Shown: positions 1 to 62,781 of the stretch, piece by piece | How positions within the stretch are numbered: the stretch's first letter is position 1 | How the letters are laid out: every line of letters starts with the position of its first letter | Sequence record: SRR20825010_3076 | DNA: 62,781 nt | Direction: 5' to 3' (one strand) | Notes under the pieces: generated by a model | What the model was told of the DNA's origin: nothing | The model's database searches: none | Seen by the model: the letters and a program-made list of their open reading frames with translations, nothing else | Translations under genes and position numbers: made by a program

Positions 1-2066
1 CTCTGGTCGATGTCGATGACCTTGTCGAGCTGGTCCAGCCCTTTCAGGGATTCATAGGGCGCGTGGCTCAGGCTAGTGGCTTTGTTGAGCTTTGCAGCAC
101 ACACCGGATACAGGGTGCTGTTGATCAGCGTGGACTTGCCGGAGCCCGAAACGCCGGTGACACACGTCATAACACCCAGCGGTAAGGTTAATGTGACACC
201 TTGCAGGTTGTTTCCGGTCGCGCCTGCCAGTACCAGTGGTTTACCCTTCCGGCTATGGCGTTGTTCAGGGATCGCGATCTCTTTTTCGCCGCACAAGTAC
301 TGCCCGGTGAGGGAGTCCTTGGAGGCGATGATGTCTTCGGGCGTGCCTTGGGCAATGATGTGGCCACCGTGCACGCCTGCACCCGGCCCGATATCGATCA
401 CGTGATCCGCAGCCCGGATGGCGTCTTCGTCGTGCTCGACAACAATAACGGTATTGCCCAGATCCCGCAGATGGAACAGTGTGGCCAGTAGGCGATCGTT
501 ATCCCGTTGGTGCAGGCCAATGGATGGTTCATCGAGAATGTACATGACGCCCACAAGGCCGGCACCGATCTGGCTCGCCAGCCGTATGCGCTGGGCTTCG
601 CCGCCGGAGAGTGTATCGGCGCTGCGTTCAAGGGTCAGGTATTCCAGGCCAACGTTAACGAGGAATTGCAGTCGCTGACGAACTTCCTTGAGGATTTTTT
701 CGGCAATTTCGCCCTTGCGGCCAGGAAGGGCAAGTTGTCCGAAATAGTCATGGGCGTCGCCGACAGGCATGTGGGTGACGTCCGAGATGTTGTTCTTCTC
801 AACAAACACATGCCGGGCGCTGCGTCGCAGTCGTGAGCCGCCGCACTCTTTGCAGGGCTGCGTGCTGAGGTTGCGGGCCAGTTCCTCTCGCATGCTCTGT
901 GATTCGGTTTCCCGGTAGCGGCGCTCGAGGTTTGGCAGGATGCCCTCAAAAGGATGGGCCTTCTCCATGATGTGGCCGCGCGAGTTTACATAGCGGAATG
1001 GGACGTCTTCGGTTCCCGTGCCGTAGAGCAGCGCCTGACGAAAATCCTCCGGCAGGTCCTCCCAGGGAGTGTCCATGTTGATGTCGTAATGTTCGGCCAC
1101 ACTGGTCAGCATCTGGAAATAGTACACGGCCCTGCGGTCCCAGCCCTTGATGGCGCCCTCGGCAAGGGTGGCCTCTGGGTGCTGGACGATCTTTTCGGCA
1201 TCGAAGAATTGCTTGACGCCCAGGCCATCGCAAGTCGGGCAGGCGCCGGCAGGGTTGTTGAAGGAAAACAGTCTCGGTTCCAGCTCGCTGATGGCGTATC
1301 CGCACTGGGTACACGCGTAGCGGGCAGAAAACGTATGTTCGTTTCCCTCATTATCCATGGGGGCAACGAGCGCGATGCCATCAGCCAGGCCCAGAGCGGT
1401 TTCAAAACTCTCGGCAAGCCGTTGCTCAAGCCCCGGTTTGACCTTGAAGCGGTCGACCACCACGTCAATCTGGTGCTTCCGTTTCTTGTCCAGTGTTGGA
1501 ACGTCATCGATATCGTAAACACGGCCGTCCACCCGCAGGCGGATAAAGCCCTGGCTGCGCATCGTGTCGATGACCTGCAGGTGCTCACCCTTCCGGTCAC
1601 GGATGACCGGAGCGAGGATCATCAGCTTGCTGTCATCGGGCATGGCCAACACCTGATCCACCATCTGGCTTACAGTCTGGGCCTCTAGTGGCAGATCGTG
1701 ATCCGGGCAGCGGGGCTCGCCAGCGCGGGCAAACAGCAGGCGAAGGTAGTCGTAGATTTCGGTGATGGTACCGACGGTAGAACGGGGGTTGTGGGAGGTG
1801 CTCTTCTGCTCGATCGAAATGGCCGGCGACAGGCCTTCAATATGATCCACGTCTGGCTTTTCCATCATCGACAGAAACTGCCTTGCGTAGGTGGACAGTG
1901 ATTCCACGTACCGACGCTGTCCCTCGGCGTAAAGCGTGTCAAACGCCAAAGAAGATTTGCCAGAGCCGGACAGCCCGGTGATAACGATCAGCTTGTCCCT
2001 CGGCATATCCAGGTCAATGTTCTTCAGATTGTGGGTTCGTGCCCCTTTGATCTGGATATGGTCCAT
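1..2066 (-). CDS. uvrA: Excinuclease ABC subunit A (5' part; continues past window start)
   Basis: Absent from the ORF track because it is open at the edge. The reverse strand reads [58 protein letters not shown], with a second Walker A (GVSGSGKS) near 135-160 and ...DKVIDIDQ at the edge. Confidence 0.98.
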
Positions 2067-2261
2067 AACACCTCGCAGTCGGAAAAAACGCAAATTATAC
2101 CGTGTTTGGCCCCCGGCCGGCCAAGTGCCCGGGACTTTTAAGCAGGTAAATGCACAATGCCCTGCCTGCATGGCTTCTGTTACAATGCGCGGCGATTTCC
2201 TGAAGGGCATGTGCCCCTTCTGAACCCTCGTTTCCGGACACAGTAACAGGTCAGGCATCTC

Positions 2262-3632
2262 ATGAATTCACTGGAAAGACGCTCTGTTGCAGCACTGGCA
2301 TCTGTGTATGCCATGCGGATGCTTGGGCTCTTTATGGTGATGCCAGTGTTCGTGCTTCTTGGCAGTGATCTTGACGGCGCAACACCGGCGCTGATTGGTC
2401 TGGCCATCGGTGCCTATGGTCTGAGCCAGGCGCTGCTGCAGATTCCGTTTGGCATGCTGTCTGATCGCGTTGGCCGTAAACGGATGATCTACATCGGGCT
2501 GGTACTTTTCGCCGCAGGCAGTTTGCTGGCAGCCTCCACAGACTCCATATACGTTGTAATCGCTGGTCGGATTCTTCAGGGCGCGGGCGCCATCGCCAGT
2601 GTTTTGATGGCGTTATTGAGTGATCTGACGCGGGAGGAGGAGCGGACCAAGGCTATGGCAACGGTCGGCATCTCCATCGGCCTGTCATTTTCTGTATCGC
2701 TGGTTCTGGGGCCCTTGCTGGGGTCTGTCTCTGGTTTGTCCGGCATTTTTTATGCCACTGCCGTACTCGCGTTGGTGGCAATAATGATCGTCAATCGCGT
2801 GGTGCCAACACCCCATGAGCACAAGTCCAGTGCGGATACCCATCCGGCCAGGGCAATGTTGCAAACCGTCCTGTCTGATGGCCGACTGCTGAGGCTGGAT
2901 TTCGGAATTTTTGCATTACACCTGGTGTTGACCGCGATGTTCCTGGTGTTTCCAACCCTGCTTCAGAATCGGCTGGGGCTTCCCGCTTCGTCACATTGGT
3001 GGTTCTACCTGACGGTTATGGTGGCCTCTTTCTTTGCCATGGTGCCGTTTATTATCGTTGGGGAGAAAAAGCGCCGGATGAAACCTGTTTTTTGTGGTGC
3101 CATCGCGCTGCTTGCCCTATCAACCGCTTGTGTTGGCGCGCTTGGTGGTGGGCTTGCGATGGCCTGGGGGGTGCTGTTCTTCTTCTTTATGGCGTTTAAC
3201 CTGCTGGAGGCCAGTTTGCCGTCTCTGGTCAGCAAAGAATCGCCGGCAGCGGCAAAAGGCACTGCTATGGGGGTCTATTCCACGTCGCAATTTTTTGGGG
3301 CATTTCTGGGTGGGGCGGTTGGTGGTATTCTGCTCGAGCAGTTGGGTCTTCAGGGCGTGCTTTGGTTTATGGTAGGTGCGCTGCTGATATGGCTCGCGGT
3401 GGCGTTGACGATGTCGACCCCGGGCCATACCACCAGTTTCGTGGTACAGTTGCAGCCTGTGGTTTACAGTCAGTTTGATGAGATTGATGACACGCTGAGA
3501 AGCATCCCCGGGGTGCAGGATGTTGTCATCCTGGAGGAGGCGGAAACTGCCTACCTGAAGGTGGATCGTCAAACATTTGATGAACTGTCGCTTGCGGGCT
3601 TTTCATTTGTCCGGCAGGGCAGCCAATCTTGA
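2262..3632 (+). CDS. yajR: MFS transporter, YajR-like, with C-terminal soluble domain
   Basis: About 12 hydrophobic segments, MFS motif [11 protein letters not shown]-terminal [11 protein letters not shown], and the usual uvrA-MFS-ssb synteny. Confidence 0.85.
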
Positions 3633-3690
3633 AATTCGGAGGTCTGCAGGGAAGGCAGGCCATCCCTGAAAACAGAGTCAGGAGCAGATC

Positions 3691-4218
3691 ATGGCACGAG
3701 GCGTAAACAAGGTTATTCTGATTGGGAATCTGGGGCAGGACCCGGAAACCCGCTATACCCCGAATGGCAATGCGGTGGTGAACCTCAACCTTGCAACCGA
3801 TGAAAGTTACAAGGACAGGCAAACAGGCCAGTTGGTGCCGAAAACCGAGTGGCACCGGATTGTGATGTTCGGCAAGATTGCCGAGGTGGCTGGTCAGTAC
3901 CTGCGTAAGGGCTCAAAGGTCTACATCGAGGGTAAGTTACAGACGCGCAAGTGGCAGGGGCAGGATGGTCAGGATCGCTACACCACCGAGGTAGTGGTGG
4001 ACATCAACGGCCAGATGCAGATGCTCGACAGTCGTGGTGGCGAAGGCGGCGGCATGAGCCAAGGTGCTCCCGCTGGCCGTCCGCAGCAAGCGGGCAATGC
4101 CGCGCCAGCAGCCGCGGGCCCGTCTGGGCAGCAATCCGGAGGCGGGGGCTACAGTCAGCCGTCACAAGGCAGCATGCCGGAACCGGTTGATGACTTCGAC
4201 GACGACATACCCTTCTAG
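3691..4218 (+). CDS. ssb: Single-stranded DNA-binding protein
   Basis: [21 protein letters not shown]-fold, Gly/Gln-rich linker, C-terminal DFDDDIPF. Confidence 0.99.
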
Positions 4219-4229
4219 GGTTAGTTACA

Positions 4230-4260
4230 AAAAGCCCCCGCCAAGCGGGGGCTTTTCTGT
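4230..4260 (+). terminator. Intrinsic terminator after ssb (probably bidirectional)
   Basis: AAAAGCCCCCGC-CAA-GCGGGGGCTTTTCTGT hairpin. Confidence 0.9.
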
Positions 4261-4378
4261 TAACGAGTTGCAAAAAGCAGTGAAATAGAACAATAAAACA
4301 TGGAATTACGTTTACTTTTTCAACTACTATTAAAGTCACTATAAGAATCGTCCATTTTTTAGGCATCGAGGCTTTCGA

Positions 4379-5287
4379 GTGGCCCTGAGCTTTATTAAAA
4401 GCTTTCTGAATCGTTCCGATAAACGGCAGCAGATCTATCTGGAAATTCGTCCTGACGGCATCGCGTGGGCGGAATCCGGAGGTAGCGCGGCTTTTGCCGA
4501 TTGCTTGCCGGCAAAGCGGGAGTCTGTTCTCCGTGCATTAGTCGGCGAGCGCGCCTGGGCCGGTGTCGATACCACTCTGGTTTTACCGATGGATCAATAC
4601 CAGGTGTTCCAGTTGGAGCGCCCTGAGGGCGTTGAAGACTCGGAGCTTGGTGATGCCCTGAAGTGGAAACTCAAGGACATTCTCGATTTCAATCCGTCCG
4701 ATGCAGTCTGCGATGTATTTCCGTTTCCGGAAGATGCTTCCCGTGGCCGCGGGGACCTGGTTAACGTGGTTGCCGCCAGAAAGTCTCTCATTAGTGAGCT
4801 GGTTGCACTGGTCGAGGCATGCGATCTGGCGTTGATTTCCATTGATATCGCCGAGTTGGCTCTGCGTAACCTGGTGCCCCGTATTGATCCCGATCATCGG
4901 GGGGCGGCCGTGGTGCACATGCGCGAGCGGTTCGGGCAGATGATCGTCTGTAAAGGCGAAACACTGTACCTGTCGCGACGGCTGGACGTGACTTCGGATG
5001 ACCTCCGGGATGCAGCGCGGCAGGAAAATGCCGTGCAGTCTTTGGCCCTTGAGATGCAACGCTCCCTCGATTATTACGAAAGCCAGTTGGGGCAAGTGCC
5101 CCCTGCCGTCATTCGCCTGGTGGCGCGTGACAACCTCATGCCATTGCCCTCCATGCTTGCCTCCTATGTGGCCGCCACCGTTGAAACGCTGGATTGGTCG
5201 CCTTACGGTCTTGATCAACCCTTTGACAGCCGCTGCCTGGTTGCCTGGGGCGCAAGTCTGGTACCGACCGGCAAGGGGGCAAAATGA
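4379..5287 (+). CDS. mshI: MSHA biogenesis protein MshI (PilM/actin-like)
   Basis: First gene of the operon (GTG start); motifs ALKWKLKD, IDIAELALRNL, LALEMQRSLDYYESQ. Confidence 0.8.
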   Translation: MALSFIKSFLNRSDKRQQIYLEIRPDGIAWAESGGSAAFADCLPAKRESVLRALVGERAWAGVDTTLVLPMDQYQVFQLERPEGVEDSELGDALKWKLKDILDFNPSDAVCDVFPFPEDASRGRGDLVNVVAARKSLISELVALVEACDLALISIDIAELALRNLVPRIDPDHRGAAVVHMRERFGQMIVCKGETLYLSRRLDVTSDDLRDAARQENAVQSLALEMQRSLDYYESQLGQVPPAVIRLVARDNLMPLPSMLASYVAATVETLDWSPYGLDQPFDSRCLVAWGASLVPTGKGAK

Positions 5288-5892
5288 TCCAGCAGGTCAA
5301 CCTCTATACCGATGAACTGCGTCCCCGAAAGGAAAAACTGCAGGCCCGGATGGCGTTGTCCATTCTGGCCCTGGCGCTGGTTGTGATTGTGGTTTCCGCA
5401 GGGGGTGTCCGATATCAGGCGTCGCACTTGCAGGCGCAGGTCGATTCTCGGCAGGCACAGAATGATCAGCTACAGCGTGCGGTGGAACAATTGACCACTG
5501 AGGCGGAAGCCCGCCAACCCGACCCTGAGGTTGAAGCCGCCCTTGAGCGTGTAACCGCGACGTTGGCACGAAGGCAGCGATTGCTGAGTCGTGTGGAGGA
5601 CCTGGTGGCCAGCGAAGCAGCGGGATTTTCAACGCAGCTGTCGGCATTAGCTCGACAGGTGCCGCAAGGACTCTGGCTGACGCACATCCGTCTGGACGGT
5701 CATCAGGGGAATGTTGCTTTGGCAGGCAGGTCGCAGTCTGGACGGCTTGTGCCGATATACCTCGAAAAGCTTAGCGGGGAGCCCGCCTTCGTGGGCAAGA
5801 CCTTCGGCAGCTTTCGGCTTGACCGAGAGGAAGACGGGCGCTGGATTGAGTTTCAGGTTGCCACGGACAGGAACTGGGAGGGTGCTGAATGA
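5284..5892 (+). CDS. MSHA biogenesis protein, PilN-like (second MshI-type subunit)
   Basis: QQVNLY N-terminus, one TM segment, coiled coil, GLWLTHI motif; ATGA overlap with upstream gene. Confidence 0.8.
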   Translation: MIQQVNLYTDELRPRKEKLQARMALSILALALVVIVVSAGGVRYQASHLQAQVDSRQAQNDQLQRAVEQLTTEAEARQPDPEVEAALERVTATLARRQRLLSRVEDLVASEAAGFSTQLSALARQVPQGLWLTHIRLDGHQGNVALAGRSQSGRLVPIYLEKLSGEPAFVGKTFGSFRLDREEDGRWIEFQVATDRNWEGAE

Positions 5893-6587
5893 ATCAGGCT
5901 TTTCGTCAGCAGTTTGATAGAGGCACAGCCTGGTTCGATGACCGTCCTGTTCGCGAGCGGGCAATGATTACTGTAACCGCCGTGGTCCTGGTTCTTTTTG
6001 TTGGCTGGGAATTGTGTGTAGCGCCTGTGATGGGCCGCAACGACCAGCTCCAGTCCCGCCTGGATTCTTTGGCCAACACTCAGGCGTCGTTGCTTGAGCA
6101 ACAACAGGTGTTGACTGCGCGCTTGTCCTCCGACCCGTCCCAACAAATTCGGGACAGGCTCGCGGCGCGCCAGCAGCGTCTTGACCAACTCGATGAGGAA
6201 CTGGCCGAAACCACCGGACGGCTGATCGCGCCGAGGGCCATGGTGGGATTATTGCGGGACATCCTGGCGGCCCAGGAAGAACTTGAGCTACTGGGTGTTG
6301 AATTGATGCCGCCTGTGCCCGTATTTGAGGACGGTCCTGGCACGCCAGAAGACACTAACAGCAATGACGACAATGAAACCCGTGAGCCGCTGCTGTTCGC
6401 ACACGATGCGGAAATTGCCATTCGTGGAGGCTATATGGACGTGCTGTCTTACCTCGAGACCCTTGAAGCCATGGACGCCCGCCTCGGTTGGGTGCTGCTT
6501 GACTATGATGTCAGCGAGTATCCGCACAACGAGATCCGGGTTCGGGTCAGGACACTGAGCCTGGACCGTGCATGGTTGGGAGTCTGA
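5889..6587 (+). CDS. mshJ: MSHA biogenesis protein MshJ (PilO/GspM-like)
   Basis: RER followed by a TM segment, coiled coil, C-terminal GGY..VLSYL..LE and TLSLDRAWLGV. Confidence 0.85.
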   Translation: MNQAFRQQFDRGTAWFDDRPVRERAMITVTAVVLVLFVGWELCVAPVMGRNDQLQSRLDSLANTQASLLEQQQVLTARLSSDPSQQIRDRLAARQQRLDQLDEELAETTGRLIAPRAMVGLLRDILAAQEELELLGVELMPPVPVFEDGPGTPEDTNSNDDNETREPLLFAHDAEIAIRGGYMDVLSYLETLEAMDARLGWVLLDYDVSEYPHNEIRVRVRTLSLDRAWLGV

Positions 6588-6588
6588 A

Positions 6589-6900
6589 ATGAGGGTGTTG
6601 CTGATCGTATTGATGTTGGCTGCAGGGTATGCCTTTGCCCTTGAGGATCCAACCCGGCCGAGCGGCTTTTCAGGCAGTGCGCCACAGTCAGAACCGGCGA
6701 GGGAGTTTTCACTGGCGTCGATATTTATTGGCAATAATCGCAGGTTGGCGGTTATCGATGGAGAGGCCCGCAGGGAAGGGCAGGCGTTTGAGGGGGTTCG
6801 CATTCGGCGTATTTACCCCGACCGGGTTGAGCTGGTTGATCAGGGAAGAGTGCGCGTTCTACGCCTGGACCCCCTTCCGCAAGTGCGGAGTTCGCAATGA
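6589..6900 (+). CDS. mshK: MSHA biogenesis protein MshK
   Basis: Signal peptide then LEDPTRP; ATG at 6589 chosen because it follows the mshJ stop. Confidence 0.85.
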   Translation: MRVLLIVLMLAAGYAFALEDPTRPSGFSGSAPQSEPAREFSLASIFIGNNRRLAVIDGEARREGQAFEGVRIRRIYPDRVELVDQGRVRVLRLDPLPQVRSSQ

Positions 6901-8633
6901 CAGACAAACGAGCTGCTATGACACTGAATCGAACGTTTTTGACCGTGCTGCTGGCAACGTCACTGGCCGCCTGCAGCAATAACCCGCTGATGCGCACCAG
7001 CCAGGCCACCTCGACGGACGCTGCCCAGTCGATTGATGACGCGCTGGCGGAGGCCGAAGCCAAATCCGCGTTGCAGCGTGCCGAGCGGGAACAGGCCGCA
7101 CGGGCAGGTGTTCCGGAAGAAGTCAGTGCGGCCCTGATGCCGTCGCTGTCTGCTGACACGGATGACGAGGAACGGTTCGATGTCGATGCCCGTGGCCTTG
7201 CCGCCGGCCCGTTCTTCGAAGCACTGGTGGAGGGTAGCCGGTATAACGTGGTGGTTCACCCCGGTGTTGACGCGGTTGTTGACCTGAGGCTCCGGGACGT
7301 GACTGTTCCCGAAGTTATGGATATCGCCAGTGACCTCTATGGCCTGGATATTCAGCGCAACGGGCGACTGTTTCAGGTAAAGGCCGAAAGCGTCCAGACT
7401 CGGATGTTCCCGATCGACTACCTGCACTTCAAGCGCAGTGGCGGCTCTGAAACCCGTGTCAGTTCAGGGCAGGTCAGCAGTTCACGTGACAATTCAACCG
7501 GTGCGGGCGCGTCGCAGGACAATTCCGACAACACTTCAACGGCGAATCTCGTTGGCACTCGCATCTCCACCGAGACCGAGTCCGATTTCTGGACCGATAT
7601 TCAGCGCGCGCTGCAAATGATCGTAGGATCGGAGAATGGTAATCAGGTGATCATCAATCCCGGCGCGGGGCTGGTGATGGTGCGCTCCGATGGAAAGTCC
7701 CTGGCGCAGGTGGAAGAGTACCTTCGCCGAACTCAGTTGATTATGCAGCGGCAGGTGGTGCTGGAAGCCAAGATTCTGGAAATTGGTCTGAATGAAGGCT
7801 ATCAGCAAGGGGTTAACTGGTCTGATATTCAGAGTGCCTCCTCGGTAACAGCGAGCGATGGCTTGCCGGCCGAGTTCACTGCCCAATCGCTGGCGGGGCA
7901 GGCGATACGGACCTCCGACATTGGGGGCTTGTTTTCGGCGACCTTCCGGGAAGGAACCTTCACGGCGCTTATTGAACTTTTGGGCGAGCAGGGCAATGTG
8001 CAGATTCTCTCCAGCCCCCGAATTTCGACCATCAATAATCAAAAAGCGGTGATCAAGGTTGGCACCGACGAGTTTTTCGTAACGGACATCGACTTCGACG
8101 ACAACAACTCGGCAGTGACAGCCACTGACCGGACCTCCACCTCAGTGGAACTGACCCCGTTTTTCTCCGGGATTTCGCTCGACGTTACCCCACAGATTTC
8201 AGAAGACGGCGCCATTACCCTGCATGTGCACCCCTCCGTGAGCGAGGTGAATGATCAGGAGAAGGTGATCACGGTGGGCGACCGGGACGTCACACTGCCT
8301 TTGGCGCTCAGCACGGTTCGCGAGACCGACAGTGTGATCCGTGCCGAAAGTGGCCAGATTGTAGTGATCGGCGGGTTGATCCAGAACACCAGCGAGGACA
8401 ACAACTCGGCAGTGCCCTTCTTCAGTGAAATTCCCTTGTTGGGAGAATTGTTTAAACAGCGACGGTTCCAGTCTCGCAAGAGCGAGCTGGTCATCCTGTT
8501 GCGCCCCGTGGTTGCCGGCAGCCAGCAGATGAATGCGGATGTATCGGCCAGTCGCGACCGGATGCGGGTTCTGCGGGAACTGCTGGAGTCTTCCGAATCT
8601 GTGAAACCCCAACCGGAGAAAGCCAGGCGCTAG
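6897..8633 (+). CDS. mshL: MSHA secretin MshL
   Basis: Lipobox SLAAC; secretin core QVVLEAKILE, SSPRISTINNQKAVIKVG, PFFSGISLDVTPQI, ELVILLRP. Confidence 0.95.
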   Translation: MTDKRAAMTLNRTFLTVLLATSLAACSNNPLMRTSQATSTDAAQSIDDALAEAEAKSALQRAEREQAARAGVPEEVSAALMPSLSADTDDEERFDVDARGLAAGPFFEALVEGSRYNVVVHPGVDAVVDLRLRDVTVPEVMDIASDLYGLDIQRNGRLFQVKAESVQTRMFPIDYLHFKRSGGSETRVSSGQVSSSRDNSTGAGASQDNSDNTSTANLVGTRISTETESDFWTDIQRALQMIVGSENGNQVIINPGAGLVMVRSDGKSLAQVEEYLRRTQLIMQRQVVLEAKILEIGLNEGYQQGVNWSDIQSASSVTASDGLPAEFTAQSLAGQAIRTSDIGGLFSATFREGTFTALIELLGEQGNVQILSSPRISTINNQKAVIKVGTDEFFVTDIDFDDNNSAVTATDRTSTSVELTPFFSGISLDVTPQISEDGAITLHVHPSVSEVNDQEKVITVGDRDVTLPLALSTVRETDSVIRAESGQIVVIGGLIQNTSEDNNSAVPFFSEIPLLGELFKQRRFQSRKSELVILLRPVVAGSQQMNADVSASRDRMRVLRELLESSESVKPQPEKARR

Positions 8634-8634
8634 C

Positions 8635-9474
8635 ATGTACGAAGCTCATTTCGGACTGCAGGAAGCACCGTTTGCATTGACGCCCAACACCCGGTATTTC
8701 CTCCGGGCACGTAGCCACAGCGATGCGCTGGAACTGCTGTTGGTGGCCTTGCGTGAACGGGAAGGCTTTATAAAAATCACCGGCGAGGTTGGTACCGGCA
8801 AAACCCTGCTGTGCCGGTTGTTGCTCAATGAGCTGGAGCAGGACGCCCATACGGCCTACATTCCCAACCCGCACCTGACACCGGAGACCCTCTATGAGGC
8901 TGTGGCGGAGGAGCTGGGTGTGGACGTTGCGAGTTGCGCCAACACCCACCAGATACTGAAAGCTCTGAACGAACGCCTGATTGCGCTGGCCATGGAGCAA
9001 CGCCAGGTGGTGCTGGTGATTGATGAAGCCCAGGCCATGCCCGAGGAAACCATCGAGGCGCTGCGTCTGTTGACCAATCTGGAAACCGAAAGTACCCGGC
9101 TGTTGCAAGTGGTGCTATTCGGACAACCGGAACTGGACCAGATACTCCAACGAGACAGCATGAGGCAGCTACGGCAGCGGATTACCTTTCAGTATCGCCT
9201 GGCACCATTGGATAAGGTGTCGGTAGCACAGTACCTCAGGCACCGCCTGTCCCAGGCCGGGTACAACGGCGGTGACCTGTTTGCACCCTCCGCACTGCGT
9301 TTGATTTCCCGCTCATCCGGCGGTATCCCGCGGTTGGTCAATATTATCGCCCATAAGTCCCTGTTGTCAGCGTGGGGCCGGGGCGACCAACAGGTCAGCC
9401 GCTGGCACGTGATGCAAGCAGTCAGGGACACTGACAGCGCCCGCGTGCCCAACCTTCTGGTGAGGTGGCTATGA
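8635..9474 (+). CDS. mshM: MshM, ExeA-family AAA ATPase
   Basis: MYEAHFGL..PF, Walker A GEVGTGKT, Walker B VIDEAQ, GQPEL, GIPRLVN. Confidence 0.93.
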   Translation: MYEAHFGLQEAPFALTPNTRYFLRARSHSDALELLLVALREREGFIKITGEVGTGKTLLCRLLLNELEQDAHTAYIPNPHLTPETLYEAVAEELGVDVASCANTHQILKALNERLIALAMEQRQVVLVIDEAQAMPEETIEALRLLTNLETESTRLLQVVLFGQPELDQILQRDSMRQLRQRITFQYRLAPLDKVSVAQYLRHRLSQAGYNGGDLFAPSALRLISRSSGGIPRLVNIIAHKSLLSAWGRGDQQVSRWHVMQAVRDTDSARVPNLLVRWL

Positions 9475-10649
9475 GTTTGCTCAATGATGCTCTGCGGGCC
9501 GCCGAACAGCGCCAGGATCGGCCTGTGGCGCCCGGAGTCTATGCGGGAGGTCAGGCGCAGGCTGGCAATCGCAAGCGTGCGTTGGTGAGCGTGTTGGTGG
9601 TTCTGGCGATCGTAGTCGCTGGCCTTGGCGGCTACTGGCTGCTCTCCATCGACTCCTCTTCTGCCCCCGCAGAACTCGCGTCAGTTCCCTCTACCGATAC
9701 TGCGCCCTCGGCAGATGAACCAAGTCAAGCCAAGGTAAGCGATGTTGCCGCTGACGTTTCGCGAGCGGAGCCCGAAGAACCAGCAGAAGCGGTGAAGGCC
9801 GTGTCGTCGCCCGCAATGGCTGAGCCGGAACCGGTTCAAATACAAGCATCCACACCGCGGACACCCGCGTCTCAAAACCCGGCACCAGAGCCGTTGTCAC
9901 CGGAAACCACGGAACCTGATACCACGGAGCAGGAGCCAGCCCAGTCGCCCCCTGCCTCGGTGGCGAAAAGGGAAAAGGTTGAACCGTCATCGACGGAGCC
10001 AGAGAAAGAGGCAGAAACAGAAGATAAGGAAACGGAACCAGAAAAGACTGCCATTGCTGACGTGAAACAGGTGCCGGAAACGCCGGCTGCGACCGATCGC
10101 AGCACTGCGAGGGAGCTGGAAAAATTGGTGGCGCAGGGCCGTATTACCGACGCAGAGCGCCGTCTTGCGGCCCTGACCCGGGAGCAGGACGCCCCCCGCA
10201 GCCGCTATGTGGTTGCCAGGGCATTGCTGGTTGATGGCAAACAGGATCAGGCCCTTGGCTGGCTGCCCGCGGAGGTTACCGCACAAAACACGGCTTTGCG
10301 TTTGCTGAGAGCAAGGGCCCTGCACGCCAACAATGATCTGGGTGCGGCCCTCAACACACTGACGTCGAGCATTCCGCCTGTGGAAGGACATGCCGAATAC
10401 CGCGTTACGCTGGCAACGTTGCTGCAACAACAGGGTGACAGTGCAGAAGCCGCCCGGCACTGGGCGGCACTGATTGCCTGGGATGACAGCCAGGCTCCAT
10501 GGTGGGTGGGGCTGGCAATTTCCCTCGAGACACAGGGCGAGCAGGCCGGAGCGGCCAGGGCCTACCAGCAGGCAGCCGAACTTCCGGGGCTGCCCCGGTC
10601 GTTGGCCGACTACGTACAGCAACGCCTGCAGGCATTGCGGGCAGGATGA
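9471..10649 (+). CDS. mshN: MshN, TPR-containing MSHA biogenesis protein
   Basis: MSLLNDAL start, TM segment, long Pro/Glu linker, C-terminal TPR-like WWVGLAISLE...AYQQA. Confidence 0.85.
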   Translation: MSLLNDALRAAEQRQDRPVAPGVYAGGQAQAGNRKRALVSVLVVLAIVVAGLGGYWLLSIDSSSAPAELASVPSTDTAPSADEPSQAKVSDVAADVSRAEPEEPAEAVKAVSSPAMAEPEPVQIQASTPRTPASQNPAPEPLSPETTEPDTTEQEPAQSPPASVAKREKVEPSSTEPEKEAETEDKETEPEKTAIADVKQVPETPAATDRSTARELEKLVAQGRITDAERRLAALTREQDAPRSRYVVARALLVDGKQDQALGWLPAEVTAQNTALRLLRARALHANNDLGAALNTLTSSIPPVEGHAEYRVTLATLLQQQGDSAEAARHWAALIAWDDSQAPWWVGLAISLETQGEQAGAARAYQQAAELPGLPRSLADYVQQRLQALRAG

Positions 10650-10652
10650 TCC

Positions 10653-12449
10653 ATGGCTGAAGCAAAGAAAAAAATCCGCATAGGCGACCTGCTGGTCCAG
10701 AACGACGTCATCACTGAGCAACAGTTGATGACCGCCTTGCGTGAGCAGAAAAATACCGGACGCAAGCTGGGCCGTACCCTGATCGATCTGGGCTATGTGG
10801 AAGAGGACAACCTCCTCAACATCCTGTCACGCCAACTGGATGTGCCATTCGTTCAGTTGCGCCACTTCCAGTTCAATAACGAGCTGGTCAAGAAGCTGCC
10901 GGAAGCCATGGCCCGCCGTTTCCGCAGCATCGTATTGGCGGAACAGAGCGGCGAATTGCTGGTAGGTATGGCCGACCCGCTCGACATCTTCGCCTACGAC
11001 GAACTGGTGCGGGTGCTGAAACAGCCGATCAAGCAGGCCGTTGTGCGGGAAAGCGAACTGCTGAATACCCTCGATCTGGTGTATCGCCGTACTGACGAAA
11101 TTGCCTCGCTGGCGGAAGAACTGGAAGACGAACTGGGCGACGACGCCTTTGACCTGGCGGACCTCAGCGCCGAGTCTGAAAGCGCGGAAGCACCTGTGGT
11201 AAAGCTTCTGCAGACGCTGTTTGAAGATGCCGTGCAGGCCCGCAGCTCCGACATTCACATTGAACCTGACGAGACCGTGGTACGTATTCGCCAACGGGTG
11301 GATGGCGTGCTGCAGGAACAGGTGATGAAGGAAAAGCGGGTTAACTCCGCTCTGGTGCTACGCCTTAAACTGATGGCTGGCCTGAACATTTCCGAGAAGC
11401 GGATTCCCCAGGATGGCCGCTTCAATATCCGCGTAAAGGGCCGCAGCATCGATGTGCGGGTTTCCACCATGCCGGTTCAGTACGGCGAGTCGGTGGTCAT
11501 GCGTTTGCTGGACCAGAGCCAGGGCATGCTGAATCTGGACGTCACCGGCATGCCGGAAACGCTGCTCGAAAACTTCCGCCGTATGATCAAGAAGCCCCAT
11601 GGCATGATCCTGGTCACCGGCCCGACCGGTAGCGGTAAGACCACAACCCTTTATGGCGCGCTAACCGAACTCAACCGTCCGGAAGTCAAAATCATCACCG
11701 CAGAAGACCCGGTGGAGTACCGGCTGCCGCGCATTACCCAGGTGCAGGTAAACCCGAAAATCGGCCTGGAATTCGCCAGTGTACTGCGCGCCGCGCTGCG
11801 CCAGGACCCGGACGTGATCCTGGTGGGCGAGATGCGGGACCATGAAACCGCCGAGATTGGCCTGCGTGCGGCGATGACCGGCCATCTGGTGCTCTCGACG
11901 CTGCACACCAACGACTCCATCAGCAGCGCCATGCGACTGATTGATATGGGCGTGGAGCCTTTCCTGGTGGCCAGTTCCCTGCTTGGCGTTGTTGCCCAGC
12001 GGCTGGTGCGCAAGGTTTGTGAGAACTGTCGCGAGGCCTACGAGCCCACCAGTCAGGAAAAAGTCTGGCTGAACCAGTTCGATCTTGATCCGCTCGACCT
12101 GGAGGCCGGGTTTGTACATGGTCGCGGTTGCTACCAGTGCAGCAACAGTGGTTACCGGGGGCGTCTGGGTGTGTACGAAATGCTGGAAATGAACGAGGCG
12201 ATGCTGGACGCACTGCGCCGCCAGGACATCGCCGGTTTCACCCGGGAAGCGCGCAGGAGCCACCTTTACCGGCCGCTTGGTCTTTGTGCCATGGATTTTG
12301 CACTGCAGGGCGTGACCACTCTGGAAGAAGTGGCCCGGGTGGCGGCGACCTCTGAGGGCGACGTGTCCCTGGATGAGGTGCCGGTGCTCTCTCAATCCTC
12401 TGGTGATAGCGGCGCCGACAACCCTGCTCCCAATGAGGGAGGTGTCTGA
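10653..12449 (+). CDS. mshE: MshE pilus assembly ATPase with N-terminal MshEN domain
   Basis: GPTGSGKTTT, EDPVE, LRQDPDVILVGEMRD, STLHTND, Cys4 zinc motif; tandem RLG-type motifs at the N-terminus. Confidence 0.97.
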   Translation: MAEAKKKIRIGDLLVQNDVITEQQLMTALREQKNTGRKLGRTLIDLGYVEEDNLLNILSRQLDVPFVQLRHFQFNNELVKKLPEAMARRFRSIVLAEQSGELLVGMADPLDIFAYDELVRVLKQPIKQAVVRESELLNTLDLVYRRTDEIASLAEELEDELGDDAFDLADLSAESESAEAPVVKLLQTLFEDAVQARSSDIHIEPDETVVRIRQRVDGVLQEQVMKEKRVNSALVLRLKLMAGLNISEKRIPQDGRFNIRVKGRSIDVRVSTMPVQYGESVVMRLLDQSQGMLNLDVTGMPETLLENFRRMIKKPHGMILVTGPTGSGKTTTLYGALTELNRPEVKIITAEDPVEYRLPRITQVQVNPKIGLEFASVLRAALRQDPDVILVGEMRDHETAEIGLRAAMTGHLVLSTLHTNDSISSAMRLIDMGVEPFLVASSLLGVVAQRLVRKVCENCREAYEPTSQEKVWLNQFDLDPLDLEAGFVHGRGCYQCSNSGYRGRLGVYEMLEMNEAMLDALRRQDIAGFTREARRSHLYRPLGLCAMDFALQGVTTLEEVARVAATSEGDVSLDEVPVLSQSSGDSGADNPAPNEGGV

Positions 12450-13678
12450 TGCAGTTTACGTACCGGGGTAAGGACAGCAGAGGAACCGTGCAACAGGGTG
12501 CGCTGGCTGCGCCGAGCCCCGAGGCGGCAGCGTCCGAACTCATGCGGCGGGGCATCACACCCCTGGCGATCCATGAGCAGGCACAAGGCGAATCCATCGG
12601 CGACCGGCTGAACAACTTGCCGCTGTTCCGCAAGAAGATCACCCTGGACGAACTGATCGTGTTCTGCCGTCAGATGCATGCGTTGACTAAGGCGGGCATC
12701 CCGTTGATACGAACCATGCGTGGCCTGGCGGACACGACGCGCTCGCCCGCGCTCAGCGAAGTGCTGGACGACGTAACGGATCGCCTTGAGGCCGGTTCCA
12801 CGATGGCTACCGCCATGCAGGCGCATCCCAAGGTGTTTCCGGATCTGTTTATCGCCATGATCCATGTGGGGGAGAACACCGGGCAATTGGACGACGCCTT
12901 CAAGCGGTTGTCTGAGATCCTCGAGCTGGAGCGGGACACCAAACGGCGCCTCAAGCAGGCCATGCGTTATCCCACCTTCGTGATGATTGCCCTGTTTGGG
13001 GCGCTGATGGTTGTGAACTTCCTGGTGATTCCGAAGTTTTCGGCGGTCTTCAGCAAACTGGGTGCCGACCTGCCATTCCTGACCCAGGTACTTGTTGGTA
13101 CCTCAAACTTCCTGTTGGGCTACTGGTACATCGTGTTGTTCGGTATGGCTGCAACGGCGCTTTTGGTGAGGCAGTGGAAAAACACCGACCAGGGACGCCT
13201 GACCTGGGACCGCTACAAACTGAAAATGCCTATTATCGGACCGCTGCTGGAGTTGATTACCCTAAGCCGGTTTGCCCGTAACTTCGCCAGTATGCTGTCT
13301 GCGGGTATGCCCGTGACCCATGCGTTGACCGTGGTTGCAGACGCCACGGATAACGCCTGGATATCCAAACACATCAAGGAGATGCGGATCGGTATCGAAC
13401 GCGGTGAAAGCCTGCTGCGGACAGCCCGGCAGAGCGATATGTTCACGCCGCTGATCTTGCAGATGATTGCGGTGGGTGAGGAAACCGGTTCGGTGGACGA
13501 CATGCTCGTGAATGTGGCGGACTTTTACGATGAAGACGTGGACTACGGCCTCAAGCGGCTGGCGGAATCCATCGAACCGATACTGATCGTGGCCATGGGT
13601 ATCCTGGTTCTCATTCTTGCACTGGGCGTGTTTCTGCCCATATGGGACCTGGGAGCGGCCGCCATGGGGCGTGGGTGA
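12449..13678 (+). CDS. mshG: MshG inner-membrane platform protein (GspF/PilC family)
   Basis: GENTGQLD, YP.FV, GEETGSVD, IEP and FLPIWDL motifs. Confidence 0.95.
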   Translation: MQFTYRGKDSRGTVQQGALAAPSPEAAASELMRRGITPLAIHEQAQGESIGDRLNNLPLFRKKITLDELIVFCRQMHALTKAGIPLIRTMRGLADTTRSPALSEVLDDVTDRLEAGSTMATAMQAHPKVFPDLFIAMIHVGENTGQLDDAFKRLSEILELERDTKRRLKQAMRYPTFVMIALFGALMVVNFLVIPKFSAVFSKLGADLPFLTQVLVGTSNFLLGYWYIVLFGMAATALLVRQWKNTDQGRLTWDRYKLKMPIIGPLLELITLSRFARNFASMLSAGMPVTHALTVVADATDNAWISKHIKEMRIGIERGESLLRTARQSDMFTPLILQMIAVGEETGSVDDMLVNVADFYDEDVDYGLKRLAESIEPILIVAMGILVLILALGVFLPIWDLGAAAMGRG

Positions 13679-14260
13679 ATGACCGGCCAGAAGTATTCGG
13701 CGATGTCGGTGCTGACCAATTCACATCGCCTGAGGTTTCTGGTGGCCCTGTGCATCCTTTTTACCCTCTGGTGGGTATTACTGGGAGTTGTAGAGCGGGA
13801 AGCCGGCAGGGCGGAACAAGAAGGTACACGGCTGATGATCAACCAGATCAGAAGTGTGCTGGTCGTAAAAGGGGCGGAGATTCGCCTGCAGGAAGGGGCC
13901 GACTTCAGGGCCTGGTCGGGCGGAAACCCTTTCGAATGGTTTGGATCAGAACCGGCCCGGTATGATGGGGTTTGTCATGACGGGCTGCCGGAGCCCGGCA
14001 GGTGGTGTTTCAAGCCGTTACAAACCGGCGATAAAGGCTACAAAAAAGACACGGCAGGCGCGCAGGGACAGGTTATATTTCAACCACGCCAGCCGATAAC
14101 CCTTGGAGACAGGCAGGGAAGCGGCGACACACCCATGGCCTGGGTTGTGGCGGTCGAGTTCACGGACAGGAACGGCAACGGACGCCTTGATGGACAGGAT
14201 CTCCAGTCCGGGCTGAGATTGCAGCCGGTGGAGACGCAAAACGATCGTGCCGAACATTGA
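13679..14260 (+). CDS. Hypothetical single-TM protein in the mshF position
   Basis: Abuts mshG; N-terminal TM segment, NPFEW motif, Cys pair, DxNxNG loop. Confidence 0.65.
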   Translation: MTGQKYSAMSVLTNSHRLRFLVALCILFTLWWVLLGVVEREAGRAEQEGTRLMINQIRSVLVVKGAEIRLQEGADFRAWSGGNPFEWFGSEPARYDGVCHDGLPEPGRWCFKPLQTGDKGYKKDTAGAQGQVIFQPRQPITLGDRQGSGDTPMAWVVAVEFTDRNGNGRLDGQDLQSGLRLQPVETQNDRAEH

Positions 14261-14285
14261 TAACAAGCCTCAGGGAGGCCACGCT

Positions 14286-14804
14286 ATGAGGGCAATGACA
14301 CTAAAATCGCGCCAGACAAAGGGGTTTACCCTGATTGAGCTGGTGGTGGTGATCTCCATACTCGCCATTCTTGCAGCCTTTGCGTTGCCAAGGTTCGCCG
14401 AACTGTCGGACGAGGCCCACCGGGCAAGCATCCAGGGCACCTCGGGCGCCTACGCCGCTGCTGTTGCACTGGTTCGTGCCCAGTGGACCGCCCGTGGCGC
14501 CGCTGGCGCACAAACTAATCTGCCCGGCTTTGGCGAGGAAAACGTCGACGTGAGTGCTGACGGTTGGCCAACGGGCGTAGGTGGCAACACCGACCCGACC
14601 GCCATGAGTGCCACAGAGTGCCAAAACCTCTGGCTGGCCCTGATGCAGTCAAACGCGCCGACCGTGGCAACCTCCGGCGACACAACGGATTACACAGTAA
14701 CCGCAAGCGGGTCCGTTTGTACCTACGAGTACAACCTCAATGGTGGCACAGACAACATTCAATACGACGCCGACAGCGGCGAAGTAATTCGGGTTATCAA
14801 TTAA
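14286..14804 (+). CDS. mshB: MSHA minor pilin MshB-like
   Basis: Prepilin site KG|FTLIEL; GGAGG Shine-Dalgarno before ATG 14286; lies directly upstream of the major pilin. Confidence 0.8.
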   Translation: MRAMTLKSRQTKGFTLIELVVVISILAILAAFALPRFAELSDEAHRASIQGTSGAYAAAVALVRAQWTARGAAGAQTNLPGFGEENVDVSADGWPTGVGGNTDPTAMSATECQNLWLALMQSNAPTVATSGDTTDYTVTASGSVCTYEYNLNGGTDNIQYDADSGEVIRVIN

Positions 14805-14837
14805 TCCATTTTAAAGCAGCAAAAGCAGGAGAAGACC

Positions 14838-15308
14838 ATGAATATGATGAACCAGATGGCCGCAAGAAAAGAGAAAGGTTTCACCCTTATTGAACTGGTA
14901 ATGGTGATTGTAATTCTGGGTATTTTGGCGGCGTTTGCGTTGCCTAGGTTTGCGGATTTGGGGAGTGACGCAAGGAGGGCGACATTGGAAGGTGCGCAGG
15001 GCAGTGTGAAATCTGCTGCGGCCATTGCTCATTCAAAATGGCTTGCTCAGGGCAGTACAGGCAGCGTCGAGTTGGAAGGGTCGACAACTGTGACCATGTC
15101 TCCAGAAGGATATCCGACATCGGATGCGGCTGGTATTGGCGCTGCAGCACAATTGTCAACCGAAGACTATACGTTGACAGACGGCACTGACGTGGCGGCC
15201 GATCCTGCGACAGTTTCTCCTGTCGGGGCAACCACCGCAGCTTCATGCATCTTCTCGTATGATCCGACGACCGGCCAGACGTCTGGCTTTGATGCGGACG
15301 GTTGTTAA
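14838..15308 (+). CDS. mshA: MSHA major pilin MshA
   Basis: KG|FTLIELVMVIVILGILAAFALPRF, strong AGGAG RBS, GYP motif, C-terminal Cys pair. Confidence 0.85.
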   Translation: MNMMNQMAARKEKGFTLIELVMVIVILGILAAFALPRFADLGSDARRATLEGAQGSVKSAAAIAHSKWLAQGSTGSVELEGSTTVTMSPEGYPTSDAAGIGAAAQLSTEDYTLTDGTDVAADPATVSPVGATTAASCIFSYDPTTGQTSGFDADGC

Positions 15309-15336
15309 CTACAGACGTTGTTTAGACACGCATCAT

Positions 15337-15367
15337 AGGTCGGATTACGCTTTTACTAACCCGACCT
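15337..15367 (+). other. Intergenic stem-loop between mshA and mshC
   Basis: AGGTCGG-A-TTA ... TAA-C-CCGACCT inverted repeat with no U-tract. Confidence 0.5.
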
Positions 15368-15407
15368 GCGTGCTGCGCTGGGGATACGGGCAATCCGGGA
15401 GTGGGGC

Positions 15408-15854
15408 ATGAGAAAAAGAATCGCCCCGATGTCATCGGGGTTCACCCTTGTTGAGTTGGTCATGGTCATCATCCTGATCGGGGTTCTCTCCGCTCTGGGT
15501 GTTGGCCTGTTTGCCAGCCGCTCCGCCTTTTCTCCCTTGTTGGCTACCCAACAACTTGCCTCTGCAACTCTGCTTGCCCAACAAGCAGCGTTGGCAGGCA
15601 ACTCTTCTAACAGTCTGACCATTTCACAGAGTGCAGAGCACTTCCGGTTTACCGTCGGGGCGAGGACGTTTGAGCTGCCACGGGCGGAAACGTCTTTGTC
15701 TGTTGCTAGTGGCTTGCCACTGACGGTGACATTCGGAGCAGACGGTTCACCAGGGGCCGGGGCCAATATCGAGTTTGCCTTTACTGGCGACAGCACCTTT
15801 GAATCCTGCCTGAGTTCCCTCGGTGCGGTCTATCGCGGGAGATGTCAGCTGTGA
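15408..15854 (+). CDS. mshC: MSHA minor pilin MshC
   Basis: SG|FTLVEL prepilin motif and operon position. Confidence 0.8.
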   Translation: MRKRIAPMSSGFTLVELVMVIILIGVLSALGVGLFASRSAFSPLLATQQLASATLLAQQAALAGNSSNSLTISQSAEHFRFTVGARTFELPRAETSLSVASGLPLTVTFGADGSPGAGANIEFAFTGDSTFESCLSSLGAVYRGRCQL

Positions 15855-16354
15855 TGTCTGACCAGCGCGGTGCCACCCTGGTGGAGCTGGTGATGACCAT
15901 TGTCATTATCAGTGTGGCCATTGCCGGAGTGGTGGGAGCGTTCGCCCTTATCAGTGGTCGCAGCGCTGATCCCTTGAACCAGACCCGGGCCGTAGAGCTT
16001 GCACAGCTGTACATGGATGAAATCATTACCCGGAAGTACGACGACTCAGTGCCTCAGGGAGGTATGCCGAAATATTCAGGCGGCTGCAATATAGGAGCAG
16101 AACCTGGTGAAGAACGCGGTACCTACGATGACGTCGATGACTACAACGACTTGACGGGTAGCCCGCCGAAAAACGCCCGCGATAACGATGGTGAAGTTCT
16201 TGATGGCTATGCGGGCTTTTCAGTTTCAGTTTCGGTGGTTTGTGCTGGTGCTGATGTGGGACTCCCCGGTTCTGAGGCCAAAAGGGTCGATCTAACGGTT
16301 CTTGCTCCGGGAGGGCAATCGTTTTCATTTTCGGCCTACAGGGCAAATTTCTGA
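15842..16354 (+). CDS. mshD: MSHA minor pilin MshD
   Basis: RG|ATLVEL, RA.ELAQ.YMDEI, YDDVDDY, terminal YRANF. Confidence 0.88.
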   Translation: MSAVMSDQRGATLVELVMTIVIISVAIAGVVGAFALISGRSADPLNQTRAVELAQLYMDEIITRKYDDSVPQGGMPKYSGGCNIGAEPGEERGTYDDVDDYNDLTGSPPKNARDNDGEVLDGYAGFSVSVSVVCAGADVGLPGSEAKRVDLTVLAPGGQSFSFSAYRANF

Positions 16355-17133
16355 TGAGGCGTGTGGCAGGGTTTACCCTTGTGGAGCTGGTCATCGTGAT
16401 CGTTCTGCTCGCTATTGTTGCTACGATTTCGGTGCAGTTTGTAGCACTCTCCACCCGTGGTGCCATTGATGTGGGATCTCGTCAGCAGCGGGCGCTTACT
16501 GGCGTGGTTGTCAGCGAGCATATCAGCCGGGGGCTGAGGGAAGCCCTGCCGACTTCGGTTCGGACCAATTCGAGCGGCTCCTGTATTGAATGGATGCCGA
16601 TCATTGCTGCGTCGAACTACGAGAATTTGCCCGGCGGGCCGACTCCTGATTCGTTTGAAGCGGTGCCGCTTCCGGATGGAGGTTCCGCAAGGGGCCGGGT
16701 TGTGGTCTATGGATACGGCAGTAATCTCTACGATGTGACCAATCCCGGCCCGGTGTCGCCGTTGGCGACTATGCCTGCCGGTGCTTCACCGGTGACGGTC
16801 ACTCTGGACTCGCCCCATCGTTTTTCCGCTAAATCGCCTGAGAAGCGATTTTATGTTGTTGGTGACCCGGTAGCACTCTGCCAGTCTGGCCGCTGGCTAT
16901 ACCGATACAGAAACTACGGTATCAACGAGCCGGTGGCGTCCGGCTTGCCAATCGCGTATCCGGGGCGCGAGGTCCTGGCAGCAAACCTTGAGGCGGCATC
17001 ACTGTTGTTTGAGGTTACGCCCCCTACCTTGCAGCGTGGTGCGGTAGTGTCCTTCCGTCTGGTGCTGGAAGATACTGGAACCGGAGAGTCCACCGCCATC
17101 AGTCAGGAGGTACAGATCCGCAATGTTCCCTGA
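16354..17133 (+). CDS. mshO: MSHA minor pilin MshO
   Basis: AG|FTLVEL, LREALP.SVR, terminal VQIRNVP. Confidence 0.88.
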   Translation: MRRVAGFTLVELVIVIVLLAIVATISVQFVALSTRGAIDVGSRQQRALTGVVVSEHISRGLREALPTSVRTNSSGSCIEWMPIIAASNYENLPGGPTPDSFEAVPLPDGGSARGRVVVYGYGSNLYDVTNPGPVSPLATMPAGASPVTVTLDSPHRFSAKSPEKRFYVVGDPVALCQSGRWLYRYRNYGINEPVASGLPIAYPGREVLAANLEAASLLFEVTPPTLQRGAVVSFRLVLEDTGTGESTAISQEVQIRNVP

Positions 17134-17536
17134 CAGATCTCGACATCATCAGGCTGGTGCAGGCCTGCCCGTTGCCCTCTTTGTTATCACCGTGCTGTCG
17201 CTGCTGGTTTTGGGCATGTCTCAGATGCAGCAGATCAGCGGTGAGTCAGTCAGCCTGCAGATTCAGTCACAGCGGGCATTCTTTGCGGCTGAGAGCGGTG
17301 CGCAGGTCGCGGTTCGTGACGTGCTCGAGGCCTCCGACTGCGCTGGGCTGAACAGCCCACTGGTTTTTAATGATGCAGTCGGACTGCAAAGCTGTCGTTC
17401 CCGCATGACCTGCGAGTCGGTAACGGCCAATATTGGCGGTTCCGGTGGCAACACGGTGTATACCATAACCAGTACCGGGCAATGCGGTGCTGGGCCGGAT
17501 GAATCAACCAGGGTGGTAGAGGTGCGTGTACGATGA
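17123..17536 (+). CDS. mshP: MSHA protein MshP (PilX-like)
   Basis: GAGLPVALFVI, RAFFAAESG motif. Confidence 0.85.
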   Translation: MFPDRSRHHQAGAGLPVALFVITVLSLLVLGMSQMQQISGESVSLQIQSQRAFFAAESGAQVAVRDVLEASDCAGLNSPLVFNDAVGLQSCRSRMTCESVTANIGGSGGNTVYTITSTGQCGAGPDESTRVVEVRVR

Positions 17537-20500
17537 TGTCTGTTCTGCGCGAGTTACCACGGATCGTGGTTATTGTTCTGTGTTCGATGATTGCTCCATT
17601 GGCGTATGCGGCACAATGTAGCGATGTGTTCAGTCAACCGGATGGTGTCAATGACAACCTGCAGGCATCGGGAAACACCCTTGACCTTACCGGTGTGAAC
17701 TGGGCCAACGGAACCTGGCCTCCCTCAGGAGTTCCCCAATTGGGAGGTGAGGAATATGTCTCCTCTCAGCCAGGACCTAGCTATGAGCTTGTGCTTCAGC
17801 CCGGGGCGCAAAAGGTCATATTCGTCAACGGCAACCTGACAATTGATCGCGGCACTCGGTTGAACGAATCCGGCTCTCCGGACCAACTGCTTATTGTTGT
17901 GCGCGGAAGCCTCAGCATTGCAGGTGGCGGGAATAGTGCAAACAACCGGGTTGTGATTAATGGTCTGATATACGCAGCTGACTCGGCGTCGATTGGGAAC
18001 AACGTCTACATCGACGGTGCTGTAGCCGCCGGAGGGGCGATTTCCACTGGAAACAGAGACGTAGAGTTTTCTGACTCTGACGTCAATACGGACCTGTTGG
18101 AAGGGCTGTGTGATTCAGGAGCAGCGGGGCCCGTGGATTTGTCGGCCAACGGTGAGTCAGTGGGCCCAGTGTCGATAGGCGTCGACGATAGCGTTTCGTT
18201 TTCTGCTGATGTGGCAGGTTGCCCTCCAGTGCCGACTCTCTCGACTCAGGACTGGCGTGAAACATGGTTGGTCGATGGACAGCAGGTGGCTCAGTCTGTA
18301 TCTGGATCATCCAGCTGCTCAAGGTCGCCGCTTATCCGGACAGATACGTTCGATACGGAAGGACAGTACGCGGTCCTGTTAACGGTTGAGTACCGGAACT
18401 GTTTTTTAGGCTTCTTTTGTGGTGGGTGGCAGGAGCATGGTGGCGACACGATCACTATGGATGTGAGCGACGACGATGCGCTCACCTGCTTCACTGATGA
18501 TTATCTTGATGGCAGCCTGTCTGCAGACGATTGGGTGACATCCGTGTCGAGAGGAAATTTCACGCCAAGTATTGTGAACGGTCGTCTTCGTATGACAGAA
18601 GCCCGTTCTAACCAGGCCACGGCTGCAACTATTCAGCGCGAGATTCCGGGTGCGGAAAATCTGGTGATCATTGAATTCGATTACTACGCCTATGGGGGAA
18701 ATGGCGCGGATGGTCTGGCAGTCGTACTTTCTGATGCGAGGGTGACGCCTCAGCCTGGAAGTTATGGCGGGTCCCTGGGGTACGCCCAGAGGAGTAATGG
18801 AGATCCGGGATTTGCCGGCGGGTGGCTTGGTATAGGTCTTGATGAGTTTGGTAATTTTTCTAACTCCAACGAAGGCCGTGTTGGAGGGGCGGGATTCAGA
18901 CGGGATGCAGTCGCCGTCAGGGGAGCAGAGCAGGGTGGGTACCGGTATTTGCGGGGAACCGGCAGTGTATCTCCGGGTATTGACCAGCCGGGAAACAATC
19001 CGTCTGCCCATCGTTACCGGGTCACCGTAGATTCACGTGTTTCCGGCGAGGCCCTGGTATCGGTGGAGCGTGATGTGTCCGGTACTGGTGACAATTACCA
19101 GATCCTTGTGGAAAGTTTTAATGCGCTGAACGAACCTGGGCAGCCCGCTGTGCCAGAAAATTTCCTGTTGTCGTTGACGGGCTCCACCGGCGGTTCTAAC
19201 AATATCCATGAACTGGACGGCTTCCAGTTGTGCGCCCTCAAGCTGAACCCGGTGGGCGCCCAGGTTGATCATTTTGAAATCCTTCATGATGGCGTGGCGC
19301 TGACCTGCCAGCCAGAAACGGTCACCATCCGCGCCTGTGCCACCGTCGGGTGTAACGACGACGAACTCTTTACCGACCCGGTTGAGGCAACGCTTGAGCC
19401 TACTGAAGGCTGGCAGGGAGGCAATCCCGTGACGATTGTTGGCGGGACGGGCGAGTTCGTATTGCAGAATACAGTCGCCGGTGAGGTCGTCCTCAATGTG
19501 GTGGGCTCGCAGCCATCAACTCGTCCTCAATCCGTAACGCTGTGTCGGCGCGGCAGCAGTCCTCTGTCTTCTGAAAACTGCAAGCTGGAGTTTTTTGAGT
19601 CAGGGCTGGTTTTTGATATTCCCGATCTGACATCCCACAAGCCTTCGGGCCCGGTGCAGGTTCAAGCCGTACGGCAGGACGATGCAAGCCAAGCGTGTGT
19701 TCCAGCGTTTGAAAACACTGAGCGGGAAGTCCATTTCTGGTCAACGTATGTGGATCCCGGCCCGGGAGGCCGTCCTGTTGATCGCCCCTTGTCGGTGAAC
19801 AACACGGATATCAGTGGGGACGAGAGTGCGCCTACACCTCTGAACCTCTCATTTGGTGATGACGGTATCGCCGAGATTGAAGTCAGCTACCCGGATGCGG
19901 GGCGTCTGGACCTCGGTGCCAGATATGACGGATCACCTGCGAATAACGACGAAGGCTTGTCGATGCCAGGCTCAGATGCCTTTGTCAGCACCCCGGCGGG
20001 GTTTTGTGTCAGTAGCGCAGGAGCGTGTGCGGCGGGCGATTCTTCTTGTGACGTATTCGTCAGGGCCGATGAGCCTTTTGATCTGTCGATCACCGCTGTT
20101 GGCTGGCAGAGCGACACTGACACCGATCTATGTGATGCAAACCCTGTTACTCCTAACTTCCGGATGTTGACGGTCCCCATTGCCTCGGAACTGGTTGCGC
20201 CCTCGGGTGGTGTCAATGGCACTGTGTCGCCCTCTAGCTATTCCCATTCCCGGTCATTGGATGCGACTGAAACGGTCAGCGTAAAGATGTCAGAGGTTGG
20301 CGTGTTCCGTTTTACAGCGACGCCGGTAACCGGTGGGTATCTTGGTAAAACGGTGCCTAAGGGCACCAGTGAACCTACGGGGCGTTTTTACCCCGATCGT
20401 TTTAACGTCACCATTGACGAAGGTGCACTGGGTGCTCATTGCGGTGCACCAACGCCTTTCAATTACACCGGGCAGGACATTTCATGGTTATTGGCGCCAA

Positions 20501-21306
20501 CACTGACAATTGAAGCCCTGTCGATGGATGGAGCTCGGACCCGGAACTACACCGAGCCCGGATTCCAGAAGCTGGTCAAGGAGGACGTGATTCGAACTTT
20601 TCCCGTCGAAGACAGCTCGGCAGTGAACCGTGAGAATGAGAGCATTGACGTCAGTACCAACGTATCCGCAGGGGAGCTGTTGGTGGCCGAGCCCGAGTCC
20701 GGTCTTCTGCAGTTAAACTATGCCGCTGGTGATACCGTTCGTTACCTGAAGGTCCCTGAAGCGAGGGTTGCCCCCCTTACGCCGCCACCTTCCCCACCCG
20801 GCCTTCCCGGCCCATCGAATCATCTTCTGACCTATGGTGTGACTGATATCACCGACGCTGATGGCGTCAGTGCCGACGATGCGCCGTATAAATTTTCACC
20901 GGCAGCGACTTTCGACATCCGTTTTGGCCGGTTGTCCATGGACAACGTGTATGGTCCTGAAAATGTGCAAGAGCTACGGATGCCTTTCAGGCTGGAATAC
21001 TGGAATGGCTCGCGGTACGTAACCAATACGGTCGATAACTGCACCAGCTGGACGACAGCCACCATTTTGAGCGCTGCCAATCACCACACACTCGTTTCGG
21101 ATTCGGGCACGTTTACCGCGGGTGAGGCCGGACCACTACGGCTTCAGGCGACCGGCTCCCAAGGTACAGATCGACTGACATGGACAGTTGACGAATGGCT
21201 CCGGGAGGATTCAGACGAGGATGGTAATGCCGAAGCGCCCTCAGCCCTGGCCACCTTCGGCGTCTACCGTGGCCACGACCGCGTTATCTATTGGCAGGAA
21301 AAATAG
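17533..21306 (+). CDS. mshQ: MshQ large tip adhesin with L-type lectin-like domain and DUF6701-like C-terminus
   Basis: Signal peptide; GADGLAVVLSD...GGWLGIGLDEFGNFSN lectin-like segment; GRFYPDRF, RFGRL and terminal ATFGVYRGHDRVIYWQE. Confidence 0.88.
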   Translation: MMSVLRELPRIVVIVLCSMIAPLAYAAQCSDVFSQPDGVNDNLQASGNTLDLTGVNWANGTWPPSGVPQLGGEEYVSSQPGPSYELVLQPGAQKVIFVNGNLTIDRGTRLNESGSPDQLLIVVRGSLSIAGGGNSANNRVVINGLIYAADSASIGNNVYIDGAVAAGGAISTGNRDVEFSDSDVNTDLLEGLCDSGAAGPVDLSANGESVGPVSIGVDDSVSFSADVAGCPPVPTLSTQDWRETWLVDGQQVAQSVSGSSSCSRSPLIRTDTFDTEGQYAVLLTVEYRNCFLGFFCGGWQEHGGDTITMDVSDDDALTCFTDDYLDGSLSADDWVTSVSRGNFTPSIVNGRLRMTEARSNQATAATIQREIPGAENLVIIEFDYYAYGGNGADGLAVVLSDARVTPQPGSYGGSLGYAQRSNGDPGFAGGWLGIGLDEFGNFSNSNEGRVGGAGFRRDAVAVRGAEQGGYRYLRGTGSVSPGIDQPGNNPSAHRYRVTVDSRVSGEALVSVERDVSGTGDNYQILVESFNALNEPGQPAVPENFLLSLTGSTGGSNNIHELDGFQLCALKLNPVGAQVDHFEILHDGVALTCQPETVTIRACATVGCNDDELFTDPVEATLEPTEGWQGGNPVTIVGGTGEFVLQNTVAGEVVLNVVGSQPSTRPQSVTLCRRGSSPLSSENCKLEFFESGLVFDIPDLTSHKPSGPVQVQAVRQDDASQACVPAFENTEREVHFWSTYVDPGPGGRPVDRPLSVNNTDISGDESAPTPLNLSFGDDGIAEIEVSYPDAGRLDLGARYDGSPANNDEGLSMPGSDAFVSTPAGFCVSSAGACAAGDSSCDVFVRADEPFDLSITAVGWQSDTDTDLCDANPVTPNFRMLTVPIASELVAPSGGVNGTVSPSSYSHSRSLDATETVSVKMSEVGVFRFTATPVTGGYLGKTVPKGTSEPTGRFYPDRFNVTIDEGALGAHCGAPTPFNYTGQDISWLLAPTLTIEALSMDGARTRNYTEPGFQKLVKEDVIRTFPVEDSSAVNRENESIDVSTNVSAGELLVAEPESGLLQLNYAAGDTVRYLKVPEARVAPLTPPPSPPGLPGPSNHLLTYGVTDITDADGVSADDAPYKFSPAATFDIRFGRLSMDNVYGPENVQELRMPFRLEYWNGSRYVTNTVDNCTSWTTATILSAANHHTLVSDSGTFTAGEAGPLRLQATGSQGTDRLTWTVDEWLREDSDEDGNAEAPSALATFGVYRGHDRVIYWQEK

Positions 21307-21317
21307 CGGGAAGGGGG

Positions 21318-22745
21318 TCAGTCCTCCTCCCCCTCCGGGTGATCCATCCCGAGTTCATTAATCTTGCGGGTCAAGGTATTCCGTCCCCAGCCTAGCAGGA
21401 TGGAGGCATCACGCCGGCGCCCGCCGGTGTGCTTCAATGCGGTCTCGATCATGATGCGCTCAAACTCCGGCACGGCGGTATCCAGAATGCCTTTGTGGCC
21501 GCGTTTGAGCTCCTGTTCCGACCAGTTGCGCAGGCCTTCCTGCCAGGTCTGGCCGGTGGCCGGCGCTTCGGCCTGCTGCATAAGCTCAGGCGGCAGGTCA
21601 TCGATGTGAACCTCGCGGCCACTGGCCATCACCGTCAGCCAGCGACAGGTGTTCTCAAGCTGGCGGACGTTACCGGGCCAGGGCAGGGTGGTGAGGTATT
21701 CCTCGGCTTCCGGGCGCAGTATTTTGGTTTCCACGGCCAGTTCCCGGGCAGCCCGCTTGAGGAAATGTTCCATTAACCGCGGGATGTCCTCGCGGCGCTC
21801 CGCCAGTTTTGGCAGGTGCACCCGGATAACATTCAGGCGATGGAACAAATCTTCCCGAAAGGTGCCCGCCTGGACGAGCTTTTCCAGGTCCTGGTGTGTC
21901 GCCGCGATGATGCGGACGTCCACTTTGATAGGCGTGGTGCCGCCCACCCGATAGAACTCCCCGTCCGCAAGCACCCGCAATAACCGTGTCTGGGTGTCGG
22001 CGGGCATGTCACCGATCTCGTCGAGGAACAGGGTGCCTCCGTTGGATTGCTCGAAGCGACCCTGCCTGGCGGCAGCCGCTCCGGTGAAGGCGCCTTTCTC
22101 ATGGCCAAACAGCTCGGACTCAATCAGGTCCTTTGGAATCGCGGCCATGTTGAGTGCGATAAAAGGGTGGCTGGCCCGGGGGCTGTGGTTGTGAAGGGCC
22201 TGGGCAACCAGTTCCTTACCGGTACCACTTTCGCCATTGATCAGTACGGTGATGTTGGAGTGGGACAATCGGCCGATGGCCCTGAACACCTCCTGCATCG
22301 CAGGCGCTTCACCAATGATTTCGGCATTTCTCTGTGCGCTTTCAGCTTGCGGCTCCGAGGTGGCCCGGCGTTCGTGGCTGTGAGCAACGGCCCGCTTTAC
22401 CAGTGCGACGGCATCATCCACGTCAAACGGTTTCGGAAGGTACTCGAAGGCGCCCGTCTGGTAGCTGGTCACCGCGCTTTCCAGGTCGGAATGGGCGGTC
22501 ATGATGATCACCGGCAGATCCGGGTGTGAGTCAACAATCTGTGAGAGCAAGGTGATGCCGTCGACGCCGGGCATACGGATGTCGCTGATGATGGCATCGG
22601 GCTGTTCGTGCTCCAGCCTCATCATGATGCTTTCGCCACTTTCAAACACCCGGGGCTGCATACCGGCCTGGTTCAGGGCGCGCTCCAGCACCCAACGTAT
22701 ACTGCGATCGTCGTCAATTATCCAGACGTTTGCCGGTTGGCTCAT
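21318..22745 (-). CDS. glnG: Nitrogen regulation response regulator NtrC
   Basis: Receiver domain, GESGTGKE, GAFTGA, Fis-type HTH LGWGRNTLTRK; start at 22745 overlaps the glnL stop (ATGA). Confidence 0.98.
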   Translation of the reverse strand: MSQPANVWIIDDDRSIRWVLERALNQAGMQPRVFESGESIMMRLEHEQPDAIISDIRMPGVDGITLLSQIVDSHPDLPVIIMTAHSDLESAVTSYQTGAFEYLPKPFDVDDAVALVKRAVAHSHERRATSEPQAESAQRNAEIIGEAPAMQEVFRAIGRLSHSNITVLINGESGTGKELVAQALHNHSPRASHPFIALNMAAIPKDLIESELFGHEKGAFTGAAAARQGRFEQSNGGTLFLDEIGDMPADTQTRLLRVLADGEFYRVGGTTPIKVDVRIIAATHQDLEKLVQAGTFREDLFHRLNVIRVHLPKLAERREDIPRLMEHFLKRAARELAVETKILRPEAEEYLTTLPWPGNVRQLENTCRWLTVMASGREVHIDDLPPELMQQAEAPATGQTWQEGLRNWSEQELKRGHKGILDTAVPEFERIMIETALKHTGGRRRDASILLGWGRNTLTRKINELGMDHPEGEED

Positions 22746-23824
22746 TGGTTTTCCTCCAGGGGCAGGAAGATGATGAAGTCGGTTTTTCCGGGCTCGCTCT
22801 CGCATTCAACAAGCCCGTGATGTTGCCCGATGATGCTTTGGGTGATGGACAGGCCAAGGCCCGTGCCGCTGGCTCGCCCACTGATCATCGGGTAGAAAAC
22901 GTTTTGCAACAGATCCGGTGGTATGCCCGGGCCGTTATCAATCACATCCACGCGGCACACCAGGCGATGGCGTTTGTGGCCGATGGTGAACTGTCGCAAT
23001 GCGCGTGTGCGGAAGGTGATCGTCGGCTGTTCGTCGCCGGTCATCTCCGCCTGGTTCTCGAACGCGGCTTCCATGGCGTTGCGGGCGATGTTAAGGAAAG
23101 CCTGAATCAGCTGTTCCTTGTCGCCCTGGAACTCGGGGAGGCTGGGATCGTAATCTCTCCGGAAGTTCAAGCGGCCGCGGCTCTCAGCTTCCAAAAGGGT
23201 TTTGACGCGCTCCAGAACCTCATGAATATTGGTGGACGCCATTTTTGGGGCTTTGTTCGGGCCGAGCATGCGGTCCACCAGGGTTCGCAGGCGGTCCGCT
23301 TCTGCAATGATCACCTGGGTGTATTCTTTCTGGTCTTCGTTGTGCAGTTCGCGGTCCAGCAACTGGGCGGCCCCGCGAATACCTCCAAGAGGGTTTTTGA
23401 TTTCATGGGCCATGCCCCGGACCAGTATCCGGGTGGTTTCCTGCTGGGAGATGATGTCTTCTTCCCGGCTGATCCGTAGCAAGCGGTCCCTGGGCTGGAT
23501 TTCGATCAACAGTTCCGTTGGCTCAAGGCTTATGGGGGACACGGAATAATCAACCGTTAGCCGCAATCCGCTTGTCAGTATGAACTCCGCTTCGCGTCTG
23601 GTGTACGACTGGCCATTCTCGGCTGCCGCATACAGTGTTTGTAGGGCATCTTCAGAGTCGATCAGGATGTCGTTGATCGGGGCTCCCTTACTTCTGGTTA
23701 CGCTGGTTTCGAACAGACTTTCGGCCGCCGGATTCAGGTACTGGACCCGCAACCCGTCACTCAGCACCAGTACGGCTGTGGTCAGGCTGTCCAGTATGCT
23801 TTTGTATCCGGCCGGTATTGCCAT
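22742..23824 (-). CDS. glnL: Nitrogen regulation sensor kinase NtrB
   Basis: PAS domain, AHEIKNPLGGIRGAAQLL, DYDPSLP, DNGPGIP, GTGLGL. Confidence 0.98.
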   Translation of the reverse strand: MAIPAGYKSILDSLTTAVLVLSDGLRVQYLNPAAESLFETSVTRSKGAPINDILIDSEDALQTLYAAAENGQSYTRREAEFILTSGLRLTVDYSVSPISLEPTELLIEIQPRDRLLRISREEDIISQQETTRILVRGMAHEIKNPLGGIRGAAQLLDRELHNEDQKEYTQVIIAEADRLRTLVDRMLGPNKAPKMASTNIHEVLERVKTLLEAESRGRLNFRRDYDPSLPEFQGDKEQLIQAFLNIARNAMEAAFENQAEMTGDEQPTITFRTRALRQFTIGHKRHRLVCRVDVIDNGPGIPPDLLQNVFYPMISGRASGTGLGLSITQSIIGQHHGLVECESEPGKTDFIIFLPLEENQ

Positions 23825-23869
23825 TCGTTTGTCCCTTTTGATGGGCCTTGCGGGTTGCTAAGGCAGTTT

Positions 23870-23885
23870 TGCAAAAAACGAACCA
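23870..23885 (-). promoter_or_regulatory. sigma54 -24/-12 promoter for glnLG
   Basis: Reverse strand TGGTTCGTTTTTTGCA (GG-N10-GC), about 45 bp upstream of glnL. Confidence 0.75.
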
Positions 23886-24025
23886 CATTGGCTGTTCGTG
23901 GCTATGACAGTGCGCATTTAGCGGGCATGCGGGTTACAGGCCTGTGAACACGGCGTGGTGTAGTGCAGAAATATCATTGCGTAAAGCCTGCCCGCGGATA
24001 TCCGCCCTGGGAATGGTCAGAGTAT

Positions 24026-24061
24026 GGCTTTTTTATGGTGCGATCGCACTAAAATGGTGCA
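24026..24061. promoter_or_regulatory. Tandem NtrC-binding boxes upstream of glnL
   Basis: CGCACTAAAATGGTGCA (24045-24061) and GGCTTTTTTATGGTGCG (24026-24042) versus consensus TGCACC-N5-GGTGCA. Confidence 0.8.
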
Positions 24062-24152
24062 ATCAAGAATGGCGTGGTGGTTCGCTAACCGCTACAGGTC
24101 TGCGTTTGTATGGCGCCCCGGCTCGAACCGGTCGGGGCCCCGGAAGGGTGCA

Positions 24153-24683
24153 TCAGTTGTTGACGCTGGGCCGGTGGATGGTGAAGGTAATGGTTTCGCC
24201 GCTCTTGACGGTAACACCGTTGCTGTCGACGATATTGACGCCTGCATCGTGGGTGCCGCGAAACACATTGCGCACCATCACTGTCCCGGAAGCGCTCTGG
24301 CCAACCGGTTGGCCGTCGAGTGTCACTTCGTACTTGTGGCTGCCCCGAAGGCCAGGTGAACTGGTCACGCGGAATTCCACGTCGCCGCTGCCACTGTGGA
24401 AGGCCTGGTCATCGCCCGGCGCGAGGAAACGGACGCTGTCGTAGACGGAGCCTTCCTGTTGCACTTTTTCCCGCAACCGCTCTGGCTCACGAACCGCTTC
24501 GAGTTTTGGCAGGGTGACCGTGGTGACCGGTTTCACTTTGATCTCCTCAGCAGGCGTGCCTTCCGAGGGTTCGTCGGTATAGGTAACGTTGCCCTGAGCA
24601 TCCACCTGGCGATAGACCTCGGCGGAAACCGGAAACGCCGCGAGAGCGACAATGCCTGAGAGTAGTGCGAACCGTGCATTCAT
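24153..24683 (-). CDS. DUF4124-family exported protein
   Basis: Signal peptide then VYRQVDAQGNVTYTDEP; Ig-like C-terminal part ending IHRPS. Confidence 0.85.
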   Translation of the reverse strand: MNARFALLSGIVALAAFPVSAEVYRQVDAQGNVTYTDEPSEGTPAEEIKVKPVTTVTLPKLEAVREPERLREKVQQEGSVYDSVRFLAPGDDQAFHSGSGDVEFRVTSSPGLRGSHKYEVTLDGQPVGQSASGTVMVRNVFRGTHDAGVNIVDSNGVTVKSGETITFTIHRPSVNN

Positions 24684-24803
24684 AGAGACAACCTGTTTGA
24701 TTGTTTTATCCGATTATCAGCGCCAGTCATGAGTATTTCAACGCCATTACCCGGTAGCTTGGTTACATTCCGTTAAGGCTGGCCGAAATGTGCGGTCGTA
24801 CAC

Positions 24804-24833
24804 GAAAAAGCCCCGCACGAGGCGGGGCTTTTC
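24804..24833 (-). terminator. Intrinsic terminator after glnA
   Basis: GAAAAAGCCCCGC-ACGAG-GCGGGGCTTTTC hairpin with a T-tract on the minus strand. Confidence 0.9.
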
Positions 24834-24858
24834 TGGGTTGCTGATCCTTACGAACGGA

Positions 24859-26262
24859 TTAGCAGGAGTAGTAGAGCTGGAACTCGACCGGATGTGTGGT
24901 CATGTTCAGTTTCTCAACTTCACCGCGCTTCAGATCGATGTAGCCGGCAATCATGTCCTCGGTGAACACGCCGCCGCGGGTCAGGAATTCATGATCTTCA
25001 GCCAGGCAATCCAGAGCTTCGGACAGGGTTTCAGCAACCTTCGGAATGTTCAGCGCTTCTTCCTTCGGCAGGTCGTACAGATCCTTGTCCATGGCATCGC
25101 CCGGGTGGATCTTGTTCTGGATACCATCCAGGCCGGCCATCATCAATGCAGCGAACGCCAGGTACGGGTTGGCCGCCGGGTCAGGGAAACGCACTTCGAT
25201 ACGACGTGCTTTCGGGCTGTTCACGTATGGAATACGGATGGAGGCCGAACGGTTACGGGCGGAGTAGGCCAGCATAACCGGTGCTTCGTAGCCCGGAACC
25301 AGACGCTTGTAGCTATTGGTTGCAGGGTTGGTAAAGGCGTTGATGGCCTTGGCGTGCTTGACGACACCACCGATATAGTAAAGCGCTGCTTCGCTCAGGC
25401 CGGCATAGCTGTCACCTGCGAACAGGTTCTTGCCGTCTTTGCTCAGGGACATGTGTACGTGCATGCCGGAGCCGTTATCACCAACCACAGGCTTGGGCAT
25501 GAAGGTTGCGGTTTTACCGTAGGCGTGGGCCACGTTGTGTACGCAGTACTTGAGAATCTGCACTTCGTCAGCCTTGCGGGTCAGGGTGTTGGCGCCAACG
25601 CCGATTTCACACTGGCCAGCGGTGCCGACTTCGTGGTGATGAACCTCAATTTCCAGGCCCATGGATTCCATAGCGGCACACATGGCGCCACGCAGGTCGT
25701 GCAGGCTATCCACTGGCGGAACCGGGAAGTAACCACCTTTAACACCCGGGCGGTGACCGATGTTGTTGCGATCGAAGTCTTCGCCGGATACCCAGGCGGC
25801 TTCTTCAGAGTGGATGTGGTAGGAAGCGCCCTGCATATCCACATTCCATTTAACAGAATCGAAAACAAAGAACTCAGGTTCCGGACCAAACAGGGCACCG
25901 TCAGCGATGCCCGTGGACTTGAGGTACTCTTCCGCACGGCGGGCAACGGAGCGTGGGTCACGCTCATAGCCCTGCATGGTGGAAGGCTCTACGATGTCAC
26001 AGGTAATGTTCAGTGTGGTTTCTTCGGTGAACGGGTCCAGCACGGAGGTGCTGTCGTCCGGCATCAGAATCATGTCGGATTCATTGATGCCTTTCCAGCC
26101 GGAGATTGAAGAGCCGTCGAACATCTTGCCGTCGCTGAAAAAGTCCTCGTCCACCTCGGTGGCCGGCAGCGTTACGTGTTGTTCTTTGCCACGGCTGTCA
26201 GTGAATCTCAGGTCGATCCATTTGACTTCGTGTTCCTTGATCAGATCAATCGTCTTGGACAT
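24859..26262 (-). CDS. glnA: Glutamine synthetase type I
   Basis: [39 protein letters not shown], adenylylation site DKDLYDLP. Confidence 0.99.
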
Positions 26263-26417
26263 TGTGCATGCTCCGTCTGTTATCCCGCCGTGCGGGCGAT
26301 TTCTGTGTACATTGTTGCCGGATCGTTCAGCAGTGCTGACTCCCGATCTTTCTTTCAGGTAGGGCAGCTTAACAAAAGCTGTTGCGAGTTACCTGCAAAT
26401 TCGGCTGCTTAAGGTTT

Positions 26418-26433
26418 AGCAATAGCCTTGCCA
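26418..26433 (-). promoter_or_regulatory. sigma54 -24/-12 promoter for glnA
   Basis: Reverse strand TGGCAAGGCTATTGCT, near-consensus. Confidence 0.9.
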
Positions 26434-26517
26434 GTTTTTGATGCATGCGCCACAAGTGCGCAATACCAAGGCGTTCGGGCTGTTTTGGAGCGATATGTGC
26501 TGATTGGGTGGCCCTAT

Positions 26518-26577
26518 CGCTCTTTCGTGGTGCGTTAAAACGGTGCGATAGCTGAAATAATGCACCAAAATGATGCG
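26518..26577. promoter_or_regulatory. NtrC enhancer boxes upstream of glnA
   Basis: TGCACCAAAATGATGCG (26561-26577), TGCGTTAAAACGGTGCG (26531-26547) and weaker CGCTCTTTCGTGGTGCG (26518-26534). Confidence 0.8.
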
Positions 26578-26820
26578 GGCGGGTTGTTGCTTCGATAAGC
26601 GTTTTTCTTCATATAAACGCAAGTGAGTTTGCTATATACTGCGCGCCACTTCATTTTTGCCTCAGGTATTCAGCACAGACGCTGAGTTTCTTCAGGGGGT
26701 ATTCGGGCTTCCCGGCCCGACAAATGAAATTCATTTTACGGATTTGAGACGGCATGTAAGGGGCTTTGCGCCTACTGAAGACCTCTCAGGTCATTCAGTG
26801 CATGCTGCAGGATTATAGTT

Positions 26821-28632
26821 GTGATTGATAAACTTCGTAATATCGCCATCATCGCCCACGTTGACCATGGCAAGACCACACTGGTTGACCAGCTTCTTCG
26901 CCAGTCCGGCACTCTGGATCGCAAAGAGCTCGAAAACGAGCGTGTCATGGACTCCAATGACCAGGAAAAAGAACGTGGTATTACCATTCTGGCCAAGAAC
27001 ACGGCGCTGAAGTGGCACGACTACGACATCAATATCGTGGACACCCCGGGTCACGCCGATTTCGGGGGTGAAGTCGAGCGTGTCATGAGTATGGTCGATT
27101 GCGTGTTGCTCGTGGTTGACTCTATTGATGGCCCGATGCCACAAACCCGGTTTGTCACCCAGAAAGCGTTTGATGCGGGCCTGCACCCGATTGTCGTCGT
27201 GAACAAGATTGACCGCCCTGGAGCTCGCCCGGACTGGGTAGTGGATCAGGTATTCGACTTGTTCGACAACCTTGGCGCCAGCGATGAGCAACTGGACTTT
27301 CCGATTGTCTACGCCAGTGCCCTGAACGGCATTGCCGGAATGGATCACGAAAAGCTGGACGACAACATGGACGCGGTTTTCCAGGCCATCGTTGATCACG
27401 TACCTGCACCCAACGTCGACCGGGATGGTCCGTTCCAGATGCAGATTTCCCAGCTGGACTACAACAGCTTCCTGGGCGTTATTGGCATCGGCCGCATTAT
27501 GCGCGGCAAAATTAAAACCAACTCTCCGGTTACGGCCATTGGTGCCAACGGCAAAAAGCGCCAGGGCCGTATTCTCAAGATCATGGGCCATTCCGGGCTG
27601 CAGCGTGTTGAAGTCGACGAAGCGCAGGCGGGCGACATTATTTGCGTCAGCGGCATGGATGAGCTGTACATCTCTGACACCTTGTGTGACCAGGCCAATG
27701 TTGAAGCCTTGCCGCCGTTGACGGTGGATGAGCCGACGGTTTCCATGACGTTCCAGGTCAACGACTCACCGTTTTGTGGCAAGGAAGGTAAGTTTGTCAC
27801 CAGCCGCAACATCAAAGAGCGTTTGGAAAAAGAGCTGCTGCACAACGTTGCTCTGCGAGTTGAAGAAGGTGAGTCGGCAGATAAGTTCAAGGTATCCGGC
27901 CGTGGCGAACTGCACCTCTCAGTGTTGATCGAAAACATGCGCCGCGAGAACTTTGAGCTCGCCGTGGGTCGTCCGGAAGTGGTTATCCGTGAGATCGATG
28001 GTGTTAAACAGGAGCCGTACGAAAACGTCATCATCGACATCGAAGAGCAGCACCAGGGTGCGCTTATGGATCAGATGGGGCTCCGCAAGGGTGAAATGAC
28101 CAACATGGTGCCGGACGGAAAGGGCCGTATGCGTCTTGAGTATACGATTCCGGCGCGCGGGCTGATCGGTTTCCGTAACGCCTTCCTGACCATGACCTCC
28201 GGTTCGGGTATTCTGACTTCAACCTTCAGCCATTACGGCCCTATTAAGAGCGGTGATGTGACCAGTCGTCAGAACGGTGTGCTGGTGTCAATGGCAACTG
28301 GTGCCGCGCTGACTTATTCGCTGGAAACACTGCAGAGCCGGGGCAAGTTGTTCCTGGATCCCGGCCAGGAAGTGTACGAAGGTCAGTTGTGTGGTATTCA
28401 CAGTCGTGACAACGATCTGGTGATTAACCCCACCAAGGGGAAGAAGCTGGACAATATGCGTGCGTCCGGCAAGGACGAGGTCATCGGCCTGGTGCCGCCG
28501 ATCAAGCATACCCTTGAGCAGGCTCTGGAGTTCATCGATGAAGATGAATTGGTGGAAGTGACGCCCAAGTCGATCCGCCTGCGCAAGAAGCTTCTGACCG
28601 AGAATGAGCGTAAGCGCGCTCATAAGAAGTAA
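26821..28632 (+). CDS. typA: Translational GTPase TypA/BipA
   Basis: [58 protein letters not shown]. Confidence 0.99.
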
Positions 28633-28650
28633 TCTTCAGTACGTGATATT

Positions 28651-28683
28651 AAGGGGCGGTGCCAATGTGGCCCGCCCCTTTTT
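28651..28683 (+). terminator. Intrinsic terminator after typA
   Basis: AAGGGGCGG(T)GCCA-ATG-TGGCCCGCCCCTTTTT. Confidence 0.8.
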
Positions 28684-28731
28684 CGTTGTCTTCAGCTAAA
28701 CTCCGGTTAAATCCTTTGTCCGGAGCGCCTC

Positions 28732-29694
28732 ATGCTCACCCTGTTCCCTGATATCAAGCCCAACGCCCAGCATCGCATTGCGGTTGATCCGCCCCATGAA
28801 CTGTATGTTGAAGAAAGCGGCAATCCGAATGGTATTCCCGTTCTGGTTGTCCATGGCGGGCCCGGCGGCGGATGTGAGGACTATCACCGCCGTTTTTTCG
28901 ACGCCGAGCGCTACCGGGTTATTCTTATGGATCAGCGGGGCGCCGGCCGTTCGAGCCCGCTGGCCGAGTTTTCAGGAAACACCACGCAAAAACTGGTGGA
29001 TGATATGGAAACGGTGCGGGCCTTTCTTGGGGTAGACCGATGGATACTGTTTGGCGGTAGTTGGGGATCTACATTGAGCCTGGTGTATGCCCAGTCGCAC
29101 CCGGACAGGGTGCTTGGCCTGGTGCTGAGGGGGATTTTTCTTTGCCGGCCCAGGGATATCCACTGGTTCTACCAGGAAGGTGCGAGCCGCGTGTTCCCTG
29201 ATTACTGGCGCGATTTCCTGGCACCCATTCCTGAGGATGAACGTGGCGATCTCGTGACGGCCTACTACCGTCGCCTGACGAGCAGCAACGAACTGGAGCA
29301 GATACAGGCCGCCAAGGCGTGGTCCATCTGGGAGGGGCGGTGTGCAACCCTGCATCCGAACCCTCGTGTGGTTGAGCACTTCGGGCACCCCCATGTGGCT
29401 ATTGCCCTGGCACGAATTGAATGCCATTACTTCATGAATAATGCGTTTCTGGACGATAATCAGATCGTACGTGACGCGGCGTTACTCAAAGATATTCCAG
29501 GCATCATTGTCCATGGCCGTTACGACATGGTGTGCCCGCTGGACAATGCTCTGGCTTTGAGCCAGGCCTGGCCAGAAGCCGACTTGAGGATCATACGGGA
29601 CGCAGGACACTCAGCGTCCGAGCCCGCCATCATTGATGCCCTGATGCGTGGGGTCGATGAGGTCGCCGCGAAGCTTGAAGGTAGGGATACGTAA
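28732..29694 (+). CDS. pip: Proline iminopeptidase
   Basis: HGGPGGG, DQRGAGRS, GGSWGS nucleophile, GRYDMVCP, AGHS. Confidence 0.95.
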   Translation: MLTLFPDIKPNAQHRIAVDPPHELYVEESGNPNGIPVLVVHGGPGGGCEDYHRRFFDAERYRVILMDQRGAGRSSPLAEFSGNTTQKLVDDMETVRAFLGVDRWILFGGSWGSTLSLVYAQSHPDRVLGLVLRGIFLCRPRDIHWFYQEGASRVFPDYWRDFLAPIPEDERGDLVTAYYRRLTSSNELEQIQAAKAWSIWEGRCATLHPNPRVVEHFGHPHVAIALARIECHYFMNNAFLDDNQIVRDAALLKDIPGIIVHGRYDMVCPLDNALALSQAWPEADLRIIRDAGHSASEPAIIDALMRGVDEVAAKLEGRDT

Positions 29695-29775
29695 AGTCAC
29701 ATGAAGAAGGTTGCGGCGAGCCTGGTGCGTGGATAAACTTCGTTCCGAATTTTGAGTCCTTGTGCAGGGAGCTTG

Positions 29776-30240
29776 ATGAAAGGGCTGATACAGCGGGTTA
29801 CCCACGCCAGCGTCACCGTCGACAATGAGGTCATCTCCGAGATTGGTTCGGGGCTGTTGTTGTTGCTCGGAGTTGAGAAGTCAGACGACTCCAGCACGGT
29901 GCGGGAACTGTGTCGAAAACTACTCGCCTACCGGGTATTTCCCGACGACCAGGGACGGATGAATCGCAGCCTGCTCGATATGGGCGGCTCCCTCCTCGTT
30001 GTTCCCCAGTTTACGCTTGCTGCTGATACCCGGTCCGGGTCTCGCCCGGGATTTTCGGTGGCTGCGCGTCCGGAATCCGCCGAAGCCCTGTTTCATGAAT
30101 TCGTGGCGTCGTGTGAGTCGCGGTTGGGCGCAGATCGGGTTGGGCAGGGGCAGTTCGGTGCGGACATGAAGGTGGCCTTGGTAAACGATGGGCCGGTCAC
30201 GTTTCTTCTGGAGGTGTCGGGTGTGCCAGGGCGGGGTTGA
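29776..30240 (+). CDS. dtd: D-aminoacyl-tRNA deacylase
   Basis: MKGLIQRV, PQFTL, FGADMKVALVNDGPVTF. Confidence 0.96.
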   Translation: MKGLIQRVTHASVTVDNEVISEIGSGLLLLLGVEKSDDSSTVRELCRKLLAYRVFPDDQGRMNRSLLDMGGSLLVVPQFTLAADTRSGSRPGFSVAARPESAEALFHEFVASCESRLGADRVGQGQFGADMKVALVNDGPVTFLLEVSGVPGRG

Positions 30241-30615
30241 GGTGTCGCCCTATTGCGAGGCATTGCAACGGTGGTTGTTCTTTTCTGGTGCAGCAGTAGC
30301 CAGCAGGCTGGGTTCCTAGTTCGCCCGTGAAGCGATTTTTGGCCATTAATTTTCTGATTTTAAATAAATTAATGGTTTCTGGCCCCGGATTTGAAGAGAA
30401 AGTTTCGCGAAAGCAGATGACAGTTCATGGCATAAATAGTTTCCCTTTTAAGCTTAATTGAGCTAAAAAGTCTCGATTAAAAATTTGCAAATTCGACATC
30501 ATTGTATTAAAACAGGTTCATCACTCAGTGCTTTAAAAAAGCAATGTAAGTGACTGAGCTGTAAAGAGCCTGATGAGCTCTTTACCGACAAGAAGAAAAA
30601 TGAATTGTTATGGCC

Positions 30616-30649
30616 TTGTCACAAAACTGACATGGTTAATAAACAGAAT
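30616..30649 (+). promoter_or_regulatory. Pho-box-type promoter upstream of porin
   Basis: TTGTCAC-AAAA-CTGACAT (7-4-7; consensus CTGTCAT-A(A/T)A(A/T)-CTGTCAY), followed 10 bp later by CAGAAT as a -10 candidate. Confidence 0.6.
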
Positions 30650-30738
30650 AGGGCTCAACCAGCCCGACTGGTGAAGTCTAAAGAGCGGGAAACTAACCCG
30701 ACGCTAAAACCTGAGTTAACTCAAAAGGAAGACGCAAC

Positions 30739-31746
30739 ATGAAAAAAACGCTCCTCGCATCTGCAATCGCCGCAGCGACCTTCTCTGGTTCCGCGCTGGC
30801 TATGGAGAGTGCTTCTGAACTGGCAGCCCGTATGGACTCCATGCCGGAAGTTTACGGTAACATCCAATATGTTGTTTACCATGCGGACGTTAAAGGCGGT
30901 GAAAACGGCCTTGAGCACGCCGACAATGGTTCAACCATCGGTGTGAAGCACGACCACGAAATTGCTCCGGGTATCACTGGCTTCTTCAAGCTGGAACTTG
31001 AAGGCCTGGCCGCTGACGATAAGGATCGCGAGAGCGGTCTGGAAGACGTTGATGAGGCTTACATCGGTGTGAAAGGCGACAGCTTCGGCCAGGTTTGGGT
31101 TGGTTCTGACGACTCCACATACGAAAGCTCTATCGACAAGATTGCCAACTTCTACGAGTTTGCTGCCTATAACTTCGGTGGCGGCTACGAAACTGGCGAA
31201 GGCGATCTGGTTCAGTACATGACTCCGTCTTTCGGTGGTCTGACCCTGGGCGCTGCTGTACAGATCAATGGTGATCTTGATGACGCTAGCCTGCCTGATA
31301 AGGGGAGCGACAAGTCTTATCCCTATCAGCTGGCCGCTACCTACGCTGTTGACAACGTAGAGCTGGCTGTCGCCATGGACTCCAACGATAGCGCTGGTGG
31401 CCCGAACAACGAAAACACCTACGGCCTGCGTGCCACTGTTGGCCTGGACGCCCTGAGCCTGACTGGTCAGTACCAGACTCGTAAAGACGTTGGCGATCGC
31501 TACGGCGTTCACGCTGTATACGCTGTTGGTCCGAACCAGTTCGCCGCGACTTATGAGCTTGACGTAGCTGATGATTCAGACGACACCGAGCGTAGCACCA
31601 TTACTCTGCAGGCGCTGCACAACCTGTCTGACCACATGTACGTTTACGTTGAAGGTTACCTGGGTGACGGTGACGACGGCGTTTACGGTGTTGCCGACGA
31701 AAGCGAGCGTTCTGCGCTGGCCGTTGGTGGTGTTTACTACTTCTGA
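30739..31746 (+). CDS. Gram-negative general porin
   Basis: MKKTLLA signal peptide, VYG first strand, acidic beta-rich sequence, terminal YYF; strongly biased codon usage. Confidence 0.93.
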   Translation: MKKTLLASAIAAATFSGSALAMESASELAARMDSMPEVYGNIQYVVYHADVKGGENGLEHADNGSTIGVKHDHEIAPGITGFFKLELEGLAADDKDRESGLEDVDEAYIGVKGDSFGQVWVGSDDSTYESSIDKIANFYEFAAYNFGGGYETGEGDLVQYMTPSFGGLTLGAAVQINGDLDDASLPDKGSDKSYPYQLAATYAVDNVELAVAMDSNDSAGGPNNENTYGLRATVGLDALSLTGQYQTRKDVGDRYGVHAVYAVGPNQFAATYELDVADDSDDTERSTITLQALHNLSDHMYVYVEGYLGDGDDGVYGVADESERSALAVGGVYYF

Positions 31747-31777
31747 TCAGCTAACCAGCTAATCTATTAAGTAGTCG

Positions 31778-31810
31778 AAAACCGGCAGCCTTCGGGCTGC
31801 CGGTTTTTTT
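31778..31810 (+). terminator. Intrinsic terminator after porin
   Basis: AAAACCGGCAGCC-TTCG-GGCTGCCGGTTTTTTT. Confidence 0.95.
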
Positions 31811-31849
31811 ATGTATGCTGAAATCAGAATTCACACGGCAGGAGGGCGG

Positions 31850-32707
31850 ATGGCTCAGGAACTGGAAATCAAACTCAGCGTGGCGCAGCCTGATCTGGAC
31901 CGAGCCGTTGACTGGCTTTTGGGTCAGCCAAACACTTATGAGTCCGGGACCCTACAGTTGGGAAACACCTACTACGACACGCCCGACGGGGATCTCAACC
32001 GCCAGAAGATTGCCCTGCGAATCCGGAAGTTGGGTGACAGGCACATCCAGACCCTGAAAACCCGCGGTGAGTTCGTTGATGGTGCTCATCGTCGCCAGGA
32101 GTGGGAGTGGCCGCTGATCGGTACCACGCTCAATATGGGGCTCATCGCGGACACCCCTGTGGGGCAGAGCGTGAACCTTGCCGAACTGCAGCCGGTGTTT
32201 GAGACCAACTTTCAGCGTCGTGTGGTCATGATTGAGCAAGGGGAAAGCCTGGTTGAAGTGGCCATTGATTCCGGGGAAATCGTGGCGGGTGGGCAGTCCC
32301 GCCCGCTCAGTGAAGTTGAATTTGAGCTTAAGGCCGGAGATGCCTCGTTGTTACTAGCGTGGGCGCGACGTCTGGCGGATGAAGTGCCGGTGTTTCTGAA
32401 CCTTGTCAGCAAGGCGGAGCAAGGGTACTACCTCGCGGGGCTCTATCAACCGGTTCCGAAAGCAGAGCGGGATGCCGAGTTGTCGGTGAATGAGTTTCTC
32501 TCGCTCCTCAGTGTGTCATGGCTCATCGGGCAGCCCGCTCCCGTGAAGGAAGACGATTTTCGAGCGATAGCTCGGATGGCTGGCGAGCGCGGCGCCGAGG
32601 AGTTTTGCCAGTGTGTGTTCCGTATGCTGGCAGAGGGGAGGTCCATCGGCGATATGGCAACCAGCAAGGAACTCGGCCAGCTGCAACTGGCTATCGCAGC
32701 GGCATAG
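31850..32707 (+). CDS. CYTH-domain protein (YgiF-like triphosphatase)
   Basis: ELEIKL (ExExK), NTYYDT, ALRIR, QTLK, EVEFELK, SKAEQGY; AGGAGG RBS before 31850. Confidence 0.88.
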   Translation: MAQELEIKLSVAQPDLDRAVDWLLGQPNTYESGTLQLGNTYYDTPDGDLNRQKIALRIRKLGDRHIQTLKTRGEFVDGAHRRQEWEWPLIGTTLNMGLIADTPVGQSVNLAELQPVFETNFQRRVVMIEQGESLVEVAIDSGEIVAGGQSRPLSEVEFELKAGDASLLLAWARRLADEVPVFLNLVSKAEQGYYLAGLYQPVPKAERDAELSVNEFLSLLSVSWLIGQPAPVKEDDFRAIARMAGERGAEEFCQCVFRMLAEGRSIGDMATSKELGQLQLAIAAA

Positions 32708-32708
32708 C

Positions 32709-33887
32709 TTATGGCTGATCGGCCGCTTTGGAGACGTTGCTATCCTCTTGAGTGGCCTGTTTTTGCAGGTTGTGCCATTTGTTAATGAAATCGCGATAAT
32801 GGGACAAGGCTTCTTTCACCACTTCCACGTCCGGGGTCTCACTGGACTTCACCAGAACGATCAGGCCCTTACCTTCAATTTCCTTGTCGGTGGGCGGGTG
32901 GCAAACGACTTCGTTGTTGTCGTCAATATAGGCGAGTGCGGTGCCGATGCCATGCCGAATCAGCGCGCTGACGATATCCGCCCAGTTCAGGTCGTCCAGT
33001 TCAATTTCGTAGCGGTGGGGGTGGTCGTGTTGATAATTAAACAAGTCCTCAAGGACCTTCTCTGAGCCTGGTGCAATGACCGAGCGCACCATGATCTCCG
33101 GATAGGTTCTAACCGGTCGGATAACGGTGCGGACACCCACAGAAGTAAAGCGATCCCGATTTTCATCCCGTACGCACTCCACCGTGACTTTCTGGCCAAG
33201 GTTGGACTCACTCAGCCTGTGGGCGATATCGAAAGTCAGGCTGTCGGAGGTTGGGTCGGATTCGTCGGCGGCCAGCACGATAATATGTCGGGCCGCACCC
33301 GCGTGCACCGCCTTGAGAGCTTCCGGATCGCTGCCGGAGCCATGGAAGTGAACCAGTCCGTTGTCTGCCAGTTCGGGCGGAAGCCCGTTCGGAAACTGGC
33401 TGGTCAGTATGATGATGGGAACGGTTTCATAGCCGGGTACGGCCCGCATCTGGGAGGCAAAGCGGGAAAAATACTGTTCCCCACCCGTCTGCGGTGTGTT
33501 GATGATAACGATGTGGTCTTTCATGGCGTATATCCAACGTCCGGTTAAAATGCGTTCCCGGCGGTAGAACCGGTATTCGATGTAATCACTGACGATAAGT
33601 GTCAGCAGCGTGATGGCGGCAATGAACATCAGGAAAACGGTGCTGAGCCGTCCGATGATGGTTTGCGGCGCAAAATCACCGTAGCCCACGGTAACCAGCG
33701 TTGTCATGGTCATCCACGCAGACTCGAAGAGTGTGAGGTCCTCGGCCGCCCAAATGATCACCACCTGGGTGATCAACAGCCCGCCAAGAATGGTAAAAAG
33801 CCGCTTGATGCGTGACCGGATAATGCCAGACATGGGCAAGTGAGAAAGCTGGTGTTCCGGGTTCAGCGGACGGCGATTCCTCTGCAT
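32709..33887 (-). CDS. Two-TM potassium channel with RCK-like domain
   Basis: Selectivity filter TTLVTVGYGD flanked by TM helices; start codon uncertain. Confidence 0.88.
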   Translation of the reverse strand: MQRNRRPLNPEHQLSHLPMSGIIRSRIKRLFTILGGLLITQVVIIWAAEDLTLFESAWMTMTTLVTVGYGDFAPQTIIGRLSTVFLMFIAAITLLTLIVSDYIEYRFYRRERILTGRWIYAMKDHIVIINTPQTGGEQYFSRFASQMRAVPGYETVPIIILTSQFPNGLPPELADNGLVHFHGSGSDPEALKAVHAGAARHIIVLAADESDPTSDSLTFDIAHRLSESNLGQKVTVECVRDENRDRFTSVGVRTVIRPVRTYPEIMVRSVIAPGSEKVLEDLFNYQHDHPHRYEIELDDLNWADIVSALIRHGIGTALAYIDDNNEVVCHPPTDKEIEGKGLIVLVKSSETPDVEVVKEALSHYRDFINKWHNLQKQATQEDSNVSKAADQP

Positions 33888-33968
33888 CGGTTTCCTTACA
33901 ACGGTTCAGTCGGGGGAGCGTTCGTTATACAGTACGGGAAATATAACAGAGACACAGGGGTTTGCATT

Positions 33969-36875
33969 ATGTCCGAGCCGTGGCGCTCCTTACCGAAGAG
34001 TCTGGCAGATGAGGTTGGTGGTGCCTGGTCTTCGGTGTTTCCCGAGGGAGTGCCCAGCTTTTTGGGCGCTCAGGGTGGTGTGTCCGATGAGGATGTAGCC
34101 CAGGCCGTCGCGCGCAGCCTGTTTGTCAGGCGCACCCTTGAGCGCCATCCGGAGCAGGTCGCGGCGCTATGTCAGTCCCGCCCCCTGGCTGAGCCCACAA
34201 CCTCGGATTACCTTCATCAGCGCTGGCAGGAGTTTCTTTCAGAAGTGGTTGATGAAGGCAGTCTACAGTCGGCGTTGCGGCGATTCCGGACGGAAATACA
34301 GTTCCGGATTATCTGGCGGGATTTGATGCGGTGGGCCGATCTTGCTGAAACCATGGCGGCCACAAGTGATTTCGCCGATACCTGTATCCAGGGTGCTCTG
34401 GAATGGTTGTACGAAGACACTTGCGAACAATCTGGAACGCCGTGGGGAGTTAATCCTGCGACGGGTAAGGAAGGCCCGCAACCCCTGATTGTTCTGGGTA
34501 TGGGGAAGTTGGGAGGGCACGAGCTTAACGTCTCTTCTGATATTGATCTCATCTTCGCGTTCCCGGGGAAGGGCGAAACTCGTGGCGGGCGCCGAGCCAT
34601 CGACAACCAGCAGTTTTTTATCCGCCTGGGTCAGAGGTTGATCCAGGCGCTGGACCAGATCACCGCCGACGGCTTCGTTTTCCGCGTGGATATGCGCCTG
34701 CGCCCCTATGGTCAGAGTGGGGCATTGGTGCTGAGTTTCGCTGCGCTGGAGACCTATTACCAGGATCAGGGGCGGGACTGGGAGCGCTATGCCATGGTAA
34801 AAGCGCGGGTTGTGGCCGGTGACCAGCAGGCGGGGCAAGTGCTGATGGATAGCCTGAAGCCCTTTGTCTATCGCAAGTATATCGACTTCAGTGCGTTTGA
34901 GTCCCTACGTGCCATGAAGTCCATGATCGGCCGGGAAGTGCGCCGTAAAGGCCTGGAAAATAACATCAAGCTCGGCAATGGAGGCATCCGCGAGATTGAG
35001 TTCGTGGTACAGGCCTTCCAGTTGATCCGGGGCGGCCGTGATAGGGAATTACAACAGCGGGAGCTGTTGGTAATCCTGAAGGAGCTGGAAGAATTAGAGT
35101 TGTTGCCATCACCGGTGGTAAAGGAGCTGAAGGAGGCCTATGTCTTCCTTCGCAATCTTGAGCATGCCCTTCAGGGCATGGAAGACAAACAGACCCAACT
35201 GCTGCCGGACGATGGTCTGTCGCAAGCTCGTGTAGCGCTGATCATGGGGTTTGATGATTGGCCAGCCTGCGTTGCGGAACTGGAAAAGCACCGCGAACGG
35301 GTGGCCACCCATTTTGCGGATATCATCGCCATCGAAGATGAAGAACACGAGGTGGCGGCGCTTGATGAAGGCTGGCAGGAACTTTGGCTGGGTGAAATGG
35401 ACGAGGAGGCGGCGACCGCCTGGCTCGATGAACATGGTTTTGAGGACGCCGAAGGCAGCTATGCTGCCCTCAGCGACCTGCGCGAAACCCGCACATTGCA
35501 GACGCTGCAGACCCAAGGGCGACAGCGGTTAAACAAGTTCATACCGGTATTGTTGGAAGCGCTTACTCACGTGGAGGGGCCGTCCCAGACGCTGGTGCGG
35601 GTTCTTCAACTGGTTGAAGCGATTCTGCGCAGAACCGCCTACATGGTGTTGCTGTTGGAGAATCCGGGAGCCAGGACCCAGCTGGTCCGCCTGTGCAGTG
35701 AAAGCCCCTGGATCGCGAGCCAACTGGCGGAAACGCCCTTGCTGCTCGACGAGCTGTTGAACGCAGAGAGTCTGTACAGCCCGCCGGCAAAAACCGAACT
35801 TCAGGATGACCTGCGTCAGCAGATGCTGCGGATTCCCTACGAGGATCTCGAGGAGCAGATGGAGACTCTGCGGCACTTCAAGAAAGCCCACATACTGCGA
35901 GTGGCCGCCTCGGAGATACGGGAAACCCTGCCATTGATGAAGGTCAGTGACTATTTGACGTGGATTGCCGAAGTGGTGCTGGACCATGTGGTGGACGTGG
36001 CGTTCGCGAATCTGGTCAGCCGCCATGGCTACCCACGACGCAAGGATGGCTCAGCCTGTGACACCGATTTTGCCGTCGTTGGCTATGGCAAGTTGGGGGG
36101 TATCGAGCTTGGCTACACCTCGGACCTCGACCTGGTCTTTATCCACGATGCCGATCCGGAGCAGTCAACGGACGGTGACAAGCCCATCGACAACGCCGTT
36201 TTCTACACCCGGCTCGGGCAGCGAATTGTGCACATTCTCAACACCCAGACGCCGTCCGGCCAGCTCTACGAAGTGGATATGCGCCTGCGACCCTCGGGCA
36301 GCTCGGGGCTGTTGGTCAGTACGCTGTCCGCCTTCGAGAAGTACCAGCGTAACGATGCCTGGACCTGGGAGCACCAAGCGCTGGCCCGCGCCCGTGGGGT
36401 GGCAGGCTGTCCGGAAACGTTGGAAGCCTTTGAAAAGCTACGTGCAGACATCCTGTGTCAGCAAAGGGACCAGGGCAAGCTAAAAGAAGAAGTGGTCAGC
36501 ATGCGCGAGAAGATGCGCACCGCCCTGGGCACCCCGCAAATCGAAGGCAAGGTGCCAGAGGTTTTCCATATCAAACACGACTATGGCGGCATTATCGATA
36601 TCGAGTTCATGGTGCAGTACCTGATGCTGGCCTGTTGTTCCGAGCATCCGGAATTGACGCAGTGGTCTGATAATATTCGCCAGATGGAGGAGCTGGGCCG
36701 GGCGGGGGTATTGCCGGTGGAAGACACTGAGAAACTCAGGGAAACATTTATTACCCTGCGCTCTACGATACACCGGCGGGCACTGCAGAACCTGAATAGC
36801 CAGGTGGCGGGTGACGCGTTTCCCGAAGAGCGTGATTACATCCAAAGTATGTGGAATCGGGTTATGTTGGGGTGA
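33969..36875 (+). CDS. glnE: Bifunctional glutamine synthetase adenylyltransferase/adenylyl-removing enzyme
   Basis: Two nucleotidyltransferase motifs GKLGGHELNVSSDIDL and GKLGGIELGYTSDLDL, two VDMRLRP; start placed at MSEPW. Confidence 0.97.
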   Translation: MSEPWRSLPKSLADEVGGAWSSVFPEGVPSFLGAQGGVSDEDVAQAVARSLFVRRTLERHPEQVAALCQSRPLAEPTTSDYLHQRWQEFLSEVVDEGSLQSALRRFRTEIQFRIIWRDLMRWADLAETMAATSDFADTCIQGALEWLYEDTCEQSGTPWGVNPATGKEGPQPLIVLGMGKLGGHELNVSSDIDLIFAFPGKGETRGGRRAIDNQQFFIRLGQRLIQALDQITADGFVFRVDMRLRPYGQSGALVLSFAALETYYQDQGRDWERYAMVKARVVAGDQQAGQVLMDSLKPFVYRKYIDFSAFESLRAMKSMIGREVRRKGLENNIKLGNGGIREIEFVVQAFQLIRGGRDRELQQRELLVILKELEELELLPSPVVKELKEAYVFLRNLEHALQGMEDKQTQLLPDDGLSQARVALIMGFDDWPACVAELEKHRERVATHFADIIAIEDEEHEVAALDEGWQELWLGEMDEEAATAWLDEHGFEDAEGSYAALSDLRETRTLQTLQTQGRQRLNKFIPVLLEALTHVEGPSQTLVRVLQLVEAILRRTAYMVLLLENPGARTQLVRLCSESPWIASQLAETPLLLDELLNAESLYSPPAKTELQDDLRQQMLRIPYEDLEEQMETLRHFKKAHILRVAASEIRETLPLMKVSDYLTWIAEVVLDHVVDVAFANLVSRHGYPRRKDGSACDTDFAVVGYGKLGGIELGYTSDLDLVFIHDADPEQSTDGDKPIDNAVFYTRLGQRIVHILNTQTPSGQLYEVDMRLRPSGSSGLLVSTLSAFEKYQRNDAWTWEHQALARARGVAGCPETLEAFEKLRADILCQQRDQGKLKEEVVSMREKMRTALGTPQIEGKVPEVFHIKHDYGGIIDIEFMVQYLMLACCSEHPELTQWSDNIRQMEELGRAGVLPVEDTEKLRETFITLRSTIHRRALQNLNSQVAGDAFPEERDYIQSMWNRVMLG

Positions 36876-36984
36876 TTGAGAGATGATGGAGGAGTGATGG
36901 AAGAGTGATTGCGCCCCTTCGTAAGCCCGAGTTTTCCTGCTAGAATGCCGGTTTCCCGAATAGAGTGCTTTAGGAGCAGAAACA

Positions 36985-37911
36985 ATGTCGATGGCTGATC
37001 GCGATGGCCTGATCTGGCTGGATGGTGAAATGGTTCCCTGGCGGGAAGCCAAAACTCACGTGCTGACCCACACCCTGCACTATGGTCTGGGTTGTTTCGA
37101 GGGTGTCCGCGCCTACAGCACTGAAAAGGGTGCTGCGATTTTTCGGCTGGAAGATCACACCAATCGTCTTTTCCGCTCCGCGCATATCCTCAACATGACC
37201 ATGCCGTTCAGCAAGGACGAGTTGAATGCGGCACAGACCGCCGCCGTGCGGGAGAATAACCTGGACGAAGCCTACCTGCGCCCGATGGTGTTTCTCGGCT
37301 CTGAAGGTATGGGGCTGCGTGCCGACAACCTCAAGGTTCATGTGATGGTCGCCGCCTGGAGCTGGCCGTCCTACATGTCACCGGAAGCGAAGGAGTTGGG
37401 CATCAAGGTTCGCACCTCTTCCTACACGCGGCATCACGTCAACATCACCATGTGTAAGGCCAAGGCCAACGGTAACTACATCAACTCCATGCTGGCCCTG
37501 AATGAAGCCATTGCCAGTGGCTGCGAAGAAGCCCTGTTGCTGGATAATGAAGGCTACGTGGCTGAAGGTTCCGGTGAAAACATCTTCATTATGCGTGATG
37601 GCGTGCTCCATACACCGGAACTGACGTCCTGCCTGGAAGGCATCACCCGCCAGACCATCCTGGATTTCGCGAAAGAGCTGAACATTCCGGTGAAAGAGCG
37701 TCGTATCACCCGGGATGAGGTCTATATTGCGGACGAAGCCTTCTTTACTGGCACCGCTGCAGAAGTGCTGCCGATCCGTGAGCTGGATGGCCGTTTGATC
37801 GGCGCTGGCAAGCGCGGCCCGCTGACCGAGAAGTTGCAGGGTATGTATTTCGATGCTGTGAAGGGCAAGAGTCCTGCGCATTCACACTGGCTGACAGCGG
37901 TTAACGGCTAA
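36985..37911 (+). CDS. ilvE: Branched-chain amino acid aminotransferase
   Basis: LHYG...FEG.RAY, AKANGNY, EGSGENIF, LEGITR, FFTGTAAEV. Confidence 0.97.
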   Translation: MSMADRDGLIWLDGEMVPWREAKTHVLTHTLHYGLGCFEGVRAYSTEKGAAIFRLEDHTNRLFRSAHILNMTMPFSKDELNAAQTAAVRENNLDEAYLRPMVFLGSEGMGLRADNLKVHVMVAAWSWPSYMSPEAKELGIKVRTSSYTRHHVNITMCKAKANGNYINSMLALNEAIASGCEEALLLDNEGYVAEGSGENIFIMRDGVLHTPELTSCLEGITRQTILDFAKELNIPVKERRITRDEVYIADEAFFTGTAAEVLPIRELDGRLIGAGKRGPLTEKLQGMYFDAVKGKSPAHSHWLTAVNG

Positions 37912-37948
37912 CGCCGTGGTCCACTAACAACACCTGCAGGAAGAGCAA

Positions 37949-38353
37949 ATGGCAGACGTTATCAAAGTGCCGGTCTCCTTCGGCGAAGTGCTGGACAAGA
38001 TCACCATTCTGGAGATCAAGTCTGAACGCATAGCAGACGCGGAAAAGGTCAAAAATGTTCGGCTCGAGCTGGACGAACTGAGCGCCACCTGGAACGAGGC
38101 CGTTCAGGATCAAGCAGCCATCGCAGACCTGCGCAGGCAGCTTAAGGAAGTGAACGAGGCGCTCTGGGAAATCGAAGACGACATTCGTGATCAGGAAGCT
38201 GCTCAGGATTTCGGCGCAACGTTTATTGAACTGGCTCGTGCCGTCTATGTCACCAACGACAAGCGCGCCGCCATCAAGAAGGACGTGAACCTGGCCCTGG
38301 GGTCACGATTTGTGGAAGAAAAGTCCTATCAGGATTACACCGTCCGCAAGTAA
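37949..38353 (+). CDS. Conserved hypothetical protein (DUF6165-like)
   Basis: PVSFGEVLDKITILEIK, N..LWEIEDDIR, ELARAVY.TND.R, EEKSY. Confidence 0.75.
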   Translation: MADVIKVPVSFGEVLDKITILEIKSERIADAEKVKNVRLELDELSATWNEAVQDQAAIADLRRQLKEVNEALWEIEDDIRDQEAAQDFGATFIELARAVYVTNDKRAAIKKDVNLALGSRFVEEKSYQDYTVRK

Positions 38354-38383
38354 AGCGGTGCTTTCACTCGCCTGGATTGTCAC

Positions 38384-38408
38384 ACCCTCTCCCGTCGCGG
38401 GAGAGGGT
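38384..38408. repeat. REP-like palindrome between convergent genes
   Basis: Perfect 11-bp stem ACCCTCTCCCG-TCG-CGGGAGAGGGT. Confidence 0.6.
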
Positions 38409-38449
38409 CAAAGAGAAGGCCGGAGAGAGCCCTAGGCAGTGGCTCGGCA

Positions 38450-39499
38450 TCAGTGCTGGGCAACCCACTGATCCAGCATCTCCGTCACGTCCTCCACCGT
38501 CACCAGTTCCATCGCCCCCTCGAATTCTGCCTTGGCGCCCCAGCGAGCCTGCTCAACAGTCTTGCCAGTGAACCGCTTCAACGCTTCCGGATATCGATTC
38601 ACGCACCATTGCAGCGAGTTGTAAGGGCCGGAACGATTGGGATTGCTGGCCGCGAAAATACCCAGCACATCCGTGCCCATTGAACTGGCAATGTGGGCCG
38701 GCCCGGTATCCGGTGCGACGACCAGATCGGCGCGTTCCAACAGAGCGGTGAGCTGTTTCAGTGTATCCTTGCCACAGATGTTGTGCGCTTGTTCCGCCAT
38801 AGCGTTTTCGATGTCTGTGCAAAATTCCGCTTCAAAAGGGGCGGGGCTGCCCACCAGGATCACCTTCATGCCGTGAGTGCGGATGGCGTGATCAGCCAGC
38901 TGGGCATAGCGCTCGGCAGGCCAGTTGCGAAGGGTGTGGCTGGCACAGGGGCTGATCACGAGGTTCCTGCGGTCCGTTGCGAGGTGTTGCCCGGCAAACT
39001 CATGATCTTCGGAGGTTAATGGGATGACCCATTTTGGTGCGGCGGGCTTCAGGCCAAGTGGCTCCAGGAAACTCGCCAGGCAATCCCGCACGTGCTGTTG
39101 CGCTGCCGGAGCAATTTTCCGGTTTATAAACAGGCTGTGAAGGTCTTTGCTACGGGCACGGTCGTACCCCACTTTCACCTTTGCCGGAATCATCGCCGCC
39201 GCCAGATTGGCCCTGAAGGCCACCTGCATATGCAGCAAGGCATCAAATTTTCTGTTTTTCAGGGTGTTATGCAAGTCCGCATAACCTTTTCGACCGGCTT
39301 TCTTGTCGAAAACGACAAACTCGACACCGGGCAGGTCGCCAATCAGCTTTGCTTCAATCTTGCCGATTACCCAGGTGATTTTAATGCCGGGCACCTGTTC
39401 CTGAAGGCTCAATACCACGGGAATGACATGGGTGACGTCGCCAATGGCGGACAGGCGCAATATACAGATGGAGTTAATCAAGTTACGGTCCGTTTCCAA
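38450..39499 (-). CDS. Glycosyltransferase family 9 (heptosyltransferase-like, OpsX type)
   Basis: ILRLSAIGDV, RNWP.ERY, PDTGPAHIA. Confidence 0.9.
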   Translation of the reverse strand: METDRNLINSICILRLSAIGDVTHVIPVVLSLQEQVPGIKITWVIGKIEAKLIGDLPGVEFVVFDKKAGRKGYADLHNTLKNRKFDALLHMQVAFRANLAAAMIPAKVKVGYDRARSKDLHSLFINRKIAPAAQQHVRDCLASFLEPLGLKPAAPKWVIPLTSEDHEFAGQHLATDRRNLVISPCASHTLRNWPAERYAQLADHAIRTHGMKVILVGSPAPFEAEFCTDIENAMAEQAHNICGKDTLKQLTALLERADLVVAPDTGPAHIASSMGTDVLGIFAASNPNRSGPYNSLQWCVNRYPEALKRFTGKTVEQARWGAKAEFEGAMELVTVEDVTEMLDQWVAQH

Positions 39500-39624
39500 T
39501 CTTTCACTGCCGGATGTGGAGCCGGGCGGGGCTCGTTGGTAAACTGAGCGCCATTCTAGCCTACTGGGCTTTTAACGTCTTTACCCGCAAACCCATGGTT
39601 TGCCGGGCCGAGGGTAACGATCTT

Positions 39625-40359
39625 TTGACATTGGCAACGGGCACTCATTCAGATTCCGGAACGTCATTGCTGCTGGTCTCACCGAGGTATGAGGGGGTGA
39701 CCGCGTCCTGGTTTTCCCCTGACTTCTGGGAGGGAAGGGCGAAACCGGTCTCCTCTGGTGGACGTGGCGGTGCCTGGTTTGTTGATATGGAGCCGCCGGG
39801 TATGGTGCTTCGTCATTACAGACGTGGCGGCATGATGGCCCGTTTCGCGGAAAAGACGTATTTGTTTACCGGCTTTGAACAGACCCGGTCTGTGGCCGAG
39901 TTCCGGTTGCTGGGCCAACTTCGCTCGCTGGGTCTGCCGGTACCGGAAGCCGTTGCTGCCATTGCCTGGAAATACCGGCTTTTCTGGTATCGGGCCGCTA
40001 TACTGGTAGAGCGGATACCGAATTCCGTCACGTTTTCCGACAGCGATCGCTTAAGCGATGAGTCTCTGTGGGCTCAGTTGGGGCAGGTCATCCGACGCTT
40101 TCACGACAACGGCCTCAATCACGTTGATTTGAACTGCGATAACATACTCGTGACGGGGGATCAGCTTTATCTGATCGACTTTGACCGTTGCAAACTGGTC
40201 CCAGAGAGCGAAAATGAAACAGATTCAGCATGGAAGCAGCGAAACCTGGAACGACTTCAGCGTTCTGTCAGGAAGCGGTGCCCAGGTTTATCCCCATCCC
40301 AGCGGGAAAACCTCTGGCAGCATCTGCTCCAAGCCTATCATCGCCAGCCCTCCCACTAA
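39625..40359 (+). CDS. kdkA: 3-deoxy-D-manno-octulosonic acid (Kdo) kinase
   Basis: GGRG.AWF, LRHYRRGG, GLPVP, H.DLN..NIL, IDFD, NL.RL.RS; start uncertain (TTG 39625 with upstream GAGG chosen; the ORF is open from 39514). Confidence 0.88.
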   Translation: MTLATGTHSDSGTSLLLVSPRYEGVTASWFSPDFWEGRAKPVSSGGRGGAWFVDMEPPGMVLRHYRRGGMMARFAEKTYLFTGFEQTRSVAEFRLLGQLRSLGLPVPEAVAAIAWKYRLFWYRAAILVERIPNSVTFSDSDRLSDESLWAQLGQVIRRFHDNGLNHVDLNCDNILVTGDQLYLIDFDRCKLVPESENETDSAWKQRNLERLQRSVRKRCPGLSPSQRENLWQHLLQAYHRQPSH

Positions 40360-40386
40360 ATTTCCAATCAGGCCCGATTCACGTTA

Positions 40387-41076
40387 ATGACCACCGTCAA
40401 ACTCGAAGAAGAGCTTCACTCCAATACCCGTAGAACCCGGATTACCTATCGGGGGCTGGTGGATGGCCGGGTGGCGGCGATCAAGTGTTACCGTAAGCCG
40501 CTTTTCGGGTTGGTTCATTGGATTCGTGCGTTGCGCCGTGGCAAGAAAATTCGGCGCGTGGGTGGGCCGGTACCGCCAACTGTTTATGCTGGTTGGATCG
40601 CCGAATTGACATGTTTTGGTTTCGCTACCGAGTTCCTCACGGGTTACCGCCCAATGAGAGAGCTGTTGAGAGAGACGGACGACCGCGACGAGCAGATTCA
40701 GCTTTTAAAGCGCTTGGGAGAGTGCATTGCCGATCTTCATAAAAAGGGAATCGAACAACCTGATTGTAATCTGACTAACTTTTTAATGGGCGCTGATGGC
40801 CAGATCAGGATGGTAGACGAAGACGATGTGCGTGTCCATCGTGCGGGGTTGCGTGAGGGCGTGGCTTTGTCGAATCTTTCGAATCTAGGAGCAAGGCTGC
40901 CGCCGGGGGAGTTGCCTCTCGTGTTGCACCAGGCATACGTTGAGGCCTTCGGTGATGCCGGTAGCGGAATAAGGCTTGATGTTAAAGAGTTTGAGAACCA
41001 GGTATCTGAGAAGAAACAGCAATTACGCAAAAAGCGAACTGCGAGAGATGCAGCGCCCGACCGAGAGTACGATTGA
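40387..41076 (+). CDS. LPS kinase-like protein (Kdo/WaaP/InaA fold)
   Basis: AAIKCY, FATEFL, LH..GI.QPDCNLTNF, MVDED. Confidence 0.7.
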   Translation: MTTVKLEEELHSNTRRTRITYRGLVDGRVAAIKCYRKPLFGLVHWIRALRRGKKIRRVGGPVPPTVYAGWIAELTCFGFATEFLTGYRPMRELLRETDDRDEQIQLLKRLGECIADLHKKGIEQPDCNLTNFLMGADGQIRMVDEDDVRVHRAGLREGVALSNLSNLGARLPPGELPLVLHQAYVEAFGDAGSGIRLDVKEFENQVSEKKQQLRKKRTARDAAPDREYD

Positions 41077-41852
41077 TGGTGGATATCCCGGTATTTCTGG
41101 TCTCCATGAAGGGAGACCACGCTCGACGCGAACGAATGTCTGCAGCATTCCCAACCCTCTATCCTACGATGAGGTTAGTAGACGCGGTTGACGGGCGTCT
41201 GCTGAGCGCACAGGACTATTTTCGATATGCTTCGAGTGCGTTCGTTAACCATAGGCGACTTCTTGCGCCTGCTGAAGTCGGTTGCAGTCTCAGCCACATT
41301 GAGGCACTAGAGCAATTTCTGAGTTCTGGTGCCGAGCGCGCCGTAATTCTGGAGGATGACGTGCTGGGTGATGACGCAGGGCTGTCAAAGGCTCTTGAAG
41401 ACGTTCGTCTAATCCCGAACGAGTCAGTCATCATTCTAGGTGGTCAGGAGGGAATGCCTTCCCGCAAATATATATTTGGCAAGCCGATTGTTGAAAACCG
41501 TATTTTCGCCTTGCCTCATTACTCCACCCATCACATATTTCGGACATGCTGTTACGGAGTGACCCGATTCAGCGCCGACAGTATTGTGACCTCACAAAAA
41601 GCCTCTTTAAAATTGGCGGATGCGTGGTGGGCTTTCAGTGGAAAAAATGGAGACCTGACCATCCACTTCAGTCATCAATTGGCCCATCCGGTAGACCGTA
41701 GCGACAGCCACATTGAAAATAGCAGAAGTGACCTGAGCTCTCAGGTGCAAAGAGGTCTTTTAAGTTTTTTGGTCAAGCGGTTTCAACGGCTCAAGCGAAG
41801 ATTCGGCGCGGTCTTATGCAAATCGCGTGGCTATCAGAGAGTTGTTCGTTGA
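41076..41852 (+). CDS. Glycosyltransferase family 25
   Basis: FLVSM....RR, DAVDG, EVGCSLSH, ILEDD. Confidence 0.9.
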   Translation: MVDIPVFLVSMKGDHARRERMSAAFPTLYPTMRLVDAVDGRLLSAQDYFRYASSAFVNHRRLLAPAEVGCSLSHIEALEQFLSSGAERAVILEDDVLGDDAGLSKALEDVRLIPNESVIILGGQEGMPSRKYIFGKPIVENRIFALPHYSTHHIFRTCCYGVTRFSADSIVTSQKASLKLADAWWAFSGKNGDLTIHFSHQLAHPVDRSDSHIENSRSDLSSQVQRGLLSFLVKRFQRLKRRFGAVLCKSRGYQRVVR

Positions 41853-43075
41853 AGATCCGAATGGGGCTCGGCGGCGGAGTCTAAGCTCAACAATGAAATC
41901 ATCGATAGAACGAACAGATTGATCGTCACAGGGTGATTAAAGGGTACGTCCGTCAGAGATGCGACCGCGTACATAAACGTAATTCCCAATACGCTCCCTA
42001 ACACCAGTTTGCTGCGCCGAAAGTACTTGAACGCCAATAGGGGCGGTGTTAGCAAAAGGCCCAGAAGAGCCAGAAGCCCGGGAATTCCTTTTTTTACGAG
42101 AGTATCGAGGTACTGATTGTGGTAATGGTAGGGCGCGTAATTCGCAGCTGCCTGGTTAACGAGGCCTTGGTCGGCGAGGTGTTGGAACGACGACTTATGG
42201 CTTTCCCCCAGCCCGGTCAGAGGCTCAAGCGTCGACATTTCTAGTGCCGCTTTCCAAAACTGCAGCCTAAGCCCAATGGAGCCGGTTTCATCGCCTGCTT
42301 CAATAAGAGCCATGTCAGACACTGTGGCGTCGATTCGCTTTTCGAGAATTTGACCACCAATTGCAACGGCGACGATTATAGTCATTCCAATGCCCGCAAC
42401 AGCAAGCTTATTCGAGCGTGCATGCCTGAAGAGCAGGTAGGTTATTGTCACGCCCATTATTAAGGTGGCTGGCAATACGACGCCTCTGGTCCCCGTCAAC
42501 GCAAGCGCAATAAACAGTAGAAGAGTCGTTGTCCAAGCAATCAGTTTCAGTTTTAGTTCGGCGGATGTAACAGCCAGGAATAACGAACTGATAAGTACGG
42601 TTGCTAACCCAGTGGCGAAAGGTATTGGGTTGTAGTTCAAGTGCGCACGTGCGACATCGTTGATGAAGGATTGGTAAAAACACACGGCGATGAATCCCGC
42701 GCCGGAGAGCAGTATGACGGTTCGCCAGCTTTTGAGGGTAAGAACCATGCAAACTGACATTCCGGAATAGACCGACAGGGCTGAAACTGTTCTCAGTTCA
42801 GAGATATTGCCATCTTTAAGCAAATAGCCAGCGCCACACACGATCGCGGTTGACGCGACAACCAATGAAAAGGGGGTCTTAGCTCTCTTTTGTTCTCTAT
42901 GGGTTGAGCGCCAACATTTTGAAGCAATGAAGTACCCCAACAGAACCAATATAATAGCGGGTACGTATTTGTCGCCTTCAGGAATCCACCACATTACAGT
43001 CATGGCAAACGCAACCGGTATGAATAAGGTAAGGTCATTCCAGTTAGGCGTTGCAAACAAAGGGGGACTGGGCAT
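41834..43075 (-). CDS. waaL: O-antigen ligase family protein
   Basis: Polytopic membrane protein; NPIPF, LTGTRG, SIGLRLQFW, P.TGLG, HYHNQYL. Confidence 0.85.
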   Translation of the reverse strand: MPSPPLFATPNWNDLTLFIPVAFAMTVMWWIPEGDKYVPAIILVLLGYFIASKCWRSTHREQKRAKTPFSLVVASTAIVCGAGYLLKDGNISELRTVSALSVYSGMSVCMVLTLKSWRTVILLSGAGFIAVCFYQSFINDVARAHLNYNPIPFATGLATVLISSLFLAVTSAELKLKLIAWTTTLLLFIALALTGTRGVVLPATLIMGVTITYLLFRHARSNKLAVAGIGMTIIVAVAIGGQILEKRIDATVSDMALIEAGDETGSIGLRLQFWKAALEMSTLEPLTGLGESHKSSFQHLADQGLVNQAAANYAPYHYHNQYLDTLVKKGIPGLLALLGLLLTPPLLAFKYFRRSKLVLGSVLGITFMYAVASLTDVPFNHPVTINLFVLSMISLLSLDSAAEPHSDLQRTTL

Positions 43076-43246
43076 TGGAATCTGGTTCTGGGTCTTGTCG
43101 ATTGGAAGAATGTTGGCAGGGCAAAGTTAAGTTTTAGTGTAACAGATTTGTTGGGTTAGAAGCAGTCGCCCAAGCGGGACTTTCAGCCCAGTCTGAATCC
43201 ATCAGTAAGTTTAGATACAATCAGCGTTTTAACTCCTGACGGTCCA

Positions 43247-44146
43247 ATGGGTATGCCCAAAGTTTCGATCATTATCCCGACCCACAATCGCCCTGACATG
43301 CTCGCAAAGGCCATCGAGTCGGCGGTCGACCAGTCGCTTTCCGATCTGGAGGTAATTGTGGTTGATGATGGCAGCAGCGTGCCAGTTGACTACGAAGGCG
43401 AGGATGAGCGGGTTCGTGTGCATCGCCATTCAATCGCCCAGGGTGTATCTGCAGCCCGCAATGCTGGGCTGTCTCTGGCGAATGGGGAGTACATCGCTTT
43501 TCTGGACGATGATGACACCTTGCTTCCGGATTATGCCGGCAAAATGCTCGAGTTATTCGAGCAATACGGTGACGAAATCGACTTTGCCTGGCCGGCTCTG
43601 CGCGTGTTGGATGTTTCCTCGGGTGACACCTCGGAGGCCCAGCAGCATTCTTGCCTTATCCGTCGTCACCACAAGGCCGATGAAGTCGCGTATGCCGCGA
43701 CAGCATACACCCGTACGACGGGCATGATGTTCAGAGCAGAATCAATACGCCGAATTGGAGGTTTTGACGAATCCCTGACGGTTTCCGAAGATCGGGAGCT
43801 GGTTTTTCGAATGTTAAGTGAGGGGAGTGGTTGTGGTTCCGTTCAGGCTCCATTGGTGAACTTTTTCATTCACTCTGGCCCGCGCCTGAGTACCAGCGAT
43901 AATCTACTCAAGCAGGCGAAGTGCGACACCCTGATTGCGGACCGGCATGCAGGTTTCATTGCCCAACATCCCAAGTTGGCCTCCCGTTACCTGAATTTAC
44001 TCGCGCGCAGGCAAAAAGATGCGGGTCTGATTGCTGACTACCGCTCGACGCTATTGCGGCTTCTGCGAATCAGTCCTTTGGATGTCAGAGCTCTTAAGAG
44101 GCTTATGCTATCGCTTTTCTTGTCGTCGAAAGCTGGCGGATCTTGA
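43247..44146 (+). CDS. Glycosyltransferase family 2
   Basis: VSIIIPTHNR, VVDDGS, AARNAG, FLDDDD, GGFDE, ED. Confidence 0.93.
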   Translation: MGMPKVSIIIPTHNRPDMLAKAIESAVDQSLSDLEVIVVDDGSSVPVDYEGEDERVRVHRHSIAQGVSAARNAGLSLANGEYIAFLDDDDTLLPDYAGKMLELFEQYGDEIDFAWPALRVLDVSSGDTSEAQQHSCLIRRHHKADEVAYAATAYTRTTGMMFRAESIRRIGGFDESLTVSEDRELVFRMLSEGSGCGSVQAPLVNFFIHSGPRLSTSDNLLKQAKCDTLIADRHAGFIAQHPKLASRYLNLLARRQKDAGLIADYRSTLLRLLRISPLDVRALKRLMLSLFLSSKAGGS

Positions 44147-44151
44147 TTCTG

Positions 44152-44817
44152 TTAGTTGGCTGTTTCATTCGGTGGCGCATTTCGATAATCAGGAAGTGCA
44201 GGTAGACCCTCGATATGAACAACCCCAAGCTGCGCAGGAATGCGGTCAATGCCTGCCGCGATCGCCATCGCTAAACGATGATTGCCTTTCCTGCCGAAGT
44301 AGGGCTTGCCGTCTGGACCAATGTTGACGAGTATCCCTCCCTCTTCCCGGAAGTTCCCAGGGATCAGCTCATCTCTGGGGCTCAGGCGCCCTGCTTGTCG
44401 CACGCTTTCGTATAGGGCATCAAGCTGCCGGTACCGGAGTTTAACGTCTTCAAGTGTCCTGAGGCGGTCTACCTTTCCGTGCTTCCGTATCTGATCCATC
44501 ATTGCGTCGTAAATGCCCGTTTCTTCCCACGACAACCCGCCCCGCCAGTGGGCTACACACGCCTTTATGGCGACGGTTTGATCGACGCGCCCCAGCCCCC
44601 CGGTGGGCCAGGAACGGATGATTTGTCCGCTTTGTTTTGAGCTTCCCGCCTTGACGGCAAATTCAAGCTCGGAAATCGGCACCCACAGTTGTTCGGCAAA
44701 CCTCGGCGCGTCTTCCCCATATAATGCCTTGTTCTGTCGATCCGTTTGCCACGCTCGGAGGCGGCTGTTCCAGTTCCTTCGTAGCTGCTCGAATCTGGAT
44801 TTTTCGGTAATACCCAT
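44152..44817 (-). CDS. Hypothetical protein with ParB/Srx-like motif
   Basis: C-terminal ILVNIGPDG...KGNHRLAMAIAAGIDRIP resembles the ParB/sulfiredoxin GxHR..A...G...IP motif. Confidence 0.6.
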   Translation of the reverse strand: MGITEKSRFEQLRRNWNSRLRAWQTDRQNKALYGEDAPRFAEQLWVPISELEFAVKAGSSKQSGQIIRSWPTGGLGRVDQTVAIKACVAHWRGGLSWEETGIYDAMMDQIRKHGKVDRLRTLEDVKLRYRQLDALYESVRQAGRLSPRDELIPGNFREEGGILVNIGPDGKPYFGRKGNHRLAMAIAAGIDRIPAQLGVVHIEGLPALPDYRNAPPNETAN

Positions 44818-44922
44818 GCCGCCGTCTGCTCGCCTATGATGTAAACTACGGAGTTTACATCAGGTTTTGTCCCTCGTGGAATCTGGGGATTTGTCGTCAA
44901 TTGAATGAGTGATTGTTGATTC

Positions 44923-47900
44923 ATGGGAACAACGGAGCGAGCACACCAGACACGCCTCATCATCCTCGGCGCTGGCAAGCCGTTCAGCGGCGAACAGCAT
45001 AGTGTGCTCCGGGGCACAACCGGTCGCAGGCGGGTACTGGACTGGGTATTGCACTCCATGCGCGCAGTAGAGCCCGACGTTCATTTCGTGGGCGGATACC
45101 AGCTGGATGAAATTGCCGAGCGTTATCCCGAGCTTCACTATTCGGTGAACCCTCATTGGCAATCCACCGGTGCGGCGGCGTCGTTGCTGGAAGCGCCACT
45201 GAATGATCGCGTCGTTCACTACGTGTCCTATTCCGACGTGCTGTTTCGGGATTCCGCGGTGCAATCTTTATCCTCCAGTGAGGCGGATATAGCCGTTTTG
45301 GTGGACAGCAATTGGCGTCACCGGTTTGAGGGGCGCTCTGAAGAGGATTTACAGCGATGTGAAAAAGTGAACGTGCACGGCGGCCGGATCACCCGTTTGG
45401 GGCGGGATATCCTTCCCGAACTGGCCGATGCCGAATTCGTTGGTCTGGTTCGGCTGCAGCCCAAGGTTGCGGGTTTTCTGGCGGGGCAGTCGGATTTTCC
45501 GGAAGCCATACGCAAGGGCAGCCTCACCCAGCTTCTTGAGCTGTTGCGGGTTCGTGGGTTCAGTGTGGCTGCGGTGGATGTGGCCGGTGGATGGGCAGAA
45601 CTGAACGAGCCGAACGATCTCAGTCGGTTTATCCTGGGCACCAAGGCGCAGACGCTCCATCGTTTGCAGGGCGTGGTTACGAGAAGTCGTATTGAAGACC
45701 AGGTCAGCTTTACGGTTGCCGAATGGCAGGACTTGGACACAGAAGTACTCGCCCGGATCGGGGCGCGCCTATCGGAAACGGAAAAACTGGTTGTCCGCAG
45801 CAGTGCCTTGTCAGAGGACGGGTTCGGGGTATCCAACGCTGGCGCTTACACCAGTGTTCTCAATGTCAGTCGCCAGAGTGAAGGCGAGCTTAGAGCCGCC
45901 ATTGAGAAGGTCATTGCCTCCTATCCCGATGGCCACCCCGACAACCAGGTTCTGGTGCAGCCGATGCTGGAACAGGTGATTGCCAGTGGTGTGGCGTTCA
46001 CCAAAACCCTGTCCTCGGGGGCTCCGTATTATGTCGTGAATTACGACGATACTACGAATAGCACCGAGTCCATCACCAGCGGTGCCAGCCGGGATCACAA
46101 AACCCTCTTTGTTCATCGGGATGCTCCGGAGAAGCTGGTACGGGTGCCGGAGAACCTGGCGGGACTGATGCCCGCGCTGAGGGAAGTCGAGGACCTGTTG
46201 GATTTCGATTCTCTCGATATGGAATTCGCTATCACTGAGGGCGGCCTGATCCATATCCTTCAGGTGCGCCCGATTGCGGTTCAGCACGAGCTCACTCAGA
46301 GTGATGCGGCAGAGAGCTTGCTGACGAACGCCGTGGATCGATTTCGGCAGTGGCAGGCTCCAGCGCCATTTGTTGTCGGCAAGCGTGCCTGTTTCGGTGT
46401 GATGCCGGACTGGAACCCGGCTGAAATCATCGGCACCCGGCCGGGACGACTGGCATCCAGCCTGTATCGCTATCTGATCATGGACGACGTGTGGGCAGCC
46501 CAGAGAGCGGAATACGGTTATCGGGACGTTCGCCCCCAGCCGTTGCTCAGGATGTTTGCCGGGCACCCTTACGTGGATATTCGCGCCAGCTTCAACTCTT
46601 TCATTCCGCAATCCCTGGATGACGGCTTGGCAGGGCGGCTGGTGGACTTCTACATGGAGTGGTTACGTCGCCACCCGCATCTACACGACAAAGTTGAGTT
46701 TGATGTGGTGCCTACCTGCTACGCGCTGGATTTTGAGCGCTGGCGGGAACGTTTGATCCACGAGGGTGGTTTTAATGCCGATGAGGCAGATCGGCTTGGC
46801 GTGGGATTGAAAACCATCACTGCCTGCGCCATCGCTCGAACCGACGCGGATCTGCAAGTAATTGACCGCTTCGAAGAGCGGCTGGCGTGTTTCCGGAACA
46901 CTGATGCCGCCAGTCTGGACGATGCACTGTCGCTGCTTGAAGAGTGTCGGCGATACGGAACCCTGGCGTTTGCCCATCTTGCCCGCAGTGCCTTTGTTGC
47001 GATCACATTGCTTCGGTCGGCCGTCGAAAAAGGTGTGTTGTCCCAGGGCGCCATGGATGCGTTCCTCAACTCTATCCGCACGGTTTCCCACCGGTTTACC
47101 GACGATGCTGCGAAGGTGGCTCGTCAAGAATTGTCCATGGCCGCCTTCACCCAACAATATCGGCACTTGCGGCCAGGTACCTACGACATAACCTCGCCCT
47201 GTTATGGCGATAACCCTGAGCATTTCCTGGTTCCGGTGATTGAGCGTTCAGCGTCGGAGTTGCACGCCGACTCGGGTTCCCATATCGCTCTGGACGCGTG
47301 GGAAAATGAGAGGCAGACGTTCGCGCAGGCGGTTTCAGATGCCGGTTTGCCCGGTGACATTGAGCAGCTTGAGCGTTTTATGCGTAATGCCATCGAGGGC
47401 CGTGAGTACGCCAAGTTTGTGTTTACCCGGCATCTTTCTCTGGCCCTGAATTGCCTGGCGGGTTACGGAGAGCGTCATGGGGTAACGCGGGAGCAGATGG
47501 CGTGTATTTCCGTTGAAGCCCTGTCCGCGTTGAGGTCAGGAACCGTGGCGGTGGCCGATGAGGCCTCCTGGCTGGCAGACCAGGCTACCGAAGGTTATGA
47601 GGCCAGCCGGGCAGCGGCTATGGTTGAATTACCCCCCTTGCTGCTGTCAGAAAGTGACTTTTACGCCTTCCTGTACACTGATAGCCACGCGAATTTCGTG
47701 GGTGCCGGGAAGATCTCCGCCGAGTGCGTCGATCTGCAAAAACGAGCCACTGACGAGCGGAGTAACCTGTCCGGCAAAATTGCCATGATTCCCCAGGCCG
47801 ACCCCGGTTATGACTGGCTGTTTGGCCATGGCATTGCCGGGTTGATTACCATGTATGGCGGTGCCAATTCCCACATGGCCATACGGGCCGCAGAGTTTGG

Positions 47901-48006
47901 ACTACCTGCCGCCATTGGCGTAGGCGAGGGGAAGTACGAGGCATTGGCGAGGGCAACCGTGTTGGAACTGGACCCCGTCAACAAGCGAATTGAGGTCATC
48001 CGTTAA
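44923..48006 (+). CDS. L-glutamine kinase-like (Cj1418-type, PEP-utilising fold) fused to an N-terminal nucleotidyltransferase-like domain
   Basis: ATP-grasp VVRSSA.SED...NAGAY.S, VLVQPM, DMEFA...LQVRP; central FGVMPDWNPAEIIG; phosphohistidine domain ADPGYDWLF...GGANSHMAIRAAE; N-terminal ~230 aa with IILGAG, YSDVLF, EFVGL, W.E. Confidence 0.8.
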   Translation: MGTTERAHQTRLIILGAGKPFSGEQHSVLRGTTGRRRVLDWVLHSMRAVEPDVHFVGGYQLDEIAERYPELHYSVNPHWQSTGAAASLLEAPLNDRVVHYVSYSDVLFRDSAVQSLSSSEADIAVLVDSNWRHRFEGRSEEDLQRCEKVNVHGGRITRLGRDILPELADAEFVGLVRLQPKVAGFLAGQSDFPEAIRKGSLTQLLELLRVRGFSVAAVDVAGGWAELNEPNDLSRFILGTKAQTLHRLQGVVTRSRIEDQVSFTVAEWQDLDTEVLARIGARLSETEKLVVRSSALSEDGFGVSNAGAYTSVLNVSRQSEGELRAAIEKVIASYPDGHPDNQVLVQPMLEQVIASGVAFTKTLSSGAPYYVVNYDDTTNSTESITSGASRDHKTLFVHRDAPEKLVRVPENLAGLMPALREVEDLLDFDSLDMEFAITEGGLIHILQVRPIAVQHELTQSDAAESLLTNAVDRFRQWQAPAPFVVGKRACFGVMPDWNPAEIIGTRPGRLASSLYRYLIMDDVWAAQRAEYGYRDVRPQPLLRMFAGHPYVDIRASFNSFIPQSLDDGLAGRLVDFYMEWLRRHPHLHDKVEFDVVPTCYALDFERWRERLIHEGGFNADEADRLGVGLKTITACAIARTDADLQVIDRFEERLACFRNTDAASLDDALSLLEECRRYGTLAFAHLARSAFVAITLLRSAVEKGVLSQGAMDAFLNSIRTVSHRFTDDAAKVARQELSMAAFTQQYRHLRPGTYDITSPCYGDNPEHFLVPVIERSASELHADSGSHIALDAWENERQTFAQAVSDAGLPGDIEQLERFMRNAIEGREYAKFVFTRHLSLALNCLAGYGERHGVTREQMACISVEALSALRSGTVAVADEASWLADQATEGYEASRAAAMVELPPLLLSESDFYAFLYTDSHANFVGAGKISAECVDLQKRATDERSNLSGKIAMIPQADPGYDWLFGHGIAGLITMYGGANSHMAIRAAEFGLPAAIGVGEGKYEALARATVLELDPVNKRIEVIR

Positions 48007-48007
48007 G

Positions 48008-48655
48008 ATGCGCATTGGAGTCAGTCAGCGCGTGGAAGTGGTTGCGTCTTATGGTGAGCACCGGGATTGCCTGGATCAGCAATGGTTCCGGTTTCTTGAG
48101 GCACTGGGGTTCATGCCCGTGCCCATTCCCAACTCGCTGTCCAATCTCAACGAATGGCTGGCATCGACGGGAATTGAGGGGCTGATCCTGTCGGGTGGCA
48201 ATGATCTCACTCACCTGCCTGATGCCATCAACACGTCGGCAGAGCGAGATGAGACGGAACGAACCCTGCTTTCGCTTGCACGCGAGCGGGGGTGGCCAGT
48301 TATCGGAGTCTGTCGGGGACTGCAGATGATGAACGTCTGGCTGGGCGGGCAGCTTACCCCGGTCTCCGGTCATACCGCCGTGCGACACGCGGTGACACCA
48401 ACTGAACAGACAAATAGCTGGTTTCGCCCCTACCAGGACGTCAACAGTTTCCATAACTGGGGAATTTCCCCGGAGGGTCTGGTGGCGGAACTCATCCCCC
48501 AGTTGCTGAGCCCGGAAGGCGATATCGAGGCGTATGTGCATCGTAGCCTGCCTTGGGCTGGCATCATGTGGCACCCGGAGCGAGAGGCGCCGTTCACCGA
48601 GCGCGACAAACAACTTTTCAACTGTATTTTCAGAGGTACCCCATGCAAACACTGA
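48008..48655 (+). CDS. Class I glutamine amidotransferase / peptidase C26, gamma-glutamyl-CDP-amidate hydrolase-like (Cj1417-type)
   Basis: IGVSQRV...EHRDCLDQQW, LILSGGND, GVCRG (catalytic Cys), VNSFH, WHPER (His-Glu). Confidence 0.8.
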   Translation: MRIGVSQRVEVVASYGEHRDCLDQQWFRFLEALGFMPVPIPNSLSNLNEWLASTGIEGLILSGGNDLTHLPDAINTSAERDETERTLLSLARERGWPVIGVCRGLQMMNVWLGGQLTPVSGHTAVRHAVTPTEQTNSWFRPYQDVNSFHNWGISPEGLVAELIPQLLSPEGDIEAYVHRSLPWAGIMWHPEREAPFTERDKQLFNCIFRGTPCKH

Positions 48656-49425
48656 TACTGGCCGCAGGGCAGGGCACCCGACTTCGCCCCTACACCAACG
48701 ACCGCCCCAAATGCATGGTGGCGCTGGCGGGCAAGCCTCTGCTTCATCGTCAGATGGCGGCGATGGCAGCTTGCGGAGTGAGCAATGGCATTACCGTCAT
48801 CGGCGGCTATCGGTCGGATGACCTGGACACTCTAGGCGGTGATCTCGTCCTCAATCCCGAGTACGCAACCACCAACATGGTCCGCACGCTCTTTTGCGCG
48901 CGCGAGAAGATGAAGCCCGGCGAGGATCTGCTGATCAGTTACGGGGATATCGTCTATGAGCCTACGGTTCTGAAAATCGTTCTGGACTGCGATGCGCCGG
49001 TTTGTCTGGCTGCGGACCGTAAGTGGAAGCGCCTGTGGCAATTAAGAATGGAGGAGCCGTTGGATGACGCGGAAACCTTCGTTATGAACGAATCCGGTTT
49101 TGTGACTGAGCTTGGCAAGAAGCCCAGTGATTACAGCCAGGTCCAGGCTCAATACATGGGGCTGATCAAGATCCGGGGCGATCAGGTGCAGGCGTTTCTC
49201 GATGTTTTCGATAGACTGGACCGTAGCGCCACCTACGATGGCAAGGACTTCGATAACATGTACATGACGAGCTTTATCCAGCACCTGATTGACACCGGCT
49301 GGCCGGTGAAGGCCTGCCTGGTGGACAACGGTTGGCTGGAAGTGGATACCGCGGATGAGCTGGAAGCCTATTCCTCGATGGCGGAAAAAGGTGAGTTGGC
49401 ATCCTACTGCGCGTTATCGAACTGA
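48643..49425 (+). CDS. LicC-family cytidylyltransferase, CTP:phosphoglutamine cytidylyltransferase-like (Cj1416-type)
   Basis: LILAAGQGTRL.P.T.DRPKCMV, NPEY..TNMV.TL, YGDIVY, QYMGL, WLEVDT. Confidence 0.82.
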   Translation: MQTLILAAGQGTRLRPYTNDRPKCMVALAGKPLLHRQMAAMAACGVSNGITVIGGYRSDDLDTLGGDLVLNPEYATTNMVRTLFCAREKMKPGEDLLISYGDIVYEPTVLKIVLDCDAPVCLAADRKWKRLWQLRMEEPLDDAETFVMNESGFVTELGKKPSDYSQVQAQYMGLIKIRGDQVQAFLDVFDRLDRSATYDGKDFDNMYMTSFIQHLIDTGWPVKACLVDNGWLEVDTADELEAYSSMAEKGELASYCALSN

Positions 49426-50336
49426 GTTCTCAGGTCATATAGTCGGTCGACAAGGGGCTGGTGATCCTTGAGCATGCCGCGGATTTGGTCCGTGTCTCCG
49501 ATGCCGACATTGCGGATGGAGTAGGAAGGATTGAACGGCGCTGACGGCAGTTGCGCTTCCGGGAAATCCAGGAAGTCACAGACTCTCCGGGCTTCCGTTT
49601 TGTGGTCTTTCACGAAGCGTTCAAAGCTCACTGCAAGCATATAACTTTCGCCCAACTGCGCCTGAAGCGCCATCAGGCTTTCCATTTTTGCGGCGATGCC
49701 TTTGAGCACATAGGCAATGTCGTCGTTCTCGCTATCATTGAACGCGGGGTCGGATTTACGCTTGCCGATCTTGCCCTGGCGGACGACTTCGGCAAACTGG
49801 TCCACTGGATCTCGGTGAACCACGATCAGTTTGAAGGGGGTAAAGACAGCGGGCCAGGTCCCTTCGTGTTTGCCGACCCAGATCGGCTGGTTCCAGACGA
49901 TGGCCTTTTCCCTAGCAGCGTACGCCTGGCCGACGGCGTGCATCCAATCGTTCCATATCCGGCTATCCGAGGGCGCACCGCCTTTGGCTAAATGTTTCCG
50001 ATAGCGGCCAAGGTATTCAAGCTTCAACTGGTTGTGTCTCACCTGCTCCTTTGGAGCAAGCTTGGCCTGGTCTGCGCCTCGCGCTTTTTTAAGCTGTGCT
50101 GCAGGCAGTTTGCCCATGGCGGTTTCGAACCACATCATCCTGGCAAGCCATTTTGCCTTGAAGGGTGAGTCCGCCTCCAGAAGGCTGCCGATTCGTCCAC
50201 TCCGTTTGAAGTCGGTAAATTCACCCCGGGGCACGACGCAGTCCGGGTGTCCCTTGAGGTAATCCACTACAGCACCGGAACCGGACCAATAAATGCCCGC
50301 TACCAGAATATTGAGAGGTTGGGCGTGCTCAGTCAT
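49404..50336 (-). CDS. Sulfotransferase-fold (P-loop-like) protein
   Basis: N-terminal VAGIYWSGSGAV.D.L loop, IVVHRDP.D, V.FE.FV.D......VCDFL. Confidence 0.65.
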   Translation of the reverse strand: MTEHAQPLNILVAGIYWSGSGAVVDYLKGHPDCVVPRGEFTDFKRSGRIGSLLEADSPFKAKWLARMMWFETAMGKLPAAQLKKARGADQAKLAPKEQVRHNQLKLEYLGRYRKHLAKGGAPSDSRIWNDWMHAVGQAYAAREKAIVWNQPIWVGKHEGTWPAVFTPFKLIVVHRDPVDQFAEVVRQGKIGKRKSDPAFNDSENDDIAYVLKGIAAKMESLMALQAQLGESYMLAVSFERFVKDHKTEARRVCDFLDFPEAQLPSAPFNPSYSIRNVGIGDTDQIRGMLKDHQPLVDRLYDLRTQFDNAQ

Positions 50337-51510
50337 GTTGGCTTTGCTTTTCCGGGGATTCGAGAAAGTCGCTCACCACCACCCGGCTGCGGAAAGGCGC
50401 AAGCCACTCCGGTTTCACGGTGACCGGTAGGCGGTTAACCACGGTTGCGAGCCCGCTTGCCAGACCATCCACGGTGCGTGGCGTCAGGAAATCCTCCAAT
50501 TCGCCACGGAACACATCCCGTACGCCACCGCGGCTCTCTACAGCCATGATCGGCGTGTTGCAGGCCAGGGCCTCGGTCAATACGATGCCCAGGCCCTCAT
50601 ATTCTGAGGCCAGCACAAACAGTTCCGCCTGCTTCATCCAGGGGTAGGGGTTTCTGCGTTTGCCCGCGAAGAAGACGCGGTCAGCGATGCCTAGGGCCTT
50701 CGCTTTCTCCTCCAAATCGTTTTTCAACGGACCCTCGCCTACAATGACCAGCTTGTGAGCGATTCCTGATTGCTTGTAGGCTTCCAGCAGCAAGGCGTGG
50801 CCTTTCTGAGGCACGAGCCGAGCGACATTGAGGATATAGGGCTCCGCTGGAATGTCCGGGTCGGCCTCTTGCGCCAACGCGTTAATCTGCTCCACCGGGC
50901 AGGGGTTGGTGATCACCCGCTGGCTTTTCGGTTCAATCTCCCCCTTTTTGAACGCCTCCTGAGCGGAGTCCAGCACACCAGAGGAAACGCAAGCCAGGTG
51001 TCGGTTATTGAAGACCAGTTGCCATTCCAGCTTTTTCTGCCACAGAGGGCGATCATAATGAATAACGTTTTCGAGCACGTACACATTGCGGTCATCCCGG
51101 AACGACCAGAAATACTTGAAGGTACCCAGGCCTCGGAAAACAATGCGGTCGAAACGCCCGAAGCGCTTTTCCAGGCCGCGAATGTGTCTCTTCAGCAGCC
51201 ACCCGCTTAGCCAGCCAACCCACATAAAGTGGGATTTCGGCAACAGTACACCCAGTAGAAGGCGGGATAACAGGAAAACTGGAATACCGATAACCGATTT
51301 CATCAACGCCTGGAACTGATCGAAGTGATGCAGGTGAACGGCAGAATTGGCAGGGCTGAGATCATTGGGGCGATTGCGGCAGGACAGCAGGTGACTCTCG
51401 TGGCCCTCGTCCGCAAAGGCATCCGCCAGGTTAACGGCCACCCGTTCCATGCCGCCCATTTTCAGGCTGTGGATCACAACCAGGGTTCTCATGCTTCCTT
51501 GCTCGGTCAT
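50329..51510 (-). CDS. Glycosyltransferase family 4
   Basis: GGMERV, VARL..QKG, NPYPWM, S.YEGLG.VL.EALA. Confidence 0.92.
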   Translation of the reverse strand: MTEQGSMRTLVVIHSLKMGGMERVAVNLADAFADEGHESHLLSCRNRPNDLSPANSAVHLHHFDQFQALMKSVIGIPVFLLSRLLLGVLLPKSHFMWVGWLSGWLLKRHIRGLEKRFGRFDRIVFRGLGTFKYFWSFRDDRNVYVLENVIHYDRPLWQKKLEWQLVFNNRHLACVSSGVLDSAQEAFKKGEIEPKSQRVITNPCPVEQINALAQEADPDIPAEPYILNVARLVPQKGHALLLEAYKQSGIAHKLVIVGEGPLKNDLEEKAKALGIADRVFFAGKRRNPYPWMKQAELFVLASEYEGLGIVLTEALACNTPIMAVESRGGVRDVFRGELEDFLTPRTVDGLASGLATVVNRLPVTVKPEWLAPFRSRVVVSDFLESPEKQSQHD

Positions 51511-52337
51511 GCAGTGCGGCTCTTCTCAATGCCGTTTTCGGCCCAGAAGGTGCGGTTGTCCTTAACGGCCTTGCGGATAGCCCGGTTCTTTGCCCAGATT
51601 TCCGGCTTGGAGTAACCGCGGGCATGGTCCAGATGCAGGCACACGGTGCTGTAGCGAATCTGCCGGGATTTGTGACCAAAGTTCCAGAGGCGCTCGCCAA
51701 GTTCGCGGTCCAGGCCACCGTATTGCATGTCTTCGTTGAAGCCATTAACGGCAATCAGGTCTTTGGTCCAGGTGGAGCTGTTCATGCCATTCCAACTGGC
51801 GGCTGCCGGCGTGATGGCATTCAGGAATGTCTTCTTCAGGGATGAGCTGGACAGCTTCCAGAGCTTGTGGTTCTTCGGTTGGCCCTTACTGACCAGCCAC
51901 TGGGGGTCAAAGATGACACCGCTGCGGATATCGTCGTCGGAAATCGCTTCTGAAACCGGCATGGTGAGTTTGATGTATCCGCCGGACAGGAAAACTCCTG
52001 GTTCGGCCAGCCGTTGATGGGTGGCGATGAAGTCCGGTTCCGGGATGCAGTCGCCGTCCGTGAAGATCAGATAGTCGCAGTCGGTTTCCCGGATGGCCTT
52101 GTTGAGGATCTGGCACTTGCGAAAGCCGTCGTCCTCGTGCCACACGTGGTCGATCTGCAGGATACCGCGCTCGCGGAACCGGTCGATGAGGTCGCGGGTC
52201 TCGTTGGTTGACCCGTCATCAGCAATGATCACCCGAAAGTCCGGCTGGCTCTGGTTTTCATAGCCCGTCAGAACCTTGCTCAGCCATAGTGGGGAATTGT
52301 AGGTAGTGATGACTACGCCAATGCGTTCTGGTGACAT
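51507..52337 (-). CDS. Glycosyltransferase family 2
   Basis: VITTYN, IADDGS, WHED.GFRK, FTDGDC, VNGFNE...GG.D. Confidence 0.92.
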   Translation of the reverse strand: MSPERIGVVITTYNSPLWLSKVLTGYENQSQPDFRVIIADDGSTNETRDLIDRFRERGILQIDHVWHEDDGFRKCQILNKAIRETDCDYLIFTDGDCIPEPDFIATHQRLAEPGVFLSGGYIKLTMPVSEAISDDDIRSGVIFDPQWLVSKGQPKNHKLWKLSSSSLKKTFLNAITPAAASWNGMNSSTWTKDLIAVNGFNEDMQYGGLDRELGERLWNFGHKSRQIRYSTVCLHLDHARGYSKPEIWAKNRAIRKAVKDNRTFWAENGIEKSRTA

Positions 52338-52448
52338 GGATCCGGCCCGGCCTTTATTCAGGTAAAACAAGACAGTCTTGGAGACTGCTTCGGTACGCGG
52401 ATTATACAGTTTTAGTACTCCGCGGGCACCGGCTGTGTGAGGGGGGAA

Positions 52449-53357
52449 TTACTTACACACTCTACCGGGCCGGTAAGGGTGGGGGAGGCCGGGTGGTCGA
52501 TGGCGAAAGCGTTTGTATTCCCACTGGTATTGTTCCGGCACTTCCCGTACCACATCTTCAATGGATTTGTTCAGGGCAGTTGTGGCGGTCACCGGGTCCG
52601 GGTCGGCAATGCCAGGCTCGCACTCGCGAATCACCAGCCGGAAACCTTCGCCGTCTTTCAGGCGTTCGGAGTAGGTGACCAGGGGTTTGGCGCCGGACTT
52701 CTGCAACAACTTCGAGACCAGGGTCATGGTGCGCACTTCCATGCCGAAGAAGGGGGCATACGCGTTGCCTTTGCCCCTTGGACTCTGGTCCGGGAGGATA
52801 CCGGCGACCTCGCCTTCTCGCAGCAGGGTGATCAGTCTTGCCAGCCCGCGACGGTCACCTCGAACCAGCTCCGAGCCCATGCGCCCGCGAACCTGGATCA
52901 TGTAATCCTCGAATTCCCGGATATGGGGCGGGCTGTAGAGGGCTGCCATGCGGTACCGTGAGGAAAAGTAAAGCCCGGTGAGCTCCCAGTTGCCGAGATG
53001 CGGTGCCAGCAGCAACAGCCCCCGGCCGTCCTTTTTTGCCTCTGCGAGCAGTTCTTCGCCTTCGATCTCGCGGATCAAGCCCAGGCAGCGTTCCACTGGC
53101 CACTCCCACATCAGGGGGATTTCCATCATGGTCTGGCCGGTGTGCCGCAGGCTGGAACGTACCATTCGATCATGCTGGTCGTCCGTCAGCTCCGGCAGGC
53201 AGATTTTCAGGTTGATGTCGGTAACCGTGCGGTACTGGGATCTGGACATCCAGCTGATCATGCCAAGGAAGCGCCCGATAAGCTGGGCGCCACGCAGAGG
53301 GAGTTTACCGGCAAGCCGGAGAGCGGTAATCAGAAACGTTGCTTTGGAAAACGCCAT
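52449..53357 (-). CDS. Lipid A late acyltransferase family protein (HtrB/LpxL-like)
   Basis: PHLGNWE, LPDQ, APFFG, PEQYQW.YKRF. Confidence 0.88.
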   Translation of the reverse strand: MAFSKATFLITALRLAGKLPLRGAQLIGRFLGMISWMSRSQYRTVTDINLKICLPELTDDQHDRMVRSSLRHTGQTMMEIPLMWEWPVERCLGLIREIEGEELLAEAKKDGRGLLLLAPHLGNWELTGLYFSSRYRMAALYSPPHIREFEDYMIQVRGRMGSELVRGDRRGLARLITLLREGEVAGILPDQSPRGKGNAYAPFFGMEVRTMTLVSKLLQKSGAKPLVTYSERLKDGEGFRLVIRECEPGIADPDPVTATTALNKSIEDVVREVPEQYQWEYKRFRHRPPGLPHPYRPGRVCK

Positions 53358-53448
53358 AATCCAGAGGACTATCAACAGGAAACAGGATGAGCGGAAGCTA
53401 CCACCATCCGGCGTGGGCGGCAAGGTTGATGAATGTCACCGCTGGCCA

Positions 53449-54117
53449 TTACAGCCTCTGTGAGGCTTCCCAGCTGGTGCTTCGGTCGCCGGTTTCCCAG
53501 CCAATTCTCAGGTAAAAGCGCCGGATACGGCGGCTAATGTATCGCTTTCGCCAAGCGGAGAGGGTGGCCAATTTGTCGGGGATGGTGGGGGCGCCGAGCC
53601 CGTCAACCAGAAACAGCTCCGGTTGTCCGCCCCTGTCGGCGATCACCAAGTTGTGGGGCAGCAGGTTCCGGGTGAGGATTCCGGTTTCGAGTAACCAGTT
53701 GCAGAAGCGGTCTGCAGCGTCCCGAATCGGTTGATCAAACCCCCGGTGTTTCAGGTAGTGTTCGAGCGTTTCGCCCGGTAGGCCGTGGTCATCGAAGAGG
53801 AGCTCACTCATGTTTGCCAGGCCGAGCGAGGTTTCCACCGCGCCATGAAATTGCGGCAGGTGCGCCCAGACCAGTTCGTCGTGGCCATCGTTGATCAGCG
53901 CCCGGATGGCTTGCTGTTGATGCGCCCGGAGTTCCTGGCGGTTGTCATCAATCCTCGCTCTGCCGAGCATTTTCTTTGGCCAGGACTGGCGCTGGAAACG
54001 CACTTCGATGTTTTCAGGCCGCAGTACTTTGAGACACAATGCCGGATCATCCGGATGCCGGTAGCAGTGTCGGTTGTAGCCAGAGGCGAATGGCTCAATG
54101 CCTGACAGGTCAATCAT
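53449..54117 (-). CDS. YrbL-family kinase-like protein
   Basis: PFASG..R.CY.HP....CLKV, G.VET.LG, LVDGLG. Confidence 0.78.
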   Translation of the reverse strand: MIDLSGIEPFASGYNRHCYRHPDDPALCLKVLRPENIEVRFQRQSWPKKMLGRARIDDNRQELRAHQQQAIRALINDGHDELVWAHLPQFHGAVETSLGLANMSELLFDDHGLPGETLEHYLKHRGFDQPIRDAADRFCNWLLETGILTRNLLPHNLVIADRGGQPELFLVDGLGAPTIPDKLATLSAWRKRYISRRIRRFYLRIGWETGDRSTSWEASQRL

Positions 54118-54177
54118 GGATCGTATCCGAATCTCGTTTTATTGCCTTGTGTAACGGAAGCCTCGGGAAGCCACGTT

Positions 54178-54888
54178 ATGAACGGTTGTATTGCCTACGG
54201 TGATTGTAATACCGAGGGCCTGAAAGACTATCATGAACCGGTCTGGCCGCAGATCGTTGCGAAGCAATTGGGCCTTTCGCTCACCAATTGTGGTCATACC
54301 ATGAGCACAACCCGTGAGCTGCTTCAGTATGCTGAGGCCTTCCCGCCCAGGAATTATCAATTGGTGTTTATTCAGTATGGGCTCGTTGATTCCTGGCTCA
54401 CCTTTCGTGGTGCGCCCTACGTGCTTTATTACCCGGACAGCCCCCGCAGGAAGCTTGCCCGAAAGCTCGTCAAAAAGCTGAAGAAATGGGCCCGGCGTCT
54501 CCACCTGCAGGATCGTTGGGGCGCGGTGGAGCAGGTGCCGCTGGACGAGTATCTGGGCAATATTGAGCGTGTGTTGCGCTCGGCCCCCGACACCCTGTTC
54601 GCGTTGGTGTCCACGCCGCCGAACCTCGACGAACCCCGGAACCCGCGCATTGAGCGCTACAATGAGGGCCTGCGAGAGTTAGCCGAACGTGAGCCAAATG
54701 CGTTTCTTGCTGATGCCTACCGCCCATTATGGCAGCAGAAAGCCGAGTCCTTGATGGCAGATGGAACTCACCTTACCGAAACAGGGCATCGACTCCTGGC
54801 GGATACGGTGATTAGTGCGCTGTCGACATACTGGTCAACAGGTCCCGATAGAAAGCCTCCGTCTTCGATACCATCGCCTCAAGGCTGA
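54178..54888 (+). CDS. SGNH/GDSL-fold protein with Cys at the nucleophile position
   Basis: Block I YGDCNT, block III QYGLVD, YN, block V DGTHL...GH..LA. Confidence 0.75.
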   Translation: MNGCIAYGDCNTEGLKDYHEPVWPQIVAKQLGLSLTNCGHTMSTTRELLQYAEAFPPRNYQLVFIQYGLVDSWLTFRGAPYVLYYPDSPRRKLARKLVKKLKKWARRLHLQDRWGAVEQVPLDEYLGNIERVLRSAPDTLFALVSTPPNLDEPRNPRIERYNEGLRELAEREPNAFLADAYRPLWQQKAESLMADGTHLTETGHRLLADTVISALSTYWSTGPDRKPPSSIPSPQG

Positions 54889-55870
54889 GTTGCTCCCGGG
54901 CCCACAGGAAACTGCTGTTTTGGGAATCCCTCATAACCATCGGGTTGCGGAGATTGGTGCGAACCAGTGTGGCGATATCCTCAACGCGGTCAGACGCGGC
55001 AATACTCTGTTCAGGCAGGAATTCCCCCACTCCGCTGACTGGCGTTGACAGTACCGGGCAACCCGCCATCAGCGCTTCCACCATGATATAAGGAAAACCT
55101 TCGCGGCTGGAGCTGATGATGCAGGCGGTGGCGGCCTGGAGCCAGGGCTTCATATGGAGCTCATGGCCTGGAAGCAGTACGTGGTCTGAGACGTCCAGCT
55201 CCTGAATCAGGGTACCTAGTTGAGCACGCTGGCTACCATCACCCAGGATAACCAGACTGCCACCGCAGTCGGCCCTGGCCCAGGCGCGAATCAGCCGGTC
55301 GAACTGTTTGACTGGTTCCAGACGGCCTGCGGCTAACAGGAGAGGGCGATCTGCAGGAATTTCGAAGGTCGGGGCCTCCATCTTTTCTTCGCCGGAGGTG
55401 TCCACAGGCGGTAAGCCATTGTGGATCAGCCGAGCATTGGCGTGGGCAATGGTGTCGGTAATATCACGGCTGACACCAATCACGCCATCTAGCCGCTCAA
55501 ATCCCTTATGGGAGCGCTTGGTGCCATGAAGCGTACCCACTGTTGCACTGTTCAGATGACGGACTGAACTGACCAGGTTAGCGGCCTTGTTGCCCTGGGC
55601 ATGAACGATATCCGGGTGGATGGAGCGAAGCTGTCGCCGCAGGCGGTAGTGCAGCCAGGGGTTGCGTCGGCCGAGCTGCACGGGCAGTGGATGGAAACAA
55701 ACCGGCGAGGCGAAGCGTTCGCTGTAGTGGCTGTGTGCCAGAACGTGAACGGTGTGGCCTCTTGTCGAGAGGGCGTTCGCGAGGTCGGCTGTGTGCGTTT
55801 CCATACCGCCCCAGCCTGTGCCGGGTGTGGCGATGATCAGCGCGATTGTCAGCGGGCCTTGCGCATTCAT
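54812..55870 (-). CDS. Glycosyltransferase family 4
   Basis: WGGME, AGRL..VK.FD.L, SS.REGFP...VEAL. Confidence 0.92.
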   Translation of the reverse strand: MNAQGPLTIALIIATPGTGWGGMETHTADLANALSTRGHTVHVLAHSHYSERFASPVCFHPLPVQLGRRNPWLHYRLRRQLRSIHPDIVHAQGNKAANLVSSVRHLNSATVGTLHGTKRSHKGFERLDGVIGVSRDITDTIAHANARLIHNGLPPVDTSGEEKMEAPTFEIPADRPLLLAAGRLEPVKQFDRLIRAWARADCGGSLVILGDGSQRAQLGTLIQELDVSDHVLLPGHELHMKPWLQAATACIISSSREGFPYIMVEALMAGCPVLSTPVSGVGEFLPEQSIAASDRVEDIATLVRTNLRNPMVMRDSQNSSFLWAREQLSLEAMVSKTEAFYRDLLTSMSTAH

Positions 55871-56982
55871 TGGTGCGCAGGCCTCCGCGCAAGAAGGTTC
55901 TCATAGACCTTCAGCGTAGTTTCGGTCTGTGCTTCCAGTTGGAATCGCCACGGTATCTCTATCTCAGGTCGGGGATTGTCGAGGAGGGCGAGCGCGGTCT
56001 GGGCAAACGCTTCTATATTGTCTGGCGGTACCAATCCGTCGGAGAAACAAGCGCGCAGTGTTTCGGCTGCGCCACCTCGGTCAAAGGCGGCCACCGGTGT
56101 GCCGGAGGCCAGGGCTTCGGTAACGGTGCGGCCGAAAGGTTCTGGTTTCGTGGACATGTGGCAGACCACGTCCGCCAGAAGGTAGAGGGTGGTCATATCG
56201 TTGCGCTGGCCGAGGAAACTCACCTTGTCGGTCAGGTTCAGGCGGGCACGTTCCTTTTCCAGCTCCTCCAGAAACTGCTCCTTGCCAGGTTCAGCGCCGC
56301 CGACAATGATGCCGTGGCAGTCCGGTCGTTTTTGCACCAGCTGCGCCATCATGGCCAGGAAGTCCAGTTGGCCTTTCCAGCGGGAAATGCGCCCGGGCAT
56401 CATGATGATCTTTTTCTGGGCCAATTGTGGGTACTGCCGGAACCAGCGGTCCAGCCATTGTGGGCTGAGCTCCCGTTGTCGAAAAGCACTCACGTCCACG
56501 CCCCGTTGGATGACGGTCAGTTTTTCTTCCGGCACCGGGTATTTGTTCAGCACATAATCCCGAACACAACCGGACACGGCGATGATGTGATCAGCCCGGG
56601 TCATGATGGCGCTGTAGGGGGTCACGGAATACATGCCATGAAAGGTTGAGACGACGGCCGGGCGCTGGTTGGCTGGAATGGTCTTCAGAGCCAGGAAGAT
56701 GATCCAGGCGGGCATACGGGAGCGGACATGTATGATGTCCGGTTTCAGCTCCAGAAGCAGCTTGCGCATGGGCAGGATTTGTCCGAATGACGCCGGGTTC
56801 TTCCGGTGTATTGGCATGAAAATGTGTTCCGAGCCTTGCCCACGAAGCTGCTCCGCCATGGGGCCGCCTTTCGAAACCACATAGGACTCGTGCCCACGTT
56901 TCACCAGGTCGGCGGCGAACTCCACGGTGCCTCGTTCCACCCCGCCACTGTATAGCGCGGGTAACGCCTGCAGAATCCTCAA
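55867..56982 (-). CDS. Glycosyltransferase family 4
   Basis: LP.L..GGVERGT, H.RSR.PAW, GRISRWKGQ, PEPFGR...EA. Confidence 0.92.
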   Translation of the reverse strand: MRILQALPALYSGGVERGTVEFAADLVKRGHESYVVSKGGPMAEQLRGQGSEHIFMPIHRKNPASFGQILPMRKLLLELKPDIIHVRSRMPAWIIFLALKTIPANQRPAVVSTFHGMYSVTPYSAIMTRADHIIAVSGCVRDYVLNKYPVPEEKLTVIQRGVDVSAFRQRELSPQWLDRWFRQYPQLAQKKIIMMPGRISRWKGQLDFLAMMAQLVQKRPDCHGIIVGGAEPGKEQFLEELEKERARLNLTDKVSFLGQRNDMTTLYLLADVVCHMSTKPEPFGRTVTEALASGTPVAAFDRGGAAETLRACFSDGLVPPDNIEAFAQTALALLDNPRPEIEIPWRFQLEAQTETTLKVYENLLARRPAHQ

Positions 56983-57926
56983 CGTTTGCCTCCCCTTAAA
57001 AAGTGTTCAATCAGCCACCTTGCGGCCCTATCAGCCTCCCAAAGCTCCTGCGATCCGCGCAATTTTCCAGCCATAACCGAGGCATGGTCACTCCAGTGCG
57101 CAACGTACCCTTTCTCTACCAGGCTGGCCATGCCCCGGGCGACCCGGCTGTTATTCTTGGGCGCGAGCTCAAACAGACCCGTAGGCACGCCGGAGGTGGC
57201 AGCTTCGCAGGCCATGGAGGCGCTGTCTGGTGTGACCCACACCGCGCGGGAGGCGGCGAGTTGGTGGGGAAGCCAGCTGGCGTGCGTTCGCTTGGAATCC
57301 ACGACCGTGACCTTCGGGCCTGCCAGGTCGTTCAGTTGCATCAACAGGTTTTCGGGCGTACGGCGAGAGCCGCTGATCGTCCAGCGCCATTCCGGGTAGC
57401 GACCCATTAGCTGGGATAACTGTCCGAGAATAACGTCGTCATCCCAGTCGAAATGGGGTGAGGGGCCGCCTACGAGAACAAGGCCTTCGGGTTTGTCGGT
57501 AATTCTGGCCAGGGGCGTGATTGCGTTTATGACACCTTCGGTGGCAAGGACATGTCTGGCTGGGGGGACCTTATCGTGTTCTGGAATGATGGCCGCATCG
57601 ACCCAGCTGAGAGGGAAGCCCGGTTTCATTAAAACCACGGTTTTTACCTTTCGGAGCCGCCGCAGGGATAACAACAGGCGATGAGTACCGCTGCCGGCTG
57701 CGATAATCAGGTTTGGTCTTCCCAGGGCTTTATCCATGGCCGGCGCAACGCCAAGCAGCGCCCGCCACAAGGGCGGGGGCGCTTCGGTCGCATCAATTTC
57801 ACTCACGCTGGCGCCAGCCAGCACCCGAAGCCGGTTGCCCAACCCTTTCAGCTGGTTGTGATGGCCAGGCTTATTATCGGTCAGTAGCCAGACAACCGGG
57901 GCGGGTGAACCCGTGTGGGAGCGCAT
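56979..57926 (-). CDS. ELM1/GtrOC1-family putative glycosyltransferase
   Basis: D.KPGH.NQ..GL, PEHD, L.GGPS, SRRTP, VT.DS.SM..EA. Confidence 0.8.
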   Translation of the reverse strand: MRSHTGSPAPVVWLLTDNKPGHHNQLKGLGNRLRVLAGASVSEIDATEAPPPLWRALLGVAPAMDKALGRPNLIIAAGSGTHRLLLSLRRLRKVKTVVLMKPGFPLSWVDAAIIPEHDKVPPARHVLATEGVINAITPLARITDKPEGLVLVGGPSPHFDWDDDVILGQLSQLMGRYPEWRWTISGSRRTPENLLMQLNDLAGPKVTVVDSKRTHASWLPHQLAASRAVWVTPDSASMACEAATSGVPTGLFELAPKNNSRVARGMASLVEKGYVAHWSDHASVMAGKLRGSQELWEADRAARWLIEHFLRGGKR

Positions 57927-58877
57927 TCAGTTTGCGTCCTTGCTGTACAGGTTGGGATCTTCCCTGGAAGGACGGGTCTTGAAGCGGCGATGCATCCAGA
58001 GGTACTGGTCCGGGTGTTTTCGGATTTCGTTTTCGATGGTTTTGTTTACCAATGTGGCGTCCGCCATGTCATCTCCGGAAGGAAAGTTCTCCAGTGGAGG
58101 ATGGAAGTAGATATCGTACCCTGGAGCGTGTTCCCGTCGGAAATGGCTGAACGGCACCACGGCACAGCCGCTACGGTCGGCTATGCGCGAGGTGGCGGTG
58201 ATGGACCCCGCAGGCACTCCGAAAAATGGGGCAAAAACGATGCCTTTGCGGCCGTAGTCCTGATCTGTGGCGTACCAGACGATACGGTTGTTTTTGAGCT
58301 GTTTGAGCAGGCCGCGCAGGTTCCGGCTGTCCAGTGCCACCCCATAACGACGTTCCCTGGCGCGGGTCATCACCGCGTTCATCAATGGGTTGTTATGGTC
58401 GCGCTGCATCACGTCGGCCTCAATGTATTCGGTGACCAGGGCGCCCCCCAAGTCAAGGGTGCTGTAGTGACCGCCCAGCAACAGGATGCCCTTGCCTCTG
58501 GCAAGCGCAGCGTCGACATGTTCAAGGCCGTGAACTTCTGTAATGGGCATGAAGCTGGTGGGACTGCGGAACCAGGCCAGCCCAATCTCCATGACACCGA
58601 TGCCGTTGGCGCGGAATGACGCCTTCACCAGTGTCTGCTTTTCCGTTTCGGATAACTCTGGAAAGCACAGGCGAATATTCACATCGGTGATTTGCTTGCG
58701 ATGGCCGGCAAAGCGATAGGCGATGTCACCAATCCGTTTTCCCAGCCACCATTGTAACTTCAGTGGCAATTGGGCGCCCAGCCACATGGCAGCGACCCCG
58801 ATCCAGGTTGGCCACCAGCGCGGATGTAGGTAGCTGGTATAGCGGGTGTCGCGAGTTCTCTGTTTAGCGGTCTTCAC
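57927..58877 (-). CDS. lpxL: Lipid A lauroyl acyltransferase
   Basis: HPRWW.TW, N..LCFPE, H...LD, WYA.DQDYG, PFFG, PDQYLWMHRRFKTRP. Confidence 0.88.
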   Translation of the reverse strand: MKTAKQRTRDTRYTSYLHPRWWPTWIGVAAMWLGAQLPLKLQWWLGKRIGDIAYRFAGHRKQITDVNIRLCFPELSETEKQTLVKASFRANGIGVMEIGLAWFRSPTSFMPITEVHGLEHVDAALARGKGILLLGGHYSTLDLGGALVTEYIEADVMQRDHNNPLMNAVMTRARERRYGVALDSRNLRGLLKQLKNNRIVWYATDQDYGRKGIVFAPFFGVPAGSITATSRIADRSGCAVVPFSHFRREHAPGYDIYFHPPLENFPSGDDMADATLVNKTIENEIRKHPDQYLWMHRRFKTRPSREDPNLYSKDAN

Positions 58878-59049
58878 TCGTGTCAGTCCCTGATGATTTT
58901 TAACGGCAAGAACCGGAGTTTAGCAGGGCCATTATCTCCGGCTAAAGCCGCAATATCCGCAAGTTGCGGAAAATCATGAATTCCAGGTCGCAGACGCCGG
59001 CCACCGCTTTATGTAGAATGATCGCCGCATCGACCCGGCCGGAGTTACC

Positions 59050-60318
59050 ATGCTTCATTTTTTCTACTCCCTTTTTTTCCGCATCGCGCTGCCGTTTGTG
59101 TTGCTGCGATTGTGGTGGATCGGGCGTACCAATCCTGAAGCGTTCGTGCGCTGGCAGGAGCGCCTGGGGTACGTGGAGGCCTTCGATGAGCCGGTCATAT
59201 GGGTTCATGCCGTATCGGTGGGTGAAACCATTGCCGCCGCCCCCCTGGTGAAAGCTTTGCTGAGGCGTAATCCTGATATCCCCATATTGATGACCGCGAT
59301 GACGCCGACCGGCTCGGCCCGAGCCAGGGCTTTGTTCGGTGACCGGGTCCACTATGCTTTCTCACCATATGACACACCCGGTGCGGTGCGCCGGTTTGTT
59401 GGCCGCGTAAGGCCCCGGGCGCTTGTGATTATGGAAACTGAGCTTTGGCCCAATATGATTGCTCTTAGTCGCCAACGCCAAGTGCCCATTTTCCTCATTA
59501 ATGCGCGCCTTTCCAGCCGTTCCGCGCGGGGATATGAGCGGGTGGCGTCACTGGTTCGCCCGCTGCTCCGCAGTATTAGCTGGATAGCCGCGCAAGCAGA
59601 GGAAGACGCTGGCCGGTTCCTGCGTATTGGGGCCACGCCGGAATCGGTGTCGGTGACCGGCAGTATCAAGTTTGATGTTGAGGTCTCGGACGAAGTACGC
59701 GCCGAATCTTCGGGGCTGAGGGCGGCGCTGGGCGCTGACCGTCCGGTTTGGATTGCAGCCAGTACCCACGACGGTGAGGATCGCCAGATATTGGAGGCTC
59801 ACCAACAAATCCTCGAGCATTTCCCGAACGCATTGCTGATGATTGTGCCGCGGCATCCAGAGCGTTTTGATGATGTGGCCAGGCTCATTGACGCCATGGG
59901 GCTCTCTCTTGTCCGTCGGTCCCAGTCAGGAAGTGACGGGGGCGGAAAGGTAGGGCGCGAGGTGTATCTTGGTGACACCATGGGTGAATTGCTAATGCTT
60001 TACGGCGCCTCCGATGTGGCCTTTGTGGGCGGCTCGCTGATTGAACGTGGCGGCCACAACCCGCTGGAGCCAGCCGCTTGGGGAATACCCGTTGTTTCCG
60101 GGCCGCACATATTCAATTTCGAAAACATTTACGACCGCCTTGATTCAGGACAGGGTCTGTTTATTACGGATTCAGCGGAGTCTCTTGCCCGGTGCGTTGT
60201 TCATCTCTTTTCGGACAGAGCTTCTGCGCAAAACGCGGGTCACAACGCGCTGGCGGTTGTGGATGCCAACCGTGGTGCGCTCGAGAAAGTGGTTGATGGG
60301 ATAGTTGAGCGGGTCTAA
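59050..60318 (+). CDS. waaA: Kdo transferase
   Basis: IWVHAVSVGE, METELWPN, NARLS.RS, AASTH.GE, PRHPERF, GGHNPLEPA. Confidence 0.97.
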   Translation: MLHFFYSLFFRIALPFVLLRLWWIGRTNPEAFVRWQERLGYVEAFDEPVIWVHAVSVGETIAAAPLVKALLRRNPDIPILMTAMTPTGSARARALFGDRVHYAFSPYDTPGAVRRFVGRVRPRALVIMETELWPNMIALSRQRQVPIFLINARLSSRSARGYERVASLVRPLLRSISWIAAQAEEDAGRFLRIGATPESVSVTGSIKFDVEVSDEVRAESSGLRAALGADRPVWIAASTHDGEDRQILEAHQQILEHFPNALLMIVPRHPERFDDVARLIDAMGLSLVRRSQSGSDGGGKVGREVYLGDTMGELLMLYGASDVAFVGGSLIERGGHNPLEPAAWGIPVVSGPHIFNFENIYDRLDSGQGLFITDSAESLARCVVHLFSDRASAQNAGHNALAVVDANRGALEKVVDGIVERV

Positions 60319-60379
60319 GGCGTGATACCGGTGTTTTGTATTGGCCGGGGCATGGTGCCCCGGCCTGATTTTCATCAGT

Positions 60380-61759
60380 TTACTGGGAGAGGTTGTCGAT
60401 GGTTTCCTGCTCGTTAGCCATGGCTTCAATCCCCGGTGCTGATGCGCTCAGCCAGTTGTTCAGGTCTACCAGATCCTGAGGGCTGAGGGTGCCAGCCGCC
60501 TGTTTCAGGTTCAGGGTGTTAATCACGTAGTCATAACGGGCATTGGCAAAGTCACGCAATGCCACGTAATAGTTCCGTTCCGCATCCAGCACTTCCACGA
60601 TGTTCCGTGTACCCACTTCGTAACCGGCGCGGGTGGCATCCAATGCACTACGGCGGGAAATGATGGTTTGTTCCAGCGCAGAGGCAGACTCGATGTTGGT
60701 ATTCACGGTACGGAACAGGCTGCGCGTGTTTACCCGGACATCCCGACGTACTGTCTCTAGCGACTGCTCCGCCACCGTCACCTGGGAGCGCTGCTGTCGC
60801 ACGCCGGCCTGGGTTCCGCCGCCCATATACAGGGGAACGTTGAGGGTAAGGGCGATGCGACCCTCGGTCGTTGTGCCATCGCGCTGGCCCTGTGTCAGAG
60901 TTGGCTGCTCCAGCCCATCAATCTCCGTGTTGCCGTAGGACGCATTCAGGTCAAGCGTTGGCAGGTGACCGGCTTTCGCGCTCTTCAGGTTGGCCTCGCT
61001 GGTGTTCAGGTCATAGAGGGCTGACTGGATCTGCCAGTTCTGACTCAGTGCGGTGTTTTCCCAGGCTGAAGGGTCCATGGGCTCCGGGCGGCCGAGGGGG
61101 AAGTTCCGGCGCAGGTTGTTCAGGTCTTCAGTGTACTCGCCGGTCAATCGTGCCAGTTGTTCGCGGGCGATATCCAGGTCGCTCTCTGCAGCGATACGCT
61201 GGCTCTTGCTGTCGTCATAGCTGGCACGAGCCTCATACACTTCGGTAATGGCAATCAGTCCCACATCAAAGCGTTCCTGTGCCTGCTCGTATTGACGCTG
61301 AATGGCCGCCTCGGTAGCGCGGGCAGTGGTTAAGGTGTCTGCCGCCCTGAGGACATTGAAATAGGCGGTGGCGACGTCAAGAATCAGCTGCTGCTGAGCC
61401 AGGTTGTATTCGGCCTGCGCGGCTTCCGTCTGGAATTTGCTGGCGTCGTAATTAAACCAGGTGTCGGCTCGGAACAATGGCTGGGTCAGCTCGACGCCGT
61501 AGGCGTAGGTTTTATATGCCGCGTCCTGGCTGGGGCCGTCCACGTCGGTGTGGCTGGCTTCACCAAAGGCACCGATCTGCGGCAGCAGGTTGCTACGGCT
61601 GACATCGCTTGCTGCCTGCTGAGCTTCAAACGTGGCGCGGGCGGTTGCAATGCCGGAATCATAGGAGAGTGCTTTCTCGTACGTCTCAACCAGATCCATG
61701 GATAGTGCAGGCTGGGCTGCGAGCAGTCCAATCAGCCCGGAAAGCAGTCGTTTCTTCAT
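60380..61759 (-). CDS. tolC: Outer membrane channel TolC
   Basis: Signal peptide, LLPQI, AYFNVL, RF.VGL, GHLPTL, GYEVGTRNIV.VL. Confidence 0.93.
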   Translation of the reverse strand: MKKRLLSGLIGLLAAQPALSMDLVETYEKALSYDSGIATARATFEAQQAASDVSRSNLLPQIGAFGEASHTDVDGPSQDAAYKTYAYGVELTQPLFRADTWFNYDASKFQTEAAQAEYNLAQQQLILDVATAYFNVLRAADTLTTARATEAAIQRQYEQAQERFDVGLIAITEVYEARASYDDSKSQRIAAESDLDIAREQLARLTGEYTEDLNNLRRNFPLGRPEPMDPSAWENTALSQNWQIQSALYDLNTSEANLKSAKAGHLPTLDLNASYGNTEIDGLEQPTLTQGQRDGTTTEGRIALTLNVPLYMGGGTQAGVRQQRSQVTVAEQSLETVRRDVRVNTRSLFRTVNTNIESASALEQTIISRRSALDATRAGYEVGTRNIVEVLDAERNYYVALRDFANARYDYVINTLNLKQAAGTLSPQDLVDLNNWLSASAPGIEAMANEQETIDNLSQ

Positions 61760-61920
61760 GATGTCTCCTGTTAGTGAATCACCCGGCGTGTTGGAATACC
61801 TGGCCACATATGTTCAGATAACCATTGAGCGTTTCAGGCTCGCCATTATGGACAATAATCGGCCTGAGCTCTACACTTGCAGTCGGCACTGATTGTAAGT
61901 GTCAATTACATTGATTTCGC

Positions 61921-62022
61921 GTCTTGACGGGGTGCTGGCGTCAGAACATCTGACCGCCGGCTGAGATTGCCATGCAGAACCCGCAACCTGATCCGGATAA
62001 TACCGGCGTAGGGATTTGAGAC
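61921..62022 (+). ncRNA. TPP riboswitch
   Basis: GGGGTGC...GCTGAGA...ACCCG..ACCTGATCCGGATAATACCGGCGTAGGGA core, P1 GTCTTG/TGAGAC, upstream of thiC. Confidence 0.96.
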
Positions 62023-62106
62023 AATATGCTGCAACGACACAGAACCGTTCTGTGATCACTGCCCGTCATGCGCGACCCGTATACCTAATCAACCCGGGGA
62101 CGCACT

Positions 62107-62781
62107 ATGACAACAATACCTTCCTATCTCAGCGATTCAGCAAAAGTCGATTCTGCAGCCATCAAGCCGCTGCCCCAGTCCCGAAAAATCTACGTACAGG
62201 GTAGCCGACCTGATATTCGGGTGCCCATGAGGGAAATTACTGTGGGCGACACGCCGACCGACATGGGTGGCGAGAAAAATGCGCCCGTCGCCGTTTATGA
62301 CACCTCCGGTCCGTACAGCGACCCTGAAGCCACTATTGATCTGCGTAAGGGACTCAAGCCCATCCGTTCCGCCTGGATTGAGGAGCGCGGAGATGTAGAG
62401 CAGCTATCCGATTACACCTCTGAATTCACGCGTCGCCGGATGAAAGACCCTCTGCTGGACCCACTCCGTTTTATGGACGAGCGCAAGCCGCTGAGGGCCA
62501 AGCCCGGCAAGAACGTCAGCCAGATGCACTATGCCCGCCAGGGGATCATCACGCCGGAAATGGAATTCATCGCCATTCGCGAGAATATGAAGCTGCAGGA
62601 AGCCCGGGAGCAGGGGCTCCTGAAAGACCAGCATCCGGGCCAATCATTCGGAGCGTCTCTGCCCCAGGAAATTACCCCTGAGTTTGTACGGGACGAAGTT
62701 GCTCGCGGCCGGGCTATTATTCCCAACAACATCAACCACCCGGAAACAGAACCGATGATCATCGGCCGCAACTTCCTGGTG
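62107..62781 (+). CDS. thiC: Phosphomethylpyrimidine synthase (5' part; continues past window end)
   Basis: Absent from the ORF track because it is open at the edge. Reads ...[20 protein letters not shown]...YDTSGPY...[21 protein letters not shown]...[16 protein letters not shown]. Confidence 0.97.

Follow-up and report, generated by a model that had tools for sequence, protein, structure and literature searches.

One of the closest described systems is the pathway for O-methyl phosphoramidate (MeOPN) in the Campylobacter jejuni capsule, in which, according to the accessible parts of the relevant papers, Cj1418 is the L-glutamine kinase, Cj1416 the cytidylyltransferase, Cj1417 the hydrolase, Cj1415 a 3'-kinase, and Cj1421 and Cj1422 the transferases (PMC11800397, PMC6429109). 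A sequence-only reading of the DNA analyzed here had cited Cj1419 and Cj1420 as established methyltransferases of this pathway, but the accessible text assigns them no function and describes knockouts that left the capsule unchanged (PMC11800397). Unmethylated phosphoramide, as far as the accessible texts go, has been found on core mannose in the LPS of Xanthomonas campestris 8004 (PMC8042644) and, as a minor variant, in the LPS of Shewanella sp. MR-4 (PMC3210612). In both cases it is known from chemistry only, and our literature search turned up no paper that gives genes for unmethylated phosphoramide on LPS. The general logic, in which cytidylyl activation comes first and a sugar hydroxyl then receives a substituted phosphoryl group, is described, in the portions available, for TagF/TarF, LicD, FtaD of Clostridioides difficile and the PntC/Pnt systems (PMC6697681, bioRxiv 10.64898/2026.02.12.704994).

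Among the outer-membrane sugar genes of a Marinobacter, there is an optional cassette of four genes, coding for a kinase, a hydrolase, a cytidylyltransferase and a sulfotransferase-fold protein that we denote SULF. It lies in a stretch of 62,781 nucleotides from record SRR20825010_3076 (hereinafter, the window). The three coupled genes recognized by the sequence-only reading are all real and intact, as indicated by their open reading frames, a family profile match, a catalytic triad and a solved relative, but that reading, which placed the cassette at 44923..49425, overlooked both SULF and a degenerate LicC-like domain fused to the kinase. The features of the region are as follows.

44152..44817, minus strand: conserved hypothetical protein, 221 aa, without a Pfam family; left-hand flank, outside the cassette
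44923..48006, plus strand: fusion of 1027 aa, with a degenerate LicC-like domain at aa ~1-230 and a Cj1418-type PEP-synthase-fold kinase at aa 232-1027; proposed L-glutamine kinase
44923..45615, plus strand: nucleotidyltransferase-like N-terminal domain of the kinase, matched by hhalign to the cassette cytidylyltransferase; probably non-catalytic
48008..48655, plus strand, ATG start: class I glutamine amidotransferase-fold hydrolase, Cj1417-like (Peptidase_C26); proposed gamma-glutamyl-CDP-amidate hydrolase
48643..49425, plus strand, ATG start: LicC-type cytidylyltransferase, Cj1416-like (NTP_transf_3); proposed CTP:phosphoglutamine cytidylyltransferase
49404..50336, minus strand: SULF, sulfotransferase fold, 310 aa (Sulfotransfer_3); proposed CDP-amidate:glycan phosphoramidyl transferase
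50329..51510, minus strand: GT4 glycosyltransferase, kept in cassette-free relatives; right-hand flank, outside the cassette

SULF is convergent to the other three genes and is the final gene of a run of core glycosyltransferases; in the window, it shares 8 nt with the GT4 gene. Around the cassette, we found a WaaL-type ligase, KdkA (over its cut-off), GT9, GT25, GT2 and GT4 glycosyltransferases, two LpxL-family acyltransferases and WaaA, in agreement with the LPS core setting originally proposed, and this gene position makes LPS a plausible target. The GC content of the cassette (0.56-0.58) is similar to that of the flanks, so that composition does not mark it off, and promoter and terminator scans of the region performed no better than chance. 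Contigs from four RNA libraries span most of the cassette; these libraries possibly contain DNA, so the contigs do not prove transcription. The protein encoded at 44152-44817, for which there are only weak ParB-like structural hints and an unusable single-sequence model (pLDDT 43), was considered as a transferase and rejected because it is present in 39 of 191 Marinobacter genomes, only 14 of which have the kinase and 25 of which lack it.

The presumed donor-making part of the cassette shares with the Campylobacter pathway the three enzyme families (in the case of the hydrolase, as judged by the best match), the gene order kinase-hydrolase-cytidylyltransferase, and the catalytic residues, namely His of the kinase and the Cys-His-Glu triad of the hydrolase. 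Residues 232-1026 of the kinase match NCBIfam PRK05849, of which we take Cj1418 to be a member, with 888.5 bits against a cut-off of 501; the motifs MPDWNPAEIIG and GGANSHMAIRA start at residues 494 and 979, respectively, and His984, the swivelling His, is conserved in 68 of 69 aligned homologues. Three kinase homologues with 58-59% identity carry the JGI label 'glutamine kinase', and a sequence search yielded no PDB match for the kinase. The hydrolase fared less well in the profile comparison: its best NCBIfam match is indeed the gamma-glutamyl-CDP-amidate hydrolase family (NF045546; 120.5 bits, E 9e-35), but the score falls below the cut-off of 250; its triad is invariant in 61 of 61 homologues. 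The closest solved relative of the cytidylyltransferase is LicC (1jyk, E 1.5e-10), and its GxGTRL and PK motifs are invariant or nearly so among 26 sequences, with the match to Cj1416 being at the family level only. These data support the earlier assignment of the three proteins to the donor pathway, and it appears highly probable that they jointly convert glutamine to CDP-amidate. The steps are strongly suggested, the first of them by family membership: the kinase would phosphorylate the amide nitrogen of glutamine via phospho-His984, the cytidylyltransferase would then produce CDP-glutamine, and the hydrolase would free glutamate and CDP-amidate.

Could the fused kinases instead serve another product? 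The substrate might be a different amide or amine, the phosphoglutamyl group might be transferred intact, or the product might be an N-substituted amidate, and the additional domain, by which the Marinobacter kinase differs from its Campylobacter counterpart, could be an active second nucleotidyltransferase. This 230 aa domain is homologous to the cassette cytidylyltransferase (hhalign 99.5%, E 4e-23) and well conserved, about equally with the kinase core (0.63 vs 0.67-0.75); together with the sub-threshold score of the hydrolase, the addition of a formyltransferase in many related loci and the action of a related PPDK-fold kinase, TalE, on other amines, as stated in the accessible part of its description (PMC6482885), this speaks for such a possibility. 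Nevertheless, we consider it decidedly improbable, given that the kinase scores far above its family cut-off, that the set of three genes is kept across Pseudomonadota, Bacillota and one haloarchaeon, that the window has no formyltransferase, and that the CTP-binding Arg of GxGTRL and Lys of PK are missing from the N-terminal domain, which reads LGAGKPF where LAAGQGTRL would be expected. The domain is degenerate and probably non-catalytic. A complex prediction for it with the cytidylyltransferase was uninformative (score 0.00).

The locus further differs from the Campylobacter system in belonging to the LPS core instead of a capsule and in the lack of a Cj1415-like gene and of methyltransferases, as the sequence-only reading held. 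Neither an APS-kinase-like nor a methyltransferase gene was detected in the window by Pfam scans of 23 + 30 ORFs, a subset of all ORFs, and a six-frame profile search, in which the sole match to the APS-kinase profile was the P-loop of UvrA (E 1.6e-7). Furthermore, no second, Cj1415-like APS kinase was found in any of the 14 Marinobacter genomes that combine kinase and SULF, nor is there a Cj1415-like gene in any of 44 loci with fused kinases, as opposed to an APS-kinase-like gene in 24 of 25 loci with unfused kinases. The contrast should not be taken at the face value of this initial set, given that, when the sample was drawn evenly, such a gene was present in only 8 of 13 unfused loci; also, the fused kinases form one clade on the tree, so that the 44 absences do not equal 44 independent losses. 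The gene absence implies that the pathway would involve neither 3'-phosphorylation nor methylation. As for the transferase partners, SULF alone is present in 17 of the 44 fused loci and a TagF-like CDP-glycerol phosphotransferase alone in 21; one has both, and five have neither, with a contig edge 1.5-2.9 kb downstream in all five. The profiles for TagF and APS kinase derive from the very loci that were then scored. Four more fused loci from other searches (L135 and the set L142-L144, which includes two near-identical members) have a TagF-like gene but lack an APS kinase. In the kinase tree, SULF-linked loci appear in at least three separate places among the TagF-linked ones; to judge by gene content, TagF-like genes occupy the role of SULF in these other loci.

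The sequence-only reading saw no Cj1421/22 transferase genes in the window, but the adjacent SULF gene, gained and lost with the other three, is the likely transferase. In the 191 Marinobacter genomes, the kinase is present in 17 and SULF in 19, with both in 14; all 14 kinases with at least 66% identity are accompanied by SULF, and the other three kinases belong to different loci. The genomes include kin and are not independent, so the Fisher test of co-occurrence overstates the association and we do not rely on it. In genomes G071, G103 and G069, the GT4 gene directly adjoins the homologue of the 44152-44817 gene and all four cassette genes are missing, which identifies the four genes as the unit of gain and loss. 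The GT4 gene retains 77-87% identity in four cassette-free relatives, in three of which it is next to that homologue. In G001, the genome nearest to that of the window, there is no kinase, and unrelated genes lie to the left of lpxL, so that it is uninformative on the site. Genome G019, which might be taken for a case of SULF without donor genes, was rejected as such: a deletion of ~7.1 kb removed the trio along with the last SULF codons, making it neither a counter-example nor an independent decay. Both the kinase (CCG94149.1) and SULF (CCG94152.1, MARHY0660) are encoded by Marinobacter nauticus ATCC 49840, a type strain available in culture.

The fold of SULF is plainly that of a sulfotransferase. 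It matches Pfam Sulfotransfer_3 (E 1.8e-11), its model has a pLDDT of 95.9 and Z scores of 17-17.6 to TPST and OLS sulfotransferases, and its top structural matches in Foldseek and VIA-align are all sulfotransferases. With the PAPS-dependent enzymes (TPST, CurM and OLS ST, heparan 3-OST), it shares the fold (rmsd 3.3-3.9 A over 230-238 residues), a loop resembling PSB, and Arg and Asp in the RxxxDxxxS motif, whereas identity is 12-17%, Trp replaces the PSB Lys/Arg, Glu replaces the Ser of the 3'-phosphate-binding (3'-PB) motif, and some SULF hosts have no APS kinase. Specifically, Trp17 aligns with the catalytic PSB-loop Lys of 3-OST, and Glu183 takes the place of the 3'-PB Ser, the motif reading RDPVDQFAE. 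Across the family of 101 members, Lys/Arg occupies the PSB position in 8; at the 3'-PB Ser position, 80 have Asp/Glu and one has Ser, and Arg175 is invariant. The control sulfotransferases (L069, L052, CurM, 3-OST) retain the Ser. Since sulfotransferases are defined by precisely the two residues that are replaced (PMC11625862), SULF does not appear to be a PAPS enzyme. It is fairly likely, on comparative-genomic grounds, that SULF is a CDP-amidate transferase. CDP-amidate would sit in the former PAPS site, where Glu183 suits a 3'-OH over a 3'-phosphate, and SULF would move the PO2-NH2 group, whose shape is like that of a sulfuryl group, onto a sugar hydroxyl, releasing CMP. The chemical logic would resemble that of TagF/TarF, LicD, FtaD and Pnt; in families and folds, SULF is like the sulfotransferases instead.

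An ordinary or unrelated SULF, be it a PAPS sulfotransferase, a kinase or a glycosyltransferase, with another gene transferring the P-N group, seems distinctly unlikely. Besides the fold, it has the support of two genomes that have SULF and lack both kinase and PEP mutase, that is, any phosphorus donor: G146, with a 46% identical SULF with Arg at the PSB position in a core locus, and G173, with a 24% identical copy after a set of aldolase, CMP-synthetase and HAD genes. Against this stand the altered residues, the lack of a Walker A GK[ST] motif in SULF and, for the last example, the presence of the aldolase set without SULF in G071. Neither SULF nor the other scanned window ORFs contain a Glyphos_transf or LicD domain, no TagF or LicD match was obtained in the Marinobacter SULF loci, and the flanking genes persist where the cassette is absent. 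In addition, no true APS kinase was found in G016 and G094 (each 99% complete) and G091 (83%), which have kinase and SULF, or in G046 (100% complete), which has PEP mutase and SULF; of these, G016, G094 and G046 bear on the present question. The first three bear also on a full-length version of the pathway, in which the housekeeping CysC would make 3'-phospho-CDP-amidate, to be used by SULF as a mimic of PAPS. Cj1415 is APS-kinase-like, CysC is present in 11 of the 14 genomes with kinase and SULF, and the 3'-PB Arg175 is invariant, all of which speak for this scenario; it is highly improbable all the same, given the three genomes without the enzyme and the Glu/Asp at the Ser position, which would be expected to repel a 3'-phosphate.

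If SULF transfers phosphoramidate from CDP-amidate, what is the acceptor? From gene position, a nascent core on the cytoplasmic side is likely, and the product would be sugar-O-PO2-NH2 on LPS, most likely on the core, the predicted counterpart of the Xanthomonas and Shewanella phosphoramides. The literature, as searched, provides no Marinobacter LPS structure. The same chemistry and transferase might serve lipid A instead, or the first sugars of the O-antigen, or some different surface glycan, and there are indications to that effect: the donor lineage is found elsewhere in O-antigen, capsule and flagellin-glycosylation loci, and WaaL and GT25, to the left of the cassette, differ among near-identical strains that retain the cassette. 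An acceptor outside the core is nonetheless unlikely, considering that each of the 13 Marinobacter loci arranged in this way has SULF placed after the same core genes, GT2-GT4, and that, in G104, the slot is filled by a gene of the pyruvyltransferase family together with its partner, a different pair for glycan decoration. For the whole chain, in which every reaction is predicted from the genes present, their folds, the replaced residues and patterns of co-occurrence, the chances that the cassette puts unmethylated phosphoramidate on the LPS core via SULF may be put at about even.

The relatives of SULF suggest a broader possibility. PEP mutase is encoded in 2 of the 191 genomes. Each has it as a fusion with a cytidylyltransferase, directly next to a SULF of 50-52% identity in the slot of the cassette, and in one of them, G046, the locus also encodes Ppd and a phosphonoacetaldehyde reductase homologue. 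Distant relatives are located within phosphonate clusters (L096, L103, L094), although in L094 two LicD genes lie beside the SULF relative, which is therefore not the sole transferase candidate there. SULF domains linked to the kinase or Ppm can have Ser/Thr at the 3'-PB position (L064, L068, L103), and more distant relatives (L101, L102, L122, L095) have no phosphorus-donor genes within the visible locus. The branch comprises 311 representatives at E <= 1e-10; broad searches for the SULF context gave sparse returns: phylum-wide, 4 of 401 genomes; order-wide, 2 of 391; and none on plasmids. The odds appear balanced that SULF belongs to a branch of the sulfotransferase superfamily that is widespread and mis-annotated and whose donor switched from PAPS to cytidylyl-activated phosphorus groups, with phosphoramidate from CDP-amidate in some hosts, hydroxyethylphosphonate from a CMP adduct in others, and orthologues of 50% identity switching between P-N and P-C. 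We found no paper that ties a sulfotransferase to phosphoramidate or phosphonate transfer, in a search that covered main texts and few subscription journals; the main text of the PntC paper never mentions the word 'sulfotransferase'.

As a minimal set of genes, the cassette would account for unmethylated phosphoramidate on LPS; the chemistry of this modification is known, and we found no gene assignment for it. SULF is a small, soluble, well-modelled candidate transferase for a step that, in Campylobacter, is known mainly from knockouts. By comparison, the 3'-kinase of Campylobacter seems to be an addition specific to its lineage, and CDP-amidate may itself serve as a donor. If the proposed change of donor is true, it would mean a new activity for the sulfotransferase fold and would supply a missing transferase for both phosphoramidate and phosphonate tailoring of glycans, implying that some proteins annotated as 'sulfotransferases' move phosphorus groups.

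The nearest relatives of the kinase (93% identical) are in Marinobacter sp. and M. algicola, the source being a Marinobacter, and Pfam/NCBIfam annotation delimits an LPS locus at 38450-60318 that encodes a GT9 glycosyltransferase, KdkA, a WaaL-type ligase, WaaA, several GT2, GT4 and GT25 proteins and two LpxL-family acyltransferases. The placing of the donor genes among waaL, kdkA, core glycosyltransferases, lpxL and waaA in the sequence-only reading is borne out. Three further genes, for which no assigned LPS role was found, recur in Marinobacter core loci:

37949-38353, plus strand: DUF6165 gene
53449-54117, minus strand: YrbL-family gene
56979-57926, minus strand: ELM1-family gene

A variable block at 40596-43252 (GC about 0.50) carries a second Kdo-kinase-like gene, a GT25 gene and a WaaL gene; near-identical strains have other sequence in its place, with loose ends at 40596 and 43252. 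Elsewhere, 4379-21306 is an ordinary MSHA-type pilus locus (secretin, ATPase, platform protein, pilins, DUF6701 protein).

The three coupled donor genes are real and intact: a single base lies between kinase stop and hydrolase start, and the hydrolase and cytidylyltransferase genes share 13 nt. The cassette extends further than first claimed, since a convergent sulfotransferase-fold gene (SULF, 49404-50336, minus strand) makes it a four-gene unit. Kinase residues 232-1026 match PRK05849 at 888.5 bits (cut-off 501), the third protein is LicC-like, and the top model for the amidotransferase is gamma-glutamyl-CDP-amidate hydrolase, at a score below that model's cut-off. In alignments, 68 of 69 homologues conserve kinase His984, and all 61 aligned homologues of the amidotransferase conserve its Cys-His-Glu triad. 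The trio has widespread relatives (13/401 genomes), which have been noted in Borg elements too (10.1101/2024.11.05.622173). The donor pathway assignment is very likely correct: the kinase would convert glutamine and ATP to phosphoglutamine, which with CTP would yield CDP-glutamine, whose hydrolysis would give CDP-amidate. These are the three donor steps described for C. jejuni (PMC11800397, PMC6429109, bioRxiv 10.64898/2026.02.12.704994), and this chemistry is already known, as is LPS with an unmethylated phosphoramide in X. campestris and Shewanella MR-4 (PMC8042644, PMC3210612, PMC3907429). The cassette would work like the first three steps of the O-methyl phosphoramidate pathway but lies outside it, because it has no 3'-kinase and no methyltransferase; among the window ORFs scanned, neither an APS-kinase-like nor a methyltransferase gene was found, as had been claimed.

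The kinase is itself a fusion: by hhalign (99.5%), its first 230 residues are homologous to the cytidylyltransferase of the same cassette. In this domain the GxGTRL Arg and the PK Lys are missing, yet its conservation is roughly that of the kinase core; we infer a non-catalytic role, perhaps in sensing nucleotides or in docking. In the kinase tree the fused kinases group in a single clade, a 3'-kinase-free lineage on which literature searches found no published work. The best 80 of 155 relatives gave 75 loci (25 unfused, 44 fused, 6 cut by contig ends), with an APS-kinase-like gene in 24/25 unfused versus 0/44 fused loci. In 401 evenly sampled genomes there were 14 kinase loci: 13 unfused, eight of them with an APS-kinase-like gene, and a single fused one, which has a TagF-like gene but lacks an APS kinase.

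Which enzyme, then, might use the donor? By assignments with Pfam confirmation on representatives, 17 of the 44 fused loci have SULF alone (13 Marinobacter core loci, two Natronospira, Legionella, Sulfitobacter), 21 a TagF-like CDP-glycerol phosphotransferase alone, one both, and five neither, each of the latter with a contig edge at most 2.9 kb downstream. SULF-linked loci fall in at least three places among the TagF-linked ones in the kinase tree, and all three plasmid loci fetched, of 11 matches, are fused with a TagF-like gene (two are near-identical). SULF would transfer PO2-NH2 from CDP-amidate to a sugar hydroxyl with release of CMP, much as TagF, LicD and FtaD use CDP donors; the LPS core probably serves as acceptor.

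Many phosphoramidate-donor loci encode a formyltransferase rather than a methyltransferase, often with, or fused to, a 190-aa gene (L012, L014, L015, L016, L020, L021, L024-L028, L030, L031, L060, L074, L133; with fused kinase, L035, L041, L042, L051, L054, L058, L073, L135), a hint that the product there is N-formyl phosphoramidate or another variant. In Halomonas/Vreelandella, giant glycosyltransferases with a TagF-like domain lie near the fused cassette (L051, L054, L062), which adjoins flagellin genes in L054 and L062; this suggests phosphoramidate on flagellin glycans. L129 and L132 have kinase-family genes with neither hydrolase nor cytidylyltransferase nearby.

SULF matches Sulfotransfer_3, and its model (pLDDT 95.9) is closest to sulfotransferases (Z 17-17.6, rmsd 3.3-3.9 Å across 230-238 residues). 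Two residues define sulfotransferases (PMC11625862): a Lys/Arg in the PSB loop and the Ser that closes RxxxDxxxS. At these sites SULF reads GIYWSGS and RDPVDQFAE; it shares the fold of PAPS sulfotransferases but, lacking both residues, falls outside them. Of 101 family members, eight have Lys/Arg at the PSB position; at the Ser position 80 have Asp/Glu and one has Ser, whereas control sulfotransferases retain the Ser. Acidity at the 3'-phosphate site would suit a donor whose 3'-OH is free. Searches for a true APS kinase found none in G016 or G094 (each 99% complete), G091 (83%) or G046 (100%), so that for some hosts at least, neither PAPS nor a donor phosphorylated at its 3' position is likely. 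The remaining 11 kinase-plus-SULF genomes each have one housekeeping-type CysC and, unlike G045, no additional Cj1415-like copy; a 3'-kinase of the Cj1415 type was thus found in none of the 14 Marinobacter genomes with kinase and SULF. Literature searches found no published sulfotransferase-fold phosphoryl-group transferase, and we give even chances to a new enzyme activity for this fold. That the LPS core is the target appears likely, that SULF is the transferase reasonably probable, and the whole chain from donor through SULF to core evenly balanced, these judgements on donor, SULF and core not being independent of one another.

Gain and loss across 191 Marinobacter genomes bear on SULF-as-transferase. 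The kinase occurs in 17, SULF in 19 and both in 14, as neighbours in 13 and split across contig ends in G091. SULF overlaps the GT4 gene (50329-51510, minus strand) by 8 nt and ends an lpxL-GT2-GT4 run. In G071, G103 and G069 that GT4 gene directly adjoins the homologue of 44152-44817 (minus strand), hence all four cassette genes are absent together; in G104 the slot holds a pyruvyltransferase-family pair. The 44152-44817 family is a conserved hypothetical present in 39/191 genomes, mostly in core loci, with no Pfam family and weak ParB-like structural similarity (TM about 0.3). Another recurring set in Marinobacter core and O-antigen loci (L007-L011, L013, L017, L018, L078, L080, L137), comprising an HMGL-like aldolase (about 537 aa), CMP-sugar synthetase(s), a HAD phosphatase and an uncharacterised 420-aa protein, is probably a CMP-ulosonic acid pathway.

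Five genomes have SULF and no kinase. G019 is a deletion remnant with SULF clipped. In G146 and G173 no phosphorus donor genes were found in the genome, which counts against the proposed role of SULF; at the loci of SULF relatives L095, L101, L102 and L122, likewise, no donor genes are visible. Distant relatives L096, L103 and L094 lie within phosphonate clusters, L094 with two LicD genes as well; phosphonates are known to undergo nucleotidyl activation, and the neighbours suggested there are LicD-like enzymes or glycosyltransferases (PMC6697681). In the 29-row SULF tree, a 21-row clade (98/97) unites kinase-linked, Ppm-linked and donor-less (L078, L080, L095) members; L101, L102, L122, L096 and L067 fall outside it, and placements in this tree are unsure because of long branches. 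In the last two genomes, G046 and G179, the only two of the 191 with PEP mutase, a cytidylyltransferase-PEP mutase fusion immediately adjoins SULF, followed in G046 by phosphonopyruvate decarboxylase and an iron alcohol dehydrogenase near TIGR03405 but below its cut-off; the G179 contig stops right after the fusion. Both lie inside LPS core loci:

L077, 10658-14398 (G046): phosphonate cassette (cytidylyltransferase-PEP mutase, Ppd, reductase)
L079, 6440-7753 (G179): part of the phosphonate cassette

A phosphonate cassette within the Marinobacter LPS core locus predicts phosphonate-decorated LPS.

What the first reader, a model, noticed from the sequence alone, without database searches (positions are those of the whole stretch)
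49404..50336. Sulfotransferase-fold protein with rewired PAPS motifs: candidate new phosphoramidate transferase
Seen: the gene overlaps the end of the cytidylyltransferase convergently by 22 bp and is the last gene of a GT2-GT4 run. Its 5'-phosphosulfate loop reads GIYWSGSG, with Trp where sulfotransferases have Lys/Arg (xxK/RSGT). Its 3'-phosphate motif reads RDPVDQFAE, with Glu where RxPxDxxxS has Ser. Inference: an acidic residue there would disfavour a 3'-phosphorylated donor such as PAPS. That fits a donor without a 3'-phosphate, CDP-amidate, and would explain why no Cj1415-like kinase is present. An alternative is that it is itself a nucleotide kinase standing in for Cj1415.
Basis: inference. 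Interest (0 to 1): 0.75.

Follow-up and report, generated by a model that had tools for sequence, protein, structure and literature searches.

The report
Sulfotransferase-fold candidate phosphoramidate transferase
A Marinobacter lipopolysaccharide-core gene has the shape of a sulfate-transferring enzyme but lacks that enzyme's key donor-binding residues, and it probably attaches a phosphorus-nitrogen group to the cell-surface sugar instead.

Summary
ORF 49404-50336 (-) encodes a 310-aa protein with a confident sulfotransferase fold. Trp replaces the 5'-phosphosulfate-loop Lys, and Glu replaces the 3'-phosphate-motif Ser. It ends a translationally coupled GT2-GT4 operon. It overlaps by 22 bp, tail to tail, the last gene of a Cj1418/Cj1417/Cj1416-like phosphoramidate-donor module.

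The altered motifs mark a whole rare subfamily: 111 of 140 aligned representatives are aromatic at the Lys site and 121 of 146 are acidic at the Ser site.

Of 191 Marinobacter species genomes, 19 carry the gene and 17 the glutamine kinase; 14 carry both. No Cj1415/APS-kinase gene lies in the locus, and two 99%-complete carrier genomes have none at all.

In two Marinobacter genomes the same core-locus slot holds a 50%-identical allele next to a cytidylyltransferase-PEP mutase phosphonate cassette. Distant relatives repeatedly sit beside cytidylyltransferases.

Best reading (about 0.5): a transferase that moves the terminal P group from a CMP-linked donor, here CDP-amidate without a 3'-phosphate, onto the LPS core. 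This is untested biochemically.

Caveats: most distant homologs lack the trio, and LicD co-occurs in a marine clade. Earlier notes of this scan record sulfotransferase-fold partners of phosphoramidate cassettes in other genomes.

The parts
49404..50336 (-). Sulfotransferase-fold protein P0001 (310 aa), candidate phosphoramidyl transferase
   Evidence: Pfam PF13469, E 1.8e-11. AF2 pLDDT 92.7. Foldseek: all listed matches with E<=1e-3 are PAPS sulfotransferases or the SULT-fold retinol dehydratase. VIA-align: TPST Z 17.6.
50274..50297 (-). Altered 5'-phosphosulfate-loop equivalent, GIYWSGSG (residues 14-21). W17 (50286-50288) replaces the Lys.
49788..49817 (-). Altered 3'-phosphate-motif equivalent, HRDPVDQFAE (residues 174-183). 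R175 is kept. E183 (49788-49790) replaces the Ser.
50329..51510 (-). GT4 glycosyltransferase. Its stop overlaps the start of P0001.
   Evidence: Pfam Glycos_transf_1, 3.2e-29. Kept upstream of the ST gene in all Marinobacter loci examined.
51507..52370 (-). GT2 glycosyltransferase, first gene of the GT2-GT4-ST run
   Evidence: Pfam Glycos_transf_2, 5.2e-18
48643..49425 (+). NTP_transf_3 nucleotidyltransferase (Cj1416-like). Starts MQTLILAAGQGTR. Convergent with P0001 with a 22-bp overlap.
   Evidence: Pfam PF12804, 2.3e-12; start codon read
47990..48655 (+). Class-I glutamine amidotransferase-like hydrolase (Cj1417-like)
   Evidence: Pfam Peptidase_C26, 3.3e-22. The best NCBIfam hit is NF045546, gamma-glutamyl-CDP-amidate hydrolase, at 120.5 bits, below its cut-off of 250.
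44923..48006 (+). 1027-aa fusion. Residues 1-231 are a divergent nucleotidyltransferase-like domain. Residues 232-1026 are a Cj1418-type PEP-utilising kinase.
   Evidence: NF004508, 888.5 bits against a cut-off of 501. PPDK_N and PEP-utilizers. The N-terminal part is 20-25% identical to the free-standing NTP transferase by tblastn.
44152..44817 (-). 221-aa conserved protein P0056 with no family. A neighbour of the module; its role is unknown.
   Evidence: No Pfam or NCBIfam hit. Homolog present in Marinobacter core loci both with and without the trio.

Best explanation
P0001 is a cytoplasmic sulfotransferase-fold transferase that no longer uses PAPS.

Proposed steps:
1. The three convergent neighbours make cytidine diphosphoramidate (CDP-amidate) from glutamine, ATP and CTP, as their Campylobacter counterparts do.
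2. P0001 binds this CMP-linked donor in the place where sulfotransferases bind PAPS.
3. Glu39 acts as general base on a hydroxyl of the core sugar built by the co-translated GT2 and GT4.
4. The terminal phosphoramidyl group is transferred and CMP leaves.
5. The product is an unmethylated phosphoramide substituent on the LPS core.

The aromatic residue at the Lys site and the acidic residue at the Ser site adapt the pocket. The new donor is a pyrophosphate-type donor, perhaps Mg-bound, that lacks a 3'-phosphate.

Shown here: the fold, the motif changes, the gene linkage, and the absence of a Cj1415-type kinase.
Inferred: the donor, the acceptor, the chemistry, and the roles of W17, E39 and E183.
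For: (1) Fold. Every listed Foldseek PDB match with E<=1e-3 is a PAPS sulfotransferase or the SULT-fold retinol dehydratase. VIA-align gives TPST Z 17.6/17.3/17.2, olefin-synthase ST 16.0 and 3-OST-5 13.2.

(2) PAPS-binding signature lost family-wide. 111 of 140 representatives are aromatic at the Lys column, with K or R in 8. 121 of 146 are acidic at the Ser column, with Ser in 3. Four ordinary sulfotransferases encoded in the related loci all keep the Ser, 4 of 4.

(3) Linkage in Marinobacter.
- 13 of 16 fetched loci have ST, NTP transferase, hydrolase and kinase together. One more is cut by the contig end.
- In 191 species genomes, 19 have the ST, 17 have the kinase and 14 have both. In 13 of the 14 the two genes share a contig.

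(4) Cassette swap. In G051 (L105) and in L017 the same core-locus slot holds a different allele. The flanking GT2 is 91-92% and the GT4 86% identical to the window's, but the ST is only 50-52% identical. It is followed by a cytidylyltransferase-PEP mutase fusion; in L105, Ppd and Fe-ADH follow as well, whereas the L017 contig ends after the fusion. G184 has a PEP-mutase hit directly downstream of its ST. Trio loci with a GT4 of similar identity (82-89%) have an ST of 77-82% identity. The ST allele therefore tracks the donor module.

(5) Wider family.
- The PntC-Ppm fusion lies next to the ST in 7 of 70 metagenome loci.
- Ppd or Fe-ADH fragments lie at contig edges in 3 more.
- Trio genes lie next to the ST in L074 and L084.
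- Other cytidylyltransferase families (PF01467, PF12804, PF02348) lie nearby in L019, L026-29, L034, L045/46, L054, L089, L092, L020 and L104.
- In L026/27/29 the ST follows a HAD-family gene, a nucleotidyltransferase and a methyltransferase. The fta operon likewise ends in the phosphotransferase FtaD, which uses CDP-N-methylthreonine (bioRxiv 10.64898/2026.02.12.704994; abstract and passages). The domain families of FtaA and FtaB are my recollection.

(6) No 3'-kinase.
- No PF01583 gene lies in the window cluster.
- Carrier genomes G021 (99% complete, no hit) and G099 (99%, best hit 21 bits) have no APS kinase.
- The phosphonate-type carrier G051 (100% complete) has none either.
- A Marinobacter locus that does have a Cj1415-like kinase (L102) has an unfused glutamine kinase. 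Its nearby sulfotransferase-like protein keeps the canonical Ser.

(7) Catalytic base. E39, nearly invariant in A2, aligns with the Glu of 'GAEPH' in 3-OST-3. That this Glu is the catalytic base is my recollection.

(8) Chemistry exists in nature. Unmethylated phosphoramide is known on LPS cores of Xanthomonas campestris (PMC8042644, passage) and Shewanella MR-4 (PMC3210612, passage).
Against: - No biochemical or genetic test exists, and I found no LOS structure of a Marinobacter.
- R175, the Arg that binds the 3'-phosphate in sulfotransferases (recalled), is invariant in the family.
- 11 of the 14 Marinobacter genomes with both genes do carry a strong free-standing APS kinase elsewhere. It could phosphorylate CDP-amidate.
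- Most distant homologs lack the trio: 68 of 70 metagenome loci.
- Several context types show no cytidylyltransferase within about 4-5 kb: L024, L032, L039, L041/L048-type, L065, L071 and L103.
- In one marine clade a LicD gene, a known type of CDP-donor phosphotransferase, sits next to the ST-like gene (L040, L042, L049, L054, L084, L092, L093). There LicD may be the transferase and the ST-like protein may do something else.
- Genomes of one genus are kin, so the co-occurrence counts overstate independence.
Confidence: 0.5

Rival explanations
1. It is a phosphoramidate transferase that uses the PAPS-like donor 3'-phospho-CDP-amidate, as proposed for Campylobacter. The cell's housekeeping APS kinase (CysC-like) would supply the 3'-phosphorylation.
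For: - R175 of the 3'-phosphate motif is invariant.
- 11 of 14 Marinobacter genomes with both genes have a 234-239-bit APS kinase elsewhere.
- In Campylobacter, Cj1415-Cj1418 together make CDP-phosphoramidate 3'-phosphate, called the likely donor (PMC11800397, passages).
Against: - G021 and G099 (both 99% complete) carry the ST plus trio with no APS kinase above 22 bits.
- The Ser of the motif is acidic in 121 of 146 relatives. A carboxylate next to a 3'-phosphate is unfavourable (inference).
- The APS kinase is never in the locus. G001, which lacks the ST, has it too.
Confidence: 0.13
2. It is an ordinary PAPS-dependent sulfotransferase that sulfates the LPS core. Its place beside the phosphoramidate genes is a coincidence of a variable glycan locus.
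For: - It matches Pfam Sulfotransfer_3 above the cut-off.
- All top structural matches are PAPS enzymes.
- Databases name relatives 'sulfotransferase'.
Against: - The loop Lys/Arg is absent and the Ser is replaced by an acidic residue in most of the subfamily. Four neighbouring ordinary sulfotransferases keep the Ser.
- Five of the 19 ST-carrying Marinobacter genomes have no APS kinase above 35 bits. Three of them are 99-100% complete.
- The ST allele type tracks the donor cassette.
Confidence: 0.08
3. It acts on the CMP-linked donor or on the decorated glycan in some other way than as the primary transferase. Examples are a second-site transferase, an editing hydrolase, or an accessory to another transferase such as LicD or a TagF-like enzyme.
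For: - LicD sits beside the ST-like gene in the marine clade (L040, L042, L049, L054, L084, L092, L093).
- Other phosphoramidate cassettes in Marinobacter and relatives use a TagF-like gene and no ST (L100, L101, L108).
- Closely related marine ST-like proteins sit beside different donor modules.
Against: - The window cluster has no LicD or TagF-like gene among the 20 ORFs scanned. P0001 is therefore the only candidate transferase beside the donor genes.
- A Glu aligned with the sulfotransferase general base is conserved.
Confidence: 0.2
4. It is a nucleotide kinase that stands in for Cj1415 and phosphorylates CDP-amidate.
For: Sulfotransferases and P-loop nucleotide kinases share a fold. dTMP kinase and other kinases appear at Z 7-9, and dCK at Foldseek E about 3e-3.
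Against: - There is no Walker-A Lys: the loop reads GIYWSGSG.
- There is no PF01583 or other kinase family hit.
- Sulfotransferases score far higher, Z 13-17.6.
- A separate transferase would still be needed, and none is in the locus.
Confidence: 0.03

Closest known systems
PAPS-dependent sulfotransferases (tyrosylprotein sulfotransferases, CurM/olefin-synthase ST domains, heparan sulfate 3-O-sulfotransferases; Pfam Sulfotransfer_3/_1)
   Same: The fold is the same (Z 13-17.6). It matches Pfam PF13469. It keeps the Arg-Asp-Pro core of the 3'-phosphate motif and a Glu aligned with the 3-OST general base.
   Different: The loop Lys/Arg is replaced by Trp/Tyr/Phe. The motif Ser is replaced by Glu/Asp, with an added invariant Gln (RDPxDQ). 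It occurs in genomes without an APS kinase. It is wired to cytidylyltransferase and donor cassettes rather than to sulfate activation genes.
Campylobacter jejuni O-methyl phosphoramidate pathway (Cj1415-Cj1418 donor synthesis; Cj1421/Cj1422 transferases)
   Same: Homologs of the glutamine kinase (NF004508, 888 bits), the hydrolase and the cytidylyltransferase lie next to the gene.
   Different: - There is no Cj1415-type 3'-kinase and no methyltransferase in the locus.
- The kinase carries an extra N-terminal nucleotidyltransferase-like domain.
- The target is the LPS core, not a capsule.
- P0001 matches no family other than PF13469, so it is not a Cj1421/Cj1422 relative by sequence.
- In Campylobacter the transferases are assigned from knockouts (PMC11800397 and PMC3907429, passages).
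CDP/CMP-donor phosphotransferases: LicD, TagF-like (Glyphos_transf), FtaD of Clostridioides difficile
   Same: The proposed chemistry is the same: transfer of the terminal P-X group with CMP as leaving group. Gene position is the same: TagF-like genes take the place of the ST in other phosphoramidate cassettes (L100, L101, L108). The ST follows a HAD-family gene, a nucleotidyltransferase and a methyltransferase in L026/27/29, at the end of the set as FtaD ends the fta operon.
   Different: The fold and the sequence family are unrelated. FtaD activity is shown in vitro (bioRxiv 10.64898/2026.02.12.704994; abstract). P0001 activity is not shown.
Phosphonyl tailoring (Pnt) pathway: PntC cytidylyltransferase-PEP mutase fusions making CMP-activated phosphonates
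   Same: Alleles and relatives of P0001 sit directly beside PntC-Ppm, Ppd and Fe-ADH cassettes (L017, L105, L025, L030, L040, L042, L049, L063, L070).
   Different: The window itself has the phosphoramidate module, not a phosphonate one. The paper names LicD-like phosphotransferases or glycosyltransferases as neighbours and calls the later steps enigmatic (PMC6697681; abstract and one passage). The word 'sulfotransferase' occurs 0 times in it.

Membership tests
PAPS-dependent sulfotransferases | Sulfotransferase fold | tested here: met
   AF2 pLDDT 92.7. Foldseek: every listed match with E<=1e-3 is a PAPS sulfotransferase or the SULT-fold retinol dehydratase. VIA-align Z up to 17.6.
PAPS-dependent sulfotransferases | Pfam sulfotransferase model above the gathering score | tested here: met
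   PF13469, 45.2 bits against 27
PAPS-dependent sulfotransferases | Lys/Arg in the 5'-phosphosulfate-binding loop (motif recalled: PKxGTT / xRSGxT) | tested here: not met
   W17 aligns with the Lys of 3-OST-3. In the family, K or R occurs in 8 of 140 and an aromatic residue in 111 of 140.
PAPS-dependent sulfotransferases | Ser of the 3'-phosphate-binding motif RxPxDxxxS (motif recalled) | tested here: not met
   E183 is at the Ser position. In the family, Ser occurs in 3 of 146 and E or D in 121 of 146.
PAPS-dependent sulfotransferases | Arg of the 3'-phosphate-binding motif | tested here: met
   R175 is invariant in A1 and A2
PAPS-dependent sulfotransferases | PAPS supply (APS kinase) in the carrier genome | tested here: inconclusive
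   Of 19 ST-carrying Marinobacter genomes, 14 have a strong PF01583 hit. Five have none above 35 bits: G021 99%, G099 99%, G051 100%, G024 96% and G096 83% complete. The window's own assembly is not held.
PAPS-dependent sulfotransferases | Sulfuryl transfer from PAPS | not testable with these tools
   Needs an enzyme assay
Campylobacter MeOPN transferases Cj1421/Cj1422 | Sequence membership in their family (earlier notes of this scan name the models PF11186/PF28160 and NF058596) | tested here: not met
   The Pfam and NCBIfam scans of P0001 at E<=0.01 returned only PF13469 and nothing, respectively. I did not verify that those accessions are in the copies searched.
APS kinase / Cj1415-type P-loop kinases | Walker-A GxxxxGK[ST] and a PF01583 match | tested here: not met
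   The loop is GIYWSGSG, without Lys. There is no PF01583 hit. The best kinase fold match is Z 9.1.
LicD / TagF-like CDP-donor phosphotransferases | PF04991 or PF04464 match | tested here: not met
   No such hit for P0001. The claim is 'may work like', not 'is a member'.

The most novel reading that the evidence does not exclude
The aromatic/acidic branch of the sulfotransferase fold is a general family of CMP-releasing 'P-X' transferases. It would install phosphoramidate, 2-hydroxyethyl- or 2-aminoethyl-phosphonate, and perhaps phospho-amino-acid groups on bacterial and archaeal surface glycans. That would supply the missing last enzyme of both kinase-free phosphoramidate decoration and phosphonoglycan biosynthesis.
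Probability: 0.3. Interest if true: 0.8.

Novelty: new variant of a known kind. Interest (0 to 1): 0.62.

Why it matters
Two transfer steps are still open in the papers I could read.
- For phosphoramidate, the transfer step onto sugars is assigned from knockouts in Campylobacter, and the donor is called 'likely' (PMC11800397, passages).
- For CMP-activated phosphonates, the steps after activation are called enigmatic (PMC6697681, abstract).

A small soluble sulfotransferase-fold enzyme from culturable, non-pathogenic Marinobacter would make both questions directly testable. It occurs in natural alleles paired with either donor cassette at the same LPS-core position.

It would also show how the PAPS pocket can be rebuilt for a cytidine pyrophosphate-type donor. 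And it would give a genetic basis for the unmethylated phosphoramide groups reported on the LPS cores of Xanthomonas and Shewanella.

Tried and rejected
- Diverse alignment A2. I repeated the scan with the narrower A3. That biases the 70 loci to relatives bearing RDPRDQ[ILF]A[DE].
- Genus-wide PEP_mutase (PF13714) search. It was uninformative as a tally: 183 of 191 genomes hit, with one similar about-165-bit hit in most genomes, which I take to be a housekeeping paralog. Only the hits adjacent to the ST in G051 and G184 were useful.
- Longer fused relatives (386-576 aa). They carry only TPR-like N-termini or nothing recognisable.
- ESM Atlas. It returned only 'sulfotransferase' clusters.
- Look-up of P0001 in the scan's earlier findings by sequence. 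Nothing was found.
- Profile search of PDB sequences. Only weak 3-OST-3 hits, E 1.2e-3.
- Inspecting the 3'-phosphate pocket in the model.
- Taylor & Raushel 2018 (PMC5938747). It is not held. What I say of Cj1415 rests on citing papers and recall.
- Class-wide sample. The kinase was in only 6 of 400 genomes, too few for a correlation between kinase presence and transferase type. L107 has both a TagF-like gene and an APS kinase, so 'TagF-like means kinase-free' is not a rule.
- Kinase reading of P0001. Rejected for the reasons given under the rivals.
Full report
**What is there**

The window is from a Marinobacter; the closest homologs and loci are all named Marinobacter. Its own assembly is not held.

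ORF 49404-50336 on the minus strand encodes a 310-aa protein, P0001.
- It is the last gene of a tightly coupled run: GT2 51507-52370, then GT4 50329-51510, then P0001.
- The overlaps in that run are 4 bp and 8 bp.
- Its 3' end overlaps by 22 bp the 3' end of a plus-strand nucleotidyltransferase gene.
- The surrounding 20 ORFs are an LPS inner/outer-core cluster. It holds WaaA, two lipid A acyltransferases, WaaP/Kdo-kinase-like proteins, an O-antigen-ligase-like protein, and GT2, GT4 and GT25 genes.

**The neighbouring donor module**

Three plus-strand genes converge on P0001.
- 44923-48006 encodes 1027 aa. Residues 232-1026 match NCBIfam NF004508 at 888.5 bits (cut-off 501) and carry PPDK_N and PEP-utilizers domains. 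NF004508 is labelled 'hypothetical protein'. That it is the Cj1418 glutamine-kinase family is my recollection, supported by the neighbours. It hit 0 of 14 control genomes.
- 47990-48655 is a Peptidase_C26/GATase protein. Its best NCBIfam match is gamma-glutamyl-CDP-amidate hydrolase, at 120.5 bits, below the cut-off of 250.
- 48643-49425 is an NTP_transf_3 protein beginning MQTLILAAGQGTR.

According to passages of PMC11800397, Cj1415-Cj1418 of Campylobacter jejuni make CDP-phosphoramidate 3'-phosphate from glutamine, ATP and CTP. Deletions of Cj1421 or Cj1422 lose the O-methyl phosphoramidate.

The window cluster has no APS-kinase-family (Cj1415-like) gene and no methyltransferase.

**The protein**

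Pfam gives Sulfotransfer_3 (E 1.8e-11). NCBIfam gives nothing.

An AlphaFold2 model built on a 50-sequence alignment has pLDDT 92.7 and pTM 0.91.
- All listed Foldseek matches to the PDB with E<=1e-3 are PAPS sulfotransferases or the SULT-fold retinol dehydratase. Deoxycytidine kinase follows at about 3e-3.
- The Foldseek-independent search gives tyrosylprotein sulfotransferases at Z 17.6, 17.3 and 17.2.
- It gives the olefin-synthase ST domain at 16.0, 3-OST-5 at 13.2 and NDST at 13.0.
- The best kinase, dTMP kinase, scores 9.1.

In a profile alignment to 3-OST-3:
- W17 takes the place of the loop Lys.
- E183 takes the place of the motif Ser.
- E39 takes the place of the Glu of 'GAEPH', which I recall to be the general base.

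**The signature belongs to a subfamily**

An exhaustive search found 184 representative clusters at E<=1e-3, 105 of them at E<=1e-10, in 1.84 billion proteins. This is a small family.

In a MAFFT alignment of P0001 with 147 of these representatives:
- The Lys column is W 53, Y 42, F 16, K 3, R 5, other 21, gap 8.
- The Ser column is E 67, D 54, Q 12, N 8, S 3, R 1, G 1, gap 2.
- RDPxDQ is almost invariant. R175 and D179 are invariant in A2.

As a small control, four ordinary sulfotransferase-family proteins encoded in the related loci all keep Ser at that position. Two have the loop Lys and two have His. A sulfotransferase-like protein in a Cj1415-containing Marinobacter locus also keeps the Ser.

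**Linkage in Marinobacter**

Of the 16 Marinobacter loci fetched from species genomes:
- 13 hold the ST, the NTP transferase, the hydrolase and the kinase in the window's arrangement.
- L007 holds the first three and then the contig ends.
- L009 has an ST truncated at residue 263 and no trio.
- L017 has a 52%-identical ST followed by a CTP_transf_like-PEP_mutase fusion.

Across 191 Marinobacter species genomes:
- The ST clade (profile A1, E<=1e-10) is in 19.
- The kinase is in 17.
- 14 have both. In 13 of these the two genes lie on the same contig within a few kb. In G096 they lie on separate short contigs.

These genomes are kin, so the counts are not independent events.

The five ST-only genomes are:
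- G024, with a truncated ST;
- G051 and G184, with a phosphonate cassette adjacent;
- G151 (L103), with a 45%-identical ST in the core locus and neither cassette in 18 kb;
- G178 (L104), with a distant 22%-identical ST beside HAD, CTP_transf_3 and an HMGL-like gene.

**A natural cassette swap**

L105 (G051) is the same core locus as the window.
- Upstream, GT2 is 92% and GT4 86% identical to the window's.
- WaaP-like and Kdo-kinase-like genes lie at the far end.
- The ST is only 50% identical.
- It is followed by CTP_transf_like-PEP_mutase, a TPP decarboxylase (Ppd-like) and an Fe-alcohol dehydrogenase.

In trio-type loci whose GT4 is 82-89% identical, the ST is 77-82% identical (L005, L006, L007, L016). 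The ST therefore belongs to the swapped block and diverges with the donor genes.

In a maximum-likelihood tree of 40 ST-like proteins:
- The 15 Marinobacter trio-linked proteins form one clade (support 100/99).
- The two phosphonate-linked proteins are its sister (98/92).
- G151 lies outside both.

**The wider family**

A metagenome scan with a sub-alignment (pattern RDPRDQ[ILF]A[DE]) gave 70 loci, 30 of them shorter than 5 kb. I combined Pfam scans of 190 neighbouring ORFs from 29 loci with a tblastn screen of all 70 loci using 19 queries.
- The PntC-Ppm fusion is next to the ST-like gene in L025, L030, L040, L042, L049, L063 and L070.
- Ppd or Fe-ADH pieces lie at contig edges in L050, L053 and L062.
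- Trio genes are next to the ST in L074 (hydrolase-NTP transferase-ST, contiguous) and L084.
- A HAD-family gene, NTP_transf_3 and (where Pfam-scanned) a methyltransferase precede it in L026-29. L092 has the HAD and NTP_transf_3 homologs by tblastn.
- A phosphonate ABC importer and an HTH-NTP_transf_3 protein precede it in L045/46.
- PF01467 or PF02348 cytidylyltransferases lie nearby in L019, L034, L054, L089, L020 and L104.

PEP mutase pathways are said to occur in about 5% of bacterial genomes (PMC8942020; abstract in a search listing). Repeated adjacency in separate branches of the tree is therefore unlikely to be chance.

C. difficile FtaD is a phosphotransferase that uses CDP-N-methylthreonine, and FtaC methylates CDP-threonine (bioRxiv 10.64898/2026.02.12.704994; abstract, section 12 and passages). 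In L026/27/29 the ST-like gene ends a similar gene set, as ftaD ends its operon. The domain families of FtaA and FtaB are my recollection.

**Results that cut the other way**
- Several context types show no cytidylyltransferase within about 4-5 kb. These are L024 and L032 (DegT-ST-flippase), L039 (LPS core), the repeated marine DegT-GMC-ST-methyltransferase-GT4 type, L065, L071 and L103.
- In the marine clade a LicD gene sits in the same block as the ST-like gene (L040, L042, L049, L054, L084, L092, L093). Closely related ST-like proteins there accompany different donor modules. LicD could be the transferase there.
- Other phosphoramidate cassettes use a TagF-like gene and no ST. These are L100 and L101 in Marinobacter and L108 in the class sample.
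- L107 has a TagF-like gene together with an APS kinase.
- G022 has a CysC-like kinase about 7 kb beyond the edge of L100.

**Is a 3'-phosphorylated donor needed?**

The nearest held genome, G001, has a CysC-like APS kinase but no ST.

Of the 14 genomes with ST plus kinase:
- 11 have a 234-239-bit free-standing APS kinase far from the locus.
- G021 (99% complete) has no hit.
- G099 (99%) has only 21 bits, in a 547-aa ORF.
- G096 (83%) has only 25 bits.

The handles G002-G006 appear, by identical coordinates, to be the same genomes again, so I do not count them twice.

G051, the phosphonate type (100% complete), also lacks one. Of five genomes with distant homologs, only one has a strong hit, but their completeness is unknown.

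This argues against both PAPS and a Cj1415-type step, at least in some carriers.

**Reading**

The simplest account of all this is as follows. P0001 binds a CMP-linked donor where sulfotransferases bind PAPS. It passes the terminal phosphoramidyl group to a hydroxyl of the core sugar made by the co-translated GT2 and GT4, releasing CMP. With no methyltransferase in the locus, the product would be an unmethylated phosphoramide.

Such groups have been described on the LPS core of Xanthomonas campestris (PMC8042644, passage). They are also described in a minor LPS variant of Shewanella MR-4 (PMC3210612, passage).

I put this at about 0.5. The rivals and their odds are listed separately.

**Novelty**

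Four searches of the paper library found no paper that describes a sulfotransferase-fold phosphoramidate or phosphonate transferase. In 'sulfotransferase' co-occurred with the phosphonate terms only in an unrelated snail proteomics paper. The library lacks most subscription journals, and supplements were not consulted.

Earlier notes of this scan record about 30 sulfotransferase-fold partners of phosphoramidate cassettes in other genomes, mostly read as users of the PAPS-like 3'-phosphorylated donor. They also record kinase-free cassettes paired with TagF-like or LicD genes. The pairing as such has therefore been seen before in this scan.

What this window adds:
- a kinase-free cassette paired with a sulfotransferase fold;
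- a family-wide loss of exactly the two PAPS-contact residues;
- the allele-for-cassette swap with a phosphonate module at one LPS-core position.

Noticed in passing
window 44923-45618 (residues 1-231 of the 1027-aa kinase); L100, L101, L102, L106-L109: The extra N-terminal nucleotidyltransferase-like domain on the glutamine kinase goes with the absence of a Cj1415-like kinase in the locus. All fused forms lack it: the window type, L100, L101 and L108. Unfused forms L102, L107 and L109 have an APS_kinase gene adjacent; unfused L106 has none. The domain has no Pfam hit. It starts LIILGAGKPFSG.
   Followed up: partly
window 44152-44817 (-): A 221-aa protein (P0056) has no Pfam or NCBIfam family. 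It is conserved at 34-58% identity in Marinobacter LPS-core loci, both with and without the phosphoramidate trio. It contains a GNHRL stretch that reminded me of ParB/sulfiredoxin-type motifs (recalled, untested).
   Followed up: partly
L102 (G050:C9:69000-88900): Another Marinobacter species has a Campylobacter-like full set beside flagellin genes and a Maf-type flagellin glycosyltransferase. The set is an APS_kinase-like gene, a methyltransferase, an unfused glutamine kinase, the hydrolase and the cytidylyltransferase. About 4 kb away lies a Sulfotransfer_1-like protein that keeps the RDPxxxxxS Ser. This suggests phosphoramidate decoration of a flagellin glycan.
   Followed up: partly
L100, L101, L107, L108: TagF-type phosphoramidate cassettes carry a Formyl_trans_N-like gene and a 128-187-aa protein without a family. 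In L100, L101 and L108 these lie between the hydrolase and the cytidylyltransferase; in L107 they lie just upstream of the kinase. Their role in the pathway is unknown.
   Followed up: no
L040, L042, L045, L046, L049, L054, L084, L092, L093: Marine metagenome contigs share a block LicD - ST-like - about-190-aa unknown - methyltransferase - GT4. Interchangeable donor modules precede it: PntC-Ppm/Ppd/Fe-ADH; a phosphonate ABC importer with an HTH-nucleotidyltransferase; HAD plus NTP_transf_3; PF01467 plus a methyltransferase; or phosphoramidate genes. The importer version hints at activation of scavenged phosphonate.
   Followed up: partly
L009 (Marinobacter excellens HL-55 contig) and G024: The ST gene is truncated after about residue 253-263 and the whole donor trio is missing. 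It looks as if one deletion removed the convergent gene ends and the module together.
   Followed up: no
L104 (G178) and L020: Distant ST-like genes sit beside an HMGL-like 538-aa protein, a CTP_transf_3 cytidylyltransferase and a HAD hydrolase inside dTDP-sugar or LPS loci. This looks like an unrecognised CMP-activated acid pathway.
   Followed up: no
window 53449-54117 (-) and 39514-41076 (+): The core cluster also encodes a YrbL-like protein (PhoP-network family, kinase-like) and two WaaP/Kdo-kinase-like proteins. Several phosphorylations of the core are therefore likely besides the one discussed.
   Followed up: no
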